Shown: piece after piece, positions 1 to 64,000 of the stretch
How positions within the stretch are numbered: position 1 is the first letter of the stretch
Layout of the letters: every line of letters begins with the position of its first letter
Source of the DNA: an uncultured Desulfobulbaceae bacterium
GTDB lineage: Bacteria > Desulfobacterota > Desulfobulbia > Desulfobulbales > BM004
Length of the DNA: 64,000 nucleotides
NCBI GenBank assembly: GCA_947259115.1
Contig: CAMYKS010000006.1
Coordinates: 88,079 to 152,078 of the forward strand
Direction of reading: 5' to 3'
Notes under the pieces: generated by a model
Databases searched by the model: none
Seen by the model: only the letters and a program-made list of their open reading frames with translations
What the model was told of the DNA's origin: nothing
Position numbers and translations under genes: made by a program

Positions 1-1
1 G

Positions 2-820
2 TCAAATATCGGCTTTTCCCATGAAAGCCTCAAAATCTATGACAGCTTTGCCCATGCGCCCCATGGCATCATCCTGGTTACAGGGCCCACGGGCAGCGGT
101 AAATCAACGACGCTTTACTCGACCCTGAAATATATTGCCACCCCGGAGAAAAACATCGTCACAGTGGAAGACCCCATTGAAATGGTGCATGAGGATTTCA
201 ACCAGATAGCGGTGCAGCCGACAATCGATGTTACCTTTGCCACGATTTTGCGCAATATTCTGCGCCAGGACCCTGATATTATCATGATCGGTGAAATCAG
301 GGACCTGGATACGGCCCGTTATGCGATCCAGGCGGCCCTTACCGGCCACCTTGTTTTTTCCACCCTGCATACCAACGACGCCATTTCCGCCATTACACGC
401 CTGGTGGATCTCGGGGTGCAGCCGTTTATGATCAGCTCGACACTGCTTGGCGCCATGGCCCAGCGGCTGGTGCGCAAGATCTGTCCCCACTGCACAGAAA
501 AGTTCAGCATCAAGGGGCAGGAGCTGCGCGGCTTCGGGTTTCCGGCCGCCAGGGATGAATATACCCTGCAGCGGGGCGAGGGGTGTAAAGAGTGCAGGGG
601 TACTGGCTATTTGGGGCGCTGCGGCATCTTTGAAATTTATTCCATGTCGGACAGGCTGAAAAAGATGGTAACCGCCAATGAGTCCAGCGCCGAACTGGTT
701 AAGGTTGCCAAACAGGAAGGCATGAAGACCCTGCGGGAGGATGCCTGGGACAAGGTGCTGCAGGGGGTCACAACCTACCAGGAAGTTATGCGGGTAACAG
801 GCGAGGAAAGTACGGGCTGA
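2..820 (+). CDS. PilB/GspE-family type II/IV secretion ATPase, C-terminal part (5' truncated by window edge)
   Basis: Open frame from nt 2 includes Walker [13 protein letters not shown], then [27 protein letters not shown] and CxxC...CxxC zinc motif. Confidence 0.92.
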
Positions 821-868
821 CAGGGTTGTGCAACTGCCCTTAACCATTGCGTATAATAATAGAAAACG

Positions 869-1321
869 GTGTCAAAGAAAATTGTCTGTACAAATAAGAA
901 AGCCTACCATGACTATTCCATTGAGGCGACCATAGAAGCAGGTGTTGTGCTGACCGGCCCTGAGGTTAAATCGCTCAGGGGAGGCAGGGCGAATCTGCGT
1001 GACGGCTATGCCTCAATCGACAGGGACGAGGTCTGGCTCCATAACGTCCATATTTCACCCTATTCCCACGCTACCAACATACAGGCAGACCCGTTACGGA
1101 CGCGAAAACTGCTGCTCAATAGACGGGAAATAAAAAAGCTGACAGGCAAGGTAAAAGAAAAAGGATTTGCTTTAATCCCTACCAAGATATACTTTATACC
1201 CAGTGGGAAAATAAAAATAGAGATTGGACTGGCCCGCGGCAAGAAAATGTACGACAAGCGGGCTGATCTCAAAAAGAAGCAAAGCGACAGGGAAGTTGAA
1301 AGAGAATATAAGATTAGATAG
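869..1321 (+). CDS. smpB: SsrA-binding protein SmpB
   Basis: [30 protein letters not shown] and GKKMYDKR motifs; directly upstream of tmRNA. Confidence 0.98.
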
Positions 1322-1386
1322 TTTTTTGCTTTAATTCCATACTACTAATTTTCAATCTTCAATTTCTCAAATCTGAAATTAAATTG

Positions 1387-1742
1387 GGGGGCGAAACGGA
1401 TTCGACGGGGATATAGAAGCTCAAAGTAGCATGCCGAGGTCTGTCTGCTCGTTAAACAGATGGAAAACTTATAATCGCCGACGATTATAATTACGCTGTA
1501 GCAGCATAGTTCTGCTTAGCCGTCCTCCTGGTTGCTCCCGTGCAATCAGAACAGGGCGTCGACTACACGGGATAGTTTCTGAGATGCGCCTGCCAGATCA
1601 GAAGCGAAATTTTAGCAGGATAGTGCTGCAGAAAGCTCGTTCCAGGGAATTCTGCAGGGCGATAGCCTAAACTGGAACTAAGCATGTAGAAACTTGAGGG
1701 GAGTATTTTCGGACGCGGGTTCGACTCCCGCCGCCTCCACCA
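1387..1742 (+). ncRNA. ssrA: tmRNA; tag reading frame 1477-1509 encodes (A)DDYNYAVAA*
   Basis: 5' GGGGGCGAAACGGATTCGAC pairs with 3' CGCCTCCACCA (G3:U70 wobble); T-arm GGTTCGACTCC; tag ends in AA-stop; follows smpB. Confidence 0.97.
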
Positions 1743-1836
1743 GCCTTCGCTAAAGCTACGGCTGGCAAGCCACAAAGCTTGTCACCGTAGCTTTTGTTAT
1801 AAGAAGGCTGCCCGCCGAAGCCTTGGCGAAGGAGGG
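1741..1836. repeat. REP-like imperfect inverted repeats between ssrA and the GIY-YIG gene
   Basis: CAGCCTTCGCTAAAGCTACGG is complementary to CCGTAGCTTT...GAAGGCTG and imperfectly to CCGAAGCCTTGGCGAAGG. Confidence 0.7.
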
Positions 1837-1914
1837 CCACAAATCTTGCCCATAATCAGTGACCTAGCCAGTAAATTCACGGGCAGAACGATATTTAAAT
1901 CCTGAGGAGATTAT

Positions 1915-2160
1915 ATGAAATATGTATATCTTCTCCAAAGCCTGGCAGCTCCCACTCAAAGATATGTCGGCCTGACTGACAATCTCGAACAACGTCTCGC
2001 TGCCCACAATTCTGGTCAATCCAGCCACACAGCCAAATTTCGTCCCTGGAAATTGGTCTGCTATCTGGTATTTGTTGATGAATCCAAGGCGGTCTCTTTT
2101 GAAAAATTTTTGAAATCAGGCTCTGGCCGCGCCTTCGCTCAAAAGCGGCTGTGGCCCTGA
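1915..2160 (+). CDS. Small stand-alone GIY-YIG nuclease family protein
   Basis: YVYLL...RYVGLT..LEQRL..HN..G motif; C-terminal FEKFLKSGSGR; RBS GAGGAG upstream. Confidence 0.9.
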   Translation: MKYVYLLQSLAAPTQRYVGLTDNLEQRLAAHNSGQSSHTAKFRPWKLVCYLVFVDESKAVSFEKFLKSGSGRAFAQKRLWP

Positions 2161-2333
2161 TTATTTTCAATGATCTTCCTCCAGCCAATCCATTCCTTCG
2201 TTATTATTGACAATTTGGGTTCATGATACATTTATCTTGACGCGCGACACTAAAGCGTGACATAATGGTGTCGTGCAATTGTCGTGCTTTCCTGCAGGCA
2301 CCTTCATTGTTAAATCACAAAGGAATAAAGTTT

Positions 2334-3746
2334 ATGTCGCGCTTAATACCTGCTGAAGAACTGGAGCTGATCGAAAGGGTGATTGCAGAACACCCGGAGG
2401 GTATCGGGATCTCAGCGCTTGCGAAAGCCCTGGCTGGCTATCTACCCAATCTGCAGCGTCGGACCCTACAGCGCCGTTTGAAGAAGCTTCAGGAGGAAGG
2501 GCGGATCATCACCGAGGGTGAAAGCATTGCCCTGGTCTATAAAAAGGTTCCCCGCGTGATCCATGCAGAGATTGTCGGAAAAATAGGTCTCTCGGATAAA
2601 ATAGGGACAGAGCCATATATTCCGGTATCAAAAGAGGGGCGCATTATCCGCGACCTGTTCCGTGGGCCGCTGACGGAACGAAAGCCGGTGGGCTATCAGC
2701 GCACCTTCCTGGAAGAGTATGAGCCGGGAGTTACTTTCTATCTTCCCAGGTCATTGCGAGAGCAATTACATGAAATCGGCCGCACCTCTGCGGTTGAAAG
2801 GCCTGCCGGTACGTATGCCCGGCAAATTTTAAACCGGCTGCTGATCGATCTTTCATGGGCTTCTTCCCAGTTGGAAGGAAACACGTATAACAGGCTAGAC
2901 ACGCAGAATCTGATCGAGTTCGGCCAGGCGGCGGAAGGCAAGGATATCCTGGAAACCCAGATGATCCTGAATCACAAGGCGGCCATCGAAATGCTCATCG
3001 AAGCGGCGGACCAGGTGGGTTTCAACTCCTTCACCTTTCTCAACCTGCATGCCCTGCTATCGGAAAACCTGCTGGCGGATGAGAAGGCCTGCGGCCGACT
3101 GCGTCACAGGCCGGTCGATATCAGCGGCTCGGTCTTTCATCCGCCCGCCCTGCCCCAGGTCCTGGAAGAGTGCTTTCGTCTGTTGCTGGAAAAAGCCGAA
3201 GCCATTCCCGATCCCTTTGAACAGGCCTTTTTCGTCATGGTACAGCTGCCGTATCTGCAGCCTTTCGAAGATGTCAACAAGCGTGTTTCTCGTCTGGGGG
3301 CCAATATCCCCCTTATCCAGCACAACCTCTGCCCGCTGTCCTTCATCGATGTCCCGGAACAGGCCTATGTGGACGGCACTCTGGGAGTGTACGAATTCAA
3401 TCAGGTTGACCTGCTGCGTGATGTCTTTACCTGGGCCTACGAGCGTTCATGTCAGAGATATCTGGCGATCACCCAGAATGTGGCCGAGCCTGATCCGCTG
3501 CGTATCCGTTACCGGGAACCTCTGACCCGGGCGGTTCAGGCAATTGTCCGGGGCCGGAAGACAGCTTCTGAAAGAAATATTACCCGACTGGCAGATGAAC
3601 TGGTTCCTGAAAACGACCGGGAAGCCTTCGGAAAAATGGTAAGGGAGGCCCTGGAGAACCTGCACGAGGGAAGCGTGGCCAGATACAGGCTGAAACTGTC
3701 TGAATTTCAGGAATGGAAAAAATTCAGGGAAACGGAGGAAAAATAA
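2334..3746 (+). CDS. Fic/DOC family protein with N-terminal HTH-like region (ORF extends to 2265; ATG at 2334 more likely)
   Basis: SWASSQLEGN pre-Fic motif and variant Fic motif QPFEDVNKRVSR. Confidence 0.85.
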   Translation: MSRLIPAEELELIERVIAEHPEGIGISALAKALAGYLPNLQRRTLQRRLKKLQEEGRIITEGESIALVYKKVPRVIHAEIVGKIGLSDKIGTEPYIPVSKEGRIIRDLFRGPLTERKPVGYQRTFLEEYEPGVTFYLPRSLREQLHEIGRTSAVERPAGTYARQILNRLLIDLSWASSQLEGNTYNRLDTQNLIEFGQAAEGKDILETQMILNHKAAIEMLIEAADQVGFNSFTFLNLHALLSENLLADEKACGRLRHRPVDISGSVFHPPALPQVLEECFRLLLEKAEAIPDPFEQAFFVMVQLPYLQPFEDVNKRVSRLGANIPLIQHNLCPLSFIDVPEQAYVDGTLGVYEFNQVDLLRDVFTWAYERSCQRYLAITQNVAEPDPLRIRYREPLTRAVQAIVRGRKTASERNITRLADELVPENDREAFGKMVREALENLHEGSVARYRLKLSEFQEWKKFRETEEK

Positions 3747-4013
3747 CCTACATCTTGGTTGAATCCAGATGGCCGGTGGCTCGGTGAAGAAAAAATATTG
3801 ATGCAGTCCCCATACAGCCCCCGGAAATAACATTTTTCCACCTAACGAGCTGGAGACACTACTCCAACGTAGACTGTTAGGTACACTTTGATCAACAAAA
3901 ACCACTTTATAATGCTGGCCAGCAATTTTTTTTTTATCAACCTTTATATTCCCCGGATTCTGTCCGGCTCTTAGCTGTATGATTACAAAGAAAAATTAAC
4001 AACTAAGTATTTT

Positions 4014-4090
4014 TATTTGCACTGCCAGTTATAATCCAACTAAGTGGAAACAAAACAACATATTCAGGTGGTCCCCAAACAGCCCCCGAC
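4014..4090 (+). repeat. Copy 1 of a ~75-bp diverged direct repeat (copy 2 at 10351-10425)
   Basis: TATTTGCACTGCCAGTTATAATCCAACTAAGTGGAAACAAAACAACA...GTCCCCAAACAG aligns with 10351-10425. Confidence 0.75.
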
Positions 4091-4114
4091 CTAATTCCTT
4101 GCTGTTTTATTCAA

Positions 4115-5668
4115 TTGATGGCATTTTTGAAAAAAACGAAACGCCCAATAACTACTATTTCTGCAAGTTTTTTGGCTTACAGGAACACTCAATCGATTAG
4201 CATTATGGGATTAATCTGCTATGGAAATAGCGTGCGTGGACTGAGCAAAACCTCTCTTAACTGGCTTTGGATAATCGGGGTCGGTGCAATCCTGGTGGGG
4301 TGTCATGTGCCCAGAGGGGTCACCGAGCCGTCGTTTGAGGAGACCCCGCCGTTTCGGATGTCGGGAACGGAAGCCATCGGCGAGTTTTGGTGGACCGCCT
4401 TTGGGGATACATCTTTGGATCAGCAGGTGCGGGAGGCGCTGGAGGGTAGCCTCACTTTGAGGGCTGCCCGGGAGCGCGTGCGAGCGGCCAATGCCTTGGC
4501 ACGGCGGGAGGCGTCTGCATTGTATCCTGAACTGGAGGGAACGGCCGGCGCCAGCTACAGTAAAACGGATGGCACCGAAGGCGTGGAGAATTATGAACTC
4601 GGGCTGGAGGTCGGTTATGAAGTCGATCTGTGGAGCCGCATCGATTCACTGGTGGAGGCCGAGCAGTTGCGTGGAAGGGCGGCGGAGGAAGCGTATCATG
4701 CAGCGGCGCTCAGTCTTTCAGCGCAGGTGACCATCGTCTGGTTGCAGTTTGTGGAGGCGTTGCGGCAGAAGGATTTGTTAACTCAGCAGATCGAGACCAA
4801 CCAGAAGATTGCGAGAATCCTGGAAGTACGGTTTTCCAGCGGCCAAATTGGAAGCGCCGACGTGCTCCGCCAGCGGCAGTTGATCGAGTCGACACGCGAA
4901 CAACTCTATGTGGTGGAATCGCGAATTGGACTGCAGTGGCACCAGTTGCAACTTTTGAAGGGCAAAGCCCCCCAGGAACCCCGGGTCGTAACGGAGGCGG
5001 GATTGCCCGCCCTGCCGCCGTTGCCGCACACCGGATTGCCCAGCGCCCTGGTGCGAAGGCGTCCTGACCTGCGACAGGCCTTTTACGAGCTCAAGGCCAT
5101 GGATGCCGATCTGGCCGCAGCCGTGGCTGACCAGTACCCGCGACTCAACCTGTTCGCCTCGATTTCCACCGCCGCGGAGTCTCCGGCGAATTTGCTCGAT
5201 AACTGGGTGGCTTCAGTGGCCGGGCAGATCGCAGCGCCTCTGTTCGACGGCGGTCAGCGGCGTGCGGAAGTGGATAGCCGGGAAGCTCTCCTTCGTGAGG
5301 AGGCGGCGAACTATATGCAGACCACTCTGGAAGCGTTTGGGGAAGTGGAAGACGCACTCCTGCGTGAGGCGCAGCAGCACCGCATCGTGAAGAGTCTGGA
5401 GCGTCAGTCAAGCCTCAACGGGGTGACCTTTAAGCAGTTGCGGGTGCAGTATATTAATGGGGCCTCGGATTATCTCTCTGTTCTCTTAAATTTAATCGAA
5501 GGCCAGCGCTTGCAGCGTGATCTCCTGGCGGCCAAACGGGAGCTGTTGGAAATTCGCGTTGCACTCTACCGCTCCCTGGCCGGCGGAATCAAACCTTTAG
5601 CGGAACTCACTTTAGACCCTTTATCAGAAACATCGGAGTTTATCCCCCTTGTGGGGACAAAAGCGTAG
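4115..5668 (+). CDS. RND efflux outer-membrane factor lipoprotein (TolC/NodT family); true start probably downstream of 4115
   Basis: Lipobox LVGC, WWTAFGDTSL, YEVDLW, RRPDLRQA and LYRSLAGG motifs. Confidence 0.9.
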   Translation: MMAFLKKTKRPITTISASFLAYRNTQSISIMGLICYGNSVRGLSKTSLNWLWIIGVGAILVGCHVPRGVTEPSFEETPPFRMSGTEAIGEFWWTAFGDTSLDQQVREALEGSLTLRAARERVRAANALARREASALYPELEGTAGASYSKTDGTEGVENYELGLEVGYEVDLWSRIDSLVEAEQLRGRAAEEAYHAAALSLSAQVTIVWLQFVEALRQKDLLTQQIETNQKIARILEVRFSSGQIGSADVLRQRQLIESTREQLYVVESRIGLQWHQLQLLKGKAPQEPRVVTEAGLPALPPLPHTGLPSALVRRRPDLRQAFYELKAMDADLAAAVADQYPRLNLFASISTAAESPANLLDNWVASVAGQIAAPLFDGGQRRAEVDSREALLREEAANYMQTTLEAFGEVEDALLREAQQHRIVKSLERQSSLNGVTFKQLRVQYINGASDYLSVLLNLIEGQRLQRDLLAAKRELLEIRVALYRSLAGGIKPLAELTLDPLSETSEFIPLVGTKA

Positions 5669-5786
5669 ATGTTGCCTCATGGTAAGTAAACAGCTCATGG
5701 CCTCCAGAATAATAAAGGGTCTTATCCAGGACCGTTAAAAATTCCAGTTTATCTGGGTTAAATGTATCCCGCAAATAAAACAGATT

Positions 5787-6998
5787 ATGTCAGAAAGCAA
5801 AGAAGATCGCTCCGGTAAAGCAAAACACATCGTCCGCACCCTTGCTATCTGTGCAACCATCGTGTTGGCGGCAATGGGCATCATTTACCTGATCCACGCC
5901 ACCGAACCGAGCGCACAAAAGTCCGGTGCAACCCGAAAAAGTGCGGCCCTGGTGGAGGTGATCTACCCGAAGCGCGGTAACTACCGCCCCGATATTAAGG
6001 CGCTGGGAACCGTGGAGCCGGCCCGGGAAATCCAGCTGAGCCCACAGGTCAGCGGGCAGATTATTTCCATGGCGGAGGGATTTATTCCCGGCGGATTCGT
6101 TAACAAAGGTGAAATGCTGCTGGAAGTTGATCCGGCAGACTACCGCAACAATCTGGCCATGCGCCAGAGCGAACTGCATCAGGCCCAGGCCGAGCGCGAA
6201 CAGGAGCTGGGACAACAACGGGCAGCCCAACAGGAGTTTGCCCTGCTGGGCGAGGAAATCGAAGAGGCCAACCGGGCCCTGATTCTGCGCGAACCACAAA
6301 TTCGCAGTGCCGAAGCCCGTGTCGAGTCTGCCCAGGCGGAATTGGACATGGCCAACCTGGACCTCAGCCGCACCCGTATACACGCTCCATTCGACGCCCA
6401 GATTCTCTCGCGCAGCGTCAACCTCGGTTCGCAGGTCTCGCCGGGAAACTCGCTGGCGCGGCTGGTTGGTATTGATGAATACTGGATCATCGCGTCCGTC
6501 TCGCAGGCTGATTTACAGTGGATCCAACTCCCCATGGCAGGCGAGCGCGGGGCTCCGGTGAAGATTACCAAGGCGGGGGCCTGGGGCGAAGGCGTTTCTC
6601 GTAAAGGTGAAGTTAAACGACTCATTGGCCTACTGGATACTGAAACGCGCCTGGCCCGTCTGCTCATTACCATCCAGGATCCGCTGGCCCGCCAAACCGA
6701 AGGGCCGGCGTTGCTGTTGGGTACGATAGTGGAAGCCCATATCGCGGCCCGCCGGCTGGAAGGCGTTTTCCGGCTGGAGCGCGACTATTTGCGCCGCAAT
6801 GATACGGTTTGGATTTTTAATGAAGAGAAGCTCGATATTCGCGAGGTCGATGTAGTTTTCCGGGATCTGCACTACGTTTACATTCGGGACGGATTTGAAG
6901 AAGGCGAAGCTGTGGTAACGACCAACCTGGCCACCATTGCGGCAGGCATTTCCCTGCGCGTTGAGGACGGAACCACTCAAACCCGAGAAGATCCATGA
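5787..6998 (+). CDS. RND efflux periplasmic adaptor (membrane fusion protein)
   Basis: N-terminal TM segment; [22 protein letters not shown] and TRIHAPFDA lipoyl-like motifs around a coiled coil. Confidence 0.92.
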
Positions 6999-9900
6999 GT
7001 GCGCTGCAAGGCAAACCGGGCGAAGGCACCATTGGATGGATGGCGCGCAATTCCATTGCGGCTAATCTGATGATGGTGATTTTGCTGGCTGGAGGCCTTT
7101 TTTTTGCAATTAACATGCAAAAGGAAGTTTTTCCGGAATTTGAACTGGATATTGTCACGGTTAATGTTGGGTATCCCGGGGCCGCACCCAGTGAAGTAGA
7201 GCAGGGGATTTTGCTGCCCGTTGAAGAGGCTATCGAAGGTGTGGATGGGATCCGCGAAATCACGTCATCGGCCCGCGAGGGAAGGGGCTCCGTCACCGTT
7301 GAATTGGTGAGCGGGGCAGACCGGATGAAGGTTTTTCAGGATATTGATCAGGCGGTGAACCGGATCCGCACCTTTCCGGATGATATCGACGAACCCGATG
7401 TAGAACTCCGTTCAAGGCAGCGTGAAGTCATGGAATTGGTGCTTTACGGGTCAGTGGACAGCTGGACGCTTCGCAAACTGGGCGAACGGCTGCGCGACCA
7501 GCTTCGGGCCAATGACAAGATTACCCAGGTTTCGCTCGGGCGGACGCTTGATTACGTTACCCATGTGGAAATCTCCAGCGACCGCCTGCGGGAATACGGG
7601 TTGACGCTTATTGATGTTGCGAGGACCATCAAGGCATCGAGTGAGGATATTGCGGCGGGTACTGTGGAAACCGGTTCCGGGGAAATCCTCCTGCGCATGA
7701 ACGAGCGCAAGCAGTTCGCCGAGGAGTTTGGCGGAATCGAAATCATTCCCAGCGAATTCGGATCGTCGATCACACTGGCCGATATCGCCACGATTCGGGA
7801 TGGTTTTGAAGAGACCGGCTATCCCTCGCGCTTCAATGGACAGCCCTCCATACAGGTTGAAGTCTACCGGGTGGGAGACCAGTCGCCGCTGGTAATTGCC
7901 GAGGCTGTGGAAAAGGAAATGGCCGCCTTCGAGACGGGTTTGCCACCGGGTGTCCAGTGGCGCATCGACAGCAATGATGCCGAGGAATTTCGCCGACGCC
8001 TTAATTTGGTGGTGAAAAACGGACTGATGGCAACGGCGATTGTCCTGTTTATTCTCGCTCTTTTCCTGGAGCTGAGGCTGGCTTTCTGGGTGATGATGGG
8101 CATGGTTATCTCGTTCTTTGGAGGAATACTGTTCATACCGGTGGTGGACATCAGCCTGAACATGATCACCCTGTTCGGTTTTCTCATCGTACTGGGGATC
8201 GTAGTGGACGATGCAGTGGTGATTGGTGAAAATGTTTACGAGCACCGACAACAGGGTGAAGATGCCCTGCCGGCGGCCATCCGGGGAGCGAAAGAAATGG
8301 CAGTACCCGTCATCTTCAGTATTTTGACCAACATCGTGGCCTTCATCCCACTCATGATGATTCCCGGAGAGACCGGAAAATTCTGGTATCCGCTTCCCGT
8401 CGTAGTGGTAATCATTTTAGCGGTATCGCTTTTTGAAGCGCTCTATATTTTGCCCTGCCACCTTGCACACCAGAACCGGGTGCGGGTTTCGCGGAGAGGC
8501 GTAAACTTTTTATTACACGAGCAGCAACAAAAATTTACCAATGCGTTTAACAATTTTGTAAATACCAAATACCGCTGGTTTCTGGATAAAGCCCTGAAGC
8601 TCCGTTATGTGACCCTGACCATCGCGGTTGCGCTTTTTGCCATCGCCATGAATTATTCAACCAGCGCGCACATGGGAATGATTTTGATGCCCGAGATAGC
8701 GGCAGATGAAATAGAAGCCGGCGTGCGCTTGCCGGTGGGGGTTACGCCGGACAAAGCGGCTGAGATTGCCAACAGCGTCACCGAATCCACTTTGCGTATG
8801 TTTAAGGAACACGGCCTGAAAACCACCGCAGAAGGCGTGAAAACTAACGTGCGGGGTGGCAGTTTTGTCGATGTGGAGATCGTCATGCTGCCTCCGGACG
8901 CCGCTGAACTGACGGCCAACGAGGTCATTGACCTTTGGCGGAAGGAAATCGGGGATCTGCCGGGAGTGACCCAAATCACCTTTGAAACGGAATCGGGCCC
9001 AGGGGGTTGGCGGCAGGACATCAGCATCGACCTCAGTCACAACAACATCGAAGTGCTGGCCAAAGCGACCAAAGCGATGGTAGCTATTGCGGAGTCCTAC
9101 GACAATACGCGGGATGTGAGCGATAATTACCGTCATGGGAAAAAACAACTCGATTTTCGTTTGCTCCCGGAAGGACGCGCTTTGGGATTGACCCCTGAAT
9201 ACGTGGGTGAACAGTTACGATCCTCATTTTACGGAGCACTGGCCATCCGGCTGCTGCGCGGCACAAACGAAGTTGAGGTGCGGGTGAAACTGCCAAAGGA
9301 AGAGCGCAAAGACATTTACCATCTTGAGGACCTGATCATACAAACGCCGGATGGCAGCGAGGTCCCGCTCCTGGAAGTGGTTGACATGCAGCCCAGCGAA
9401 GCATTTACCTCAATCAATCGCCGCAATGGCCGGCGCATCGTCAATGTTTCCATGGATGTGGAGCCCAAACGCGCGGTTACCCAGGTGATCCGCAAACTCA
9501 ACGAAGTAGAGTTGCCGGCGCTGCGGGCCGATTATCCCGGCCTTACCTGGAGCTTCGAAGGCAGCGACGCCGAAATGCGGCGGGCCACCAACAAACTCTG
9601 GGTGGGCTACGGATTTGCCCTATTCGCCATCTACGCCCTGCTGGCCATCGCCTTCCGCAGCTACCTGCAACCCTTGATCGTGCTCAGCGCCATTCCTTTT
9701 GGGATCATTGGAGCGGTGATCGGGCACATCCTGCTGGGCTACGATATATCGTTGATCAGTTTGATGGGTGTGATAGCCCTCTCCGGGGTGGTGGTGAACG
9801 ACTCCCTAATCATGGTCTATTTCGCCAATAATAAACGCAAAGATACCAGTGCCTATGATGCCATCCATCAGGCAGGCCTGCGGCGTTTTCGTCCCATCTT

Positions 9901-10099
9901 CCTGACCACCGCTACCACCTTCGGCGGCCTAACCCCCATCATTCTCGAAACCTCCCTCCAGGCACAATATCTTATCCCCATGGCTATTTCGCTGGGCTTC
10001 GGCATTGTTTTCTCCACCGCGATCATCCTGGTTCTGGTTCCCGCCCTTTACTTGATTCTAGAGGATATTAAAGGAGTGTTTCGCGACGCAAGGCATTAG
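6995..10099 (+). CDS. RND efflux permease (AcrB/AcrD/AcrF family)
   Basis: 1034 aa; [23 protein letters not shown] and RFRPIFLT motifs; ATGA overlap with the adaptor gene. Confidence 0.95.
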
Positions 10100-10350
10100 C
10101 CCAGTATCGTTCCGTCGTGTAATTTTGGGAAAAAATCATGACTTGTAAAATGTGGATATCTTCAATGAGGAAATCTTTACTGCCGATTTAAATCAAATGG
10201 GAACCATGACAAAATCAAAAGGATTTGAAAGACATATTTTTCCCGAGATGCCTATAAATTATCATATCGATGTTCTCTGATTCAGTCAGTACTAAATGGG
10301 GTGCTGATTTGACAGTAATCTTCAGGAATTATCGGTGGCCTATTTGTTTC

Positions 10351-10425
10351 TATTTGCATTGCAGTTATAGCCCAACTAGGTGGAGGCAAAACAACAATTG
10401 TGGTAGTCCCCAAACAGTCTCCGAA
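10351..10425 (+). repeat. Copy 2 of the ~75-bp diverged direct repeat, adjacent to the att site
   Basis: TATTTGCATTGCAGTTATAGCCCAACTAGGTGGAGGCAAAACAACA...GTCCCCAAACAG. Confidence 0.75.
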
Positions 10426-10476
10426 ACAAATAATATTTCAGCTAACAATTTGAATATATAAGAAAAATTATTTTTT

Positions 10477-10505
10477 GGACGAGGGTTCGACTCCCGCCTC
10501 CACCA
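10477..10505 (+). repeat. attR-like duplicated 3' fragment of ssrA
   Basis: GGACGAGGGTTCGACTCCCGCCTCCACCA versus ssrA 1711-1742 GGACGCGGGTTCGACTCCCGCCGCCTCCACCA (1 mismatch, 3-nt deletion). Confidence 0.88.
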
Positions 10506-10517
10506 TTTTGTTAACTA

Positions 10518-10576
10518 AAGGTCACAGCTTGATAGTAGCCACTCTTAGGGGTACTCTTCAGGCGTGACTTTTTTTA
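10518..10576 (+). terminator. Probable intrinsic terminator (possibly the displaced original ssrA terminator)
   Basis: AGGTCACAGCTTGA...TCAGGCGTGACT stem followed by a T run, immediately after attR. Confidence 0.5.
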
Positions 10577-10648
10577 TTCATTTCTGCCTTTCCATCCTGG
10601 GTGAAATGCAGGATGAAAAAAGCGGTGGAATAAAGCTGGAAACTCCTG

Positions 10649-10915
10649 CTAGCCCGAATATTTCATGAACAATTTTGAAAAACTAGTTTAAGTATCTGTT
10701 TTTGTGAATTAAATTTTATATTTCCAGTATATTTATGCGGTTACACTTTGTACCAAGTGACTGAATAGATTTTTTTTAAAAAAACTCTTCACCCTTCGGG
10801 CAAGCCGATACATCCGTATAGCCTTCAGTGTTAGGCGTTTCGCATACTAAAGTATAGCTCAAACGACTTACACTTTGTCTATCCGGCGTCTCGACTCGTG
10901 AAAAATTCGGGCTAG
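10649..10915. mobile_element. MITE-like non-autonomous element with ~20-bp terminal inverted repeats
   Basis: Left end CTAGCCCGAATATTTCATGA; right end TCGTGAAAAATTCGGGCTAG (reverse complement CTAGCCCGAATTTTTCACGA); no transposase inside. Confidence 0.75.
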
Positions 10916-11029
10916 GTGATAAATGTGTCAGGGGTATGGCCGCATGGGCCCAAGGCAATATTGAAAATTCCCAATAAAAACTTTTTTATATGTTGAAGGG
11001 TGAGGGGTATATCTGGAATGCTTTAAATA

Positions 11030-11069
11030 GTAAATGGGGTGTTGAAAACAATTTCAACACCCCATTTAC
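11030..11069 (-). terminator. Strong hairpin downstream of the peptidoglycan-binding protein gene
   Basis: Perfect 18-bp stem: GTAAATGGGGTGTTGAAA / TTTCAACACCCCATTTAC. Confidence 0.7.
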
Positions 11070-11121
11070 CTTCGATCATTATCTGTAGAGCATGACTTGC
11101 GTCACACAGGAAGTTACGGGC

Positions 11122-12531
11122 TTAGCGCTGGCCGATTTTAATACCCAATTGGCTGAGCATATTCATGGTCAAGCCACCGCGCGGCAGTTGCTTGGCAACC
11201 TGGTATGCATCCACAGCCTTCATGGTCTGCAGTCCCAATTTGCCGTCAATGGGTCCGGGGTCAAAGCCGGCCTTCTGCAGAGCCGCCTGGATCTGCATGT
11301 TGAGCTCCTTGGACATATTGGTCTCACAGAGCACAGAGCGCCATTCCATTTTAGCTTCACTTACCTTGACCTTTTTTGTAACCGCCTGCATTTCCGCCGG
11401 CACCTTTATGCGTTTTTCCTGGGCAGGAGAAACGAGCTTGAGAACCTTCTGGGTTTTGTACTCCGCCGGGATTTCAATTTTTTTAACAGTGGCAGGGGAT
11501 TTCATGACACGTTTTACAACAGTCTCATACTCTGACTTTGCCTCGTGCCAGCATAAAAGATTTCCTGTCGCCTTGCCAACACCCTTGGTACCTTCTGAAA
11601 ACCAGCCTGTTTTGGGTTCTGAAACTTTGACATTTAAAGTAACCGTCTCATAGACAGCTGGGATTTCAACTTTCTTTTCCTGGGGAGGGGATACCAGCTT
11701 CCTGACCTTTTGGACCTTATATTCCGCCGGAATTGAAATTTTCTTTGTGGTGGCAGGAGCTTTCAGCATTCGTTTGGTAACAGTTTTATATTCTGCCGGC
11801 ACTTCTACCAGGCACATGATCTCACCGGTGGTTCCGTCTATCCTTTCAACCAGGCCGCGCCCCTTCTTCCAGGTGGTATAGGCGGGCGCCACCAGAATCT
11901 TTTCTGTAACCGTTTCATAAACCGGCGCAATTTGCTGCAGTTTTTCCGAAGCCTGCTTAACCAATACCTTCTCTTCTACCACTGAATATTTTGCGGGAAT
12001 AACTTCTATTTTATAGGAAACGTCTTTTAACATTACTTTTTTTGTTTCTTTTTTATACTGCGCAGGTTGATGATACTCCATTAAGCATTGACCCACTTTG
12101 GGACTAGTGGGCAGACCAAGTGTCATGGCTCCAGCCACCAGGCTTGGCTCGGCAAGAGATGATTTATGTGAGCGCCCGGTCCGCCAGAACTGCTTTGCCT
12201 TTGAGACTTCAATAACCTCTTTAAGGTCTTCATAGACGGCAGGGACCGGAACAAATTCTTCAGAGGCCTCTTTCACCAGGACCTTTTCAGTCACAGTCTC
12301 ATATTTTGCCGGAATAATTTCAATTTTTTCATATGTTTCTTTTTTTACCACCTGCTCAGTTTCGCTCTTATAACCGGCAGGAATCATAACCTTTGCATAA
12401 CACTCGCCGGGTTTGGCATCCGGCAGGGATAATGGAGAAAATTCTTCCGCAGCTTCTGCAATAACAGGAGATACGGCAAATGCAAGGGCATAACTCACTA
12501 AAACAGTTTTTAATATTGTTGACCTGACCAT
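11122..12531 (-). CDS. Secreted repeat protein with C-terminal peptidoglycan-binding domain
   Basis: Signal peptide; many PA(E/V/K)Y(K/E)TV repeats; C-terminal IQAALQKAGFDPGPIDGKLGLQTMKAV (PG_binding_1-like). Confidence 0.8.
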   Translation of the reverse strand: MVRSTILKTVLVSYALAFAVSPVIAEAAEEFSPLSLPDAKPGECYAKVMIPAGYKSETEQVVKKETYEKIEIIPAKYETVTEKVLVKEASEEFVPVPAVYEDLKEVIEVSKAKQFWRTGRSHKSSLAEPSLVAGAMTLGLPTSPKVGQCLMEYHQPAQYKKETKKVMLKDVSYKIEVIPAKYSVVEEKVLVKQASEKLQQIAPVYETVTEKILVAPAYTTWKKGRGLVERIDGTTGEIMCLVEVPAEYKTVTKRMLKAPATTKKISIPAEYKVQKVRKLVSPPQEKKVEIPAVYETVTLNVKVSEPKTGWFSEGTKGVGKATGNLLCWHEAKSEYETVVKRVMKSPATVKKIEIPAEYKTQKVLKLVSPAQEKRIKVPAEMQAVTKKVKVSEAKMEWRSVLCETNMSKELNMQIQAALQKAGFDPGPIDGKLGLQTMKAVDAYQVAKQLPRGGLTMNMLSQLGIKIGQR

Positions 12532-12882
12532 AATGTTACACCTCCTTATAGTTAATTAATGAAGACAAAAGATAAGCTTTGACATCTTTGGTGGCTTAAC
12601 AGAACACTGCACATCTGTAGCCTCAGTCATTTATCAGGTACTAAAATTATAAACAAATTATTTGCCGTTATCACAATTTATGAAAAAAAGCGCAAGGGCA
12701 AAAATGATATTTATTGAGGTTTTTCGATGTTCTGGCGATAAAATCATGATGAGGTTTGTGGCTATGTGAGGAGAAAAAACCAGGGTGTGAAGATAGAAAA
12801 AATATTTAATATCGAGGTGTTATGGTGTGTGCGAGTTTAAACCGGTCAAATAGTCATGTTGCCTTTTAAATCAGTACTCACT

Positions 12883-13539
12883 TCAGGTCATCTCCAGTAA
12901 AGCTGCAACGAGATTTTCCGCCCCCTCGCCGATCTGGTCAACCCGGGCATTGAGCATATAACAGGGCGTGGTCACGACCTTGTGCTGTTTATCTACTGTA
13001 ATTTCACCATGGGAGGTTTTTTCGTGGGTAGCGCCCATCCTGGTCAACGCTTTTTCTGTTTCCGGGTCCTGGCCAATGGTCACCAGGACATTGCCTAAAA
13101 TTTTAGCAATGATGGCAGGGGCGATACAGAGTGCGCCAATGGGTTTCTTTTGAGCTGCTGTTTCCTGCACCGCCCTGACCACATCCTCATTCACAGAACA
13201 GTCAGGCCCATCAAAGGCAAAGGTGGAAAGATTTTTAGCCGCCCCGAGTCCTCCCGGCATTATGAGCCCATCGTAATCTGCTGCCTTAAAGTCCCTGAGG
13301 TCCTTTATGTTACCCCGGGCGATCCGGGCCGATTCAACAAGGACATTTCTTTTTTCAGCCATTTCCCGGCCCGTGATAAAATTGAGGACATGGTGTTGGG
13401 GTATATCCGGGGCAAAACACTGGAACTCTGCCCCGTGCTTATGAATGGCCCACAGGGTCATTACCGACTCATGGATCTCCGCCCCATCCTTGTTGCCGCA
13501 ACCAGATAGAATTACTGCGAATTTCTTCTTGTCAGCCAT
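12883..13539 (-). CDS. elbB: ElbB/ES1 glyoxalase (DJ-1/PfpI family)
   Basis: AVILSGCGNKDGAEIHE, RNVLVESARIARG, PGGLGAAKNLS, CIAPA and TTPCYM motifs; start taken at MADKKK. Confidence 0.9.
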   Translation of the reverse strand: MADKKKFAVILSGCGNKDGAEIHESVMTLWAIHKHGAEFQCFAPDIPQHHVLNFITGREMAEKRNVLVESARIARGNIKDLRDFKAADYDGLIMPGGLGAAKNLSTFAFDGPDCSVNEDVVRAVQETAAQKKPIGALCIAPAIIAKILGNVLVTIGQDPETEKALTRMGATHEKTSHGEITVDKQHKVVTTPCYMLNARVDQIGEGAENLVAALLEMT

Positions 13540-13585
13540 TTTGTGTCTCCTGGTTCTGGAAAATGGTTTTTCAGGTACCATATTC

Positions 13586-13741
13586 AAAGTTTAAAGTGCC
13601 TAAAGTGCCTAAAGTGAGCTAAAGTGAGCTAAAGTACCCCGCAAGGGGGCATAAATGCCTAAAGTTGTTAATCTGAGTAGTGTGTATTGGTTTTATTCTT
13701 TTAAAACTTTAGTCACTCGTAACTTTAGTCACTTTCAACTT
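13586..13741. repeat. Intergenic short tandem and inverted repeats
   Basis: TAAAGTGCC x2 and TAAAGTGAGC x2, facing AACTTTAGTCACT x2. Confidence 0.7.
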
Positions 13742-14267
13742 ATACATCATATACATCTTTCAGATGATAAATTTCGGGGTAATGCCTGTGCTGCTCCCTG
13801 CAGTCAAGGCCGTAGCCGACCAGAAAGCCCTTCTTGATCTCAAAACCGACATAATCGACTGCCACCCCAACTTCTCTCCGCTCCTTTTTGTCGATCAAGG
13901 CACAAAAGTGGACCGAATGCGCGCCGCGGTTTTCAAAGGACTGTTTCAGGAGCGCCATGGTGCGTCCGGTGTCAATAATATCATCCACAAGAAGAATATC
14001 CTTGCCCTGTACATCCAGTTCTATGTCCTTGGTAAACCTGAGAGTGCCGGAGGTTGTACCCATGCCGTAGCTGGTCACCCTGACAAAGTCGATTTCCATT
14101 TCCAGCTTTATATTCCGGACCAGATCCGCCATTAACATAAAGGCGCCATTCAGGATGCCTACAACCAGAAGTTGACCATGTTCGTAATCCTCCGTGATAG
14201 CAGCGCCAAGCTCTTTAACGCGTTTGGCGATATCTGTTTGTTTGATGACTAGCTCTTTTTCTGGCAT
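13740..14267 (-). CDS. hpt: Hypoxanthine phosphoribosyltransferase
   Basis: VGILNGAF, PRPP-binding LLVDDIIDTGRT and FLVGYGLD motifs. Confidence 0.95.
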   Translation of the reverse strand: MPEKELVIKQTDIAKRVKELGAAITEDYEHGQLLVVGILNGAFMLMADLVRNIKLEMEIDFVRVTSYGMGTTSGTLRFTKDIELDVQGKDILLVDDIIDTGRTMALLKQSFENRGAHSVHFCALIDKKERREVGVAVDYVGFEIKKGFLVGYGLDCREQHRHYPEIYHLKDVYDV

Positions 14268-14446
14268 GATGTCCTTGAAACGAAGTAATAAGTAAGTGTA
14301 AATTTAGTTTTCTTTTTCTTTCATAACAACAATTTTTTGAAATCATAATACATTCTACCGGTTTTGCTGATCAACAAAATGCGATATAGTGGGTTCTCGC
14401 ACTATCACTATGTATCAAATTAACAGATGAGAAGGGTATTAATTGC

Positions 14447-15178
14447 TTGATATCAAATAAAAACATGAAGGAAATGGCCAGGAATACACTTTTTGTCACA
14501 GGAACAGACACATCTGTGGGCAAGACATATGTCTGTGCCAGGCTCCTTGAGTTTCTGAAAACTAGGGGAATACAGGCCGGCTACCAGAAATGGATTGCCA
14601 CTGGTGTTGATGCCGGGCTGGCCGAAGACCTTGCCCTCTGCCTGGGGGCAGCCTCAATTGCAGCAACGCCGGAGCTTGTTCAACTGCAGACCCCCTATTG
14701 TTTCAGGTTTCCTGCCTCCCCACATCTGGCTGCTGAAATGGAAGAAAAGGTGGTGGATCCCGAAGTCATTATTGAAAAGTACTCAATCCTGGCGGCAAGG
14801 TATGAGTGGCTCATTGTGGAAGGAGTGGGCGGCCTTATGGTTCCTTTGCGGCGGGATCTGCTCCTCGCTGACCTGCTGGCCCGGCTGCAGCCCAGGACCC
14901 TTATAGTGGCCCGCAGCGGCCTTGGCACCTTAAACCATACCCTGCTTACCCTTGAAGTCCTGCGCCACAGGCACATTCAGGTTCTTGGTGTTGTCTTTTC
15001 AGATTCGGTGGAGCAGGAAGACGAGAGGCTGGTGCTTGACAACATGCAGACCATAGAAGAAATTGGGCTTGTGCCGGTGTTCGGCCGCCTGCAGCGGCAG
15101 CAAAACACAGAAAAGGCGAAAAGTGCATTCATGCCCGTTGGGCAGGCCATTTTGGATCAATTAAATAATGCAGAGTGA
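14447..15178 (+). CDS. bioD: Dethiobiotin synthase
   Basis: FVTGTDTSVGKT, ASPHLAA, IVEGVGG and GLGTLNHTLLT motifs. Confidence 0.95.
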   Translation: MISNKNMKEMARNTLFVTGTDTSVGKTYVCARLLEFLKTRGIQAGYQKWIATGVDAGLAEDLALCLGAASIAATPELVQLQTPYCFRFPASPHLAAEMEEKVVDPEVIIEKYSILAARYEWLIVEGVGGLMVPLRRDLLLADLLARLQPRTLIVARSGLGTLNHTLLTLEVLRHRHIQVLGVVFSDSVEQEDERLVLDNMQTIEEIGLVPVFGRLQRQQNTEKAKSAFMPVGQAILDQLNNAE

Positions 15179-15366
15179 TAAAAAAAAGCATTTTTGAAAT
15201 TTATAGGTAGAACTACTGGTTTTTTTATGATATGTTTTTCGCCTATCGTATTGACAAAGAGCAGTCTTTTATGTAATTTCGTCAGGTCGCATAACCAAAC
15301 AGTAGAGAGTGATTAACACAGGGCTAAAACCCTAAATATTTTATATCATTTAAAAAGAGGTTTCTT

Positions 15367-15930
15367 ATGTCTGTGACGACCAAGGAAATCACCCCTGCCT
15401 TTAATTCTGAAGTAACAAAGGCGCAGGGCGGCCAACATCTCAACCGCTGTTTTTCCTGCGGTGCCTGCAGCGGTATCTGTCCTGTCAGTCAGGCAATTTC
15501 CGACTTTGACCCCCGTAAGATAATCCACATGGTGCGCATGGGATTAAAAGACCGGCTGCTGAAGTCAGATCTGCTCTGGTTTTGTTCCCAATGCAAAAGC
15601 TGTGTTTTTGTTTGCCCCCAGGATGTCCGCTTTGCCGAGATCGTCCAGGCTCTCTGGGATATGGCATATGAGCAGGGTTACATAACCGACCAGGATACCC
15701 TTGATAAGGGGAAATCAGCCTGGGTTGAGCGCGACAAATGTGTGTCCTGCCTTACCTGTGTCCGGGTATGCCCATGGGAGATTCCAAAGATAGATGGTGA
15801 AGGTGTTGCCACCATTGATGTCAGGGACTGCAAGGCCTGCGGCATCTGTGTGGCGGAGTGTCCGGCCCAGGCCATCATGCTCAATCAATCCCAGGATGAA
15901 ATTCTGATCGCTGCCTGCGGCAGTAAATAA
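15367..15930 (+). CDS. HdrC-like 4Fe-4S protein fused to a C-terminal 2[4Fe-4S] ferredoxin domain
   Basis: CFSCGACSGICP / PRKII / LWFCSQCKSCVFVCP, then CVSCLTCVRVCP and CKACGICVAECP. Confidence 0.85.
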   Translation: MSVTTKEITPAFNSEVTKAQGGQHLNRCFSCGACSGICPVSQAISDFDPRKIIHMVRMGLKDRLLKSDLLWFCSQCKSCVFVCPQDVRFAEIVQALWDMAYEQGYITDQDTLDKGKSAWVERDKCVSCLTCVRVCPWEIPKIDGEGVATIDVRDCKACGICVAECPAQAIMLNQSQDEILIAACGSK

Positions 15931-15955
15931 GACCACCTTTTGGCTGGAGTATACA

Positions 15956-16381
15956 ATGAGCGACTTTACACCAAATATTAAAGCATTCTGTTGTCATTAT
16001 ACCTCGCAGCAAACCTGTGCTGAGGGGACCGAAGGCCTCAAGCAGGATGGGTTTCCCGAAAGTGTTTCCCTGTTCCGGGTGCCGTGTACAGGAAAAATAC
16101 AGGTCAGCGCTCTCCTGCAGGCCTTTGAGGATGGAGCCGATGCAGTTTATGTCGTGGGTTGCCCGGTTGACAGCTGCCACAATGTCAAAGGCAGTCAGAG
16201 GGCTGCAAAAAGGGTTGTCGCCGTTAAGCAGGCCTTAAGCGAACTGGACGTGGAAGCTGAGCGCATTGAAATGTTTCACCTGGAAAGGGGCTTTCACCCT
16301 GAATTTGTTGCGGTTGCCCAGGAAATGGATAAGAAAATCAAAGAATTAGGGCCGAGCCCGCTCAAAGGAGAATCAGCATGA
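15956..16381 (+). CDS. mvhD: MvhD/FlpD-family [2Fe-2S] subunit
   Basis: AFCC, RVPCTGK, AFEDGADAVYVVGC...CH..KG and ELGPSP motifs. Confidence 0.85.
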   Translation: MSDFTPNIKAFCCHYTSQQTCAEGTEGLKQDGFPESVSLFRVPCTGKIQVSALLQAFEDGADAVYVVGCPVDSCHNVKGSQRAAKRVVAVKQALSELDVEAERIEMFHLERGFHPEFVAVAQEMDKKIKELGPSPLKGESA

Positions 16382-17046
16382 TAATTGCCGAGCGCAAGCC
16401 TGTTGGAGAGATAGTTGATATGACCAGGGACCATAAAAAGGTTTTGGTCCTTGGATGCCGTGGATGTGTTACAGTATGCTCCGCCGGGGGTGAAAGGGAG
16501 GTTGAACTGCTGGCATCTCTCATCCGTCTTGGCGCCAAAAAAGAAGGGCGTAAGATAGAGGTTCAGGAAGGGACCCTGGTCCGCCAATGCGATAAAGAGT
16601 ATGTGGATAGCCTGGATAACTGGAAAGGTAAGTATGATGCCATTGTTTCCATGGCCTGCGGTGTCGGGGTAAATTTCATCGCCAACCTGCGACCGACAAC
16701 CATGGTCTACCCTGCTGTTAACACGACCTTTTTCGGAGGCTCGGCTGATCAGGGCGTCTGGACTGAGCAGTGTGCCGGCTGCGGCAACTGCGTCCTGCAC
16801 CTGACCGGCGGCCTGTGCCCTGTTGCAAGGTGTGCCAAAAGCCTTATGAACGGTCCCTGCGGCGGTTCCCAGAATGCAAAATGCGAGATTCATTCGGAGG
16901 TTGATTGTATCTGGCAGCTGATCCATGACCGTCTTGAGCGCCTGGACCGCAAGGAGCAGATGTTGGAAGTTGCCCCGATCCGTGACTGGCGGCCGGCCGG
17001 GCATGGCGGTCCCCGCAAAACACTGCGGGACGATCTTTCCGTATAA
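16378..17046 (+). CDS. metV: Methylene-THF reductase small subunit MetV (MTHFR C-terminal-like)
   Basis: MIIAERKP, GCRGCVTVC, RQCD, CAGCGNC, CPVARCAKSLMNGPCGG and DCIWQLI motifs. Confidence 0.88.
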   Translation: MIIAERKPVGEIVDMTRDHKKVLVLGCRGCVTVCSAGGEREVELLASLIRLGAKKEGRKIEVQEGTLVRQCDKEYVDSLDNWKGKYDAIVSMACGVGVNFIANLRPTTMVYPAVNTTFFGGSADQGVWTEQCAGCGNCVLHLTGGLCPVARCAKSLMNGPCGGSQNAKCEIHSEVDCIWQLIHDRLERLDRKEQMLEVAPIRDWRPAGHGGPRKTLRDDLSV

Positions 17047-17060
17047 GCTGCACCAATGTC

Positions 17061-17573
17061 ATGGTGCCGCTCTTAGCTATTATTGGCAAAAAGAACAGCG
17101 GCAAGACCACTCTTATCGAAAGACTTATCCCCGAGCTTATCGACCTGGGGTACCAGGTAGGTACCATCAAGCACCACCACGGTGATATAAGCATGGACCA
17201 GCCCGGCAAGGATACCTGGCGCCACAAGCAGGCAGGCGCCAAAGCTGTGGTGCTTTCGGCGCCAACCGGCCTGGGCCTGATTCGTGATACTTCCAGGGAA
17301 ATCCCAGTACAAGAGCTTGTCCGCCTCTACTTTTCTGACATGGACCTGGTGCTGACCGAGGGCTACAAAAAAGAAGCAATTCCCCAGGTTGAGATCTTCA
17401 GAAGTACTATCCATGCTGACCCCCTGCCCGACACCGGAGGCAACCTTATCGCCACCATGAGCGACGTAGAAACCGACCGGAATATACCTCATTTTGTATT
17501 GGGCGCAAACAAGGCATTAGCACAATTCATTGCTGAAAAAATCATTATGCCCTGCAGGAAAGAAAATTCCTGA
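17061..17573 (+). CDS. mobB: Molybdopterin-guanine dinucleotide biosynthesis protein B
   Basis: GKKNSGKTTLIE, IKHHH, DQPGKDTWRH and VLTEGYK motifs. Confidence 0.93.
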   Translation: MVPLLAIIGKKNSGKTTLIERLIPELIDLGYQVGTIKHHHGDISMDQPGKDTWRHKQAGAKAVVLSAPTGLGLIRDTSREIPVQELVRLYFSDMDLVLTEGYKKEAIPQVEIFRSTIHADPLPDTGGNLIATMSDVETDRNIPHFVLGANKALAQFIAEKIIMPCRKENS

Positions 17574-17685
17574 CCCCAGAAGAAAGCTTGCCAACTCCTC
17601 CCCTAACGGTTAACAATATTTATTTCTGCATAGAGCAGTTCCAGCGGTCGTTATCCATGCACCATCGCAGTCTTCAAGGAATAAT

Positions 17686-18261
17686 ATGGTTACAATAAAT
17701 AATATCACAGGGGTCATTCTGGCCGGTGGGCGCAGCACCAGATTTGGCAGTAACAAGGCCCTGGCAATGGTGCATGGCAAGCCCCTGATCCAGAATATTG
17801 CTGACCAGATGACAAGCATGTTTGCAGATTGCCTGCTGGTTACCAATTTGCCACAAGAGTATGCATTTTTGGGTTTAGCAATGACCGGTGACCTCTACCG
17901 GGAAAAGGGGCCGCTGGCCGGCATTCATGCGGCGCTTCAGCATATGAGCACAGCGCGCGCCTTTATCGTGGCCTGCGATATGCCCAATATATCACCTGAA
18001 TTGATCCGCTATTTATGCTCTATTAACGAACAGGATTATGATGCCGTAATCCCGTGGCTGCAGAAGGGCCAGGAGCCGCTTTTCGGGGTTTACCACAAAA
18101 AGTCAGCACCAATTATAGAGACCTGTTTGCAGCAAAATGATTGCCAGATCATAAGGGCATTGGCAGCACTTCATGTAAGGCGGGTCAGCGAAGAAGAAAT
18201 AATGCCCATAACAGGGGGCCTTGCCTGCTTTAAGAATATAAACCGGCCTGAAGATCTCTAG
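17686..18261 (+). CDS. mobA: Molybdenum cofactor guanylyltransferase
   Basis: GVILAGGRSTRFGSNKA, GPLAGI, ACDMP and NINRPEDL motifs. Confidence 0.93.
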   Translation: MVTINNITGVILAGGRSTRFGSNKALAMVHGKPLIQNIADQMTSMFADCLLVTNLPQEYAFLGLAMTGDLYREKGPLAGIHAALQHMSTARAFIVACDMPNISPELIRYLCSINEQDYDAVIPWLQKGQEPLFGVYHKKSAPIIETCLQQNDCQIIRALAALHVRRVSEEEIMPITGGLACFKNINRPEDL

Positions 18262-18265
18262 CCAT

Positions 18266-19093
18266 TCAACTCTTCTTTAGTGCTTCCGGGCCCTCCCTGC
18301 AGACAGCCTGTTCCTCATCAAGCAGTTTTGTGATTGTTGGATTCTCTCCGCAGATTGGGCAGTTTTTCTGTTTCTTGAGCCTGATTTTGTGGAAATCCAT
18401 GCTTTTGGCATCAAAGGTTAACAGTGTATCGGTCAGCGGTTCACCAACCTCCAGTATATATTTCAAAGCCTCTGTTGCCTGGATTGTGCCGAGCATGCCG
18501 GCAATGGCCCCCAACACTCCGGCCTGGGAGCAGGTCGGCACAGCACCGGCAGCCGGCGGTTTATTGAAAGCACAGCGATAACAGGCGGATCTGCCGGGCA
18601 GCACGGTCATGGTCTGCCCTTCAAAGCGTAATATGCCGCCGTGGGAAAAGGGAATGTTTTCAAATATGCAGGCATCATTTATGAGAAATTTGGTTGCAAA
18701 ATTATCGGACCCGTCAATGATAAAATCATATTCACTGATGATAGCACGGATATTGGCAGCGCAAAGATGTATAGCATGCGTTCTTACTGTTATATCAGGG
18801 TTGATGGCGCGCATCTTCTCTGCTGCAGAATCAACCTTTGGTTGCTTAATATCCTTTGTGAAATGGGCTATCTGGCGCTGCAGGTTGGAGATTTCCACGT
18901 AGTCGTGATCGGCAATACCGAGAGTACCGATTCCCGCGGCGGCAAGGTAGAGTGCTGCCGGTGAACCCAGGCCGCCGGCACCGACAATTAAGACCTTGGC
19001 CCGCATTATTTTTTCCTGGCCTTCGACACCGACTTCCTGGAGAAGAATATGGCGGCTGTAGCGTTCCAGTTGTGACTCGCTGAAATCGATCAT
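18266..19093 (-). CDS. moeB: MoeB/ThiF family adenylyltransferase
   Basis: RYSRHILL, VGAGGLGS, SNLQRQ, DGSDNF and CYRC...CPIC motifs. Confidence 0.88.
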   Translation of the reverse strand: MIDFSESQLERYSRHILLQEVGVEGQEKIMRAKVLIVGAGGLGSPAALYLAAAGIGTLGIADHDYVEISNLQRQIAHFTKDIKQPKVDSAAEKMRAINPDITVRTHAIHLCAANIRAIISEYDFIIDGSDNFATKFLINDACIFENIPFSHGGILRFEGQTMTVLPGRSACYRCAFNKPPAAGAVPTCSQAGVLGAIAGMLGTIQATEALKYILEVGEPLTDTLLTFDAKSMDFHKIRLKKQKNCPICGENPTITKLLDEEQAVCREGPEALKKS

Positions 19094-19136
19094 GGTTTTT
19101 TTTAAAGTACCGCTTTACTGTGCTTTTTTTACAATT

Positions 19137-20078
19137 TTAAATACGCGAACCAACTGCCTCATAATGGGCTGCCCTGTCTTTTTCAGGAAGGGCGAGAAAT
19201 TCGTCTATGGCAGCCAGCATTTCCTCTTTGTCGTCTTTAACCCTGCCGGAAACATTTACATAGTTATTCTGATGATCGCAGGCCACGAAGGTGGCAAGCT
19301 TGCTGTCAAGCTTTTCAAGCAGAAGTCTCAGTTCCAGAACAGTGCCTTCCGGAGTCTGCGGTATGAAAGTGCCGGCCCGTATCTCTTGAAAAAGAGGGCT
19401 CTCGGGACCGCCAAAGACGGTATCGCCCTTATAGAGCCACAGCCTCCTGAGCCGCAGAAAATCAGGTTCTGTTTCATTTATGAGGCTGGCTGTCTCAAGA
19501 ATATGGCGCTGCCAGTGATCCCTGCCGCCAAGGCCCAGCAGTACGTAAAACGAAACTTCTATACCGGCCTCCCTGAGCCAGCTCGTCGCTTCTTTGACCA
19601 TTCTGGGTGACTGCCCTTTGCGGTGAAAGTTCAGGGTTTGGGCATCCCCGGATTCTAGGCCTATATGGACACGGTTAAGGCCGGCCTGGGCCAGATGCAG
19701 GATACCGTGTTTTTTCAACTTCCAGAGTGTTGATGTCCTGGCATAGGCGGTGAGCCGCTTGACCGGTAAAACCTGGCGAAGATATTGGGCGATTTCCATG
19801 AAAGCCTCGAGCCCGATCTGCAGGGGGTCGGCATCGCCGAAAAAAACGTTTTCCGCCCGTGGATGGCGTTCTTTGAGAAGATCTATATCATGCTTGACTT
19901 CAGGTACAGTTCTGGTGGAAAAGGTTGCTTGGCCCAGGTGCGGATACAGGCCGCAGAACCGACAGCGGTTCCATTTGCAGCCCCTGGTCAAGCGCACGAG
20001 CAGACTGCGGTATTCGCTTGGCGGACGAATAATCAGAGTTTCCGGCACTTCTCTTATGTTACTCATACCAGCGATCAC
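19137..20078 (-). CDS. Radical SAM protein of unknown function
   Basis: IRPPSE followed by CKWNRCRFC (CxxxCxxC); HIGLESGD. Confidence 0.88.
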   Translation of the reverse strand: MIAGMSNIREVPETLIIRPPSEYRSLLVRLTRGCKWNRCRFCGLYPHLGQATFSTRTVPEVKHDIDLLKERHPRAENVFFGDADPLQIGLEAFMEIAQYLRQVLPVKRLTAYARTSTLWKLKKHGILHLAQAGLNRVHIGLESGDAQTLNFHRKGQSPRMVKEATSWLREAGIEVSFYVLLGLGGRDHWQRHILETASLINETEPDFLRLRRLWLYKGDTVFGGPESPLFQEIRAGTFIPQTPEGTVLELRLLLEKLDSKLATFVACDHQNNYVNVSGRVKDDKEEMLAAIDEFLALPEKDRAAHYEAVGSRI

Positions 20079-20126
20079 CCTAAATTAAGCATGCAGCTTC
20101 TAATTTGCTTTTTAAAAAACAACAAA

Positions 20127-21314
20127 TCATGCCTTTAATTGGCTGATGGCCTTTTCAAGGCCGTCCAGCGAGAGCTCGAACATGGAAAAAATCTGCCGTA
20201 CCATGCCAACAGTTTGTGAATAATCCCACATGTTTTCCTGGAGCGGGTTAAGCCAGGCAGAATGGGGAAATGTTTCTGCCAGATATTTCAAACACTCGAT
20301 ACTTGTCCGGCCGCTCCTTTCCTGGATATGTATGGAACCGTCCTGGCTGCCAAGTTCGTAGGGAGCCATGCTGGCATCGCCAACAATAATTAACCTGGTT
20401 TCAGGATCAAAGCGGCTAAAATCAGCAATTGAAAAAGGTTTTTTGGACCTGCCCGCATCCTGCCATAGCGTGTCATAAATCGTGTTATGAAAAAAGTATG
20501 TTTTAATATCTTTAAACTGGGTCCCGGCATAATCAAAAAGTGTCTGCACAATTTTTACATGGGGGTCCATGGACCAACCGCCGTTATCGATTGCGAGAAC
20601 AACTTTGAGGCGGTCTTGCAGGCGCGGCTCAAAAACAATGTCAATTTCTCCGCCGATTTTAACCGTTCTGTAGATGGTTTTCTCAATGTTTATCCGGTCT
20701 TTTGCCCCTGCCGGCACAAGCTTTCTGAGCCTTTTCAAGGCTTCACCGATTCTTGCCCGGGTCAAAGGGCCCTGGGTGGAGTAATCCCTGTATCTTCTTT
20801 CTGCAGCAACCCTTAGGGCAGTCTTAGCGCTTGATTCTCCTTCCACCCGCATGGGACTCGGGTGGTACCCGGAATGTCCGAGCGGTGAAGTTCCGCCTGT
20901 GCCTATCCATTTACTGCCGCCATGGTGTTCGTCTTTCTGCACCTGCAGGATCTGTTTGAAATATGCCAGCAGCTCAGTTCTGGAAAGCTTTTGCAGGTGT
21001 TCTTCGTCCTCGCCGAGCATCCTCGCCGTTGCACCGGGATTCTGCAGCCACTGCCGGAGCATCTGACTGGCGATCTCATCAAGGATAAGGCCATCTTTTT
21101 CCGGCAAAGGAGTCCCCTCAAAGTGAGAGGTAAAGACCTGGTCATACTGATCGAAATACCGTTCACTTTTCACAAGTATGGAGCGTGCCGCAATATAGAA
21201 ATCATCCAAGTTTTCTATGAGCCCGCTGTTCAATGCCTTGTGTAATGTAAGAAAAGAGGTTGGGGTTACCGGCACACCCTGTTCCCTTAAGCTATAAAAA
21301 AAATCGCTGAACAT
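20127..21314 (-). CDS. VWA-domain (CoxE-like) partner of MoxR ATPase
   Basis: HHGGSKWIGTGGTSP, DNGGWSM MIDAS-like, YFFHN and IVGDASMAPYE motifs. Confidence 0.85.
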   Translation of the reverse strand: MFSDFFYSLREQGVPVTPTSFLTLHKALNSGLIENLDDFYIAARSILVKSERYFDQYDQVFTSHFEGTPLPEKDGLILDEIASQMLRQWLQNPGATARMLGEDEEHLQKLSRTELLAYFKQILQVQKDEHHGGSKWIGTGGTSPLGHSGYHPSPMRVEGESSAKTALRVAAERRYRDYSTQGPLTRARIGEALKRLRKLVPAGAKDRINIEKTIYRTVKIGGEIDIVFEPRLQDRLKVVLAIDNGGWSMDPHVKIVQTLFDYAGTQFKDIKTYFFHNTIYDTLWQDAGRSKKPFSIADFSRFDPETRLIIVGDASMAPYELGSQDGSIHIQERSGRTSIECLKYLAETFPHSAWLNPLQENMWDYSQTVGMVRQIFSMFELSLDGLEKAISQLKA

Positions 21315-21317
21315 TGA

Positions 21318-22163
21318 TTATTTCCGGGCCTGGCTATATATGGAGGCGGCCTTTTTATAGTCAGGACTTTTTTTAAACAGGACACCTAAGTAGGGGACCT
21401 CTTCCTCAACCAGTCTGTCTGTTTTGAAATCAGGGTCAGATGCCAGGGCCCGCAGCCAGTTAATCAATTCTCTTGTGGCAGGCCTTTTCTCAATGCCCTC
21501 TACGTCACGGAGTTTATAAAAGGTTGCAATCGCTCCCTGGGCAAGGTTTTCATCGAGACCTGGAAAATGAACCGCAATTATTTGTCGCATCATTTTCGGG
21601 TCGGGAAAAGCGATATGATGAAAGTTGCACCTTCCCAAAAAAGGATCGGACAGGTCCTTTTTGGCGTTTGATGTAATTATAATTACCGGACGTACCTTGG
21701 CCTGCACCGTTATATCCGTTTCAATAATATCAAACTGCATCTGGTCCAGTATATCGAGCATGTCATCCTGGAAGTCTGTGTCAGCCTTGTCTATTTCATC
21801 GATCAGCAGGACAACCCTTTGTGCGGCGCTAAACGCCTGGCCGATTTTGCCCATTCTTATGTATTCATTGATATTGCTGACATCCCTGTTTGAGTCTCCG
21901 AAACGGCTGTCATTCAACCTGGTAAGGGTGTCATATTGATAAAGAGCATCAATAAGCTTCATGCTTGATTTTACATTGAGGACGATGAGCTCCATGTTCA
22001 GGTTTTCAGCTATGGCATGGGCCAGCATGGTCTTGCCAGTACCGGGTTCACCTTTTAATAAAAGCGGCATTTCCAGTGCCATTGATATATGTACTATCCG
22101 GGCGAGTTCATTATCCAGAACGTATGTACGTCCCCCTGAAAAATCAGCTATGTTGTCATTCAT
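21318..22163 (-). CDS. MoxR-family AAA+ ATPase
   Basis: GEPGTGKT, LLIDEIDKAD and IIITSN motifs. Confidence 0.9.
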   Translation of the reverse strand: MNDNIADFSGGRTYVLDNELARIVHISMALEMPLLLKGEPGTGKTMLAHAIAENLNMELIVLNVKSSMKLIDALYQYDTLTRLNDSRFGDSNRDVSNINEYIRMGKIGQAFSAAQRVVLLIDEIDKADTDFQDDMLDILDQMQFDIIETDITVQAKVRPVIIITSNAKKDLSDPFLGRCNFHHIAFPDPKMMRQIIAVHFPGLDENLAQGAIATFYKLRDVEGIEKRPATRELINWLRALASDPDFKTDRLVEEEVPYLGVLFKKSPDYKKAASIYSQARK

Positions 22164-22185
22164 TTGAACCTCTTACCTGTCATAA

Positions 22186-23091
22186 TTATAATGCCTGTAA
22201 TATCTGGTACAATAGCGGCAGGGTCAGAAACGAGGCCATGAGGCCCAGTCCGACCAGGGCAGCGGTGAGCTCCGGGGCAAGGCCGGCGATCAGGGCCAGA
22301 GCCCCTGCAGTTACCATGGGCGGCATGCCTGCTTCAAACACCGATACCTTTGCCGCCAGGCTGCCCTGCTGCAGTGCGAAAATAATAGCTGTTGCCAGCA
22401 GTGGCGCTATAACCAGCTTTATCAGCAACCCGGCGGTGAACGGCGTCCAACTGCCGGGCGGCAGCTTGAGCTTGACCTGCAGTCCGATTGCCACCATGAC
22501 AACCGGCACCAGAGAGGAGGCAATGCCGTGCAGTACTGCCACCAGGACAGCCGGATAGGGAACAGACATGGTAAGCAGGCCGAGCACCAGGGCAATGAAG
22601 GGCGGGAAAAGACATATTTTCTTGAGTATGGTTAAAGGTGTCGATCTTTCGCTGCCGCTGTATGTTGCCAGGATAAAAGAGCCGTATGTGGCGAGGGCCA
22701 GAAAGGAGCCGAATTGATCATACAGGACCGCGTAGGAAACCGAATCTACTCCCCAGAAGGCCTGTACCATTGGTATGCCGAAAAAAGAAGTATTGCCAAG
22801 GGGCACCATGAGCAGGAGTGCCCCTGTTGTAGACCTGGTCCATCTGAAAGTTTTGGCAGCTGTCAGCACCAGGAGTGCCGAGATTGCTACCATTATCCAC
22901 GGCATGAGTACCGGAATGAGCAGGTTTTTTGAAAAAATCAGGCGCGGCACCTGGAGCAGGATCAGGGCTGGCAGTGAAATATAAATGATAAAAAGGTTGA
23001 GGACCTGTGAACTGTTCTCTGGAAAAATTTTTAAGCGGCTCAGTGCCATTCCCAGCAGCAGTAGGGAAAAAATGATGATGAGGTTTTCCAT
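22186..23091 (-). CDS. AEC (auxin efflux carrier) family transporter
   Basis: About 10 TM segments; ISLPALI, GNTSFFGIP, FPPF and AGMPP motifs. Confidence 0.85.
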   Translation of the reverse strand: MENLIIIFSLLLLGMALSRLKIFPENSSQVLNLFIIYISLPALILLQVPRLIFSKNLLIPVLMPWIMVAISALLVLTAAKTFRWTRSTTGALLLMVPLGNTSFFGIPMVQAFWGVDSVSYAVLYDQFGSFLALATYGSFILATYSGSERSTPLTILKKICLFPPFIALVLGLLTMSVPYPAVLVAVLHGIASSLVPVVMVAIGLQVKLKLPPGSWTPFTAGLLIKLVIAPLLATAIIFALQQGSLAAKVSVFEAGMPPMVTAGALALIAGLAPELTAALVGLGLMASFLTLPLLYQILQAL

Positions 23092-23100
23092 GAACGCGTA

Positions 23101-23907
23101 TTATCCTGCCTCTGCAACCGGGCTGTGCAGGGTTCCCAGATTTTCAATTATGAGTTCCAGCCGGTCACCGGGCTTAAGATAGACCGGCGGCTGCCTGGCA
23201 AAACCAACCCCGCTGGGAGTGCCGGTCATGATAACCGTACCGGGGAGCAGGGTCATGCTGTCTGACAGGTATTCGATCAATTCCGCCACTGAAAAGATCA
23301 TATCAGAGGTATTGGCATCCTGCATGGGCTCATTGTTTAAGAAACACTGCAACCGCAGTTGCTGTGGATCAGGTATGAGGTCAGCCGTCACCAGTTCCGG
23401 CCCCAAAGGACAGAAGGTGTCAAAGCTTTTGCCGCGCACCCACTGCCCGGAGCCGCCGTGCTTTTGCCAGCGTCGGGCCGAAACATCATTGCCGATGGTG
23501 TAGCCGAACACATGGTCAAGCGCCCTTGCCGCCGGAATATTTTTTGCTACCCTGCCGATAACCACTGCCAGCTCAACTTCAAAGTCCACCTGGGGTGGAT
23601 CCAGGCAGGAAGGCGGCAGGAGTATCGGATCGTTGGGATGGTTAAGGGCGGCGGGATTTTTCATGAAAAGAACAGGATATTGCGGCAGGGTGGCATTGGT
23701 TTCCCTGGCATGCTGCGCGTAGTTCAAACCGATGCAGAGAATGGCCGCTGGTTTTATAGGAGCAAGGAGTTTGGCAACCTTTGTCCGTTGGCCGCTGTCC
23801 TTTGTGGTTTTAAACAGGTCACCATGCAGCAGGGTTGCCTCGCCTTCACAATAATTATGCCCATACCGGGTATGTCCCTCTTTATCTATAAAACGAATAA
23901 TTCGCAT
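23101..23907 (-). CDS. Fumarylacetoacetate hydrolase family protein
   Basis: CIGLNYAQHA, DFEVEL, NDVSAR, GKSFDTFCPLGP and TGTPSGVG motifs. Confidence 0.93.
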   Translation of the reverse strand: MRIIRFIDKEGHTRYGHNYCEGEATLLHGDLFKTTKDSGQRTKVAKLLAPIKPAAILCIGLNYAQHARETNATLPQYPVLFMKNPAALNHPNDPILLPPSCLDPPQVDFEVELAVVIGRVAKNIPAARALDHVFGYTIGNDVSARRWQKHGGSGQWVRGKSFDTFCPLGPELVTADLIPDPQQLRLQCFLNNEPMQDANTSDMIFSVAELIEYLSDSMTLLPGTVIMTGTPSGVGFARQPPVYLKPGDRLELIIENLGTLHSPVAEAG

Positions 23908-24012
23908 GGCAACAGTAACTTTAATGCAGCAGAATATTGTACCTCAAAAAAACCATGTATACTATATATGCAGAGGAAACAGGAAAACATAACACTTTGG
24001 ACATAAAATATT

Positions 24013-24237
24013 ATGAAGATTACAATCAAGCTCTTTGCCACTCTCAGGGATTTCGGCCCTGAAATTCAGGAGATGAGCGTCTCTGAAAACAGTAGCATTG
24101 AAAAGGTGGTCAAGTCACTCAACCTGCCTGAAGATATCCCTCTGTTGACCATTGTAAACGGGGTGCATACCGACCCGAAAGAAGTGCTGAAGGGGGGTGA
24201 TGTTCTGGCCCTTTTTCCTCCGGTCGGCGGCGGTTAG
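24013..24237 (+). CDS. MoaD/ThiS family sulfur carrier
   Basis: IKLFATLR start; C-terminal FPPVGGG. Confidence 0.92.
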   Translation: MKITIKLFATLRDFGPEIQEMSVSENSSIEKVVKSLNLPEDIPLLTIVNGVHTDPKEVLKGGDVLALFPPVGGG

Positions 24238-24878
24238 CCTGGGGCAACAGAAAATTTTGCCATTTCGCTTGCAGGGATCCAGCGCCCCTTTTGGAACATC
24301 TCCGGGGCGACTTGTGCGCCATCAAGAGATACACTTTTGCATTCCTGCCAGAATCCTGTTGGCAGATTGCCAAGATACTCTGCTAAGTCCGTTGATTGTA
24401 TATAAATCCCCTTTCTAAGAAGCTCCGGCCCCATATCTTTCATTAACAGGTTTAAAAGCTTGAGCTGCACAAAACCCTCTCCGGAATAACCATAATCGCC
24501 TGCCTCCCGGTGCGTGATGCTGTGGCGGAAGACGGCCAGGGGGCCCCGCCGTAAAGCAATGCCGACCAGGCCGGGCATGGTACCCGACAAGGTAAGCCTG
24601 GCTCCATCTCTGATAATAGCTATTTCAAGATCATCAGCCGGTTTACCGTCCAGAAAGATACCCTGGATCCTTGATTGAATATACTCGGGACTTAAGCCAA
24701 GCTGCTCGATGAAAAAGTCATGTATGGTGCAGCCCACGCAGGCGGAAACAAAAAAGCCCTTCTGCAGAAGGAGAAAAAGGTCTGCAATCTGCTTTTCGGC
24801 AAGGTCCAAAGACAGAGTTACGGCTTTTTGCAGCTGCTCTCTTATCTCGGTTGTTTCCACTGGTTCATACCCCCACAA
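24234..24878 (-). CDS. Hypothetical protein downstream of the AOR gene
   Basis: 214-aa ORF co-oriented with AOR; no motif recognised with confidence. Confidence 0.65.
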   Translation of the reverse strand: MWGYEPVETTEIREQLQKAVTLSLDLAEKQIADLFLLLQKGFFVSACVGCTIHDFFIEQLGLSPEYIQSRIQGIFLDGKPADDLEIAIIRDGARLTLSGTMPGLVGIALRRGPLAVFRHSITHREAGDYGYSGEGFVQLKLLNLLMKDMGPELLRKGIYIQSTDLAEYLGNLPTGFWQECKSVSLDGAQVAPEMFQKGRWIPASEMAKFSVAPG

Positions 24879-24906
24879 GAGAATAAAGCTCTCAATTGCC
24901 TAACAG

Positions 24907-24949
24907 AAAAAAAGGAGGAGACGTCGGTTCCGCCTTCCCCCCTTTTTTT
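24907..24949 (-). terminator. Probable intrinsic terminator after the AOR gene
   Basis: AAAAAAAGGAGGAG...CTTCCCCCTTTTTTT imperfect hairpin with A/T tails on both sides. Confidence 0.5.
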
Positions 24950-24968
24950 GAGCTGTCATGCTGTGCAA

Positions 24969-26552
24969 TCACCAATCAAACACCTTGTCAAGTTCCTCAT
25001 CCGTAACCCCGAACGTGACGTTATGCGGTGGAAATGCTTCGGTTTTGAAGTAACCGGGCAAACGGTCATGGGCCTTGGTAAAACCGGCCCGGGCATTAAA
25101 ATCCCGCTCCATTGTCAGGACTTTTTTGCCAAGTTCGGTGACACCGTCGGCGGTGAATTCAGTGCCGCTGTAGGCGCCGATGATATCAAGCATGGCCTGA
25201 AATGTCTCAGGCTGGTCCAGTATGGCAAAGGCTATAAACAGGCACATGCCCGTGGAGTCAATGGCAGCTGTGGCTATCTGCAGATTTCTGGAAATTTCAA
25301 CCTGGCCCTCCGGTTTTAAGGCATCCACATCGCCTCCGACCTTGAGAACATTCTGGGCTACAGCATAACCTGCCGTATGGTCTGCCCCCATGGGGCTGGT
25401 GGCATAGGTAACACCGATACCCTGTACAGCACGCGGGTCCTCCATGGCGACTGCTATGGCGTTGCCCATTTCAATGGTATCGACTCCGTAATTGTCATCC
25501 AAGAAGTCCAGCATGGCAATGGTGTCAAGATCATCTATGCCGCAGTTGCCGCCATGGGCCCAAACGGTTTCATATTCCGGCTGTTTGGTAAGGAAATGGC
25601 CATCCTTGTCATTATAGACTCCCGAGCAGCGGATAACGCAGCCGCGGTGGCACCCATGGGTGGCAAGTCCGCCGCGTGCCGTTTCGGTCTCAGCCTGGGT
25701 CTCGCCACTGATCTTTGAGGCGCCGTCGAAGCTGCCCTGTTTGAAGTTGTAGGTCGGGTAGCCGCCCACTTCGCTAAGTATGTTGGTAAGGACATTGGTG
25801 CCGTAGGCAGGCAGGCCTTCCCCGGTAACGGGATGTGAGGTCAGACCCTCAACAAAAATTTTGTTGGCTGCTTTGAACTTTTCAGGGTCTTTGGGGGAGC
25901 GCATTGCCATGCCGGTATCATCGAGCACGATAACCTTTACGCCTTTGGCTCCCATGACAGCTCCAACACCACCCCTGCCGGCATGCCGGGCCGGGCGGAG
26001 TTCCATGTCGGTGCAGGCAATTGAGGCGGAGCACATCTTCATTTCACCGGCCGGGCCAATGGAGATACAGGCTATTTTTTTATCGCCATACTCGCTTTTC
26101 ATTTTATCGATCAGGTCGTAATTGGGCAGCATTTTGAGACTGTTGTCAATACTGATCTGTACGCCGTCCTTATTGATAAATACCTTGTAAAGGTCGTCCG
26201 TTGGGGGCTTGCCTTCCAGCACAATGGCAGCGTAACCCAGCCTGGCCAGTACCTGGGAGGGTTGGCCGCCGGAGTTTGCCTCCTTTATCCCTCCTGTCAA
26301 CGGGCTCTTGCAGCCGATTGATATGCGGCCGGACATGGCAGCGGTTGTACCGCTCAGCAGACCGGGAGCAATTACCAGCTTATTTTCACTTCCCAGGGCG
26401 TGACATGTGGCTGGAACTTCTTTGGAAACTATGGCGGAGGTTAAAGCTCTGCCTCCCAGGCCGGCATATTCTCCTATCGGGACCTCATTGACCTGCGGTC
26501 CGCCTGCACCACTCATATCGATTCGTAAAATCTTATCCATCGCGACCTCCAT
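24969..26552 (-). CDS. aor: Aldehyde:ferredoxin oxidoreductase (W/Mo-pterin) with an apparent in-frame internal deletion
   Basis: KSPLTGGIKEANSGG, AGRGGVGAVMGAKGVK, GCHRGCVIRC, PEYET and DPRAVQG.GVTYATSPMGADH motifs; AMEDPR junction lacks the usual intervening segment. Confidence 0.85.
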   Translation of the reverse strand: MEVAMDKILRIDMSGAGGPQVNEVPIGEYAGLGGRALTSAIVSKEVPATCHALGSENKLVIAPGLLSGTTAAMSGRISIGCKSPLTGGIKEANSGGQPSQVLARLGYAAIVLEGKPPTDDLYKVFINKDGVQISIDNSLKMLPNYDLIDKMKSEYGDKKIACISIGPAGEMKMCSASIACTDMELRPARHAGRGGVGAVMGAKGVKVIVLDDTGMAMRSPKDPEKFKAANKIFVEGLTSHPVTGEGLPAYGTNVLTNILSEVGGYPTYNFKQGSFDGASKISGETQAETETARGGLATHGCHRGCVIRCSGVYNDKDGHFLTKQPEYETVWAHGGNCGIDDLDTIAMLDFLDDNYGVDTIEMGNAIAVAMEDPRAVQGIGVTYATSPMGADHTAGYAVAQNVLKVGGDVDALKPEGQVEISRNLQIATAAIDSTGMCLFIAFAILDQPETFQAMLDIIGAYSGTEFTADGVTELGKKVLTMERDFNARAGFTKAHDRLPGYFKTEAFPPHNVTFGVTDEELDKVFDW

Positions 26553-26625
26553 GATCTGCTTGATTGCAAAAATGTAAGTTCATCAATACGTATCAAGAAT
26601 ATTTTATTATACCCAGGCATAAAAC

Positions 26626-26720
26626 AAAAAAAGCCTCCACAGGGCTTAATTCACCCAGAGAAGGCTGTACAGATATATCGAGGTTTACCTCTATGCATGG
26701 GGATTAGCCTCAAGTAGAGT
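26626..26720 (-). promoter_or_regulatory. Candidate attenuator in the aor leader (terminator with competing upstream pairing)
   Basis: Minus strand: AGCCTTCTCTGGGT...AGCCCTGTGGAGGCTTTTTTT terminator about 75 nt upstream of the start; upstream GAGGCT could pair with its 5' arm; TTGACA near 26773-26768. Confidence 0.4.
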
Positions 26721-27061
26721 AAAAATTTAGATATCAGATATATGTTTTAGTCAGGATAATAACTTCTTGTCAAGCATATTATCTGGTAGGGCAAAACTGA
26801 TGGTGGTAGGCGGTTGCAGGTCTCTGCCGGGCGGCTCAACCTACTGCAAAACGGTCATATTTAGATGGGGTCAATACTGACCATAAAGAAGAGGTCCAAA
26901 CCGTGGAGTCAGGAATTCACCCTAGGTCCGGTCAGGCACGGGAGGAAGAATTTGTTGCAGTCCGTGGAAATTGGTACATTTTCGGCCCAAAAATAAAAAA
27001 GAGCAGGCCCGCTTGAAAAATCGGCCCACCCTGGGGTAGTTAAGCTGCTACCTGTCCGAAA

Positions 27062-27385
27062 TTATGTTTCTTTTTCCTTTTTTTTGTCAGTATCTATGGG
27101 GCATGGTTCTCCTGCCTCGGCAAAGGCGGCACAGGCCATGGTGCCCTTGACATCTATTTTGGTGTCATCTTCTTTCTTCTCACTTTTATCCAGCGGGCAT
27201 GGTTCTCCGGCTTCAGCAAAAGCGGTGCAGGCCATGGTGTCCTCCACAGACATTTTAGAGTCATCTGTTTTCTCTTTCTTTTCTTCAGCTTCATGGATTG
27301 GACATGGCTCGCCGGCCTCGGCAAAAGCACTGCAGGCCATGGTATCCACGACTTCTTTTTTGACTGATTTTTTTTCATCGTCCAT
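27062..27385 (-). CDS. Small charged protein with three TMACxAFAEAGEPCP repeats
   Basis: Three near-identical 15-aa cores separated by K/E/D linkers; GGAG RBS upstream. Confidence 0.85.
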   Translation of the reverse strand: MDDEKKSVKKEVVDTMACSAFAEAGEPCPIHEAEEKKEKTDDSKMSVEDTMACTAFAEAGEPCPLDKSEKKEDDTKIDVKGTMACAAFAEAGEPCPIDTDKKKEKET

Positions 27386-27472
27386 GAGTATATCTCCCGT
27401 TAGGCATTTTCTTCCCCCTCAACAATCCCGAGGCAAGTTATTTTTTAACTTAATAATTATAAATTAACTATT

Positions 27473-27572
27473 CTTTAGCTTATTTGCACAAATTTTTTTA
27501 AAAGCTGTTTTTTTGTCTGTCATGGAAGGACGTAAAGGGGCTGCAGTAAATTCTACAGTATCCGGGATATTA
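27473..27572 (+). repeat. 100-bp direct repeat, left copy (right copy at 40185-40286)
   Basis: CTTTAGCTTATTTGCACAAATTTTTTTAAAAGCTG...GGACGTAAAGGGGCTGCAGTAAATTCTACAGTATCCGGGATATTA, nearly identical in both places. Confidence 0.93.
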
Positions 27573-27859
27573 GAACTTCAACCATAAATAAGAATTTCAT
27601 TTTTCCACTGCATACCTGAACACATTAAGAATCATTCATGCTCAAGGTTACAAGCAGTAATTTGGACTTTCAGAGATGCAAGAATACCCAATTATCTATG
27701 TTCCCCTGAGGGAAGATTAAATATATAGGTAGTTTGACTTAAGAGGGAGAATGTACTTGAAAGTTTAAACGGCGGAAGCCGAACCCATCGCCTACTACTT
27801 TTTTTAAAATAATATTATCATGTTAAGCTTATACTGGCAACAGCTCGATAAGCTATAAT

Positions 27860-28276
27860 TTAAGGACCAGGGATATCTATCGGTAGAACAGCCGGCCCGA
27901 AGAGGATATTTCTTATTTTGCTGATCAGGGTGTCCACATCAAACGGTTTCTCCACAAGAAAATGATCGGTTTCAGAAATCCCTTGATTGGCAACTGAAGG
28001 AGCAATGTAGCCGGACATAAAAAGAACCCGAATCTCGGGATACAAAGCGGCAAACTGCCTGGCCAGGTCGAAGCCGCTCATTTTCGGCATCATGACGTCG
28101 GTGAGCAGCAGATCAATTTTTTCCTGTTTTTCGGCCGTAAGCAGAGCTCTCTCGGCGCTGGAAGCCGCAAGACACCGATAGCCATAAAAAGAAATTTGCT
28201 CTTCAGTAACCTTTAGAACAATGGGGTCATCATCTACTATGAGGACTGTTGCGGTTTCTTTTTTTTGCTTTTGCAT
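27860..28276 (-). CDS. Single-domain response regulator (receiver)
   Basis: VLIVDDD, DLLLTDVMMPKMSG, FMSGY and KPF motifs. Confidence 0.9.
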   Translation of the reverse strand: MQKQKKETATVLIVDDDPIVLKVTEEQISFYGYRCLAASSAERALLTAEKQEKIDLLLTDVMMPKMSGFDLARQFAALYPEIRVLFMSGYIAPSVANQGISETDHFLVEKPFDVDTLISKIRNILFGPAVLPIDIPGP

Positions 28277-28414
28277 ATAGTTCTTTACATTGAAATTTCG
28301 AGGCTTATTCCCTTAATCCCTGCCAAATGGACAAGCTTCTGGCAGACCTTTGAAGAAGTCTCTCCTCGGTTGCTCTCCCTTAAAAGGGCTTTCTCTGATA
28401 TACGCTCAGAGCAG

Positions 28415-28795
28415 TTAAAGGTTTTCTGTGCTTCCCCCCGCGTGGGAAGCTTTTTTTGACTGCTGGGCAATCTTCCTCATATCGCATATTACTTTTTTAT
28501 ATTGGGTAGATGTGCCAGGGTGAATCTGAGTCCTTCCATTGTATTCTTCCATTACATGCATTTCGTTTTCTATATATTTCAGGAGATTTGGGTCATATTT
28601 CATAAGGAGCATGAGCAGCAGGTCTTGGGTAATTTTTGCTTTAGACAGGCTTTGCGATAATGTTAATACTTTCTGGGTAAGATGCTGAACAACCTCCTGT
28701 TGCGAATCAATTATTCTCTTTAATGATTTTGAGTTATTATTCATGTTTGCGCCTTTATTGAAATCATGCCTCATAGGATGTCTCCCGATTCCCAC
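28415..28795 (-). CDS. Hypothetical protein (start possibly MNNNSK at 28744)
   Basis: ORF between the HD-GYP and receiver genes on the same strand; coiled-coil-like. Confidence 0.55.
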   Translation of the reverse strand: MGIGRHPMRHDFNKGANMNNNSKSLKRIIDSQQEVVQHLTQKVLTLSQSLSKAKITQDLLLMLLMKYDPNLLKYIENEMHVMEEYNGRTQIHPGTSTQYKKVICDMRKIAQQSKKASHAGGSTENL

Positions 28796-29520
28796 TTAGA
28801 AGAATATCGGGCTCCTGTTTCTCGAAACACACTTTGAAATGCTTGCACAATCTCAGGGTCAAACTGTCTGCCGGCATGTATATGAAGCTCAGCAAGGGCG
28901 TCTTCCTTTCTCCGCCTGGGCCGATAAGGCCGGTCAGTGCTTATGGAATCAAAGCTGTCCGCTACACAAATTATCCTTGCCGACAGGGGGATAACATCGC
29001 CTGTCAAGTTGTCCGGGTATCCTTTGCCGTCAATTCTTTCATGATGATGCTTGACTGCTGTTGATACACCATGCAGCTGCGAAATGGGCTTGATGATTTC
29101 GGCACCTCTGGCAGGGTGTTTCTTGATGAGTTCGAACTCCTCTTCAGTAATTCCGACTGGTTTATCCAGCAAAGCATCATAGGTTCCTGTCCTGCCTATG
29201 TCATGCATAAGTCCGGCAATTTTGAGTGTTTCAATGTCCTTGTTTGGAAGCCCCATTTTTTTGCCGATAGCAACGGCATAAAACGTCACCCGCTCAGAAT
29301 GCCCTTTTGTCCAGCGGGACCGTTTATCTGCAGCATGCGCAAGTACTCTGGCTTTACAGATATTTACAGCGGTATTTAATTGGGTCGGATCTCCATGGAC
29401 GACTTTACATACATCAGCCCATGGATCAAGGTGAGTCGGTGTCGTAATTTCAAGAGACCCTGGAGGGGTTACAGAGGGAACTGTTATAATTCTTTTTTTT
29501 TGCGTCTTTTTTCTTCCCAT
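28771..29520 (-). CDS. HD-GYP domain protein (putative c-di-GMP phosphodiesterase)
   Basis: TKGHSERV, MHDIG, HHERIDGKGYP, ARIICVADSFD and RPY motifs. Confidence 0.9.
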   Translation of the reverse strand: MGRKKTQKKRIITVPSVTPPGSLEITTPTHLDPWADVCKVVHGDPTQLNTAVNICKARVLAHAADKRSRWTKGHSERVTFYAVAIGKKMGLPNKDIETLKIAGLMHDIGRTGTYDALLDKPVGITEEEFELIKKHPARGAEIIKPISQLHGVSTAVKHHHERIDGKGYPDNLTGDVIPLSARIICVADSFDSISTDRPYRPRRRKEDALAELHIHAGRQFDPEIVQAFQSVFRETGARYSSKWESGDIL

Positions 29521-29621
29521 GTGCCACCCAGATGGATGCCGTATAAACAGGAAAATACCATAAGTCCGGTAATGACTATTCCCATTAACATTTGTTCAGG
29601 AGTTAAGGGTGCTAAATTCAT
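29484..29621 (-). CDS. 45-aa TM ORF missing from the ORF track; possibly the frameshifted N-terminus of the HD-GYP protein
   Basis: AGGAGG RBS; MNLAPLTPEQMLMGIVITGLMVFSCLYGIHLGGTWEEKRRKKKEL*; overlaps the HD-GYP start across an A9 tract. Confidence 0.65.
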   Translation of the reverse strand: MNLAPLTPEQMLMGIVITGLMVFSCLYGIHLGGTWEEKRRKKKEL

Positions 29622-29830
29622 GAGGTGCCTCCTTTTGCACTATGCCAACCCAACATGTTGGGTTGGACATTGTTGTTAAGCTTGTTACGATAAAACATTG
29701 TTAATACAAAGATACGATTCTCATTCGCTTTTATGCCGTCAATTTCCTTTCGTCGTAAAAAGGAGGTTAATTTCTGATTTGAATTCTAAGTGATATTATA
29801 GTAATGAAGCAACTATAAAATTGAACAATA

Positions 29831-29861
29831 TACGTATTTATATACGTATATATAATACGTA
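29831..29861 (-). promoter_or_regulatory. Triple TACGTA motif upstream of the HD-GYP unit
   Basis: TACGTA at 29831, 29843 and 29856 (13 then 12 nt spacing read on the minus strand). Confidence 0.6.
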
Positions 29862-30099
29862 CTAAATGGTGTAACTATTTATATTATATTACTTTTATTA
29901 TTTTTATTATTGCCGAATAATTTTCAAAGAAAGAAGCCGTGTATTAAAAGAATAATTGTTTAATGCGGCAAAGGAGAAATTGGCAGAGTGGTTGAACGAG
30001 CTATGAACAATGCTGGTGATGAGTTCTTTCCGTGTCGCCCGTTATATTCACCATCTGCTTTGAAGCGTTCTCTTGAAATAAAGTGTTGCGTGGCCATGT

Positions 30100-30128
30100 C
30101 AAAATGCCCCGCTGCTTGCGGTTGGGAT
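30100..30128 (+). repeat. Palindromic short repeat, copy 1 (resembles IS200/IS605- or REP-type ends)
   Basis: CAAAATGCCCCGCTGCTTGC is identical to 34382-34401. Confidence 0.65.
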
Positions 30129-30239
30129 GGATGGCATCCAATGATGTTTTAATGTTTTCAAGAAAGTTGTCGGCCTTCATGTAGCCGTAATGCCCCATCC
30201 CTTGGCTTGTGGGGATAGATCACTTGAGGCAACTTGCTT

Positions 30240-31244
30240 TTACAAATAGGATTTCAGAAGGCTTTTTCTCAGGCTTGTTTTTTTACCCTGCAGGCCGAGC
30301 TTCTTTCTTATCTGAAAGCGGTGGGTTTCAACGGTCCTGGGAGATATGTCCAACACGGCGGCAATCTCTTTTGTGCTCAGCCCCTGTTTTGTGAGGTTTG
30401 CCACCTGTATTTCCTTGGCAGTGAGCTTGAAAAGAAGCAACAGCCGATTGTAAAGGAACGGTGAGGCAAGAGCACTGAGGTTCTGCTCTATAAGAGCAAA
30501 AGTGTTTTTTTGCTCGGCGCTGAGTTTTGATCCCTTCAGCCTGTCAATATACGGCAGTATCATTTTTTCGATTTTCCCTTTAAGTTCTACATCATACTGC
30601 GCCCTTTCCTCGTCCCTTCTTTTCAGCAGGACCTCAAGGGCGATATTGCTTTCCTGCATCGCCTGTGTCTTTTTATGCAGCTTTTCCGCGGTGATTTTAT
30701 GCTCTTTAATCTCACGCTCGAGGGAGGCGACCGTTTCTGATAGTTGGGCCGTTCTCTCCGCAACACGGTGTTCAAGCTTATCCCGTGCCTCCTGCAGATC
30801 GGCAAGCAGAAAGACGCGTTCCTTTTCCAATCGCTTCTGTTCAATGCTGCGCCTGGCCAGGCCGCATATTTCCACCATGTTCAGCGGTTTTTTCAGGAAA
30901 AAGTCTACACCCATCTTGTAGCAGCGTTGGATTTCCTCGTCTTCGCCATGACCAGTGATAACTACAAGTGTGAAGGGCGATTCACGGTTAATCTTAATTG
31001 CTTTCATAAAATCATAACCGTCCATAACCGGCATTCTCAAATCGAGAAAAATCAACTCAGGGGATTCTCCAGAAAATGCTATAAGCCCCTCTTTGCCGTT
31101 ATCGGCAAAAGAGAGTTCGTAGCCTTCGTTTGCCAAGGCCATTTTAATAGCCATTTGTACGGTTTGCTCATCATCCACAACCAGTACCTTCGGAACAGAA
31201 ACTGTTTGAATCATCTGTGTTGTTGCTTCATCTGACAAAGTCAT
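30240..31244 (-). CDS. Response regulator: receiver, coiled coil and LuxR-type HTH
   Basis: VLVVDDE, FLDLRMPVMDG; C-terminal LTAKEIQVANL..QGLSTKEIA..L.IS.RTVETHR..IRKKLG. Confidence 0.93.
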   Translation of the reverse strand: MTLSDEATTQMIQTVSVPKVLVVDDEQTVQMAIKMALANEGYELSFADNGKEGLIAFSGESPELIFLDLRMPVMDGYDFMKAIKINRESPFTLVVITGHGEDEEIQRCYKMGVDFFLKKPLNMVEICGLARRSIEQKRLEKERVFLLADLQEARDKLEHRVAERTAQLSETVASLEREIKEHKITAEKLHKKTQAMQESNIALEVLLKRRDEERAQYDVELKGKIEKMILPYIDRLKGSKLSAEQKNTFALIEQNLSALASPFLYNRLLLLFKLTAKEIQVANLTKQGLSTKEIAAVLDISPRTVETHRFQIRKKLGLQGKKTSLRKSLLKSYL

Positions 31245-31279
31245 GGTTTCAACTCCTAGATATTCTGCTTTTCATGGCA

Positions 31280-33256
31280 TTAATGATGTACAGTAATCGG
31301 CAAAGAAATAATAAAGGTCGCTCCCCAGCCCTGCATCCGGCGATGCTCAATGGTACCGTTATGCTCTTTGATAATATTGCTGATAATGGCCAGACCAAGG
31401 CCTACTCCCTTTTCAGCTTTTTTCGTAGTAAAGAAGGGTTCAAATATGTCTTGCTCATTTGCCGTTTCGACGCCTGGACCGTTATCGGCAAAAGTAGTTT
31501 CCAGGAAATCCCCGGCTTTTTTCATGCTTACCCTGATCTTGCCGATTCCAACCTCTTCTATGGCATCAATGCTGTTTTGCAGCAGATTAATAAAAACCTG
31601 CTCAAGCTGCATTTTGTTACCGTAAATCTTTGGCAGATCATTCTCAATATCCCGGATTAAAACCTGGCTGCGAAGCCGCATTCTTTCGGCCATGAGGATC
31701 ATAGCATCATCAAGTACCTCGGGCAGGTACAAATCGGAACGCGACGCAATGTTTTTCCGGCCAAAATTGCGTAGGTGCTCGGTTATCAGCGTTATTCTTG
31801 CAACCTGCCGCAGAGCCTCCCTGAATTTATATCGTATTTCCTTCTCATCGAACCGTCCCTCATCAAGGTCCCGCAAAGCGGCTTGGTAGGCAATTTTAAC
31901 AAAGGTGAGCGGTTGGTTTATCTCATGGGCAATACCTGTGGCAATTTCACCGATTGATGCAAGTTTCGAAAGTGAAAGGGCCTTGAGCTCCATTTTCTTT
32001 CGTTCTTTTTCGGATTTTATTCTTTCGGTCACATTTCTGATAATGAGTTCGATTGCAGGCTCTCTTGCAAAGATTAATTTACTTGCTTTTATGTCAATGA
32101 TTATCCGGTTTCCGTCTTTGTGTAATACTTCAATCTGGTTTGGCGACCCGGGTGATTCCACAGATATCTTGTCCAGCCGTCTCCAGCCTGCCGGTTGCTG
32201 TTGAGCGGGTTGAAGCAGTTCCTCTGCATTGCGGCCGAGCAGTTCTTCACAGTTGTACCCGAAGATATTGCAAAAGGAATGATTGAGCCAGGTGAACTTT
32301 CCTTCTTGAATCATAGCCACGCCGTCAGCTATCCCTTCCGAGATGCTGCGGAATTTATTCTCACTTTCCCGTAAGGCAAGTTCAATTTTTTTGCGTGATT
32401 GTATCTCTCCCTCCAAATCCTCGACCTTCTTTTCCAGGTCGGTTTTCAAGGTATTAATTGTTTTGAAGGAGTTGTTCAGTGTTACGATCATGTTGTCGAA
32501 GGTGTCCGCCAACACCCCTACATCATCTTTGGCTTCCTTACTAATGCCATAATTCATGGAAATGTTTATCAGCCGCTTTAGTGGTTTAGTGACTTCCCGG
32601 ATTGTGAAATAGGTAGCTACACTGACAAGACCTAGAAAAAAAATCAGGAGTAGAACTCCTTTATTCAGCATTTCGTGGATAGCTTTTTGCAAATATGTTT
32701 TATTGAGGATCAAACCAACAAAACCGACGACATACATATCATTTGGGCTGGGAGGAGCATTAACTTCATCGAAATACATGTAATCAATGCTGAGTTGAGA
32801 AGATGCGGACTGTACCGGATGCCAGAACTCGATCCTCCTGGCATTATCAAGGTACAAGGTTTCCGGAGATATTTTTAACTGTTCAAAAAACTGCCCGGTA
32901 GCATTCTTTTTTTTGATGCAAATCTCCGTTTGATCCCAAGGCGGTTTAGTTTCTCTGTATAAAAGCTGCCCCTCAATATTATAGGCACAGACGCCGATTA
33001 CATCTTCAACACTGAGAGCTGCCCCGAGTGATTCCGAAATTTTATTTTTGTCTTCGGCGAACATGCCGAGCCGGACATTACTGGCTAAAACCGAGGTCAG
33101 CATTTTACCGTGTTTGATGTTCTCATTAGTAAGGTATTCTTTCTGGATTTGGAGGTAGAAGATACTGAGGGTGAGAGTTATAAGTAACATTACACCAGAC
33201 AGATGGGTGAAGATTTTGGCGCTGAAACTTTTGTTGATTATTCTGAAAAATATCAA
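31280..33256 (-). CDS. Membrane sensor histidine kinase (periplasmic domain, HAMP-like, PAS, HisKA, HATPase)
   Basis: Two TM segments; PAS; H-box GIAHEINQPL; N-box QVFINLLQNS; DNGPG, FEPFFTTK and GLGL. Confidence 0.95.
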   Translation of the reverse strand: MIFFRIINKSFSAKIFTHLSGVMLLITLTLSIFYLQIQKEYLTNENIKHGKMLTSVLASNVRLGMFAEDKNKISESLGAALSVEDVIGVCAYNIEGQLLYRETKPPWDQTEICIKKKNATGQFFEQLKISPETLYLDNARRIEFWHPVQSASSQLSIDYMYFDEVNAPPSPNDMYVVGFVGLILNKTYLQKAIHEMLNKGVLLLIFFLGLVSVATYFTIREVTKPLKRLINISMNYGISKEAKDDVGVLADTFDNMIVTLNNSFKTINTLKTDLEKKVEDLEGEIQSRKKIELALRESENKFRSISEGIADGVAMIQEGKFTWLNHSFCNIFGYNCEELLGRNAEELLQPAQQQPAGWRRLDKISVESPGSPNQIEVLHKDGNRIIIDIKASKLIFAREPAIELIIRNVTERIKSEKERKKMELKALSLSKLASIGEIATGIAHEINQPLTFVKIAYQAALRDLDEGRFDEKEIRYKFREALRQVARITLITEHLRNFGRKNIASRSDLYLPEVLDDAMILMAERMRLRSQVLIRDIENDLPKIYGNKMQLEQVFINLLQNSIDAIEEVGIGKIRVSMKKAGDFLETTFADNGPGVETANEQDIFEPFFTTKKAEKGVGLGLAIISNIIKEHNGTIEHRRMQGWGATFIISLPITVHH

Positions 33257-33313
33257 ATCGAACCCTTTAAGTTTCCTTTGCTTTATGATGCCCTGTCCTT
33301 ATTCTCTACTGCC

Positions 33314-34285
33314 CTATTCATGACTATTCAATGCCATAATGTCTATCCCCAGTAACTTTGCTGCCAAGTGATTCACCCGGACATTAACTTTGCGGACCTG
33401 GACAGGCGAAAAATCGGATACTTTGGTGCCGTTCAGTATTTTAAGGGCCAGTTCCCCGGCCTGCTTTCCCATGTCGGTAGCATCAAAAGATACGGAAAGC
33501 GTCGCCCCCAGTTTTAAATATTTTTCTGCAAATGTGAGGACCGGTATCCTATTTTCCAGAGAGAAGAGAAAAATATAATCCAAAGTCTGCGGGGTGATCA
33601 CCGTTTGGTCCGGCAGCATCCAGTAACAATCAATTTTATCTTTCATCCTGGCGAGCCGACTGGGAATTTCCTTTGAAGTTTTTACGGGCAGAGCAACAAG
33701 ATGTATGCCAATCCGCTTGGCAAATTCTTCCGCTTCACGAACAAGGGTGCCAGTTCTGTCGGGATTGTAAAGCAGGCCTATACGCTTGATTTCCGGAATA
33801 AGGTGGATGAGGCTGGTAAGCTGCTGCTTTGCAGTCACGTTCATATTAATACCTGTAATGTTGTCTTGTGTCCCGGCTACCAATCCCGGGTTGGGGGCCA
33901 GGAGATATATAATCGGGATATCGCTGATACCCTTGACCAGCGCAAGGCTGCTGCTGCCAATCACCAAAAGGAGATCAGGATGCCGCCTGGCAATTTCCTG
34001 CTTCAGATGTTGGAGATTCTTTTCTGCGGAAAGGATACGTGTGGTAACGGTGTGGGGCTGAATAGTTTTCAGGCCGCGGGTTGAGATATCACGAAGTACT
34101 ATGGTTTCAAACCCCTGCAAGGCATTGTTGTAAACCTGCAACTGTGCACTCTGGACCACAAGGATATCGTCGGCCCAGGCATGGGTCTTTTGAAAGCTGA
34201 TGAAAATAAACAGGATCAGGAATATTTTCTTATTTGAAATTATTCTTAACATATGAGAGAGTAGTGATGCATTAAAGTAATGCAT
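33314..34285 (-). CDS. ABC-type periplasmic substrate-binding protein (ABC_sub_bind family); no permease nearby
   Basis: Signal peptide; PDLLLVIG, NITGI, KRIGLLYNP, WMLPD and MGKQAGELALKIL motifs; directly upstream of the kinase. Confidence 0.85.
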   Translation of the reverse strand: MHYFNASLLSHMLRIISNKKIFLILFIFISFQKTHAWADDILVVQSAQLQVYNNALQGFETIVLRDISTRGLKTIQPHTVTTRILSAEKNLQHLKQEIARRHPDLLLVIGSSSLALVKGISDIPIIYLLAPNPGLVAGTQDNITGINMNVTAKQQLTSLIHLIPEIKRIGLLYNPDRTGTLVREAEEFAKRIGIHLVALPVKTSKEIPSRLARMKDKIDCYWMLPDQTVITPQTLDYIFLFSLENRIPVLTFAEKYLKLGATLSVSFDATDMGKQAGELALKILNGTKVSDFSPVQVRKVNVRVNHLAAKLLGIDIMALNSHE

Positions 34286-34381
34286 GGCTTTTCACTTTAA
34301 AGGTTGGTTTTTGAAAGTTCAATAAGAAAGAAAAAAGAGGGATAAACATATTTGAAAGTGTTGATGTTTTACAAGGCCCAC

Positions 34382-34410
34382 CAAAATGCCCCGCTGCTTG
34401 CTGCGGGGAT
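34382..34410 (+). repeat. Palindromic short repeat, copy 2
   Basis: CAAAATGCCCCGCTGCTTGCTGCGGGGAT forms a hairpin. Confidence 0.65.
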
Positions 34411-34528
34411 AGGTCACATGAAAGGCGACAACTTTCTTTTACTTCTTAATTAACAAGAAATCCTTGATAAGGCTAATAAAAAAGGAAAAAAAACATGCAG
34501 TGATATATCTGCAACTTCCGGTTAAAAA

Positions 34529-36412
34529 ATGAAAAACGCCATGTTAAGTACTGCCAGTATCTTGCCCCTGTTTCTGGCTACAGTTTTATCTGTTCCGGCC
34601 TTGGGAGCTGAGCTGAGCCCGGCCGAGCTGGACGAGCTTTATCTTTATTTCAAGGATGACCAACTGGTGGAGGTCGAGACCCGCAGCCCGAAACCGCTCA
34701 ATCAGGTAGCTGAGAACGTCACGGTTATCACCGCCGAGGAGATTGAGGGCATGAACGCCCATACGGTAGCCGAGGTCTTGAACCGTGTGCCAGGCATTAT
34801 TATGGAGGGCAGCTACACTGATTTCGGCAGCTCTTCAACAATTTTTATTCAGGGTTCTGATTATGAACATGTCCTGGTGCTCCTTGACGGCATCCGCTGG
34901 GGTTATGTCAGTTTCGATTATGCGGAGACCAACACCATCCCGGTGCAGATCATCAAGCGTATCGAGATTATCAAGGGGGCTGCCTCATCCACCTGGGGCT
35001 CTTCGCTTGGGGGAGTGGTGAACATCATCACAAAGGATACCGGAAAGGACGCCATTCCGACCGGCTCCCTGTCCGGTTCCTATGGAGAGAACAGCACCAC
35101 CCATCTGCGGGGCGATGCGGCAGGCATGCTGGGCCGGCTTGGCTATTATATTTATGGAAGTTATCAGGAGTCGGACGGTATCGAGGACAGCCGTTTCTTC
35201 GACAACAAGAACTTTTACGTTAAGCTGCAGCTGGACCTGCCAAATCAAATTGACATTGGGGGCACCTTCGGTCACAACAGGCCGGAATATAAATATTACC
35301 ATATTCCAGCGTGGGATGAAGAAGGGGTGATCAATGATCGTGTCTATAACGCCACCGCCTTCTTTACAGCTCCATTGGGAAACACAGTCACACTTAACCT
35401 GAATGGTTACTGGTTTAAAGATACGTTCACCGATAAATGGCAGCCGATTTCAGCCGGAATTCCCATTAATAAAGTGCGCTACAAGGGTGAATCAACCGGC
35501 GCCAGCGGACGTCTTGTCTGGGACACCAATACACAAACCCTGGTCCTGGGTATGGACTATGAGCGGCGGGAGAACACCGAAACTGATCAGTTGACGTCCT
35601 ACACATCAAAAAGCCAACATGATGAAATTTGGGCTTTTTTTATCAATGATACCATACGGCTTAACCGGCTGACAGTAATCCCCGGATTGCGCTATGACCA
35701 TCTTTCCATTGCCGATGACAAGATCAGCCCCAGCCTCGGCCTGACTTATCAGGTGAATGATAAAACCCTGCTGCGGGGCAATGTTTCGCGCGGCTTCCGC
35801 AAACCCTATGCCTCGATAAAAACAGGTGATTCATTATTCTTTCCAGAGGCTAACCCGGACCTGGAGTCAGAAGAGATCACCTCATTTCAGGCCGGGGTGG
35901 AAAATAATGCCATTCCCTTTGTGAAGATCAAGGCAAACCTTTTCCTGCATCGGGCAGTAGATGTCTGGGTGAATGATCCTGACACCTTTATCTTTGTGAA
36001 CAACGGTGATTTTGACCGGCAGGGCGTTGAGTTGGAACTGCAGACCGCCTCGTTTCACAATTTTTCGGCCAGCGTCAATGGCCTGTACCTGCGCATGAAG
36101 CCGGATGATGAATCCAGTGCCACCCATTATGAGGCTAATATTCTTGTAAAGTATGACGATGGGACCTGGCGGGGGCAATTGTTCGGCCATAATGTCTGGC
36201 TCGGCGACGTCTCCCCGCCTGTTACCTGGGACGATGAAACAGGCACCTTTATCTGGGATTTAGTTCTCGGCAGGCGTTTTCATCTGCAGCAGGATACATC
36301 AGCCGAGCTCTTTGCCGAACTGCATAACGTCTTTGACGATGACCAGTATTTTCAATGGGTTTTTCCCAATGCCGGACGCTGGTTTGAAGCTGGCATCAGA
36401 TTTACATATTAA
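34529..36412 (+). CDS. TonB-dependent outer-membrane receptor
   Basis: Signal peptide; plug motifs VTVITAEEIE, EVLNRVPG and RIEIIKGAASSTWG..GGVVNIITK; GLRYD; C-terminal aromatic residue (GIRFTY). Confidence 0.95.
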   Translation: MKNAMLSTASILPLFLATVLSVPALGAELSPAELDELYLYFKDDQLVEVETRSPKPLNQVAENVTVITAEEIEGMNAHTVAEVLNRVPGIIMEGSYTDFGSSSTIFIQGSDYEHVLVLLDGIRWGYVSFDYAETNTIPVQIIKRIEIIKGAASSTWGSSLGGVVNIITKDTGKDAIPTGSLSGSYGENSTTHLRGDAAGMLGRLGYYIYGSYQESDGIEDSRFFDNKNFYVKLQLDLPNQIDIGGTFGHNRPEYKYYHIPAWDEEGVINDRVYNATAFFTAPLGNTVTLNLNGYWFKDTFTDKWQPISAGIPINKVRYKGESTGASGRLVWDTNTQTLVLGMDYERRENTETDQLTSYTSKSQHDEIWAFFINDTIRLNRLTVIPGLRYDHLSIADDKISPSLGLTYQVNDKTLLRGNVSRGFRKPYASIKTGDSLFFPEANPDLESEEITSFQAGVENNAIPFVKIKANLFLHRAVDVWVNDPDTFIFVNNGDFDRQGVELELQTASFHNFSASVNGLYLRMKPDDESSATHYEANILVKYDDGTWRGQLFGHNVWLGDVSPPVTWDDETGTFIWDLVLGRRFHLQQDTSAELFAELHNVFDDDQYFQWVFPNAGRWFEAGIRFTY

Positions 36413-36527
36413 TCCTCCTGATTAAAATATTTTAACCTGCACCTACCTTCTGTCAGATTGTTATGGAAATCTTTCGGTATACGGCATGAGTATAAAACGC
36501 TTGCTACGGGATTAGGTGTTCATGAAA

Positions 36528-36558
36528 TACGTAAAATAAATACGTAATTGCATACGTA
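36528..36558 (+). promoter_or_regulatory. Triple TACGTA motif upstream of the peptide precursor
   Basis: TACGTA at 36528, 36541 and 36553 (13 then 12 nt spacing). Confidence 0.6.
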
Positions 36559-36716
36559 TATAATCTAATTTTTGTTGTGCATCATTATCGATCATTCGTT
36601 AAATTTGAATTATGAAAAAAGTATTTTGCTTCGTTATATGCGCATGAAAAAACCGAAACAAATGAATAAGGACGGTGTGTTGCATCAACAATGAAATCTT
36701 ACTAAGGAGTTGTGAA

Positions 36717-36824
36717 ATGGAAAAGAAGAAACTCATTGTATTGGCTAAAGGAACTGACCCGAAGGAAATAGCTGTCAGAGCTGCATGTTGTAAGGTGGGA
36801 CCCAGAAGGTTTAAAGCCTGGTAA
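36717..36824 (+). CDS. 35-aa RiPP-like precursor (geopeptide-type) MEKKKLIVLAKGTDPKEIAVRAACCKVGPRRFKAW; missing from the ORF track
   Basis: AAGGAG RBS 7 nt upstream; IVL..G leader followed by a CC core; hairpin right after; radical SAM/SPASM gene about 1.8 kb downstream. Confidence 0.85.
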   Translation: MEKKKLIVLAKGTDPKEIAVRAACCKVGPRRFKAW

Positions 36825-36843
36825 AATCAAAACTTCTTATCTT

Positions 36844-36877
36844 GCACAAATGGGGGATGAAACTCCCCCATTTGTGC
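36844..36877 (+). terminator. Hairpin immediately after the precursor gene
   Basis: 13-bp stem: GCACAAATGGGGG / CCCCCATTTGTGC. Confidence 0.7.
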
Positions 36878-37053
36878 CCATGGAAGGCTTTTTCAGCTGC
36901 TGTTGATGATTTTGCCGGCCCGGACTGGAATGTTTCCAGCAGTTTTGGCCTAATTTACAGATGTTCTCAATCAAGATGGGCCAGATAATCAAGCCGGTTT
37001 GCCATTTTGCAAACAAATTTCGGACCGTTCATTGCCGGTCAATATCTCCAGGA

Positions 37054-38334
37054 CTATCTGCGATGTCCCATGATAAACCGTCGGAACTCTTGCTGCGTGC
37101 ATCCCCATATTACGACCAAGGACATTATTCCGCCGCTGAACAGGAATATGACGTTCAGGCGATGATTGAAATAGTCGGCTGCCACTCCCGCAATTCCCAT
37201 GGCAACAGGTGAAACACATAGCACAAGAGTTGTTAATACAGATAAGACCCTACCCCTCATTTCCTGGGGGATAGAGACCTGAAGTTTCGAATATATATAG
37301 TTACTGTTTAATCCAGTCAGAATCCCGTTGCCGGTCATAATGATCAAGGCGAGCCATGTCTGATGGACAAATGCCAGAGCACCATACCCTATACCCATGA
37401 AAAACATACATGCCATCATCAGCCAACCTATCCCATGGCCACGCTTGGGAAGGATGGCCGGCAACCAGTAGCCGATGGTGGTGCCCAGGGCCATACCTGC
37501 GAAGATATACCCGACCCAATCGAGCGTGGCATTCAGGAACCTGCCGTCCTTCACATAAAAGGGCATGAGGACAAAAAAAGGCTCAACAAAAAAATTGAGC
37601 GCTCCGTAGACCCAAATAACATTACGCAGCCCTCTATTCTTCAAAACAAAGGCAAACCCTTCTTTTGTATCTGTGAAAAGCTGCTTAACAGATTTTCGCC
37701 AATCGCCAAGCCCACCCTGCGGTTTCTGGATTGTCGTAATAAAACTCTCACTCGCAGCACTGAAAATAAAGGTTAAACTATCCAGGATAAATATTGCCGG
37801 CCCACCGAGCATACGGTATATGACAGCACCAACCCCTCTGCCCAGCAGATCCGCTACCTGTATCAGCACCATCTCCAGGGCATTGGCGGTTGCCACCTTA
37901 TCAAAGGGTACAAGATCAGGGGTAATCGATATCACTGCACTGCTGAAAAATATATTTGTTATCGCCATGCCGACGTAGACAACAAAAATCACACTTATTA
38001 TGAAACCCGGGTTTTTTGCATAAAACACAAGGGCAAGTGCCATTACCAGCGACAGCAGACCGGACACGATATCGCAAATTACAATGATTTTTTTTCTTGA
38101 AAACCTGTCAGCCAGAGCTCCACTTATCGGCCCGAGAATGATATTGGGGATTGCGGCGATCATCAGAAGAGTCCCCATCATGGTGGCGGAGTCAGTCGTC
38201 TCGACAATCCAGAGCATCAAGGCGATCCTGGCCAGACTCTCGCCAAACATGCTGACTGTTTGTCCCTGCCAAAGTAAGAGGTAGTTTTTATTTAATAAAC
38301 GGCTTGGTATCTGTTTCTGACCAGAAAATTGCAT
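37054..38334 (-). CDS. MFS transporter (macrolide/peptide efflux-like)
   Basis: LLWQGQTVSMFG, MFS motif A GALADRFSRKK and IPQEMRGRV; about 12 TM segments. Confidence 0.92.
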   Translation of the reverse strand: MQFSGQKQIPSRLLNKNYLLLWQGQTVSMFGESLARIALMLWIVETTDSATMMGTLLMIAAIPNIILGPISGALADRFSRKKIIVICDIVSGLLSLVMALALVFYAKNPGFIISVIFVVYVGMAITNIFFSSAVISITPDLVPFDKVATANALEMVLIQVADLLGRGVGAVIYRMLGGPAIFILDSLTFIFSAASESFITTIQKPQGGLGDWRKSVKQLFTDTKEGFAFVLKNRGLRNVIWVYGALNFFVEPFFVLMPFYVKDGRFLNATLDWVGYIFAGMALGTTIGYWLPAILPKRGHGIGWLMMACMFFMGIGYGALAFVHQTWLALIIMTGNGILTGLNSNYIYSKLQVSIPQEMRGRVLSVLTTLVLCVSPVAMGIAGVAADYFNHRLNVIFLFSGGIMSLVVIWGCTQQEFRRFIMGHRR

Positions 38335-38579
38335 TTGTACGATCGTATTGGTGAAAGATTAATAAACTTCACGGCGAAAATTGTAAAAAAGATACATACC
38401 ATCTAAATACTCGACACACATCTTTATGATGTTTTTCTTTTGTATTTACATAATCTATCTAAAGGACTTGGGCTGTTAATTGCATTTGCCTTTTTGAGTA
38501 AAGGAGTATAGTTTTTTATCTGAAGACTTCGTTTAATATACTGTTGGTCAACTTATACCTGTTGAGAAAAGATTACGCC

Positions 38580-39884
38580 ATGCTACTTTCCCATTACCTG
38601 AAAGTTTTTTCGTATCCTGCCGAACCGGGACATCTGCTTCTTTATTCTTTAAAAAACTCGGCCATGGTTTTATTGCCTGAGGAGGTGTATCGGCTTCTGC
38701 AGCAGGGTGAAATTCCGGATGAGTACTTAGGCACCCTGACTGAACTCGGCATTTTGGTGTCTGATCTGGTAGAGGAGCGCCAGGAGGTTCGGTCCATGCT
38801 GGCAGAGGTCAACCGGCTTGATCCAGGTTTGAATGTCTCAATTATTCTTGGTCTGGCCTGCAATTTTTCATGCGTCTACTGTTACGAGGGGTCATTAAAG
38901 GCCAACAGGGCCATGGCAGATGCGACCGTCGAGCAGCTAATTGTCTTTCTCAAAGAGCGCTACACAGCTCACACCAAACAGAATCTCACTCTCGATTTCT
39001 ATGGTGGCGAACCCTTGCTGTATACCAGGAGGATAAAAGATATTGCCGGTCCATTGAAGAATTTTGTTGAACAACAGGGTGGCAAATTCAATTTCTCAAT
39101 TGTGACAAATGGTTCTCTACTCACCCCTGAGACAGTCAAAGAATTGTTGCCGTTTGGTCTTTATGGTGTCAAGGTCACGGTGGATGGGCCACCAGACGAG
39201 CATAACCGGCTAAGACCATTTAAATCAGGACAACCGAGCTTTGATATCATTCTTGCCAATATAAGAGACTGCTGCGATTTAGTTAAAATCGCTTTCGGCG
39301 GCAACTTTACGAAGGAAAACTATGAAAGGATGCCGGAATTGTTGGATAGTATATCGGATCTCGGACTCAGTCCGGAAAAACTGAATGATGTCCAGTTTCA
39401 TCCGGTCATACAGACAACTGATCAATACACCAACCCGGAATTTACCGCCGGCTGTGTCTCAGTTAACGAGCTTTGGGTGGCGGATGCCTCTCTCATGATA
39501 CGGGAGGATGTGTTGCGGCGTGGTTATCGTACCCCAAAGCTGATCCCTTCACCCTGTATGATAGATATGAACGATGCCTTTGTCATCAATTTTGACGGAA
39601 GACTCTACAAATGCGTAGCCCTGATCGGCCATAGCAAGTATGCAGTGGGTGATGTATGGAAAGGATTCACCAGCTATAGGAAAACGTATCATTTAGACCA
39701 CTGGCAGCACCATAAAGAATGCCTTGATTGCGAATACCTGCCGCTATGTTTCGGTGGCTGCCGCTATGCGGAATTACAGCGCTCGGGCTCAATGAAAAAC
39801 GTGGACTGCATGCGGGGATACTGGGACGGCGTCCTGGAGAAAATAGTTCTGCAAGACGCATGTTTTCAGGAAAACACCAGGTGA
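38580..39884 (+). CDS. Radical SAM/SPASM peptide maturase (geopeptide maturase-like); ORF extends to 38544
   Basis: N-terminal extension that may be an RRE; CNFSCVYC; FYGGEPLL; SPASM C...YKC...CLDCEYLPLCFGGC...C. Confidence 0.9.
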   Translation: MLLSHYLKVFSYPAEPGHLLLYSLKNSAMVLLPEEVYRLLQQGEIPDEYLGTLTELGILVSDLVEERQEVRSMLAEVNRLDPGLNVSIILGLACNFSCVYCYEGSLKANRAMADATVEQLIVFLKERYTAHTKQNLTLDFYGGEPLLYTRRIKDIAGPLKNFVEQQGGKFNFSIVTNGSLLTPETVKELLPFGLYGVKVTVDGPPDEHNRLRPFKSGQPSFDIILANIRDCCDLVKIAFGGNFTKENYERMPELLDSISDLGLSPEKLNDVQFHPVIQTTDQYTNPEFTAGCVSVNELWVADASLMIREDVLRRGYRTPKLIPSPCMIDMNDAFVINFDGRLYKCVALIGHSKYAVGDVWKGFTSYRKTYHLDHWQHHKECLDCEYLPLCFGGCRYAELQRSGSMKNVDCMRGYWDGVLEKIVLQDACFQENTR

Positions 39885-40184
39885 ATTACTGATATATTGA
39901 GAATTTTGAAGTCGATTCGCTTTGGGGTGGGGTGAACGAAATTCTGTTATTTTTTCCCCTGTGCTATTTTTCTCATTAATAGCCAAAAGAAAAGGGGCAT
40001 TCCGTATAAATAATAATAAATCTTTTACCTATTTGATTCGGAATCCTTAAAAAAGTCCTGATTTAATATATAGATATTTTGACTCTGATAGAAGAGAAAT
40101 GCCCAAATGTCCAGCCTGACCTGACTTACTTTTTAAAAATAATAAAGACAATTGCTATAAAAAACAGGGCCGTCTCCGACCCTG

Positions 40185-40286
40185 CTTTAGCTTATTTGCA
40201 CAAATTTTTTTAAAAGCTGTTTTTTTGTGCTTGTCACGGGAGGACGTAAAGGGGCTGCAGTAAATTCTACAGTATCCGGGATATTA
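40185..40286 (+). repeat. 100-bp direct repeat, right copy
   Basis: Near-identical to 27473-27572. Confidence 0.93.
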
Positions 40287-40419
40287 AATTTCAACGGGAG
40301 TCTTTTCTTCCCACAAATTATGATGCTCTAATATCTCGAAGTCTCGTATACTCGCTTATCTGCGGATGACATCAACCTCATTGATAAATGTGGTTGATGT
40401 CATCTGGATTAAAAAAACA

Positions 40420-43400
40420 TTACTTACACTTCTCAGGAGCAGGTACGTTCGGGCACGTGGGGCGATAGGGTTCATCGCCTATATAATCCTGCCACTCCCT
40501 GCACGTCATATTGACTGTCAGGCGTGCGCAGGCAGAGGCAATGCGGTCGTCATCCTTCCATTTCCAGATACGTGCTGTTCTCAAAGACCTGGCAACAAGG
40601 TGTGTACCGTCAGGAGTAAAATCTACAGATGAGACAAATGAGGGAGCTTTCACACGGAACACCTCCTTGCCGGAGGATATTTCCCATACATGCACTGCCA
40701 GATCGTTGCTGGCAGTCGCCAGGTTCATTTCATTCTCACTGAAGGCAGTGGCAATGACGTAATCATCGTGGGAAAGACTTTTAACTATGCTGTTATCTAC
40801 CACATCCAGGACGATAACTTCTCTCCCTGCCACAGCAGCAAGATGTCTCCCCGACGGGCTCAAACTGATGGCACTTATCTCACTGCTGAGAGGAAGAGCT
40901 GCCACTTCTTTTCCTGTAGCCGTTTTCCATACATGGGCCCCTTTTTCAGTGACAGTGGCAAAAAGATGTCCATCGCCGGACATGGTAATGTTCACAAGTA
41001 TATCATTATGTACAATCGGCGCTATTTCTCTCCCCGTTTGCGTATCCATTATTGCCTGCCTTTCGCCCAGAGACAGGATGTACTGACTGTCAGGAGTAAA
41101 GAATGCCATGCTCCGCTCAAGGCTCCACGAATTCTTTTGCCCTCCCAGGGCTGTGATATGTAAAACTCTTGGCAGGAGATCATATTCATATGCCTGGTCG
41201 ACCATGAGAAACCGGCTGTTGCGACTGAAGGCGAGACTGACCTTCGGCATTCCCCATTCCCCCAACCTTTCACCTTCGGTAAGGTCTTCAAAATTCGTTA
41301 ATTGCAATCGCGTGATTTCTTTTCCACTTTCATGCTCGCGTACCAGGACAGACTCCATATCTGCCAGTGCCAGCAATGTATCGTCCATGGAGAGCCGGGC
41401 ATCCATTATTATTTTGTGATGGTTAACTGTTGAAACAGGCTTATCTCCTCCGGTATTCCAGATGGAAAGGGTCTTGTCAGTCGTCGTGATCAGTTTGCGT
41501 CCATTTTCTCTCAATGCAAAATGTTGTACCTGACTATCATGGCTGAAACGTCCTAACTCCTTTCCCGTGCTCAGGTTTAGCACACTGACTATAGAAGGCC
41601 CTTTGGCAACTGCTATAACGCTGCCATTCCCGTTGAAGGCCAGATCATACTGAAAGTCCCTGTCGCTTTCGCGGAAGCTCTCCGGTCCGGATATTTCAGA
41701 CACGACGACAGTATCATCTCCCCCAGTTGTTGCAAGAGAGTCTCCACCGGGACTGAAAGCAATGGCGAATATTGCGCCCTTATGGGTCTGCCTCTGAATT
41801 TCCCTGCCAGTATCAAGATCCCACACCCGGGCCGTATCTCTATATACTGAATCTACTATAGCCAGATAGTTTACCGCAGGAGCATATTCTGCAATACTGA
41901 TATTGTTTTCAATTGTAAACTGCCTTACTTCCTGAAATGGCTGGATCCGGTATATACGTGCCCGGTTACCTGTGGCAGTGACCAGATAGCGGCTGTCCCG
42001 GCTGAACGATACGATCGATCCACTTCGCTTTATATCTACTTTCCACAGTTCTTCTCCCGTCGTTACCCTGAGCATCCTGAGCTCTGCGCTGTTCATATCG
42101 GCAAGATACTGACCGTCCGGACTGAGAGGATAGGGATCTAACCCGTCCCAGAAGGTGACCTTCATTCTTCTCTCTTCTGCCCCGGTGTCAGCTTCCCTTA
42201 TCCTCACTGTCCCATCACCATGTGCGGTAACAAGGTGTTTCCCGTCAGTTGTAAAGCGGGCTTCAAGGGTAACGGTGCCGAGATCATGTCCGATCCTGAT
42301 TTCCCGCTCCCGGGAGGTCAGACTCCAGACATCAACTGCCGCTCCATAGGTAAAAGCAGCGGATTTCGAGCCCGGGCTAAAAGCTACAGAGTTAACGTCA
42401 CCGACTTTCTGTCCCATGAATTCCTCCGCACGTGCAAGATCCCATATCTTCCATCCCGCATCACTTCCCGATGCAAGATATGTCCCGTTATCACTGAAGC
42501 CGAGACTCCGTCCGGTACCACGAAGTATGAGGGGTCTGATTGTGACGGGCAGTAAATCAGTTCCGTTATGCAGGGCGTGAACCGCCTCAAGAGAAGGGGC
42601 ACGATGCATGGATTCAATGGCAAGGAGCACACTGCGCTGAAGAAGATTGGGCTGTTGTCTTCTCATCAGTTCAGACTGAGATGAAAGCTGGCGAGAGAGT
42701 GCCAGTGTGCGTCGCTTTTCGGCAACCATACGTTGCTGCCTCTCTCCCTCTCTGGCTTCAATTGCCTGTCTGCGCGACAGGAGAGCAAACATGAGTGCGG
42801 CAGAGAGGGCTATTATGATGCCGCTGACAATCCCAATAGTTATGTTTCGCCTGTGGGCATTCCTCTTCTTATCCCGTTGTTCAATGTCACTGCGACTGAG
42901 GTCATAAATATTGGCCAGGATCGTATACCACGGGCCATAGAATACGCCCTTGTTTACCTTATCCCTGTGTAGATCAAAACCGGCAAAGCTGGCAGCAAGG
43001 GGCATATCCATAACTTCTGTTAATGCTTCGGGGAATGCCTTTACCTCTTCCTGATCAGGCTGTGCCTCGTTGTTCGGAATGCCTGAAAGCATAACAGGGA
43101 TGATGTTGCTGGAGCCCCGCATCTTCGCAAATCGACGTACTTCATCATTTACGTATTCGCTTTTGCGGGCATGGGGGGAGCAGATGACTATCAGTTTTGC
43201 AGAGTCTTTCAGGTAATTCTCCAGAGACTGGTGGTATTCAACGCCGGTGAAGTCTGCTTCATCCCTGAAGACAGCGAGATTTCGCTGCGGCACATTCAGG
43301 CCTTTGGGAGGCTTATAGTTCTTGAGTGCCTTTTCAAGGGTACCGGCAAACTCCTGGTCCTTACGAGAATAGCTAATAAATACGTCGTTGCCATGGCCTG

Positions 43401-43422
43401 ACTCTTGAATATCAGGGATCAT
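40420..43422 (-). CDS. TIR-domain protein with one hydrophobic segment and WD40 beta-propeller repeats
   Basis: DVFISYSRKD...FRD...LIVICSP..RKSEYVNDEV TIR motifs; hydrophobic segment near aa 195-215; many FSPDG/RVWD-like repeats. Confidence 0.88.
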   Translation of the reverse strand: MIPDIQESGHGNDVFISYSRKDQEFAGTLEKALKNYKPPKGLNVPQRNLAVFRDEADFTGVEYHQSLENYLKDSAKLIVICSPHARKSEYVNDEVRRFAKMRGSSNIIPVMLSGIPNNEAQPDQEEVKAFPEALTEVMDMPLAASFAGFDLHRDKVNKGVFYGPWYTILANIYDLSRSDIEQRDKKRNAHRRNITIGIVSGIIIALSAALMFALLSRRQAIEAREGERQQRMVAEKRRTLALSRQLSSQSELMRRQQPNLLQRSVLLAIESMHRAPSLEAVHALHNGTDLLPVTIRPLILRGTGRSLGFSDNGTYLASGSDAGWKIWDLARAEEFMGQKVGDVNSVAFSPGSKSAAFTYGAAVDVWSLTSREREIRIGHDLGTVTLEARFTTDGKHLVTAHGDGTVRIREADTGAEERRMKVTFWDGLDPYPLSPDGQYLADMNSAELRMLRVTTGEELWKVDIKRSGSIVSFSRDSRYLVTATGNRARIYRIQPFQEVRQFTIENNISIAEYAPAVNYLAIVDSVYRDTARVWDLDTGREIQRQTHKGAIFAIAFSPGGDSLATTGGDDTVVVSEISGPESFRESDRDFQYDLAFNGNGSVIAVAKGPSIVSVLNLSTGKELGRFSHDSQVQHFALRENGRKLITTTDKTLSIWNTGGDKPVSTVNHHKIIMDARLSMDDTLLALADMESVLVREHESGKEITRLQLTNFEDLTEGERLGEWGMPKVSLAFSRNSRFLMVDQAYEYDLLPRVLHITALGGQKNSWSLERSMAFFTPDSQYILSLGERQAIMDTQTGREIAPIVHNDILVNITMSGDGHLFATVTEKGAHVWKTATGKEVAALPLSSEISAISLSPSGRHLAAVAGREVIVLDVVDNSIVKSLSHDDYVIATAFSENEMNLATASNDLAVHVWEISSGKEVFRVKAPSFVSSVDFTPDGTHLVARSLRTARIWKWKDDDRIASACARLTVNMTCREWQDYIGDEPYRPTCPNVPAPEKCK

Positions 43423-43477
43423 TAAGAAATCTGTTTTAAGGTTTTTGTGTTAAACAGACCTGAGATCAGTACTAACG

Positions 43478-43765
43478 TTACTGTTTATCTCTGTCTACCT
43501 CGTTTTCTTTTGCCACTTCATTTATATCCGCATCAAGATCATGTTTCATTCTTTCTTCAACATTGGCGCCAAACAGAGGGTAGGCGTCAGATAGACTGGC
43601 ATAACTATGATAGGAACCGCTCTGCTGGAAAAACTGCCATCCTTCCATTTTCATGGGTTCAACGCTGCTCCGGTAGTGACACCACCTTTCACCGTAATGA
43701 AAAAACTCCTCCACGGCAACACTTATGGCGACCACCAAACTGATGGCAGCAGTTGTTCACTAAAT
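43478..43765 (-). pseudogene. 5'-truncated DUF4231/SLATT-like gene remnant
   Basis: SLVVAISVAVEEFFHYGERW.HYR...E.MK.EGWQFFQ.SG.Y resembles DUF4231 C-terminal halves; in-frame stops immediately upstream. Confidence 0.55.
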
Positions 43766-44079
43766 AGTATCGATGTAAAGGGGGTCATCAAGTCTTTTTC
43801 CTTGACACTTGGCGTTCTGAGCAAAATTCAAAAAGATATTAATAAACTTCCTTTGCAAAACACGTAAATTGATTGCGTATAGGTTGCAGAACAAGGCAAA
43901 AAAACACGCAAATTTTGACAACCAGAGTTTAGTAATTTCAGGAGGTTAGATGCTGCTTTTTTGTGTGTGTGGTCAATAAATAAACTGGAGTCATATTACA
44001 GCGTTATTTTTTTCTTCAGTTAGGTGGGTATCAAGGATAAAGTTTTGGCCCCATGGAAATTTGCCATGGATTTCGAGAA

Positions 44080-44850
44080 TCAACTTTCTATGTCGGACAG
44101 CAGCGTCTTTTGTACAGGTACACATAATCCATGGGGCTGTTGCACTAGAACATTTTGCTCCAATCCAAATATGGTTCTCAGGTTCACCACTTTATTGGGC
44201 GGTTGATTGGCGATCCCGTAGCACTTGAGATGGGGGAACACAGCTTCTGTACGGCGCAGTTTCTCCCGTTGTTGTTCCGGAGTTCCTTGCGGATCTTTGA
44301 TCGACGGAGCACACAAGGCCAGTGGCGGATTGACCACTACGTTTTGTTCGAGAGGAAACTGGTTGGTCCTCAAGGTCACTGGCGCGTGGTCGGGCTTCTC
44401 CCCTGAAATCATGTAGCAGGTATAGTACGGGCTGCGAGGTAGGCTATGTGTTGGATTGTTGGGAACGACCGCCTTGTTCGCAGGTGCGCAAACTGAGATT
44501 GCAGGACCGACATCGTGTACTTCCTCGCCGAACTGTTCGCTTTTCAGGCTAACTGCTGCATTCACCGGGCCTCCAGAAATCGAGTAGCACTTGAGGTACG
44601 TCGAATCGAGGGTGCCATGAGTATTTTTGATCACAGGGGCACACAGTGATAAAGGTGCACCGAGATTGGCTTGCTCACGGGTGAACTGGCTTTTAAAATC
44701 GACATTTACAGGAGGGGTAGGATTGACACCTCGGATCGAATAGCACTTATGATGGAGATCCGAAAGTAATGATGGAGTTGTTTTAGGGGCACAGGCTGCC
44801 AAACCTGCAAGGGCAACGATCATTATGAGGCATCCATATGTAGGTTTCAT
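44080..44850 (-). CDS. Lipoprotein with Cys-containing internal repeats
   Basis: Lipobox LAAC; four repeats of CYxI...QF...PxxLCxP; GGAGG RBS. Confidence 0.8.
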   Translation of the reverse strand: MKPTYGCLIMIVALAGLAACAPKTTPSLLSDLHHKCYSIRGVNPTPPVNVDFKSQFTREQANLGAPLSLCAPVIKNTHGTLDSTYLKCYSISGGPVNAAVSLKSEQFGEEVHDVGPAISVCAPANKAVVPNNPTHSLPRSPYYTCYMISGEKPDHAPVTLRTNQFPLEQNVVVNPPLALCAPSIKDPQGTPEQQREKLRRTEAVFPHLKCYGIANQPPNKVVNLRTIFGLEQNVLVQQPHGLCVPVQKTLLSDIES

Positions 44851-45031
44851 TCTCTTTCCTCCATAATAATGATGGTTTCAGCATGCATGTATGAGATCCT
44901 GAATGCTTAGGGGTGACTCTATCTCTCATGCCACTTTTTGTAACAATTTGGCCACAGGCCAAAGGATATAATTGCATATAACCGTAACTTAGAAAAAAGT
45001 CCAGAGCCGGGTTGGAGGTAAAGTGTTTGAA

Positions 45032-45199
45032 AAATTCAGGGGACATACTTAATTATTGCTAATGCCGAGTAGGATTTTACTTTGTGAGTATGGCACGCAT
45101 AGCACAAGTAGTATAGCCCCCGGCATACCCAACCATATAATACAACGCGGGAACCGAAGGATGGATACCTTCTTAAATGGAACCGATTACCGTGAATAG
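45032..45199 (+). pseudogene. Remnant of a REP-associated (Y1/RAYT-type) transposase 5' end
   Basis: From 45090: MARIAQVV, stop/frameshift, then PGIPNHIIQRGNRRMDTF...DYRE*; upstream AATTCAGGGGACATACTTAATT end-like motif. Confidence 0.65.
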
Positions 45200-45421
45200 A
45201 GGAGAAAGAGATAATTCGAAGTCATAGGAAAACAGGGGCAGGCATGCGTTAATGCGTTATTTATTCATTTGCTGGTTTAACAAACCGTCCAAAGTGAAGA
45301 TACATAAACACTATATTGACTTAATCCCTGCCATAAAAAAGATAATAAGCCCCGTTAATCACATATCCATCAGGCATATTAACCTGACGGAAAAGAGGGT
45401 GAAACCGTTTCTGCCAGCGTT

Positions 45422-46246
45422 TTACTTCTGGCACTTTGGGCAGAAAAAAGTGGAACGGCCGGCCATGGTCTTTTTTGCAATGGGTGTTGCACAGCAACTG
45501 CAAGGCAGGCCCTGTTTCCCATATGCCTGCAGCTCAAGTTGAAAATAGCCGCTCTTGCCGCTCTCGTTGACAAAGTCGCTGATGGTCGTGCCCCCGCTTT
45601 TTATGGCTTTTTCAAGCACATGCCTACTGCTTTTCACGATTTTGTTCCACTGCTTCAGGGTGAGCCTGCCAACCATTTTGTCAGGTTTTAAGCCTGCATG
45701 GAACAGGATCTCGCAGGCATAGATGTTGCCGATGCCGGCAATCACCCGGCTGTCCATGAGGAAGTTTTTGAGGGGCCGGTTTTTGCCTGCGGCACGCTCC
45801 TGCAGGTAGTCGGGGGTATAGTCCCGGCTGAGGGGTTCCGGTCCGATGTTTGACAGCATTGTATTGCTGAAATCATGGCCTGGAGGAAGGACCTGGACAA
45901 AGCCGAACCTCCTGATATCATTGAATCGAAGTTGCGTTTCATTATCAAGCCCCAGGCGAAGGTGGTCATGTTTTGCCCTGGGGGCGCCTGCCGGAAAAAT
46001 GCCCAGCCTGCCGGTCATGCCCAGGTGGATAATGAGGTATGCCCCATTGTCCATAATGATGAGCAGAAATTTGGCGCGCCTGTCAACTGCTTTAACCCGC
46101 GCTCCCTGGATATATTTCTGCAGGTCCCTGCGGGGCATGGGCAGACGCAGTTTTTTATTGCCGGTCGCAATGTCAAGCACTTTGCGCCCGGGCAAATGGC
46201 GCTGCAGGCCGCGCCGTATAACCTCTACTTCAGGAAGTTCTGGCAT
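45422..46246 (-). CDS. mutM: Formamidopyrimidine-DNA glycosylase
   Basis: MPELPEVE, HLGMTG, GIGNIYACE and the C-terminal zinc finger CPKCQ. Confidence 0.97.
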   Translation of the reverse strand: MPELPEVEVIRRGLQRHLPGRKVLDIATGNKKLRLPMPRRDLQKYIQGARVKAVDRRAKFLLIIMDNGAYLIIHLGMTGRLGIFPAGAPRAKHDHLRLGLDNETQLRFNDIRRFGFVQVLPPGHDFSNTMLSNIGPEPLSRDYTPDYLQERAAGKNRPLKNFLMDSRVIAGIGNIYACEILFHAGLKPDKMVGRLTLKQWNKIVKSSRHVLEKAIKSGGTTISDFVNESGKSGYFQLELQAYGKQGLPCSCCATPIAKKTMAGRSTFFCPKCQK

Positions 46247-46301
46247 AATTAATGTTAAGTTATCTTATAAAAATAAGAAGCTTAGTTTTGCTTAATAATC
46301 T

Positions 46302-46408
46302 TAAAAACGCTGAGACAGATGCAGATTCAAGGAGCAGGGAATTCGGCTATATAATAAATATGCCGTATTCCATGCGACGCTGAAGATGCGTCTGTCTCAG
46401 CGTTTTTA
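46302..46408. repeat. 107-bp palindromic MITE/REP-like element overlapping the Crp gene stop codon
   Basis: Terminal inverted repeats TAAAAACGCTGAGACAGATGCA / TGCGTCTGTCTCAGCGTTTTTA. Confidence 0.75.
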
Positions 46409-47089
46409 GAGTTTGGTCTCGCCTTCTGCAAGGTCTTCAAGCCCCGTTCTGTCAAGAATGGCAATCTGCGGGCCGTTTATCCTGATAAGCTCTTTACTCC
46501 CCATCTTGGTAAATATCCTTGAAAGTGTCTCAGGAATAGTGCCCAGAAAACTTGCCAGCTGCGACTTGGCAATATCGAGTTCAAATTCGTCTATGGAGCC
46601 GTTTTTATCACTCAGGTAAAGAAGGTAGGAGGCCAGCCTGCCGGGTACTTCCTTGAGCGACAGGGCTTCAATCAAATTGGAAAACTGCTTCAAGCGCTGT
46701 GAGAGCGAGGCCAGCATGTTCATGGCAAGTGAGGGATTTGCGTGAATCAGATCCACAAAACCTTTCTTAGGAAAAAAAAAGAGCCTACAGCGCTCCAGGG
46801 CTTCGGCATTGGCCGGGTAACAGGAGCCTTCAAAAACAGGGACCTCGGCAAAGGGGTGTCCCGGGCCGAAAATATGCATGATCTGTTCCTTGCCATCCGG
46901 GGACACCTTAAACACCTTGACCCGGCCGCTGATCACAATATAAAAGCCGATACCGTCATCACCGTCAGAAAAAATCAGTTCGCCTTTTTTATACTCTTTG
47001 TCGGAAACAATTCGGGCTATTTCATCAAGCTCCTGGAGTGATAAACCGTTAAAAAGGTCTACCTGGGATAAATGCTTCCTGATTTCCAT
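46406..47089 (-). CDS. Crp/Fnr family transcriptional regulator (HcpR-like)
   Basis: cNMP-binding GRVKVFKVSPDGKEQI; HTH LASFLGTIPETLSR. Confidence 0.92.
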   Translation of the reverse strand: MEIRKHLSQVDLFNGLSLQELDEIARIVSDKEYKKGELIFSDGDDGIGFYIVISGRVKVFKVSPDGKEQIMHIFGPGHPFAEVPVFEGSCYPANAEALERCRLFFFPKKGFVDLIHANPSLAMNMLASLSQRLKQFSNLIEALSLKEVPGRLASYLLYLSDKNGSIDEFELDIAKSQLASFLGTIPETLSRIFTKMGSKELIRINGPQIAILDRTGLEDLAEGETKL

Positions 47090-47127
47090 ACCGTATAGAG
47101 GTCCTTGGTGTGTTCATCAAAAGGGGT

Positions 47128-47928
47128 TCAGGCCACAGTATCATTCCTAGCTGTAAGTGCCAAGGCATAATCCGCAATAAGGTCTACAGCGACGCTGCTT
47201 TTTTCAGTGCATGGCTTGCCATGCAAGCCGTTATGTCTCCATGTGAAAACAAATTTCAAGATAGCAGAGCCCTTACCTGCAGAGCCTGCAATAATTTCTC
47301 TCAGTTCAAGTTCCATGAAGCCGGGCAGGGGAATTGAATCGGCAACCTTGCGCAGTGCCTCTTTTGCAGCCCACAGTTTGGTAAGAACAGGGGTGGATTG
47401 GGCATATGTTACGCTGAAAAATGAGCCTAAAATCCGCTCATCCCCAGGGGTGCAGAAACGTTCGCGCACCCTGTCAACCCGCTCCGTAACCTGCTGGATG
47501 TCTATGCCGCAAAGCCCCTTGCTGACAGCCATGGCTGCTGCCAGGCCCCCACTGTGGGAGATGGAGATATCAGGCAGGGCAACGACTTTTTTCTCGGCAG
47601 CAAGAAACGGTCTGCCTTTCTCGTCAGGGATAACGGCCAGGTTGGACCAGTCCAGAGGATTATTACTTTGCAGAAGCACGCGGGCTGCAGCATATTTGGC
47701 AGCAAAACGACCACCAAGCCATTCCTTTTTGCGCTTGTCTGAGGCAAACCTGCCTAAATATTCATGCTCGCGGCGGCAGAGGTAGTTTGCCGCAGCTGTA
47801 GCTTCTCCGAGCTTCCCGAGATCCAGAAGGATGTATGCCATATCATGCTGGTATTGCAAAGACTCCCGAGCCTGGGAAGAGGAAAAACGCTCATTTGCAA
47901 CTATGCAGTTTTCAAAGGGGAAATCCAT
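47128..47928 (-). CDS. 4'-phosphopantetheinyl transferase superfamily protein
   Basis: EWLGGRFAAK, GRP, ISISHS, GIDIQ and LWAAKEA motifs. Confidence 0.88.
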   Translation of the reverse strand: MDFPFENCIVANERFSSSQARESLQYQHDMAYILLDLGKLGEATAAANYLCRREHEYLGRFASDKRKKEWLGGRFAAKYAAARVLLQSNNPLDWSNLAVIPDEKGRPFLAAEKKVVALPDISISHSGGLAAAMAVSKGLCGIDIQQVTERVDRVRERFCTPGDERILGSFFSVTYAQSTPVLTKLWAAKEALRKVADSIPLPGFMELELREIIAGSAGKGSAILKFVFTWRHNGLHGKPCTEKSSVAVDLIADYALALTARNDTVA

Positions 47929-48113
47929 GGGTATAGTGCTTTCGTTTATCCAGCGCTGTGAATATTAAAAAGTGATTCAGGATTGTAAACCCTGAGAAAT
48001 TCCTTGCTATTTGTTTTGAAAAAAGCTCTTTTAAAATAAATGCTTGTACTCTGTTTGTAACTGTTAATCATATGTTTGTAACGTATTTTCGTTGCTGATT
48101 CTGGAATAATTAT

Positions 48114-48815
48114 ATGGAATGGCTCGCCAAGGCAACCGCATTTGACGTTCTGGTACTTGTAATTTTTCTCCTTTTCCTGGTCCGGGGCATCTGGATAGGC
48201 TTTATCCGGCAAATTTCCTCATTGCTTGCCATGGTTGGCGGCTTTCTGCTTGCCGGCTATTTTGATAACGATTTCTATCGCTTTATTCTGCCCTATTTTG
48301 ATAATTCCCATACGTCGTTTCTCTTAAGTTATATTCTTTTATTTATAGCGTTTTTTTTGCTGATCAAACTGGCGGGGCTTGGTCTGAAAAAGGTCATGGA
48401 TATTACCCTTTCCGGCTGGTTTGACAGGACCGTTGGCGGACTGTTTGGTGTTATCAAGGGGGTTTTTTTGATCAGTCTGATCTTTGTTGTCGTCACAAGC
48501 TACCTGTCTGGAGCGAACAAATATCTCAAAAAATCAATTACATACCCATTTCTTGCCCAAAGCTCCAAAGCTGTTTTGACCCTTATCAGAGATTATGATC
48601 TCAGGTCTTATTTTATTCCCAAGGAGCCGGCCATAACGCTTCCCTCTTTTGACAACTTCCCAGACGAGGCAGAAAAGCAAGAAATAATTGAGGAGCCGGA
48701 AGCAGAAAACGAGCCCGATGAAAGTGAGGATGCAACTGGCGAGCATGAAATAATTGAGGAGCTGGAAGCAGAAAGTGGGCCTGATGGAAGTGAGGATATG
48801 AGGGAAGAACGATAA
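48114..48815 (+). CDS. cvpA: CvpA (colicin V production) family membrane protein with acidic duplicated tail
   Basis: RGIWIGFIRQ and DRTVGGLFGVIKG motifs; tail repeat EIIEExEAExxPDxSED x2. Confidence 0.85.
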   Translation: MEWLAKATAFDVLVLVIFLLFLVRGIWIGFIRQISSLLAMVGGFLLAGYFDNDFYRFILPYFDNSHTSFLLSYILLFIAFFLLIKLAGLGLKKVMDITLSGWFDRTVGGLFGVIKGVFLISLIFVVVTSYLSGANKYLKKSITYPFLAQSSKAVLTLIRDYDLRSYFIPKEPAITLPSFDNFPDEAEKQEIIEEPEAENEPDESEDATGEHEIIEELEAESGPDGSEDMREER

Positions 48816-48918
48816 ATATATGTATTGCAAAATGTTCAGCAATCAGCAGCCGGCATGAAAAGCATGAAAAGTATAAAGGCTAATTACCATTGACGTCTGC
48901 ATAGAAATTGGTATTCTT

Positions 48919-48984
48919 CCCCTAGTCCCCCTAGTCCCCCTAGTCCCCCTAGTCCCCCTAGTCCCCCTAGTCCCCCTAGTCCCC
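48919..48984. repeat. 9-bp tandem repeat (CCCCCTAGT), about 7 copies
   Basis: TAGT cores at 48923, 48932, 48941, 48950, 48959, 48968 and 48977. Confidence 0.95.
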
Positions 48985-48999
48985 TCGACTCAGTTGCCT

Positions 49000-49695
49000 C
49001 TATTTCTCCCTATACCATTGCGCCAATGTTTGCGGCTTCACCCCAAGCAGATAAGCGATGATGATTACCTGGTTCATTACTGTAGTACGCAGGATGCCCA
49101 GCTTCTGCCAGCGCCGGGCTGAAGTGGTTGCCGCCAGTGGCAGTGTTTTGATGCGCCCTTTTCGTTTCAGCCTCCGCACCATTTCAAAATCCTCCATTAT
49201 GGGCAGGGCCGGAAATCCCCCCAGTGCAGCAAACAAGTCAGCGCTGACAAAAATTCCCTGGTCGCCATAGGGCATTTGCAGAAACCTGGAACGGAAATTT
49301 GCCAGCCATTCTATGACACGCAGGCCCCAAAACCCACCGTCAATTTTCAAGCGGAAGGCGCCAGCAGCAACTCCAGTCTGGTTTAAAGCATTTCGCACCT
49401 GGGCAACAAATCCCGGTGCCAGCCGGGTGTCGCCATGGAGAAAGAGCAGGATATCACCACAGGCAGCCTTTGCTCCAGCATTCATCTGGGAAGCCTTGCC
49501 TGCAGAAACACGTATGACCTTTGCGCCAAGTGCTTTAGCCGTATCTGCTGTGTTGTCAGAACTGCCCCCGTCCACCACAAGCACTTCTATGCCGGGCGTG
49601 GAGAGCAGTTCCGGCAGAAACTTCGAGATGCACCCAGCCTCGTTAAGTGTCGGAATTATGATTGATATGTTTGAGGTCTTCCGGTCTGTCGACAT
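49000..49695 (-). CDS. GT2 glycosyltransferase (TIGR04283-like, arsenosugar/rSAM-associated type); ORF extends to 49719
   Basis: ISIIIPTLNEA, VDGGSSD, QMNAGA, LLFLHGD, PYGDQGIF, IMED and TTSARRW motifs. Confidence 0.85.
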   Translation of the reverse strand: MSTDRKTSNISIIIPTLNEAGCISKFLPELLSTPGIEVLVVDGGSSDNTADTAKALGAKVIRVSAGKASQMNAGAKAACGDILLFLHGDTRLAPGFVAQVRNALNQTGVAAGAFRLKIDGGFWGLRVIEWLANFRSRFLQMPYGDQGIFVSADLFAALGGFPALPIMEDFEMVRRLKRKGRIKTLPLAATTSARRWQKLGILRTTVMNQVIIIAYLLGVKPQTLAQWYREK

Positions 49696-50272
49696 CGTGC
49701 AATTCTTCAAGGATTTCAAAGGATAAGCAAAGCTGTTGAGCCAGGGAAACGGTTACTTCGAACACCCTGTCAGTGGACCAGGGAATATGGTCAAATAATG
49801 CATCAAAGGGGCACTTTAAGCCTATGAGGTAATAACCGCCGTCAGTGGCCGGCCCAAGGACCAGGTCTTTAAGATACAGGGCATCAAAAGCCCTGTGGAT
49901 ATGTTCCTTGGAAAGTCCGGGACAGTCGCAGCCGATGGTAACCACCCTTTGGGCTCCAGCATTAAAGGCATCAGCAAATGCCTGATTGAGTTTCTTCCCC
50001 AGGTCCCCTGTCCCCTGCTTTTTATAGCTGCGGTTCAGGCCAAGCCAGTTTTGCATGCTGGCCAGATCACCTCCCTCATAATAGATGACCGGCTCAATTG
50101 TAGTGGTTTTAACCAGTTGATCAATTGTATGAACGGTTTGCTCCGTCAGTTCTCTCTGCAAGGCTGCCGCCCCTTCCTCACCCAGAGCATCAATGAGGCG
50201 GGTCTTGGTCTGTCCCGGTTCCGGATACCTGGTGAAAATTATAAGTTGATCAACCAAATGCATGCTTTTCAT
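49643..50272 (-). CDS. DUF2064/TIGR04282-like glycosyltransferase (CofC-like); ORF extends to 50326
   Basis: IFTRYPEPGQTKTRL, QGTGDLG, IGCDCP, LGPATDGGYYLIGL and DVDRPEDL motifs. Confidence 0.85.
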   Translation of the reverse strand: MKSMHLVDQLIIFTRYPEPGQTKTRLIDALGEEGAAALQRELTEQTVHTIDQLVKTTTIEPVIYYEGGDLASMQNWLGLNRSYKKQGTGDLGKKLNQAFADAFNAGAQRVVTIGCDCPGLSKEHIHRAFDALYLKDLVLGPATDGGYYLIGLKCPFDALFDHIPWSTDRVFEVTVSLAQQLCLSFEILEELHDVDRPEDLKHINHNSDT

Positions 50273-50338
50273 CCTGTAATCATTAGGGTATTGTTGCTTG
50301 CCAATCCATAATTTCAGATGCAGCAAGGAATATGTACC

Positions 50339-51109
50339 ATGAACGGGGAAAAAAGAAAAAAAATCTCACCTGCAGACTATAAAAAAAGGAGTTATCGTCA
50401 GACAATTGCTGCTGACAACCTGATTTCATCCTTTGTGACAGTCAAAGAAACAGACCTGCATATCCTGGCTGCAAAAAATATTGAAGCCGAGGGCAAGCAC
50501 TCTGTTCATCGCTACCGGAACCAGCTGGAAAACTACATCAACTCCCACCCCGATTTTCTGACAGCCCTTATACCTCTGGAACCGGACAACCTGGCGCCAC
50601 CCATAGTCAAAGCTATGTTCAAGGCTGCCGCTGCAGCGGATGTGGGGCCCATGGCTGCTGTTGCCGGAGCCATGGCGGAATATGTGGGCCGGGACCTTCT
50701 TGATAGCGGTTTGCAGGATGTTATAGTTGAAAACGGCGGTGATATATTTCTGGCCAGAAATAAGGCGTGTGTAGCAGCCATCTTTGCAGGCAGCTCACAG
50801 CTCAACCAGAAAGTGGGCATCAGGATACCGGCCTCCCGTATGCCGGTCGGGCTCTGCACCTCTTCAGGCACAGTAGGACATTCCCTGAGCCTGGGAAAGG
50901 CTGACGCCGTCACAGTGCTGGCCCCATCCGCACTGTTGGCAGATGCAGCAGCTACCCGTCTTGGCAATGAGGTGACAGCAGCCGGCAAGGATAATATCAA
51001 CGATGTTCTCGGGATTGCAAAGACTATTCCAGGGCTTCTCGGGGTGGTAATTATTTGTGGAAAACATATGGGAGCCTGGGGTGAAATTGATTTACTGGGA
51101 CTTGATTAG
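50339..51109 (+). CDS. UPF0280/ApbE-like family protein; ORF extends to 50318
   Basis: VKETDL, VGPMAAVAGA, IVENGGDIF, CTSSGTVGHSLSLG.ADA and ADAAAT motifs. Confidence 0.88.
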   Translation: MNGEKRKKISPADYKKRSYRQTIAADNLISSFVTVKETDLHILAAKNIEAEGKHSVHRYRNQLENYINSHPDFLTALIPLEPDNLAPPIVKAMFKAAAAADVGPMAAVAGAMAEYVGRDLLDSGLQDVIVENGGDIFLARNKACVAAIFAGSSQLNQKVGIRIPASRMPVGLCTSSGTVGHSLSLGKADAVTVLAPSALLADAAATRLGNEVTAAGKDNINDVLGIAKTIPGLLGVVIICGKHMGAWGEIDLLGLD

Positions 51110-51439
51110 CAGCCTGCCGGAGAATTCCGAACCTGCTGCGCATAAGTCCCCTGTATTTAAGGGTATTTATGCCCTGTATTTAAGGGTACTTACCTGAGGG
51201 AGTATAGTTTCTGACTTCGAAAGTGAAAGAATCGCCCCAAATTCAAGAAATTTTGTTCTCGATTCCTTATTTTTTCACTACGATTATAATTCTCCACAGG
51301 CCCCTAGTAGGAAAAGTTGCTGAAACATGCTATAACCTGTTAAGATTAAAACCTAATTCCGTGAGGAAAAATTTCTGGCTGCGGATTTAGACCCAACGGC
51401 TTACGGATTCAGGCTGAATAAATTATACAGAGGACGCCG

Positions 51440-52849
51440 ATGTCTCATATCCAACCCGTAATACTTGCCGGAGGAACCGGAACCCGGCTTTGGCCCTTGT
51501 CCAGGGAACTTTATCCCAAGCAGCTTTTGAACCTGACAGAGGATATCTCCCTGCTGCAGGCCACCATCAAAAGAATTCTCTCCCTGCCGAATATGCTGCC
51601 GCCGCTGGTTGTGGTGGGTGATGAGCATCGTTTTCTGACCCAGAACCAGATCGACGAACTTGGCCTCAGGGACAAAATCACCATCATTTTAGAGCCGTTG
51701 GGGCGCGATACAGCACCAGCTATTTGTGCAGCAGCCCTCTATGCCCTTGCAAAGCATGACGAGGATACCATCATGCTGGTCCTGCCGGCAGATCACCTGA
51801 TCAGCAAGCCGGAAGCCTTTGTGCAGGGAATTGAGCATGCCGCAGAACTTGCGGCTGACGGCCACCTCGTGACATTCGGCATTACACCGCACAGTCCGGA
51901 GACAGGCTACGGCTATATTCAAAGGGGGGAAGGAAACAGGGTTCTGTCCTTTGTTGAGAAGCCTGATATGAAAACAGCAGAGCGCTACCTTGCCGAGGGC
52001 AACTATTACTGGAACAGCGGCATGTTCGCTTTTTGCCTTAAGACATTTTTTGCAGAGGTGAGAAAATATGCACCGCAAACCTGTTTACTCATGGAAGAGT
52101 CTTTTGAAAAGGGCCGGGTGGATGAGCCTTTTTTTCGCCTTGATCAGTTGAGTATGGAGGCCTGTGCCTGTGAATCAATAGACTATGCCCTGATGGAAAA
52201 ATCAGGACGGGTGGCGGTGGTTCCCGTTGATATGGGTTGGGATGACATCGGTTCATGGCAGGCCCTCTGGGATGTTTCCGCTAAAGACGCAGAGGGCAAT
52301 GTAGTGCACGGGGATGTTGTTTTAGAGGATGTGCGCAACAGTCTGATTCGTGCAGAAAACAGGCTGGTGGCAGGTGTCGGCCTTGAAGGTACCCTGGTGG
52401 TGGAAACAGCGGATGCCGTGCTGGTGGCACCGCTTGCCAGGGCCCAGGATGTCAAGAAGATAGTAACCCGCATCAAAGCGGACAAAAATGAGGCATACCG
52501 GCTGCACATGACAGTCTATCGGCCCTGGGGCAGCTACACTGTTTTAGAAGAACAGGAAAGATTTCAGATCAAGCGGCTCTCGGTGAATCCCGGCGCCAAG
52601 CTTTCCCTGCAGATGCACCACCACAGGTCGGAACATTGGGTGGTTGTCAAGGGCACCGCAACCGTCACCTGCGGCGAAGAAAAATTCCTGGTCCATGAAA
52701 ACGAATCAACCTATATCTCAGCAGGCAAAAAGCATCGTCTTGAAAATGAAGGGGTCATCCCCCTTGAACTGATAGAGGTGCAGAACGGCAGCTACCTGGG
52801 AGAGGATGATATTGTCCGCTTTGATGATGTATATGGCCGCGAGAAATAA
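51440..52849 (+). CDS. manC: Mannose-1-phosphate guanylyltransferase / mannose-6-phosphate isomerase
   Basis: ILAGGTGTRLWPLSR..YPKQ, PADH, FVEKP, SIDYALME and RPWG motifs; cupin LSLQMHHHRSEHW. Confidence 0.96.
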   Translation: MSHIQPVILAGGTGTRLWPLSRELYPKQLLNLTEDISLLQATIKRILSLPNMLPPLVVVGDEHRFLTQNQIDELGLRDKITIILEPLGRDTAPAICAAALYALAKHDEDTIMLVLPADHLISKPEAFVQGIEHAAELAADGHLVTFGITPHSPETGYGYIQRGEGNRVLSFVEKPDMKTAERYLAEGNYYWNSGMFAFCLKTFFAEVRKYAPQTCLLMEESFEKGRVDEPFFRLDQLSMEACACESIDYALMEKSGRVAVVPVDMGWDDIGSWQALWDVSAKDAEGNVVHGDVVLEDVRNSLIRAENRLVAGVGLEGTLVVETADAVLVAPLARAQDVKKIVTRIKADKNEAYRLHMTVYRPWGSYTVLEEQERFQIKRLSVNPGAKLSLQMHHHRSEHWVVVKGTATVTCGEEKFLVHENESTYISAGKKHRLENEGVIPLELIEVQNGSYLGEDDIVRFDDVYGREK

Positions 52850-52885
52850 TATCACCTGCCGGTCTTACAAGTAAACTGAGTACCT

Positions 52886-53323
52886 ATGACCCACGAAAAG
52901 CGCCGCACAGAAAGAATTGCAATCAAAATACCGGTTTCCGTCCTGCTGCTGGACGACGAGACCGGTGCAGTACTTGCAGGTCCGGTGCAAGGCGAGGCGA
53001 GAAATTTTTCTCCCATGGGTTTGGCCCTTTCCCTGACAAATATAAAAATTGACAACTACCACCTGTTCTTTACCTGTCAGGACAACCCTTCCCATATCCT
53101 GAAAATCGGTATTGTTTTGCCGGATGATTTTGAAACAACGATTTCAATCCCTGGACGGCCTGTCTGGTATGACCGGGACAAGGAATTTCCGGAGGAGAAA
53201 AGAGCGCTGCTGGGTATCGAGTTTCTGCTGAAACCGAACGACCAGGTCATAAAAAAGCTGTCTAAAGAGCTTGCTGCTGCCGTTGAAGGCCCGACAAACT
53301 GGTGGCAGAAAAAGATATTCTAA
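52886..53323 (+). CDS. PilZ domain protein
   Basis: EKRRTER (RxxxR) and NFSPMG (N/DxSxxG); GRPVW...GIEF. Confidence 0.8.
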   Translation: MTHEKRRTERIAIKIPVSVLLLDDETGAVLAGPVQGEARNFSPMGLALSLTNIKIDNYHLFFTCQDNPSHILKIGIVLPDDFETTISIPGRPVWYDRDKEFPEEKRALLGIEFLLKPNDQVIKKLSKELAAAVEGPTNWWQKKIF

Positions 53324-53341
53324 ATTGAATTTGACTCACGC

Positions 53342-53406
53342 TTAACCCGAATATTTCATGAACAGTTTTGAAAAATCATTTTAAGTACGTGAAAAAATCA
53401 GGCTAA
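53342..53406. mobile_element. Internally deleted copy of the MITE at 10649-10915 (joined ends)
   Basis: TTAACCCGAATATTTCATGAACAGTTTTGAAAAA..TTTAAGTA matches the left end and is joined to CGTGAAAAAATCAGGCTAA, which matches the right end. Confidence 0.7.
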
Positions 53407-53596
53407 CCAGGTTCTTGTTTACAACCGGGCAGTCATCTTTTCATAAAACTGCCTGGGAAGTACTTACAGGAAAATTAAGATGTTCAGCGGACATGGTGAC
53501 CGTATTTGCAGAAGTCAAAAGATGAAATGGTGAGAATGCTGTCTCCCTTAACTGGTATGATATTATCTTTTGCGCTTTCGCTGTGTTTGTTGAAAA

Positions 53597-54277
53597 ATGC
53601 AAACAAGAGAAAATGATAAAATGGAAGAGATAGAAAGAGTAAACTATTACGCATCAGTAGAAGAAAAAACCAACATCATTTCCCATGCTATTGGTTTTGT
53701 TCTAAGCATAGTTGCTTTGGTGCTTCTGGTTACGTATGCAAGTTTTTATGGAAACATTTTGCATATTGTAAGTTTTAGCATTTTTGGCGCAAGTTTAATT
53801 CTTTTGTTTGCGGCTTCCACTTTCTACCACAGTGCTAAGAAGCCAGAGTTGCGAAGCCGATTGAGGGTCATTGACCACGCCTCTATTTACGTTCTCATTG
53901 CTGGAACCTACACTCCTTTTACGCTTATAACGCTGAATGGCCCTGTCGGTTGGTCAATTTTGGGGGCTGCCTGGGGGTTGGCTTTAACTGGAATAATTTT
54001 GAAACTTTTTTTTACAGGAAAATATAAATTAATTTCAACAGTAATGTATATTTTTATGGGGTGGATAATCGTTTTTGCCATAAAACCGGTAATACAAAAT
54101 TTGCCTTTAGAAGGCTTGCTCTGGCTTGTTGCAGGTGGAGTTGCTTACACCATAGGCGCAATTCTATACAGCATTAATACAATAAAGTTCAATCACGCCA
54201 TTTTTCATGTGTTTGTTTTGATTGGCAGTCTTTGTCATTTTTTGTCGGTGTTTTTTTATGTTTTACCAAATAAATAA
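53597..54277 (+). CDS. Hemolysin III / PAQR family membrane protein
   Basis: EEKTNIISH, STFYH, DHASIYVLIAGTYTP and HAIFHVFV motifs. Confidence 0.93.
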   Translation: MQTRENDKMEEIERVNYYASVEEKTNIISHAIGFVLSIVALVLLVTYASFYGNILHIVSFSIFGASLILLFAASTFYHSAKKPELRSRLRVIDHASIYVLIAGTYTPFTLITLNGPVGWSILGAAWGLALTGIILKLFFTGKYKLISTVMYIFMGWIIVFAIKPVIQNLPLEGLLWLVAGGVAYTIGAILYSINTIKFNHAIFHVFVLIGSLCHFLSVFFYVLPNK

Positions 54278-54471
54278 TTCAGCGTAACCAATAAGAATTA
54301 TTGAAAGCAGAAAAACTCCATTGCCCCTGGACATAGAAACTTTAAAGCAGGCTCAAAAAGTTACAATTGTGGTAAGCAATGTGGACTTTTTATTTGTAGT
54401 GCTAATCACATCGTCGTTATTTCAAAATATAAATCCTCTCAAGTAGCCTGTATAAGTCTTTCTCTCTAGTC

Positions 54472-54487
54472 TGGTCAAATATGACCA
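54472..54487. promoter_or_regulatory. Palindromic operator-like site TGGTCAAATATGACCA
   Basis: Near-perfect palindrome; related copies at 57195-57210 and 57214-57229. Confidence 0.55.
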
Positions 54488-54578
54488 ATTTCTTGACTTT
54501 CAAGTAGTTATTTAATACAGATTATTACTTATTATAAGTTGTTACTTAGCTGCAAACCACTTCCAGGAGCCATTTCTG

Positions 54579-56301
54579 ATGACCGGTTTGTCCGTTTTTA
54601 CATATTTTAGGCCTTCTAAGGTATTCACATACCCCAGGAGGCTTTTATGTTTTGTGGACCGGAAAATAAGCAAACCAGACAAGCCGCTCACTTTGTTCTT
54701 CCTGCTTATCCTTCTGCTGAGCAGCCCTTTTTCAGCCTGGGCGGAGAAAATACTCCAAAAATCCAATTAACTCCCGAAGAGCGAGCCTGGCCGGCAGAGC
54801 ACCCGAATGTTACATTCGGTTTCACAGACTCTTTTGAACCATTTCTGATCCGAGGTGTTAGGGATCAACACATCGGCATTTTAGTAGACTTTTTAAAAGA
54901 ACTGAACTTGCGGCTAGGCACCCATTTTGCGCTGGAAGTCGATTCCTGGTCGGTGATACTGGAAAAGGTAAAACAAAAGGATATGGGTGCAGTTTTGGGT
55001 GTCGCTCATCATACGGCCGATGCCTTTGGACTATTGAAAACGGTTCCTTACTTTACAGTCTATCCTACTTTTTTTGCACGTTAAGATACGCCGATTGCCA
55101 TAAAGAGTTTGGATGATTTACGCGGCAAATCTGTTGCTATACTAGACAAAGCCAAGGTAATGGAAAGCATCCTTGACCTTATGGGACCGAGGTCGAAATA
55201 TCGCGGCACCCCGATAACCTGACAACTTTGAAGATGGTTTTTGAGGGGAAGGTTGACTTTTCATTCGGATTGTCCACCCATTCTTACTATATCAATAAAT
55301 ACGGTCTGGTGGGGGTGAAGCCGGTCCACGTCTTGTTGGAAAGACCTTCAAAAGTTGGCATGGCGGTTCGGACAGATTGGCCGGAACTCGTAGCCATTCT
55401 TAATAAGGCGATTTCCAGTTTTTCAGATCAAGAAATCGATACTATTGTCGGACGCTGGATAGACCTTCCAGTTCAGAAGAAAGAATTAGACCTGACTCCA
55501 GAAGAGCGAGCTTGGCTCGACCTCAAGCATACGGTTGGAGTGCGGGTTGTCGACTGGCCGCCATACATGATCGCCAAAGACAACGAACCGCCGCAGGGCA
55601 TTGTTATTGAGTATCTCAAGCTGATCGGGGAACGGTCCGGGATCACGTTTAAATATGAAGTGACCGACCAGCCGTTTGCCGAGTTCATCGAAAGCATGAA
55701 GCAGCACAAGGGCCCCGACATGACTCCGGTCATCATTCCAACACCAGAGCGTCAACAGTACCTCTCCTTTTCAAAGACCTATATCTCATCTCCCTATGTC
55801 ATCTTTATTCGGGATCAGGATGAACCAATCCTGGATGTCAACGGCCTGGCCGAAAAGACAGTTGCGGTTCCGCGAGGCTTTGTATTGCATGATAAACTGG
55901 CCAGGGAAGATATCCCCATGATTGTTCAATTCTACGTGGATATATTTACCAGGAAACTGGGCAAGAAAATAAAATCCATCCCTGCCAAGGTCATGAAAAC
56001 CCTGCAGAGCTATAACTGGCCCGGTAATGTCCGTGAACTGCAAAACGTTATCGAACGGATGGTTATCGCCACGACAGATGCCAAACTGCAGCTGCCGGAT
56101 GAGTTCAGCCAGGCGGACCAGGCAGCATCACCCTCTGAAAGTTTCAAATCCCTGCGCGATATGGAACGCGACTATATTGTCAGTGTCCTTGAAAAAACCG
56201 GCTGGAAGGTGAGCGGCAAAGACAGCGCCGCCGAGATCCTCGGGCTTGACCGCAGCACCTTGCGGGCCAGGATGAAGAAGCTTGGGATTCATAAAAAGTG
56301 A
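54579..56301 (+). pseudogene. Decayed sensor with tandem periplasmic SBP (BvgS-like) domains fused by deletion to the C-terminus of a sigma54 Fis-type activator
   Basis: Frameshift near 54750, in-frame stop at 55082 and another frameshift near 55180; LTPEERAW x2; abrupt switch near 55905 to REDIP..YNWPGNVRELQN..HTH with no Walker A or GAFTGA. Confidence 0.8.
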
Positions 56302-56304
56302 TAG

Positions 56305-56429
56305 ACAAAGGCACTAAGGCACAGAGTTTAAAAACTTGATAGCTACATTTTATGTACTTAGAAACCTTGACACTTCTTTGTCATGAAGTCATAGGGCATA
56401 GATACCTTTGTGCCTTTGTGCCTGTAGCC
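56305..56429. repeat. Short heptamer-like inverted repeats
   Basis: AGGCACTAAGGCACAGAG facing CTTTGTGCCTTTGTGCCT. Confidence 0.5.
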
Positions 56430-56542
56430 ATCAATTTCAAATCTGTCCCCTTGAGAACGCGACAACTCCTTTACCTTCCGCATCAAAAAAACGTATATAT
56501 CAACACTTGACTTGTACATACAAATGATGTACATTTTTTATC

Positions 56543-56827
56543 ATGAAATATGATTGGAATTCAGACAAAAACGAGTGGCTGAAAAAACACCGTAATATTT
56601 CATTTGAACAGATTGTTTTCCATCTCAGCCAAGGTGATGTCTGGATGGTTGCCGATCACCCGGACCAGGAAAAGTATGCAGGACAGCGAATTTATTTCGT
56701 TGTGGTTGAAAATTACGTTTACCTGGTTCCTCACATTATTGAAAAGGATTACATCTTTTTGAAAACAATCATTCCAAGCAGAAAGGCAACAAAAGACTAT
56801 TTAAAAGAACAGGAAGACCAGCCATGA
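56543..56827 (+). CDS. Type II TA toxin, BrnT/DUF497-like
   Basis: YDWNSDKNEWLKKHRNISFE...HP....Y..Q...LVP...FLKTIIPSRKATK. Confidence 0.8.
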   Translation: MKYDWNSDKNEWLKKHRNISFEQIVFHLSQGDVWMVADHPDQEKYAGQRIYFVVVENYVYLVPHIIEKDYIFLKTIIPSRKATKDYLKEQEDQP

Positions 56828-57096
56828 AACTTGATAAAGAAGAGAAAGAAATACTGAAGGCATATGAATCCGGCCAGTTGAAACTGTCCAGGCCCTCCCA
56901 GAAAGAGCTGAAGGCGATCAAGGCTGCTGCCGAGAGCACCTTTAAAAAAGACAAGCGCATTACAATTCGACTCTATGATCACGACTTTAAAGGGATCCAG
57001 AAAAAGGCCCTGCAGATGGGCATCCCCTATCAAACGTTGATCTCCGGTATTATCCACCGGTATATTGAAGGCGACCTGGTTTCAAAAGACGGTTAA
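56824..57096 (+). CDS. Cognate antitoxin (CopG/RHH-like)
   Basis: KDKRITIRL...KA...GIPYQTLI motif; ATGA overlap with the toxin. Confidence 0.8.
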   Translation: MKLDKEEKEILKAYESGQLKLSRPSQKELKAIKAAAESTFKKDKRITIRLYDHDFKGIQKKALQMGIPYQTLISGIIHRYIEGDLVSKDG

Positions 57097-57194
57097 CAAA
57101 GAGCCTCCAGTCTTCAGTCTTCAGTCTCCAGCCTATCTTTTCCTTCCATCATCTCCCTAACAACCATAAAGACCTAAACCTACAACAGCAATAC

Positions 57195-57229
57195 TGGTCA
57201 TATTTAACCATATTGGTAATATTTGACCA
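57195..57229. promoter_or_regulatory. Tandem enhancer-like sites
   Basis: TGGTCATATTTAACCA and TGGTAATATTTGACCA, about 100 bp upstream of a -24/-12-like promoter. Confidence 0.55.
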
Positions 57230-57326
57230 TTAATAGAGCTTTTTGCTGGACATTAGCCTCAACAGCGCCCCATTTTACCTTAAACAAATCATTAACTTGA
57301 AGCTTTTTTCCAGGGGATTTTCTGTT

Positions 57327-57343
57327 TTGGCACGAAGATTGAA
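57327..57343 (+). promoter_or_regulatory. Putative sigma54 (-24/-12) promoter
   Basis: TTGGCACGAAGATTGAA versus consensus TGGCACGN4TTGC. Confidence 0.55.
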
Positions 57344-57410
57344 ATAGAAATCATTATAATCTGGATACGGTTTCTTAAAAACAGCAATTATCTGAGCAGA
57401 GGAGACTGGT

Positions 57411-57692
57411 ATGGTTGTTGTCACATTCAAATTAAAGGGTAAACCCGAGACTCGCCTTGAAATCAGCCAATCATTACAGGGTATTGCCGATAAGGTAAAA
57501 AAACTTGAGGGGTGTGTGGATACACGTATTTATCAAGACACCGATGATGAGAACATTTTTTTCATGATCGAGGAGTGGCAGCAGCAGCGGCACCTGGATG
57601 ACCATATGAAAACAAGTCTGTTCAGAGCTCTACTCGGCATCAAGGGGCTGCTGGTCAAAGAACCGGAAATCAAATTCATGGCCGAGAATTAA
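57411..57692 (+). CDS. Antibiotic biosynthesis monooxygenase (ABM) family protein
   Basis: EGC....YQD......FMIEEW......DHM.T..F pattern; GAGGAG RBS. Confidence 0.8.
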   Translation: MVVVTFKLKGKPETRLEISQSLQGIADKVKKLEGCVDTRIYQDTDDENIFFMIEEWQQQRHLDDHMKTSLFRALLGIKGLLVKEPEIKFMAEN

Positions 57693-57726
57693 ATCAATCA
57701 CTTATTAAGGAGGATAAACAGATAAC

Positions 57727-58425
57727 ATGAAAAAGATAATATCAATATTGGTTTTGGGGGTCCTGGCAGCATTTCTACTTTCTGCACTTGGGCCAATCAA
57801 AGCTTCTGAGTCTGAACCAGACGACCGGCAGGCCATGGACATCCTGCAGAACATGGCCAAAACCCTGGCCGAGGCCAAACAGTTCAGTGTTTCGGTCAAC
57901 AGCAGTTATGACGCGCCCCAGGAAAACGGCCAGATGGTCGAATTCGGAGCATTGCGCAACATCCAGGTCAAGCGGCCCGATAAGATGCGGGTCGATGTGC
58001 AGAAAAGTGACGGCGACCAGCGTATAACGGTTTTTGACGGCAAGCAGATCATCGTCCACAACGTCACTGAAAACATCTATGCAAAGGCCGACAAAGTCGG
58101 CAGTGTCGATGATGCTGTCAAGCACCTGGTCGGTGTCCTGAAAACGCCGCTGCCGCTGGGCAGGCTTTTCCGGACAACCATTCCTGCCGAACTGGAGCAG
58201 ATGGTTGAAGAAATTGATTATGTCGAACTCAACATGCTGACCGATGTGCCAACCGACCACCTGGCCGTCCGCACCAGGGATGTTGATTTCCAGATATGGA
58301 TTGCCCAGGGTAAAGAGCCGCTGCCCAGGCGGATCGTCATAACCTACAGATCTACAGGGCGCTTGGCGGTGGTTGGCAGATTCGCGACAACCGGGACCCG
58401 GTCGAGCTGCTGCCCGAAGACATGA
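57727..58425 (+). pseudogene. DUF2092-like periplasmic protein, C-terminally truncated by a deletion near 58350
   Basis: Signal peptide; VKRPDKMR, FDGK, HLA.R..DVDFQIWI.QG.EPLPRRIVITY, then aberrant tail. Confidence 0.7.
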
Positions 58426-58496
58426 AGGTTGAGATGATCCAAAGGACAAAGGCCTGGGAAGGGGTGCTTGATTCAGATGAAAAATCCTCCCACTGA
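58350..58496 (+). pseudogene. C-terminal fragment of a TolC/NodT-family efflux outer-membrane lipoprotein
   Basis: Alternative frame reads IYRALGGGWQIRDNRDPVELLPEDMKVEMIQRTKAWEGVL...*; YxALGGGW is the OMF C-terminal signature. Confidence 0.7.
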
Positions 58497-58648
58497 GAGG
58501 AAAGAAGAACATCCAACATTGAACGTTGAACATCGAATATTTAATAAAACAAAACATTGAAAACTAGAAGTCGGAATCTTCGCTTACCTCGATGTTCAAT
58601 CTTTTAATATTTTGTAGTTAAAAATAAACGGGCAAGAGGTGAAATACA

Positions 58649-59068
58649 ATGATCCTTAACATCGCCATAGCCGCTGTCATGCTGGTGGTGACAACCGCAA
58701 TCCATGCCGCAGCCATGATGCTGGGGCTACAGGCGATCAGATCGGAAGGCGCTCCCTCACTCAAGCGACTGACACGTGTTTTTCGGGTCAGCTCCATAGT
58801 CATACTTATGTCTCTTGCCGCGCTTCTGGAGGTGCTGGTCTTCGCGCTCGCCTACCTGGCCCTGAACGCCATCGAAGGTCTGGAGAAGGCCCTGTATTTT
58901 TCCATGGTCACCTTTACCACGCTGGGATACGGAGAGATTGTACTTGATGAACAGTGGCGTTTGCTGGCCTCCTTTGAGGCGGCCAACGGTATCATTATGT
59001 TCGGCTGGACCACCGCTGTAGTCATTGCCGCTGTCCAACGCATCTACTTTGGCGAAAAAACGACATAA
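58649..59068 (+). CDS. Small potassium-channel family protein (Ion_trans_2)
   Basis: Pore motif ALYFSMVTFTTLGYGE; EAANG..MFGW. Confidence 0.85.
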   Translation: MILNIAIAAVMLVVTTAIHAAAMMLGLQAIRSEGAPSLKRLTRVFRVSSIVILMSLAALLEVLVFALAYLALNAIEGLEKALYFSMVTFTTLGYGEIVLDEQWRLLASFEAANGIIMFGWTTAVVIAAVQRIYFGEKTT

Positions 59069-59268
59069 TAAATTTAAAAACATTTTATTTGTTGGGATAC
59101 GGTCTAGTTTGTAAATATCATACAGTATGCTTACATAGCCGACTTGTGATTTCTGCTATAAAAGTTGTGAATGACTCTCAAGGGTCTCATGTGTCCAGTG
59201 GATATATGGACCCTTTCTGAATGATCAAAAGGGGGGCTGCACTATAAAGAAAATCTTAAGCTTGATGA

Positions 59269-60576
59269 TTACTGTCCCTCTATTCTCTTTCTAAACCAAC
59301 GTATTAAATCAATTTTAACCACTGCCATATCAAGGTGGTATATTTCTCTGGGAAAGAGGAGCTCCGCCACCCCGGAATCAAAGATCCGCTTCACCTCGTA
59401 TTCGTCGTGGGATACATCTTTTTTATAGATGTAATCGAGGTAACTCTTATTGGTATGCACGATGAATTCGACCCGCATACCACCCATGCGCGCAAAAAAT
59501 TTCAACATAGGAGTTGATGCAGAACTGCCGATGCTGGAGCTTTTGTGCCTGGCGCCTCCCAGGGTATCGGATATATCTTCCAGGGTCATAAAAGAGTTGG
59601 CGCAGATGGCGCTTTCCGTAAGATGCTTCTGAAACAGCCGCACCTCGGCAACCGTGTCCAGGACACCCAGAAGGCCCAGCTCATCATCAACTGCTACAGC
59701 AGGATTTTCCTCATTTTTCCGCATGAGCTTCAGGACCTTAGCCTCGGGTGGTTTTTTTCTGACACTCACATAAATGGGGATTTCCCGGTCGTTTTCCTTG
59801 AAGCGTCGACGCTTGATCAGAGTCAATTTCTGGCCGGGCTCAGGTTTTATGTCGGCAGCCTCGGCCATGTTGAGGACCCGCACATCTTTACAGGAGAAAT
59901 CCTTTTGGGCATGGGTGCTTAACAGATAAAATATATCAAGCTCGCCAATTTTGATTTCCGGACTCCAGACATGGGCGTTTAAAAAGTGCAGGAAATCTGC
60001 AAATTTTGCCTCAACCTCCGTCTCCCGTTCACGCTGGTCGATGGAGCCGGCCAGGCTCATGAGGATGAGTTTGCGCTTGGCCTCAAAACGAGCCTTTTTG
60101 TGATAACGGGCATCAAACATGATGATGAGCAGTTTCACCGGGCTGCTGGTAATATCGATCTCATTGGTTATTTCAATGAAGGGGGCGTAGTTTGCCAGGA
60201 TCTTATTTTTCAGGTAGCGGATAACGTCATCAGCTGTTTTTGAGTAACTGTCAACTCTGGAAATAATTTCACGCTCGCTCCCATGTATGCCGAACATGTT
60301 CCCCAGCAGCCTGTAGGCCCGCTTTTCAACCCTCTGGCGCCTTTCCTTGTCTTGCAAAAGGTTTTGTATCTCAGAAAAGGAGCTTACATCCATGAATTCA
60401 AAGATCTGGTTCCGGGTTGCCCGGTACTTGGTAACCAATTCCTTGTCCCTGAGACATTTGGCCCTTTGGCGGGATTCAGCACTGAAAACCCTGAAACCTG
60501 GAGGCGTATCAGCCGATGCGAAAGGCCCGGTCTGCTCAAGGAGTGAATAAATTGTATTGGACCAGATATTAGACAT
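59269..60576 (-). CDS. Hypothetical protein; C-terminal half may be a divergent RelA/SpoT-like nucleotidyltransferase fold
   Basis: 435-aa ORF; RKK....LKLMRK...DDELG...VEF.VHT...HDEY pattern. Confidence 0.6.
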   Translation of the reverse strand: MSNIWSNTIYSLLEQTGPFASADTPPGFRVFSAESRQRAKCLRDKELVTKYRATRNQIFEFMDVSSFSEIQNLLQDKERRQRVEKRAYRLLGNMFGIHGSEREIISRVDSYSKTADDVIRYLKNKILANYAPFIEITNEIDITSSPVKLLIIMFDARYHKKARFEAKRKLILMSLAGSIDQRERETEVEAKFADFLHFLNAHVWSPEIKIGELDIFYLLSTHAQKDFSCKDVRVLNMAEAADIKPEPGQKLTLIKRRRFKENDREIPIYVSVRKKPPEAKVLKLMRKNEENPAVAVDDELGLLGVLDTVAEVRLFQKHLTESAICANSFMTLEDISDTLGGARHKSSSIGSSASTPMLKFFARMGGMRVEFIVHTNKSYLDYIYKKDVSHDEYEVKRIFDSGVAELLFPREIYHLDMAVVKIDLIRWFRKRIEGQ

Positions 60577-60688
60577 GGATAAGTACCTTTTTACAAACCA
60601 AGACTATCACATCTACAGCGGAGTCTTGCTCCGCTCGCTTTCCTGTCAAAGATAAATGGGCAAATTCAAATATAGCCCAATGACCTGC

Positions 60689-60807
60689 TCCGCTTATCCG
60701 AAGTCTCCACTACGTACCGCTTATCCAAAGTCTCCACTACGTTCCGCTTATCCGAAGTCTCAACTACGTTCCGCTTATCCCGAAGTCTCCACTAAGTTCC
60801 GCTTATC
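60689..60807. repeat. 27-bp tandem repeat, about 4.4 copies
   Basis: Unit TCCGCTTATCCGAAGTCTCCACTACGT, contiguous copies with minor variants and no spacers. Confidence 0.9.
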
Positions 60808-60877
60808 TGCAACAGTCTCGACTTGTATAGACGAGTTTTATGTTTGAGTCTTTTTAAGATTAGGATCTATAGGCTGA

Positions 60878-61603
60878 TTATTGAATTAAGCTGAAGAAAT
60901 TGTCAAACATTTTTATGAACTGCATCCGGACCGTGGCCTGGTACTTCTGTGCATCTTTCAGCAACGTGGTCGGGTTAATCACCTTGTCCTGTAGGGTGGC
61001 AAGCCATTTAGAGTCCATGGTGAGCCAGTTTTTTACATTTTCCGGGGCAGCGGCATGGTTGTCGAACTGCAGGCCCAGGATATGGGGGCGCCCACGCAGT
61101 GAAATTGCTTCAACCTGGCATTCAGCAGATGTGGCTAAAATGCTCAAATGGCTGGGAAGAGGCTCCTGCACAGCCTGGGCGTGCCATTTGAATAAAGGCA
61201 AATGCTGGGGAAGGTCTTTGAAAACAGGATGGGTTTTCCCTTCGTGGGTGAGAAAGCCCTGGATATAACCGATGCTGGATTGAAAATTGGGGCCGACTTT
61301 AGCTCCAAGCACATCAGCAAGCAACTGGTGCCCCAGGCAAAAGCCGAGGTAGGGAACATCCTGTGCTATGGCTTTTTTGATTGCTTTCTTTTCTGCGCTC
61401 AGAAACGGGTAGAGTTGCTCCTGGTTAACATTCGGGCCGCCGCCGAGGACTATAAGTGCCGTATAGCCTTTTAGCTCAGGGATATTTTCTTCCCAGACAT
61501 GGATGATGTCCATTTTTATTTTGTGATGCTTCGCAGCACTGAGAAGAAATTGCCCAGGCCCCTCCCATGGATTGTGCTGGAAAACAAGTACCTTTCTGGC
61601 CAT
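60878..61603 (-). CDS. Type 1 glutamine amidotransferase (GMP synthase-like GATase)
   Basis: QHNPWEGPG, VLGGG, GFCLGHQL and WH motifs; QFDNH in place of the canonical QFHPE. Confidence 0.85.
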   Translation of the reverse strand: MARKVLVFQHNPWEGPGQFLLSAAKHHKIKMDIIHVWEENIPELKGYTALIVLGGGPNVNQEQLYPFLSAEKKAIKKAIAQDVPYLGFCLGHQLLADVLGAKVGPNFQSSIGYIQGFLTHEGKTHPVFKDLPQHLPLFKWHAQAVQEPLPSHLSILATSAECQVEAISLRGRPHILGLQFDNHAAAPENVKNWLTMDSKWLATLQDKVINPTTLLKDAQKYQATVRMQFIKMFDNFFSLIQ

Positions 61604-61688
61604 AAACCGATTCTTTATCGTGTAGTAGCGTATAATTCAAAAGAAATATCTACAGTTGAGTAATCGCAGGCAACCATCCTGCGCAACC

Positions 61689-61720
61689 GGAGGCCGGCCG
61701 GGGGAGAGTGGCCGGCCTCC
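61689..61720 (-). terminator. Hairpin downstream of the porin gene
   Basis: GGAGGCCGGCC / GGCCGGCCTCC stem. Confidence 0.55.
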
Positions 61721-61768
61721 TTGCAGGGGGGAGAGGAGTTGAAACCCCATGCGACTGGTTAAAGGGTT

Positions 61769-62518
61769 TTAGAAAGCAATGCTAAGTGTTGCACCGCCAT
61801 AAATGTAGTTGTCATCGTCATCGGCGCTGCCTGCCTTGATGTAATCTTCGGCATCACTGGACAGGGAGAAGGAGTAGTTAACCTCTGGAGTGAGGGAAAA
61901 GTACTTGCCCAAAGGAAAGGTCATGCTGGCTGACACTACGCCGTTATGGAAGGCATCGTAGTCTTCACTGTCATCCAGGTAACTGACCAGGGCACCCAGG
62001 TCCAGAGTATAATTTTCAGCAATCGTAAAGCTGTGGCTGATGTCAAAGGTGATGTAATAAGCACCTGAAAAGTAATCAACATCATAGTAGAATGCCAGGG
62101 TCGGGCTGAGCAGCATGTCATAGCTCAGGGTACCGTAGATCTCCTGGGTATCATCAGTCCCATCAAGTGCATAGTAAATATAGCCGGCCCCGTAGCCGAG
62201 TTTTTCATAGGCCCCGTCATAGGACAGGGTGATATCTGTTTCATTGTACTTCGTCGTGTCCTCAGCATAGTAATCGGTGTCAAGGTTGCCCCAGAGGTTC
62301 ATGGCAAAGCCCTTATAGCCGACCGTCATGGAGGGCTGGATGACCATGGAGTCGTCACTGAGTCCAAAACCGCGCCATATATAGGCTGAATAGAAGCTGA
62401 CACTGGCTTCGGCTGAAGGAACTTCTTCCTCGGCCATTGCAGCCGGAATACCGGCTGCCAATAGAAGTGCTGTGGCTGAAATTCCAGTAATTAGTTTTTT
62501 GGTTATGCTGTAATTCAT
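61769..62518 (-). CDS. Outer-membrane beta-barrel (TorF/Gcw_chp-like) associated with glnK-amtB
   Basis: Signal peptide; SAYIWRG..LS....IQP, LWGN and ETD motifs; C-terminal Phe. Confidence 0.78.
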   Translation of the reverse strand: MNYSITKKLITGISATALLLAAGIPAAMAEEEVPSAEASVSFYSAYIWRGFGLSDDSMVIQPSMTVGYKGFAMNLWGNLDTDYYAEDTTKYNETDITLSYDGAYEKLGYGAGYIYYALDGTDDTQEIYGTLSYDMLLSPTLAFYYDVDYFSGAYYITFDISHSFTIAENYTLDLGALVSYLDDSEDYDAFHNGVVSASMTFPLGKYFSLTPEVNYSFSLSSDAEDYIKAGSADDDDNYIYGGATLSIAF

Positions 62519-62592
62519 TTTTTAGTTCTCCTTAAGTTTATTGGTTTCTCTTATCTCTACTCATGCGTAAAATACGCCTTCCTAATAATTGA

Positions 62593-63888
62593 TTATTTGC
62601 TTGTGAATTCGGGGTATGCTTCAAGGCCGCACTCTGAGATGTCTACACCTTCGAGCTCTTCCTCTTCGCTGACACGGATACCTATGACTGCTTTAATAAT
62701 GGTCCAGACTATCAAGCTTGTTCCGAATACCCAGGCAAAGATAACTCCTATACCGGTAAGCTGAGCCATTAGTGAACCTTCAGGATTGGTAAAGGCTACG
62801 GCAATCAAGCCCCAGATCCCGACAACGCCGTGAACTGAGATGGCACCTACCGGGTCGTCAAGGTGCGCCTTATCAATAAAGACGATGGAGGGTACAACGA
62901 TAAGGCCCCCAATCACACCCACTAGGGTTGCAACCATTGGAGTCGGGGTCAGAGGTTCGGCAGTAATGGCAACAAGACCGGCTAGAGCACCGTTAAGAGC
63001 CATGGTGAGATCAGCCTTGCCGAACCAGAGCTGGGAGAGCAGCAGGGCAGCAACCAGACCACCTGCTGCAGCCATATTGGTGTTAACAAAAACCATGGAG
63101 ACTGCATTGGCTTCAAGAATATTGCTTATCTTGAGCTCAGAGCCCCCGTTGAAACCAAACCATCCCATCCAGAGGATAAAGGTTCCCAGAGTAGCGAGGG
63201 GCAGGTTGGAGCCTGGGATGGCTTTGACCTTTCCACCCTCATACTTGCCTTTCCGTGCCCCAAGAATCAGAACACCTGCAAGGGCAGCCGAGGCTCCACA
63301 GAGATGAACGACACCGGAACCGGCAAAGTCCAGGAAGCCAAGGCTGTCAAGAAAACCTCCGCCCCACTTCCAGTACCCTTCAACAGGGTAAATAAACCCG
63401 GTAAGGACGATGGCGAAAAGAAGAAAACTCCAGAGTTTCATTCTTTCGGCAACCGCACCTGATACAATAGACATAGCTGCGCCTACGAAAACGACCTGGA
63501 AGAAAAAGTCTGACATGGAGGAATAATAGGTTTCGCCGCCGCTTTTCAACACTGCGTCTACAGCATTGTCGGCACCAAGCAAAAAACTGAAACCAGGAAT
63601 AAAGCCATTGGGACCTCCACCGTACATAATGTTATATCCAACAAGCATGTACATGATACTGGCTATTGCGTATAAGGCAATATTTTTGGTTAAAATTTCA
63701 ACAACATTCTTACTGCGAACAAGACCTGCCTCCAGCATAGCAAACCCACAAGCCATCCACATGACCAGAGCGCCGGACATGAGAAAGTAGAAGGTGTCAA
63801 TAGAATAAGCCAGGTTAATGAGGGTGTCGCCCACACTTGGCTCCTCCACGGCCAGCGTCATTAATGATAAAATAGTTATGCGTTTCAT
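62593..63888 (-). CDS. amtB: Ammonium transporter
   Basis: MACGFAMLEAG, FFFQVVF, SGAVAER, DFAGSGVVH, GWFGFNGGS and DDPVGAISVH motifs. Confidence 0.96.
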   Translation of the reverse strand: MKRITILSLMTLAVEEPSVGDTLINLAYSIDTFYFLMSGALVMWMACGFAMLEAGLVRSKNVVEILTKNIALYAIASIMYMLVGYNIMYGGGPNGFIPGFSFLLGADNAVDAVLKSGGETYYSSMSDFFFQVVFVGAAMSIVSGAVAERMKLWSFLLFAIVLTGFIYPVEGYWKWGGGFLDSLGFLDFAGSGVVHLCGASAALAGVLILGARKGKYEGGKVKAIPGSNLPLATLGTFILWMGWFGFNGGSELKISNILEANAVSMVFVNTNMAAAGGLVAALLLSQLWFGKADLTMALNGALAGLVAITAEPLTPTPMVATLVGVIGGLIVVPSIVFIDKAHLDDPVGAISVHGVVGIWGLIAVAFTNPEGSLMAQLTGIGVIFAWVFGTSLIVWTIIKAVIGIRVSEEEELEGVDISECGLEAYPEFTSK

Positions 63889-63920
63889 TATGGTTTCTCC
63901 TTTAATTACAAAATTGTAAA

Positions 63921-64000
63921 TTATATAGCGTCCTTGCCTTTTTCGCCGGTCCTGACCCTGATAACTTCCTCAACAGGCAGGACAAATATTTTGCCATCTC
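63921..64000 (-). CDS. glnK: P-II nitrogen regulatory protein, C-terminal end (truncated by window edge)
   Basis: Reverse strand reads DGKIFVLPVEEVIRVRTGEKGKDAI*; directly upstream of amtB. Confidence 0.9.
   Translation of the reverse strand, partial: DGKIFVLPVEEVIRVRTGEKGKDAI

What the first reader, a model, noticed from the sequence alone, without database searches (positions are those of the whole stretch)
27860..39884. Candidate RiPP-based quorum-sensing circuit in a Gram-negative anaerobe, coupled to c-di-GMP
Seen together: a CC-containing precursor (36717), rSAM/SPASM maturase (38580), MFS transporter, TonB-dependent receptor, orphan periplasmic binding protein next to a histidine kinase, REC-LuxR regulator, and an HD-GYP/receiver output unit; shared triple-TACGTA boxes precede the precursor and HD-GYP. 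Known: geopeptide precursor/maturase pairs are bioinformatically defined in Geobacter-like bacteria with, to my knowledge, no established product or function; peptide QS is mainly known from Gram-positives. Inference: the peptide is modified, exported, re-imported across the outer membrane, presented by the binding protein to the kinase, and activates LuxR-driven positive feedback plus c-di-GMP turnover. No leader peptidase is visible in the block.
Basis: partly seen in the sequence, partly recalled or inferred. Interest (0 to 1): 0.9.

Follow-up and report, generated by a model that had tools for sequence, protein, structure and literature searches.

The report
Conserved geopeptide peptide-sensing gene module
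A small cysteine-containing peptide and its modifying enzyme sit, in over a hundred anaerobe genomes, next to an outer-membrane importer, a binding protein and a sensor kinase, which suggests a peptide signal that Gram-negative bacteria make and sense themselves.

Summary
The maturase scores 525.8 bits against TIGR04280, the geopeptide radical-SAM maturase (cut-off 400).

The triple TACGTA box occurs only twice in the 3.99-Mb genome. One copy precedes the precursor and the other precedes the HD-GYP operon.

Among 33 related loci with at least 7 kb on both sides, a TonB-dependent receptor lies near the maturase in 33, the PF04392 binding protein in 29, a kinase in 30, and all three in 28. Three different gene orders keep this linkage. 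A CC-peptide precedes 88 of 105 maturase copies.

A co-fold model supports contact between the binding protein and the kinase's periplasmic domain (0.68 against a best control of 0.42).

The regulators differ between lineages: NtrC-type, LuxR-type or REC–HD-GYP. The MFS exporter is not conserved, and no peptidase recurs.

Nothing shows that the peptide is the sensed ligand, how it leaves the cell, whether accumulation depends on cell density, or whether the boxes activate or repress.

This is a new variant of known kinds and is worth experimental work.

The parts
27473..27577 (+). Left copy of a ~105-nt direct repeat that brackets the whole cluster
   Evidence: It is 94% identical to 40187-40291, and the genome holds only these two copies.
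27860..28276 (-). Stand-alone receiver (REC) protein, 138 aa; last gene of the box-controlled P2 operon
   Evidence: Pfam Response_reg 3.5e-21.
28415..28795 (-). orf126, no known family; its likely start is the ATG at 28744
   Evidence: No Pfam or NCBIfam hit. No Atlas hit scores 0.9 or more.
28771..29520 (-). HD-GYP domain protein (predicted c-di-GMP phosphodiesterase), 249 aa
   Evidence: HD_5 1.5e-35. The HD and HHExxDGxGYP motifs are in the sequence.
29484..29621 (-). 45-aa single-TM ORF with a good SD site that overlaps the HD-GYP start; an A9 run lies in the overlap
   Evidence: Fusion of the two frames by a -1 shift is my reading of the sequence and was not confirmed.
29831..29861 (-). 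P2: triple (A)TACGTA boxes, spaced 13 and 12 nt when read on the minus strand, upstream of the TM45/HD-GYP operon
30240..31244 (-). Response regulator: REC, a ~140-aa coiled-coil-like linker, then a GerE/LuxR HTH
   Evidence: Response_reg 1.2e-23 and GerE 3.9e-14.
31280..33256 (-). Sensor histidine kinase: TM1 15-33, a ~160-aa periplasmic PDC-like domain, TM2 ~193-222, PAS, HisKA, HATPase
   Evidence: AF2 model with pLDDT 85.8. Best PDB fold matches are CitA and a LapD-ortholog periplasmic domain.
33314..34285 (-). Orphan periplasmic binding protein with a signal peptide, family PF04392
   Evidence: ABC_sub_bind 2e-35. PDB relatives are 3lkv, 6hni and 3lft. No ABC permease or ATPase lies in the block.
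34529..36412 (+). TonB-dependent receptor, 627 aa, with no N-terminal signalling extension
   Evidence: Plug 1.1e-22 and barrel 1.6e-27. It is one of only two Plug-domain proteins in the genome.
36528..36558 (+). P1: triple (A)TACGTA boxes, 159-189 nt upstream of the precursor ATG
36717..36824 (+). Geopeptide-type precursor, 35 aa: MEKKKLIVLAKGTDPKEIAVRAACCKVGPRRFKAW
   Evidence: SD AAGGAG. It aligns with 26 homologous precursors, with CC invariant and L9 and G12 near-invariant. The G402 ortholog is 72% identical.
36844..36877 (+). 14-bp stem-loop directly after the precursor; probably a terminator or attenuator shared with the convergent MFS gene
   Evidence: The 81-nt stretch folds at -32.4 kcal/mol, z = -5.0. 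A comparable hairpin follows the G402 precursor (sequence).
37054..38334 (-). MFS transporter (MFS_1/MFS_3, EntS-like), a candidate inner-membrane exporter
   Evidence: It is conserved in G402 (79%) and L057 (37%) but not in most loci.
38580..39884 (+). Geopeptide radical SAM/SPASM maturase (the ORF opens at a TTG at 38544)
   Evidence: TIGR04280 525.8 bits against a cut-off of 400. CxxxCxxC and the SPASM cysteines are invariant in 22 sequences.
40187..40291 (+). Right copy of the flanking direct repeat

Best explanation
The block is a self-contained circuit that makes and senses a peptide. Its core is a five-part module, conserved across phyla: precursor, rSAM maturase, TonB-dependent receptor, orphan binding protein and sensor kinase.

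Proposed course, with the status of each step:
1. The 35-aa precursor is recognised through its leader (…IVL..G…) and modified at or near the invariant Cys-Cys by the TIGR04280 rSAM/SPASM enzyme. Family membership is shown. The chemistry is inferred, and is probably a thioether or similar cross-link.
2. The product leaves the cell. In this genome the first stage could be the EntS-like MFS. This step is inferred, and the route across the outer membrane is unknown.
3. The product is too large for porins, so it re-enters the periplasm through the dedicated TonB-dependent receptor. This is inferred from the invariant linkage.
4. The orphan PF04392 protein binds it and docks on the PDC-type periplasmic domain of the kinase. 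Contact between the two proteins has model support. Ligand identity is inferred.
5. The kinase signals to the REC-coiled-coil-LuxR regulator encoded in the same operon. That regulator acts at the only two triple ATACGTA sites in the genome. One controls the precursor (feedback) and the other controls a TM-peptide/HD-GYP, orf126 and REC operon (c-di-GMP turnover). The cis-element link is shown. The identity of the binding protein and the sign of regulation are inferred.
For: Family:
- The rSAM is above the TIGR04280 cut-off.
- Its Fe-S cysteines are invariant.
- CC precursors were found upstream of all 26 maturase copies in the first 25 loci and of 88 of 105 unique copies overall.
- 8 of 27 precursors match TIGR04229.

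Linkage:
- A TBDR lies near the maturase in 25 of 25 loci, and the SBP in 22 of 25.
- In the 33 loci with at least 7 kb on both sides, the TBDR is present in 33, the SBP in 29, a kinase in 30, and all three in 28.
- Three gene orders, in named Desulfobulbales, Geobacterales and Nitrospirota records, keep the genes together.
- In all five genomes or records where two maturase copies were fetched (G166, G255, G021, G338, L140), each copy has its own precursor with a different core and its own TBDR.
- TBDR clades follow the peptide core classes: 19 changes against a shuffled mean of 35.2, and 0 of 200 shuffles are as low.

Sensing apparatus:
- The kinases next to the SBP share a two-TM topology with a periplasmic loop of about 120-165 aa.
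- That loop folds as a PDC domain.
- In the co-fold, SBP plus kinase periplasmic domain scores 0.68 against a best control of 0.42. That mark was reached by 58 of 80 solved complexes and 2 of 110 mismatched pairs. The runs agree in at least 86% of contacts, and the partner's pLDDT is at least 72.
- No ABC importer family is among the 25 commonest in the flanks, and ABC_tran appears in only 2 of 100 flanking ORFs.

Output:
- The triple box occurs only at P1 and P2 in the genome, and the two promoters are paralogous.
- Genome G202, which has an SBP-HK-LuxR operon, has its single TRCGYA triplet 133-162 nt upstream of its precursor.
- L080, whose regulator is the closest (REC 43% and C-terminal part 31% identical), has two ATACGT half-sites upstream of its precursor.
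- REC-HD-GYP regulators lie directly beside the module in L054, L066, L070, L072, L105 and L119.
- This genome has only two TBDRs and one TonB.
Against: - No tool result shows that the peptide is the ligand.
- The solved PF04392 structures bind free L-Trp, L-Tyr or L-Phe (passage of PMC10443332).
- The SBP family is wider than the maturase: 84 against 40 of 401 genomes. SBP or SBP-kinase genes occur with no TBDR or maturase within the fetched stretch in L067 and L069.
- No conserved exporter or leader peptidase was found, so release and cleavage are unexplained.
- The maturase and the sensor genes carry no boxes.
- The third box abuts a TATAAT, which would suit a repressor. An alternative -10 (CATTAT) would place the boxes at about -40, -52 and -65, as for an activator. 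Both are my reading of the sequence.
- Boxes were seen in only 1 of the 105 other loci.
- The co-fold puts a low-confidence loop of the kinase into the SBP cleft. This may be an artefact, or may mean that the cleft is not free for a peptide.
Confidence: 0.5

Rival explanations
1. The modified peptide is a secreted carrier, such as a metallophore or another scavenging molecule. It is retrieved through the TBDR. The SBP-kinase pair reports uptake of the loaded carrier, as siderophore and methanobactin systems report theirs. Feedback on the precursor would then be supply control and not cell counting.
For: - An invariant Cys-Cys could bind soft metals if it is left free.
- A RiPP precursor next to a TBDR and a periplasmic binding protein is the layout of methanobactin operons (recalled).
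- The MFS resembles the enterobactin exporter EntS, at 92.6 bits and below the cut-off.
- Each peptide has its own receptor in the genomes that hold two copies.
Against: - No inner-membrane importer, reductase or metal regulator recurs in the flanks.
- Matches to the E. coli Fur consensus do not exceed the window background: 11-12 of 19, where 76 of 255 background windows score 12 or more. This is weak evidence, because the consensus comes from another organism.
- The invariant partner is a kinase, not a transporter.
- The nearest maturase families (CefB, TIGR04463, PapB) use cysteines in cross-links, which would leave no free thiols.
Confidence: 0.2
2. The TBDR-SBP-kinase set senses an outside compound unrelated to the peptide, for instance an aromatic amino-acid derivative or a foreign molecule. 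The RiPP would be only an output of that pathway, for example an antimicrobial or a protective peptide.
For: - The known PF04392 ligands are aromatic amino acids.
- SBP or SBP-kinase genes exist without a maturase nearby (L067, L069).
- The SBP family is more widespread than the maturase.
- The boxes regulate the precursor, which fits an output gene equally well.
Against: - Free amino acids need no TBDR.
- The TBDR sits directly beside the precursor and maturase in all three gene orders.
- TBDR clades follow the peptide core classes, although relatedness alone can produce such a pattern.
- No immunity gene or dedicated exporter recurs, as an antimicrobial would need.
Confidence: 0.2
3. The neighbourhood has no functional meaning. 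The genes travel together only because they lie on one mobile island.
For: - The cluster is bracketed by a ~105-nt direct repeat that occurs only at these two places in the genome.
- It is patchy within the genus: 2 of 13 genomes have the maturase.
Against: - Linkage persists through three rearranged gene orders and across named Desulfobulbales, Geobacterales and Nitrospirota records.
- A shared cis-element ties two operons together.
- The co-fold supports SBP-kinase contact.
Confidence: 0.03

Closest known systems
Geopeptide system as defined by NCBIfam/TIGRFAMs (TIGR04229 precursor, TIGR04280 maturase)
   Same: - The maturase is above the family cut-off.
- The precursor is short, has an invariant CC and lies next to the maturase.
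   Different: - The window's own precursor does not match TIGR04229 at E up to 10.
- The family models name no product or function.
- My searches of the paper library for 'geopeptide' and 'TIGR04280' found 0 papers.
- I could not read the family descriptions, so I do not know whether the link to TBDR, SBP and kinase is recorded there.
Methanobactin operons (RiPP chalkophore with TonB-dependent transporter MbnT and periplasmic binding protein MbnE); recalled, not tested by any search
   Same: A ribosomal peptide with essential cysteines is encoded next to a TBDR and a periplasmic binding protein used for re-uptake by the producer.
   Different: - The maturase here is an rSAM/SPASM enzyme, not MbnBC.
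- The binding protein is PF04392 and is paired with a histidine kinase.
- No sigma/anti-sigma pair is present.
- No metal link was found.
Binding-protein-dependent sensor kinases such as LuxP-LuxQ and TorT-TorS; recalled
   Same: An orphan periplasmic binding protein is encoded beside a kinase with a PDC/PAS-like periplasmic domain.
   Different: - The binding-protein family differs.
- Here the ligand is presumed to be a peptide that needs a TBDR to reach the periplasm.
RpfC-RpfG (DSF quorum sensing to an HD-GYP response regulator); recalled
   Same: A cell-to-cell signal pathway ends in an HD-GYP c-di-GMP phosphodiesterase. REC-HD-GYP regulators lie beside the module in six related loci.
   Different: - In the window, HD-GYP and REC are separate genes under transcriptional (box) control.
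- The presumed signal is a peptide, not a fatty acid.
rSAM-RiPP clusters of Bacteroidota that include a TonB-dependent transporter (Itf cluster of Bacteroides thetaiotaomicron; an uncharacterised Parabacteroides cluster with a two-component system)
   Same: An rSAM-modified peptide is encoded with a TonB-dependent transporter, and in one case with a two-component system (passage of PMC11002830; passage of PMC9389541).
   Different: - Those clusters carry a C39-peptidase ABC exporter, and no orphan binding protein is mentioned in the passages I read.
- The maturase families and the phyla differ.
- The role of the TBDR is not stated in those passages.
Gram-positive autoinducing-peptide systems (Agr, Com) and SCIFF ranthipeptides
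   Same: A ribosomal peptide, a histidine kinase, a response regulator and feedback on the precursor. A role for SCIFF ranthipeptides in clostridial quorum sensing appears only as a title in the reference list of PMC9389541.
   Different: Those organisms have no outer membrane and therefore no TBDR or binding-protein step. Their kinases sense the peptide directly.

Membership tests
Geopeptide system (TIGR04280/TIGR04229) | The maturase scores above the curated TIGR04280 cut-off | tested here: met
   525.8 bits against 400. It is the only such copy in the genome.
Geopeptide system (TIGR04280/TIGR04229) | Radical SAM CxxxCxxC motif plus SPASM cysteines | tested here: met
   C94, C98 and C101 and seven further cysteines are invariant in 22 sequences. 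The SPASM domain TIGR04085 covers residues 338-419.
Geopeptide system (TIGR04280/TIGR04229) | A short CC precursor lies next to the maturase | tested here: met
   A 35-aa ORF with an SD site. It aligns with 26 relatives, with CC invariant.
Geopeptide system (TIGR04280/TIGR04229) | The precursor matches the TIGR04229 model | tested here: not met
   0 families at E up to 10 for the window's peptide. 8 of the 27 aligned precursors match.
Ranthipeptide/sactipeptide-type thioether RiPPs | The maturase belongs to a characterised thioether-forming family (PapB, CefB, SCIFF) | tested here: not met
   CefB 168 bits against 600, PapB 131 against 340, and SCIFF 96.5 against 425. These are related families, but the maturase is below every cut-off.
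Ranthipeptide/sactipeptide-type thioether RiPPs | Cys-to-carbon thioether cross-links in the product | not testable with these tools
   This needs mass spectrometry or NMR of the modified peptide.
Peptide quorum sensing (autoinducer circuit) | The secreted peptide is the ligand of the linked sensor | not testable with these tools
   Only conserved linkage and TBDR clades that follow the core classes bear on it.
Peptide quorum sensing (autoinducer circuit) | The precursor gene is controlled by the linked regulator (feedback) | tested here: inconclusive
   The box set is unique and shared by P1 and P2. A comparable triplet occurs in G202. The binding protein and the sign of regulation are unknown.
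Peptide quorum sensing (autoinducer circuit) | Dedicated export and leader cleavage | tested here: not met
   No peptidase lies in the block. The MFS is not conserved, and no exporter family is among the 25 commonest in the flanks.
Binding-protein-dependent sensor kinase | An orphan periplasmic binding protein is encoded beside a kinase that has a periplasmic domain | tested here: met
   The SBP stop and the kinase start overlap in several loci (coordinates).
Binding-protein-dependent sensor kinase | The binding protein contacts the kinase's periplasmic domain | tested here: inconclusive
   The co-fold scores 0.68 against a best control of 0.42. That mark was reached by 58 of 80 solved complexes and 2 of 110 mismatched pairs. 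Contacts agree in at least 86% between runs, and the partner's pLDDT is at least 72. The model supports binding but does not show it.
Methanobactin-like RiPP metallophore | MbnB/MbnC-type maturase and metal-responsive control | tested here: not met
   The maturase is an rSAM. No Fur-like site exceeds background (the consensus is from another organism, so this part is weak).
HD-GYP c-di-GMP phosphodiesterase | HD_5 domain with intact HD and HHExxDGxGYP motifs | tested here: met
   HD_5 1.5e-35. The motifs were read in the sequence. Enzyme activity was not tested.

The most novel reading that the evidence does not exclude
Geopeptides are the pheromones of a widespread, so far undescribed kind of peptide signalling in diderm anaerobes (records named Desulfobulbales, Geobacterales and Nitrospirota). 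In this reading, an rSAM-modified Cys-Cys peptide must be pulled across the outer membrane by its own TonB-dependent receptor. A PF04392 binding protein then presents it to a PDC-domain kinase. Lineage-specific outputs follow: sigma-54 activators, LuxR-type regulators or HD-GYP enzymes. Genomes that carry two modules would then run two separate channels.
Probability: 0.4. Interest if true: 0.9.

Novelty: new variant of a known kind. Interest (0 to 1): 0.75.

Why it matters
Geopeptide precursor/maturase pairs are defined only by sequence models. This analysis gives them a functional setting that holds in over a hundred genomes: a dedicated outer-membrane importer and a binding-protein-dependent kinase.

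If the peptide is the ligand, it would show how Gram-negative bacteria can use peptide signals too large for porins. It would also link such signals to c-di-GMP, and so to the choice between biofilm and motility, in environmentally important metal- and sulfur-cycling anaerobes.

The module also occurs in cultured strains named: Geomonas paludis Red736, Geomesophilobacter sediminis Red875 and Geotalea toluenoxydans JCM 15764. The idea can therefore be tested directly.

Tried and rejected
- Sigma-54 promoters upstream of precursors. With at most 2 mismatches there were 3 hits in 27 upstream regions against about 1.7 expected from the background rate. This is inconclusive, although near-canonical TGGCATG-N4-TTGC sites precede the precursors of L049 and L050.
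- Rfam scan of 26500-41000 at E up to 1 gave 0 matches, so the long leaders contain no known riboswitch.
- Fur-box scan gave nothing above background.
- A possible second precursor at 29988-30152(+), which contains KCC. It has no family hit, a poor SD spacing, and overlaps a REP-like repeat found elsewhere in the genome. I reject it as a gene.
- orf126 has no family, and no Atlas hit scores 0.9 or more.
- Frameshift fusion of TM45 and HD-GYP. The best relative in the genus is 44% identical, so there is no close ortholog to compare and the question is unresolved.
- Phylogenetic footprint of the boxes in the congener G402. Its contig ends 26 nt upstream of the precursor, and no triplet was found in that 72%-complete genome. 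This is uninformative.
- Public sequencing runs: none was listed and no RNA holder was listed.
- Paper searches. 'geopeptide' gave 0 papers and 'TIGR04280' gave 0. 'radical SAM'+RiPP+Geobacter+TonB gave 0. Geobacter+'radical SAM'+'TonB-dependent receptor'+'histidine kinase' gave 1 paper, a heme review, of which I saw only the listing. A broader quorum-sensing/TonB/RiPP search listed nothing that describes this module; I saw only the listing. The library lacks most subscription journals, and supplements were not open to me, so earlier mention elsewhere cannot be excluded.
- I did not run a partial-Mantel or covariation test of peptide core against SBP or TBDR, because relatedness would confound it.

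Full report
WHAT IS THERE

On the minus strand:
- a stand-alone receiver (27860-28276);
- an unassigned 126-aa ORF (28415-28795);
- an HD-GYP protein (28771-29520; HD_5 1.5e-35), whose HD and HHExxDGxGYP motifs are intact in the sequence printed;
- a 45-aa single-TM ORF that overlaps its start (29484-29621);
- a REC, coiled-coil, GerE/LuxR regulator (30240-31244);
- a PAS histidine kinase (31280-33256);
- a PF04392 periplasmic binding protein with a signal peptide (33314-34285).

On the plus strand:
- a 627-aa TonB-dependent receptor (34529-36412);
- a 35-aa ORF with a strong Shine-Dalgarno site, MEKKKLIVLAKGTDPKEIAVRAACCKVGPRRFKAW (36717-36824), followed by a 14-bp stem-loop (the 81-nt stretch folds at -32.4 kcal/mol, z = -5.0);
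- after a convergent EntS-like MFS gene (37054-38334, minus strand), a radical SAM/SPASM enzyme (38580-39884).

That enzyme scores 525.8 bits against TIGR04280, 'geopeptide radical SAM maturase' (cut-off 400). It is the only such copy in the genome. No peptidase and no ABC permease or ATPase lies in the block.

THE BOXES

TACGTA occurs 12 times in the window against 4.0 expected, and 0 of 100 shuffles reach 12. Six of the 12 form two triplets. The triplet pattern occurs only at these two places in the 3.99-Mb genome, and the reversed control has none.

P1 (36528-36558) lies 159-189 nt upstream of the precursor ATG. P2 (29831-29861), read on the minus strand, has the same 13/12-nt spacing and points at the TM45/HD-GYP, orf126 and REC operon. 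The two regions align at about 75% over roughly 65 nt.

The sensor operon, the TBDR and the maturase carry no boxes.

My reading of the sequence leaves two possibilities:
- The third P1 box abuts a TATAAT, which would suit a repressor.
- A CATTAT 24 nt further on is the real -10, which puts the boxes near -40, -52 and -65, as for a class II activator.
The sign of regulation is therefore open.

IS THE GENE SET CONSERVED?

TIGR04280 is above its cut-off in 26 of 401 sampled genomes of the phylum.

In 25 fetched loci, tblastn with the window's proteins gave these counts:
- A TBDR lies next to the maturase in 25 of 25 loci.
- The PF04392 protein is present in 22 of 25. Of the three without it, L055 and L064 are cut by contig ends at the TBDR. 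L063 has 6.4 kb upstream and no hit.
- A kinase is present in 21 of 25.

A scan of named genome records found 574 relatives, of which 80 loci were kept. They are mostly records named Desulfobulbales or Desulfurivibrionaceae (up to 53% identity), Geobacterales or Desulfuromonadales, and Nitrospirota or Thermodesulfovibrionales.

After two duplicates were removed there are 105 unique maturase copies. A TBDR lies within 7 kb in 94 of them. Of the 11 without one, 10 have under 1 kb of sequence upstream of the maturase and one has only 1.7 kb downstream. In the 33 copies with at least 7 kb on both sides, the TBDR is found in 33, the SBP in 29, a kinase in 30, and all three in 28.

Three gene orders keep the genes together:
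- kinase<SBP< | >TBDR>precursor>rSAM, as in the window;
- kinase<…SBP<TBDR< | >precursor>rSAM;
- TBDR>precursor>rSAM>SBP>kinase.

The co-occurrence that would have refuted the idea if absent is strongly present.

THE PRECURSOR FAMILY

A short ORF with a good ribosome-binding site precedes all 26 maturase copies of the first 25 loci. In the alignment of 27 sequences, M1 and the two cysteines are invariant, and L9 and G12 of the leader (…IVL..G) are nearly so. Eight of the 27 match TIGR04229, 'geopeptide'; the window's own peptide does not.

A profile of this alignment finds a precursor for 88 of 105 copies. Eight of the misses have fewer than 150 nt of upstream sequence.

The congener G402 has MKKQKLIVLSKGVDPKEVAARAICCRLGPRRFMS. 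It has the same precursor, MFS and rSAM order, with the MFS 79% and the rSAM 71% identical.

Cores fall into recognisable types: CCKxGP… with a polar tail, CC…P[FY]R, CC[TS]G…S[AK]R, and CC with a hydrophobic tail. The TBDR tree follows these types: 19 changes against a shuffled mean of 35.2, and 0 of 200 shuffles are as low. Relatedness alone can produce such a pattern.

In all five genomes or records where two maturase copies were fetched (G166, G255, G021, G338, L140), each copy has its own precursor with a different core and its own TBDR.

THE SENSING APPARATUS

Kinases next to the SBP share one topology: TM1, a periplasmic loop of about 120-165 aa, then TM2. In several loci the SBP stop overlaps the kinase start (coordinates).

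The loop has no Pfam family. It folds with confidence (AF2, pLDDT 85.8) as a PDC domain. The best PDB matches are the CitA sensor domain (E 2.8e-4, TM 0.53/0.64) and the periplasmic domain of a LapD ortholog.

The co-fold of the mature SBP with this domain scored 0.68 against a best control of 0.42. That mark was reached by 58 of 80 solved complexes and 2 of 110 mismatched pairs. The runs agree in at least 86% of contacts, and the partner's pLDDT is at least 72. The model supports binding but does not show it.

The contact is made by kinase residues 153-165. This is a loop of low confidence in the single-chain model. It lies in the SBP cleft next to invariant SBP residues (G110, P225). The placement may be an artefact.

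Solved PF04392 structures bind free L-Trp, L-Tyr or L-Phe (Table 1 passage of PMC10443332). The SBP family is also wider than the maturase: 84 against 40 of 401 genomes. SBP or SBP-kinase genes occur with no TBDR or maturase within the fetched stretch in L067 and L069. The SBP-kinase pair is therefore a more general device that geopeptide loci have recruited. Its ligand here is inferred.

This genome has only two Plug-domain receptors and one TonB.

THE OUTPUTS

I scanned 100 flanking ORFs of 150-800 aa, within 1.5 kb of the module in the 33 well-flanked loci. The commonest families are:
- Response_reg, 24 ORFs;
- sigma-54 activator domains, 10;
- HD, 5, and HD_5, 4;
- GerE, 3;
- GGDEF, 2.
ABC_tran occurs twice. 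No MFS, permease or recurrent peptidase family is among the first 25.

Of ten HD-GYP proteins near the module, six are response regulators: REC-GAF-HD-GYP in L066 and L070 (directly after SBP-kinase), GGDEF-REC-HD-GYP in L072, REC-PAS-HD-GYP in L105 and L119, and REC-HD-GYP in L054. A c-di-GMP output therefore recurs. The LuxR route is lineage-specific.

Support for the assignment of boxes to the regulator:
- G202 (L053) has an SBP-kinase-LuxR operon, and its HTH is 41% identical to the window's. The only TRCGYA triplet in its 4.8-Mb genome lies 133-162 nt upstream of its precursor.
- L080 has the closest regulator (REC 43% and C-terminal part 31% identical). It has two ATACGT half-sites upstream of its precursor.
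- No other of the 105 loci has a triplet.

WHAT IT MOST LIKELY IS

I consider it settled (about 0.9) that precursor, maturase, TBDR, SBP and kinase form one functional unit.

The best explanation (0.5) is that the modified peptide is released, re-imported by its TBDR, and bound by the SBP. The SBP then signals through the PDC domain of the kinase to the LuxR-type regulator. That regulator acts at P1 (the precursor) and P2 (the HD-GYP operon).

Shown:
- family membership;
- the linkage;
- the unique shared cis-element;
- model support for SBP-kinase contact.

Inferred:
- the chemistry of the modification;
- export;
- the identity of the ligand;
- which protein binds the boxes, and the sign of regulation;
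- dependence on cell density.

Rivals:
- a scavenging carrier or metallophore with uptake-coupled signalling (0.2);
- a sensor for an unrelated cue, with the RiPP as output (0.2);
- meaningless hitch-hiking on an island (0.03).

Evidence against the favoured reading is set out in the Against line. The main points are the lack of any conserved exporter or peptidase and the amino-acid ligands of known PF04392 proteins.

COMPARISON AND NOVELTY

The maturase is a member of the geopeptide family. The precursor is a divergent member, because the model is not matched.

The circuit resembles several known systems:
- binding-protein-dependent kinases (LuxPQ, TorTS; recalled);
- RiPP re-uptake as in methanobactin (recalled);
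- a signal-to-HD-GYP output as in RpfC/RpfG (recalled).

rSAM-RiPP clusters with a TonB-dependent transporter are noted in Bacteroidota (passages of PMC11002830 and PMC9389541), without the SBP-kinase pair.

I found no paper on geopeptides or on this module in the searchable library. Subscription journals, supplements and the family descriptions themselves were not visible to me.

I rate it a new variant of known kinds, with interest 0.75.

Noticed in passing
window 27473-27577 and 40187-40291: A ~105-nt direct repeat (94% identical), present only at these two places in the genome, brackets the whole cluster. Within the genus only 2 of 13 genomes have the maturase; the 11 without include one 100% complete. 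The cluster therefore looks like an accessory island, but no integrase was seen.
   Followed up: partly
window 29484-29621 / 28771-29520, A9 run near 29495: The 45-aa TM ORF and the HD-GYP ORF overlap by 37 nt in different frames, across a run of nine A. By my reading, one extra A or a -1 slip would give a single membrane-anchored HD-GYP protein. This could be a sequencing error, slippage or two real genes. No close ortholog was available to decide.
   Followed up: partly
window 27062-27385 (-): A 107-aa ORF is made of three 96-nt tandem repeats. Each encodes TMAC[SAT]AFAEAGEPCP within a Lys/Glu-rich spacer. It has no family at a meaningful score. It lies just outside the left flanking repeat.
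   Followed up: no
window 30100-30182 and 34382-34438: A REP-like element with a GC-rich hairpin (CCCCGC…GCGGGG) occurs after the LuxR gene and again in the SBP/TBDR divergent intergenic region. Two further partial copies lie on another contig.
   Followed up: partly
window 29645-29666 (-): A perfect 9-bp-stem palindrome (CCAACCCAACATGTTGGGTTGG) sits just upstream of the SD of the TM45 ORF, in the P2 leader. It could be an operator or a translational hairpin.
   Followed up: no
window 40420-43422 (-): A 1000-aa protein with an N-terminal TIR domain and many WD40 repeats lies directly right of the cluster. This architecture is reminiscent of defence or STAND-like proteins.
   Followed up: no
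HK residues 153-165 / SBP cleft (window 31280-34285): The co-fold places an acidic and aromatic loop of the kinase's PDC domain in the ligand cleft of the SBP. The loop is conserved as [ED]E.L[FY]F in many orthologs. It could be a pseudo-ligand that the peptide displaces, or an artefact.
   Followed up: partly
G297, G202, G211 loci (L052, L053): In three genomes the open frame holding the maturase is 711-735 aa. In L052 and L064 an MFS fragment follows the maturase. This may be a maturase-transporter fusion or a read-through.
   Followed up: no
window 1387-1742 (+): A tmRNA gene with tag peptide ADDYNYAVAA.
   Followed up: no
window 24969-26552 (-): An aldehyde:ferredoxin oxidoreductase (AFOR_N and AFOR_C) lies left of the cluster, which fits an anaerobic lifestyle.
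   Followed up: no

Follow-up and report, generated by a model that had tools for sequence, protein, structure and literature searches.

The 64,000-nt stretch of DNA analysed here, termed the window, comes from an uncultured Desulfobulbaceae bacterium and carries at positions 36717-36824 a small gene for a Cys-Cys peptide, which is flanked by genes for a radical SAM/SPASM peptide maturase, a transporter, an outer membrane receptor, a periplasmic binding protein, and a two-component system. The features on which the argument rests are, in order of position:

29831..29861, no strand assigned: second array of three TACGTA palindromes, beyond the response regulator gene
30240..31244, minus strand: response regulator with a receiver, a long linker, and a LuxR/GerE-type HTH
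31280..33256, minus strand: sensor histidine kinase with two TM segments around an outer domain of ~160 aa, followed by PAS, HisKA, and HATPase
33314..34285, minus strand: periplasmic binding protein (PF04392) with a signal-peptide-like N-terminus, divergent from the receptor
34529..36412, plus strand: TonB-dependent receptor (Plug plus 22-strand-barrel type), upstream of the peptide and on the same strand
36528..36558, no strand assigned: three TACGTA palindromes at 12-13 bp spacing, then TATAAT at 36559-36564
36704..36709, plus strand: Shine-Dalgarno AAGGAG, 7 nt 5' of the peptide ATG
36717..36824, plus strand: precursor peptide gene of 35 codons (stop included in the coordinates), assigned from its translation, family alignment, profile matches, and pN/pS; leader of about residues 1-23, invariant Cys24-Cys25, and the 10-residue tail KVGPRRFKAW
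36844..36877, no strand assigned: 14-bp stem-loop, flanked by the convergent peptide and MFS genes
37054..38334, minus strand: MFS transporter (MFS_1/MFS_3 by Pfam/NCBIfam), with an orthologue at the same position in the same-genus genome G124
38580..39884, plus strand: radical SAM/SPASM peptide maturase of 434 aa with an N-terminal leader-binding (RRE-like) part, assigned from TIGR04280, with its start placed from homologues and a protein collection

The plus strand at 36717-36824 translates to MEKKKLIVLAKGTDPKEIAVRAACCKVGPRRFKAW followed by a stop, exactly as written in the original prediction, which had described an open frame with a Cys-Cys core, a cationic tail, a ribosome-binding site, and a downstream hairpin. 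Each of these elements is borne out: the AAGGAG lies where a ribosome-binding site is expected, the tail after the Cys pair has a net charge of +4, and the hairpin on the 3' side of the gene folds with -35 kcal/mol in an 89-nt context (z -5.8), with 0 of 200 shuffles as good. A GGAGG-type ribosome-binding site is found at the same place in all 30 of the peptide homologues that were extracted, and these homologues start at the position of the ATG instead of at GTG 36675, where the longest mechanically listed frame opens. The hairpin recurs in G124, where A-T replaces one G-C pair in a compensatory change, and probably acts as a bidirectional terminator for the convergent peptide and MFS genes; no T-run stands directly 3' of the stem, a simple consensus terminator scan did not list it, and the numbers of promoter-like and terminator-like elements returned by the scan are not above those of shuffled sequences. 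Database searches returned no Pfam match for the peptide and, at E up to 1, no Rfam match within 34200-40500. A collection of 15 billion proteins contains the 434-aa enzyme read from ATG 38580 and lacks the exact peptide, an absence consistent with no gene having been called for the latter. Two readings of local motifs were set aside, namely a lipoprotein signal suggested by the 'A-x-x-A-C' context (the leader has no hydrophobic core and position -3 is not Leu) and a sigma-54 promoter picked out by eye, for which no GG element lies at the right distance.

Conservation confirms that the frame is a real gene. The window peptide, used as a single-sequence query against 201 genomes of its order with an E limit of 1, matched mostly short open frames in 93 of them. 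Alignment of 30 extracted peptides gave the consensus M-x-x-K-K-x-I-V-L-x-K-G-x-x-x-K-x-V-A-A-x-x-A-C-C-K-x-G-P, in which C24 and C25 are the sole invariant residues. When a profile built from 28 of these peptides, all from other genera and thus without the window and its congener, was run against the 115,531 six-frame ORFs of the genome, the window ORF was the sole match (55.2 bits, E 3.1e-14) and the second-best ORF reached E 0.35. Compared with its counterpart in G124, the peptide gene shows pN 0.214 and pS 0.622. That the frame is open by chance, or is a decayed relic which the maturase no longer uses, therefore seems extremely improbable. Such a reading could draw on the convergent gene that separates peptide from enzyme and on the failure of the curated precursor model TIGR04229 to match; against it stand the profile match that is unique in the genome, the pN/pS values, the conserved ribosome-binding site and hairpin, the split layout that G124 has kept together with a closely similar MFS gene, and the supportive docking prediction described below.

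A profile search of 1.84 billion representative proteins widened the family to 133 members at E up to 0.001, all of which (133/133) are 31-77 aa long and carry CC. The leader has several fixed points when counted back from the Cys pair, with Ala at -5 in 124 members, Val, Ile, or Leu at -6 in 122, Gly at -12 in 117, and Val or Ile at -16 in 131, while on the C-terminal side of CC only Pro at +4 (82/133) and Gly at +3 (64/133) are common. The tails range from 7 to 22 residues with net charges of -3 to +3. Nothing outside the Cys pair is invariant and the tail is the variable part of the peptide, in keeping with the earlier suggestion of a variable tail. The tail in the window, with its charge of +4 and its Phe and Trp, is an outlier, as F, W, or Y occurs in just 11 of the 133 tails; aromatic cross-links, which the original prediction had offered as one option, are therefore unlikely as the chemistry of the family.

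The cationic tail raises the question of a bacteriocin-like product, that is, a peptide that kills competitors, with the MFS protein serving export or immunity and the receptor and sensor serving some other purpose. Many radical-SAM-modified peptides are antibiotics, and in the Protein Atlas the nearest named clusters are bacteriocin and lantibiotic leaders, at 0.75-0.78 and hence below the 0.9 mark, so that they count as leads only; the best clusters overall are unnamed proteins of 30-31 aa at 0.87-0.88, likewise below the mark. We nevertheless consider an antimicrobial role improbable: the charge that suggests it is exceptional within the family, no immunity or ABC export genes are conserved in the cassette loci, and a producer with a constant, dedicated importer beside the gene would sensitise itself to its own product.

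The enzyme encoded downstream scores 525.8 bits on TIGR04280, the geopeptide radical SAM maturase model, described as a hypothetical equivalog with a cut-off of 400 bits, over model positions 1-424 of 428. In a TIGR04280 search of its own genome it is the only match over the cut-off (525.6 bits). The open frame runs from 38544 or 38580 to 39884, and homologues start at the ATG at 38580. The CX3CX2C motif (C94, C98, and C101) and a seven-Cys SPASM motif (C326, C345, C381, C384, C390, C394, and C410) show no exception among 30 homologues, at least 90% of which also have an eighth Cys, C292, and the protein scores 55.8 bits on the SPASM model TIGR04085 (cut-off 27). The next-best NCBIfam matches are CefB (168.2 bits), TIGR04463, Clo7bot, PapB (130.9), the SCIFF maturase (96.5), and QhpD (93.5), with scores all far below their own cut-offs, and the anaerobic sulfatase maturase profile gives 68 bits. 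By sequence, the solved structure closest to the enzyme is 5wgg (E 6.4e-16), and an anaerobic sulfatase maturase comes second. As a side observation, the maturase homologue at L055:2415-4499 (plus strand) forms one open frame of at least 695 aa that reaches the contig end, so that a C-terminal extension is fused to the usual ~430 aa.

The original prediction likened the peptide to geopeptide precursors and proposed a search with the TIGRFAM geopeptide models. The comparison came out differently for the two partners. The precursor model TIGR04229, which spans 22 positions with a cut-off of 30 bits, does not match the window peptide at E up to 10, nor does a six-frame search of the genome with this model return a match at the peptide locus; among the 30 homologues it gives weak matches over the same region in 3 (18.8, 13.5, and 10.6 bits), and it exceeds its cut-off in none of the 201 genomes of the order and none of 401 genomes of the phylum. 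Its best match is the 28-bit peptide of genome G499, MEIEVLNQGVEECQIVAGCCTGGANSARK, which resembles the window peptide in its short hydrophobic strand, Gly, hydrophobic-Ala stretch, CC, and short tail, and differs in having two fewer residues between the leader strand and CC. These results place the window peptide in a wider branch that has no name and relies on the same enzyme family, and, as TIGR04229 is too narrow for the order and the phylum, the profiles of 28-30 homologues were used in its stead. The assignment as a geopeptide-type precursor thus holds in part: the peptide fits the geopeptide build of leader strand, Gly, Cys-Cys pair, and short tail, the enzyme passes TIGR04280 and is linked to the peptide, and the predicted docking passes its controls, whereas the named precursor model stays unmatched. 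The geopeptide family is defined only in silico, as a database-listed system. In the literature searched, the names geopeptide, TIGR04229, and TIGR04280 do not occur and no paper on the system was found, and searches for radical SAM/SPASM enzymes with TonB, Geobacter, or histidine kinase likewise returned, to judge by titles and abstracts, no paper on this system.

Gene linkage joins this enzyme family to the peptide. TIGR04280 matches over the cut-off occur in 79 of the 201 genomes of the order, at 85 loci, and a frame resembling the window peptide lies upstream on the same strand at 69 of these; the median gap, measured by hand from the match coordinates, is 84 nt, and 60 gaps are no longer than 160 nt. 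Similar small ORFs near homologous maturases, whose absence would have spoken against the original prediction, are a regular feature upstream of the enzyme. The single-sequence query returned no peptide match at 16 of the 85 loci. The family profile, applied to 20 fetched loci, found a peptide in all 20, including one that the single-sequence query had missed and one with FC. In the opposite direction, 43 of 47 peptide matches with E up to 0.053 adjoin such an enzyme, and the four exceptions comprise a contig end, a pair split across two contigs, an enzyme gene that is only partial, and a genome without an enzyme match. At one locus, L137 (G061:C2), the minus-strand peptide gene upstream of the maturase encodes ...AKSKAFCPPGAPSG, in which Phe-Cys replaces the Cys-Cys of all the other members; a single Cys may suffice, or this copy may be decaying.

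The locus in the window is a variant member of this database-listed peptide-maturase system. Its tail is both cationic and aromatic, and, unlike in the NCBIfam geopeptide system, an MFS gene stands between precursor and maturase. This gene has the opposite orientation, and 1.76 kb separates the peptide from the maturase, which is encoded downstream on the same strand, an arrangement that the original prediction did not mention. Gaps above 500 nt occur at only four loci, two of which are the window (1759 nt) and G124 (1617 nt), and both of these gaps hold a convergent 426-aa MFS gene, with 79% identity between the two. Within the genus, the peptide-maturase pair was found in 1 of 12 other genomes, several of which are incomplete. 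The closest NCBIfam matches of the MFS protein are an H+ antiporter subfamily and EntS (92.6 bits, cut-off 324), and it also matches PF05977; we regard it as a candidate exporter. An MFS gene is present at 1 of 20 loci sampled in the order and 2 of 9 loci sampled in other taxa, and the idea of an MFS pump as a universal part of the cassette was rejected on these counts. A separate arrangement was seen at L127 (G129:C1, 7684-12223), which has two tandem peptide-plus-maturase pairs and, between these on the opposite strand, an MFS gene whose product is just 26% identical to the MFS protein of the window.

Structure prediction favours binding of the leader by the maturase. The complex was modelled from both family alignments with three 4Fe-4S clusters and SAM, in three runs alongside three controls, and the peptide-maturase pair obtained a docking score of 0.84 (median of the three runs) against 0.02 for the best control. 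In the calibration of this score, 116 of 157 solved complexes attained the mark, as did 2 of 215 mismatched pairs; the present modelling differs from that calibration in its own alignments and its riding ligands. The three runs share 60% or more of their contacts, with a partner pLDDT of 66 or higher. In the predicted complex, leader residues 6-12 pair with enzyme residues 27-33, and peptide residues 24, 25, 28, and 30 touch enzyme residues 319-333, 345-346, and 394, contacts that sit beside the SPASM cluster ligands C326, C345, and C394. Solved leader-enzyme complexes exist for related SPASM enzymes, and the docking pass may partly reflect likeness to these. Together with the TIGR04280 match and the gene linkage, the docking lends support to the earlier proposal that the SPASM enzyme is the maturase of the peptide.

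The entries 5wgg and 5why, which we take to be CteB, the thermocellin sactipeptide maturase with a bound leader peptide, offer the closest structural parallel, in that the predicted leader joins the N-terminal domain as an added strand and the Cys residues lie beside SPASM cluster ligands. The parallel has limits: only the radical SAM core aligns with CteB (window maturase residues 88-275), and the window substrate offers two adjacent Cys with no conserved acceptor. PapB, the SCIFF maturase, QhpD, and CefB resemble the window maturase in acting on Cys-containing peptides; their substrates hold several Cys with Asp, Glu, or Thr partners, which the window family does not have. As a model for the first step, the leader, composed of a hydrophobic strand (LIVL), a Gly, and then K-E-I-A, would dock as a beta-strand on the N-terminal domain of the enzyme, which would then act on Cys24 and/or Cys25, most likely by joining Cys sulfur to a carbon of another residue in a thioether. 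Such chemistry is the most likely by analogy, as it fits the nearest characterised enzymes.

It is also conceivable, though decidedly unlikely in our estimation, that the same pair carries out a different reaction, for example conversion of Cys to formylglycine, epimerisation, or formation of a C-C link, or that it makes an intracellular cofactor precursor. The second-best solved relative is, after all, an anaerobic sulfatase maturase, which is a SPASM enzyme that oxidises Cys; the residues that follow CC include no conserved acceptor; and C292, given its retention in the homologues, means that both auxiliary clusters could be fully ligated. The ranking of profile relatives points the other way, with thioether-forming or Cys-rich-peptide maturases (CefB at 168, PapB at 131, and SCIFF at 96.5) ahead of the sulfatase maturase at 68, and, where an intracellular product is concerned, the constant outer membrane receptor argues for an extracellular stage.

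This receptor is the most regular companion of the pair. Surrounding genes were compared in 20 loci from 20 genomes of the order, one of them cut by a contig end for the receptor, and in a second set of nine, which by their record titles come from other taxa (Desulfobulbales, Desulfobacteraceae, Nitrospirae, and others). In the order, all 19 assessable loci have a TonB-dependent receptor ahead of the pair, and an orthologue lies directly upstream of peptide and enzyme in all nine of the others. The binding protein is present in 7 of the 9 loci from other taxa, and in 17 of the 20 loci of the order it occurs together with a kinase that has a homologous sensor part (residues 3-300). Orthologues of the response-regulator receiver, at 50-57% identity, were found at three loci (L140, L141, and L142). 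No ABC permease or ATPase is encoded in the 64-kb window, which renders the binding protein transporter-less, and no protease or conserved exporter belongs to the cassette across the 9 and 20 loci. The receptor gene is duplicated at L139 (G103:C27, 9618-14142), where two tandem TonB-dependent receptor genes stand upstream of one peptide-maturase pair.

As the peptide-enzyme pair travels with an outer membrane importer and a kinase, the cell probably makes, takes up again, and senses its own peptide. Building on the gene and its conservation, the enzyme family, the gene linkage, and the predicted docking, we infer a pathway of modification, leader removal, export, re-import, sensing, and regulation at the TACGTA arrays. 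After modification, the product would probably be trimmed and leave the cell, here possibly through the MFS pump whose gene lies between those of peptide and maturase. Cleavage of the leader before the Cys pair would leave 12 residues, too large for porins, so that return would have to proceed via the TonB-dependent receptor, a candidate importer that would carry the mature peptide back across the outer membrane. In the periplasm, the transporter-less binding protein would capture the peptide and present it to the histidine kinase, which, with its LuxR-type regulator, would read the signal. A Cys-cross-linked peptide that is made by the maturase, exported, re-imported, and sensed by the cassette is the account we favour by a modest degree of confidence. 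One point against it is the position of precursor and enzyme, which lie 1.76 kb apart in separate transcription units.

The main rival starts from the same genes. Under a metallophore model, the Cys-Cys peptide would be secreted, bind metal, and be re-imported through the TonB-dependent receptor in the manner of methanobactin, with the kinase merely reporting its presence. In the methanobactin system, a precursor and its modifying enzymes are accompanied by the TonB-dependent importer MbnT, the binding protein MbnE, and an exporter, and the likeness to a Cys-bearing ribosomal peptide beside a dedicated TonB receptor, a binding protein, and here an exporter candidate is plain. Two invariant adjacent thiols, the company of a TonB receptor (19/19) and a periplasmic binding protein (17/20), the place of EntS, an enterobactin exporter, among the nearest NCBIfam matches of the MFS protein (below cut-off, alongside the PF05977 match), and tungsten/molybdenum-cofactor genes nearby in the window all speak for metal binding. 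We nonetheless judge this model unlikely. The modifying enzyme in the window is of the radical SAM/SPASM type; the window encodes no inner membrane ABC permease or ATPase and so, unlike the methanobactin system, no inner membrane importer, and it holds no reductase or metal-regulator gene either. The binding protein is paired with a histidine kinase, an arrangement kept in 17 of 20 loci that suits sensing better than nutrition, a hypervariable tail is unexpected in a chelator, and the thiols would be consumed if the enzyme makes thioethers.

Sensing of a re-imported peptide has precedents for its separate parts. Binding-protein-dependent kinases are exemplified by LuxP-LuxQ and TorT-TorS, and polysaccharide loci of Bacteroides combine TonB import with subsequent periplasmic sensing. 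The cassette resembles these systems in that a binding protein gene without a transporter lies beside the gene for a kinase with a periplasmic domain, in the company of a TonB importer, and differs from them in that the proposed ligand would be a modified peptide of the cell's own making. In clostridia, ranthipeptides have been linked with quorum sensing. To our knowledge, modified-peptide signals are well documented in Gram-positive bacteria and hardly known in bacteria with an outer membrane. If the proposed pathway is correct, this widespread cassette would show how outer membrane cells use peptides that are too large for porins.

New at this locus, besides the layout split by the MFS gene, are the two triple TACGTA arrays. 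The first, at 36528-36558, lies 158 nt 5' of the peptide ATG, and with the TATAAT that follows it may represent an operator and the -10 box of a promoter that belongs to the peptide gene itself. The second, at 29831-29861, lies upstream of a 45-codon membrane ORF (29484-29621, minus strand) and an HD-GYP-type gene (28771-29520, minus strand). The 45-codon ORF encodes a hydrophobic segment, has a good ribosome-binding site, and overlaps the start of the HD-GYP-type gene, whose product scores 122.9 bits on HD_5 and 143.9 bits on the phosphodiesterase part of NF053512. Triple TACGTA arrays occur at exactly two places in the 3.99-Mb genome, and a reversed control pattern occurs at 0; the related word ATACGTA appears 14 times in the window against 1.98 expected. 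Beyond the arrays themselves, the two regions are not significantly alike, as 137 of 300 shuffles score as well. A single palindromic ATACGTAT with the same core as the arrays was also noted at 26586-26593, 34 nt upstream of the start of an aldehyde:ferredoxin oxidoreductase gene.

The arrays have a narrow distribution. None was found upstream of the peptides in 20 relatives, and no TACGTA doublets were found in 5 other genomes, among them G124, which is 72% complete and whose contig ends 26 nt before the peptide gene; the arrays were accordingly rejected as a conserved operator of the family. Within the window, a regulator of the cassette may bind both. It is tempting to extend the favoured pathway to a full circuit, in which sensing of the peptide would drive the LuxR-type regulator onto both arrays and so produce positive feedback on the precursor and expression of an HD-GYP output operon, with the peptide tail acting as a mark of strain identity. 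We advance this extended circuit only tentatively and consider it doubtful as a whole. Through its split layout with an exporter candidate and its two unique arrays, the locus opens the proposed circuit to testing, and, with one precursor, one maturase, a possible exporter, and two putative operators, it offers a practical starting point. The homologue profile, for its part, detects precursors overlooked by the curated model and by gene callers.

Three further genes in the window merit mention. Directly downstream of the maturase, on the other strand, a gene at 40420-43422 (minus strand) encodes a 1000-aa protein with TIR_2 at the N-terminus and several WD40 propellers, which looks like a defence or signalling protein outside the conserved cassette. 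At 27062-27385 (minus strand), between the aldehyde:ferredoxin oxidoreductase gene (24969-26552) and a receiver-only regulator (27860-28276), lies a gene for a 107-aa protein composed of three repeats of ~35 aa, in each of which a sequence similar to TMAC[ST]AFAEAGEPCP recurs; no Pfam family covers the protein, and a weak CglC-like match (22 bits) is all that was found. Finally, the gene at 44080-44850 (minus strand) encodes a protein of 256 aa whose N-terminus resembles that of a lipoprotein and whose internal repeats end in 'LKCY..' and 'LC.P' motifs; the DUF7450 repeat gives 36.9 bits.
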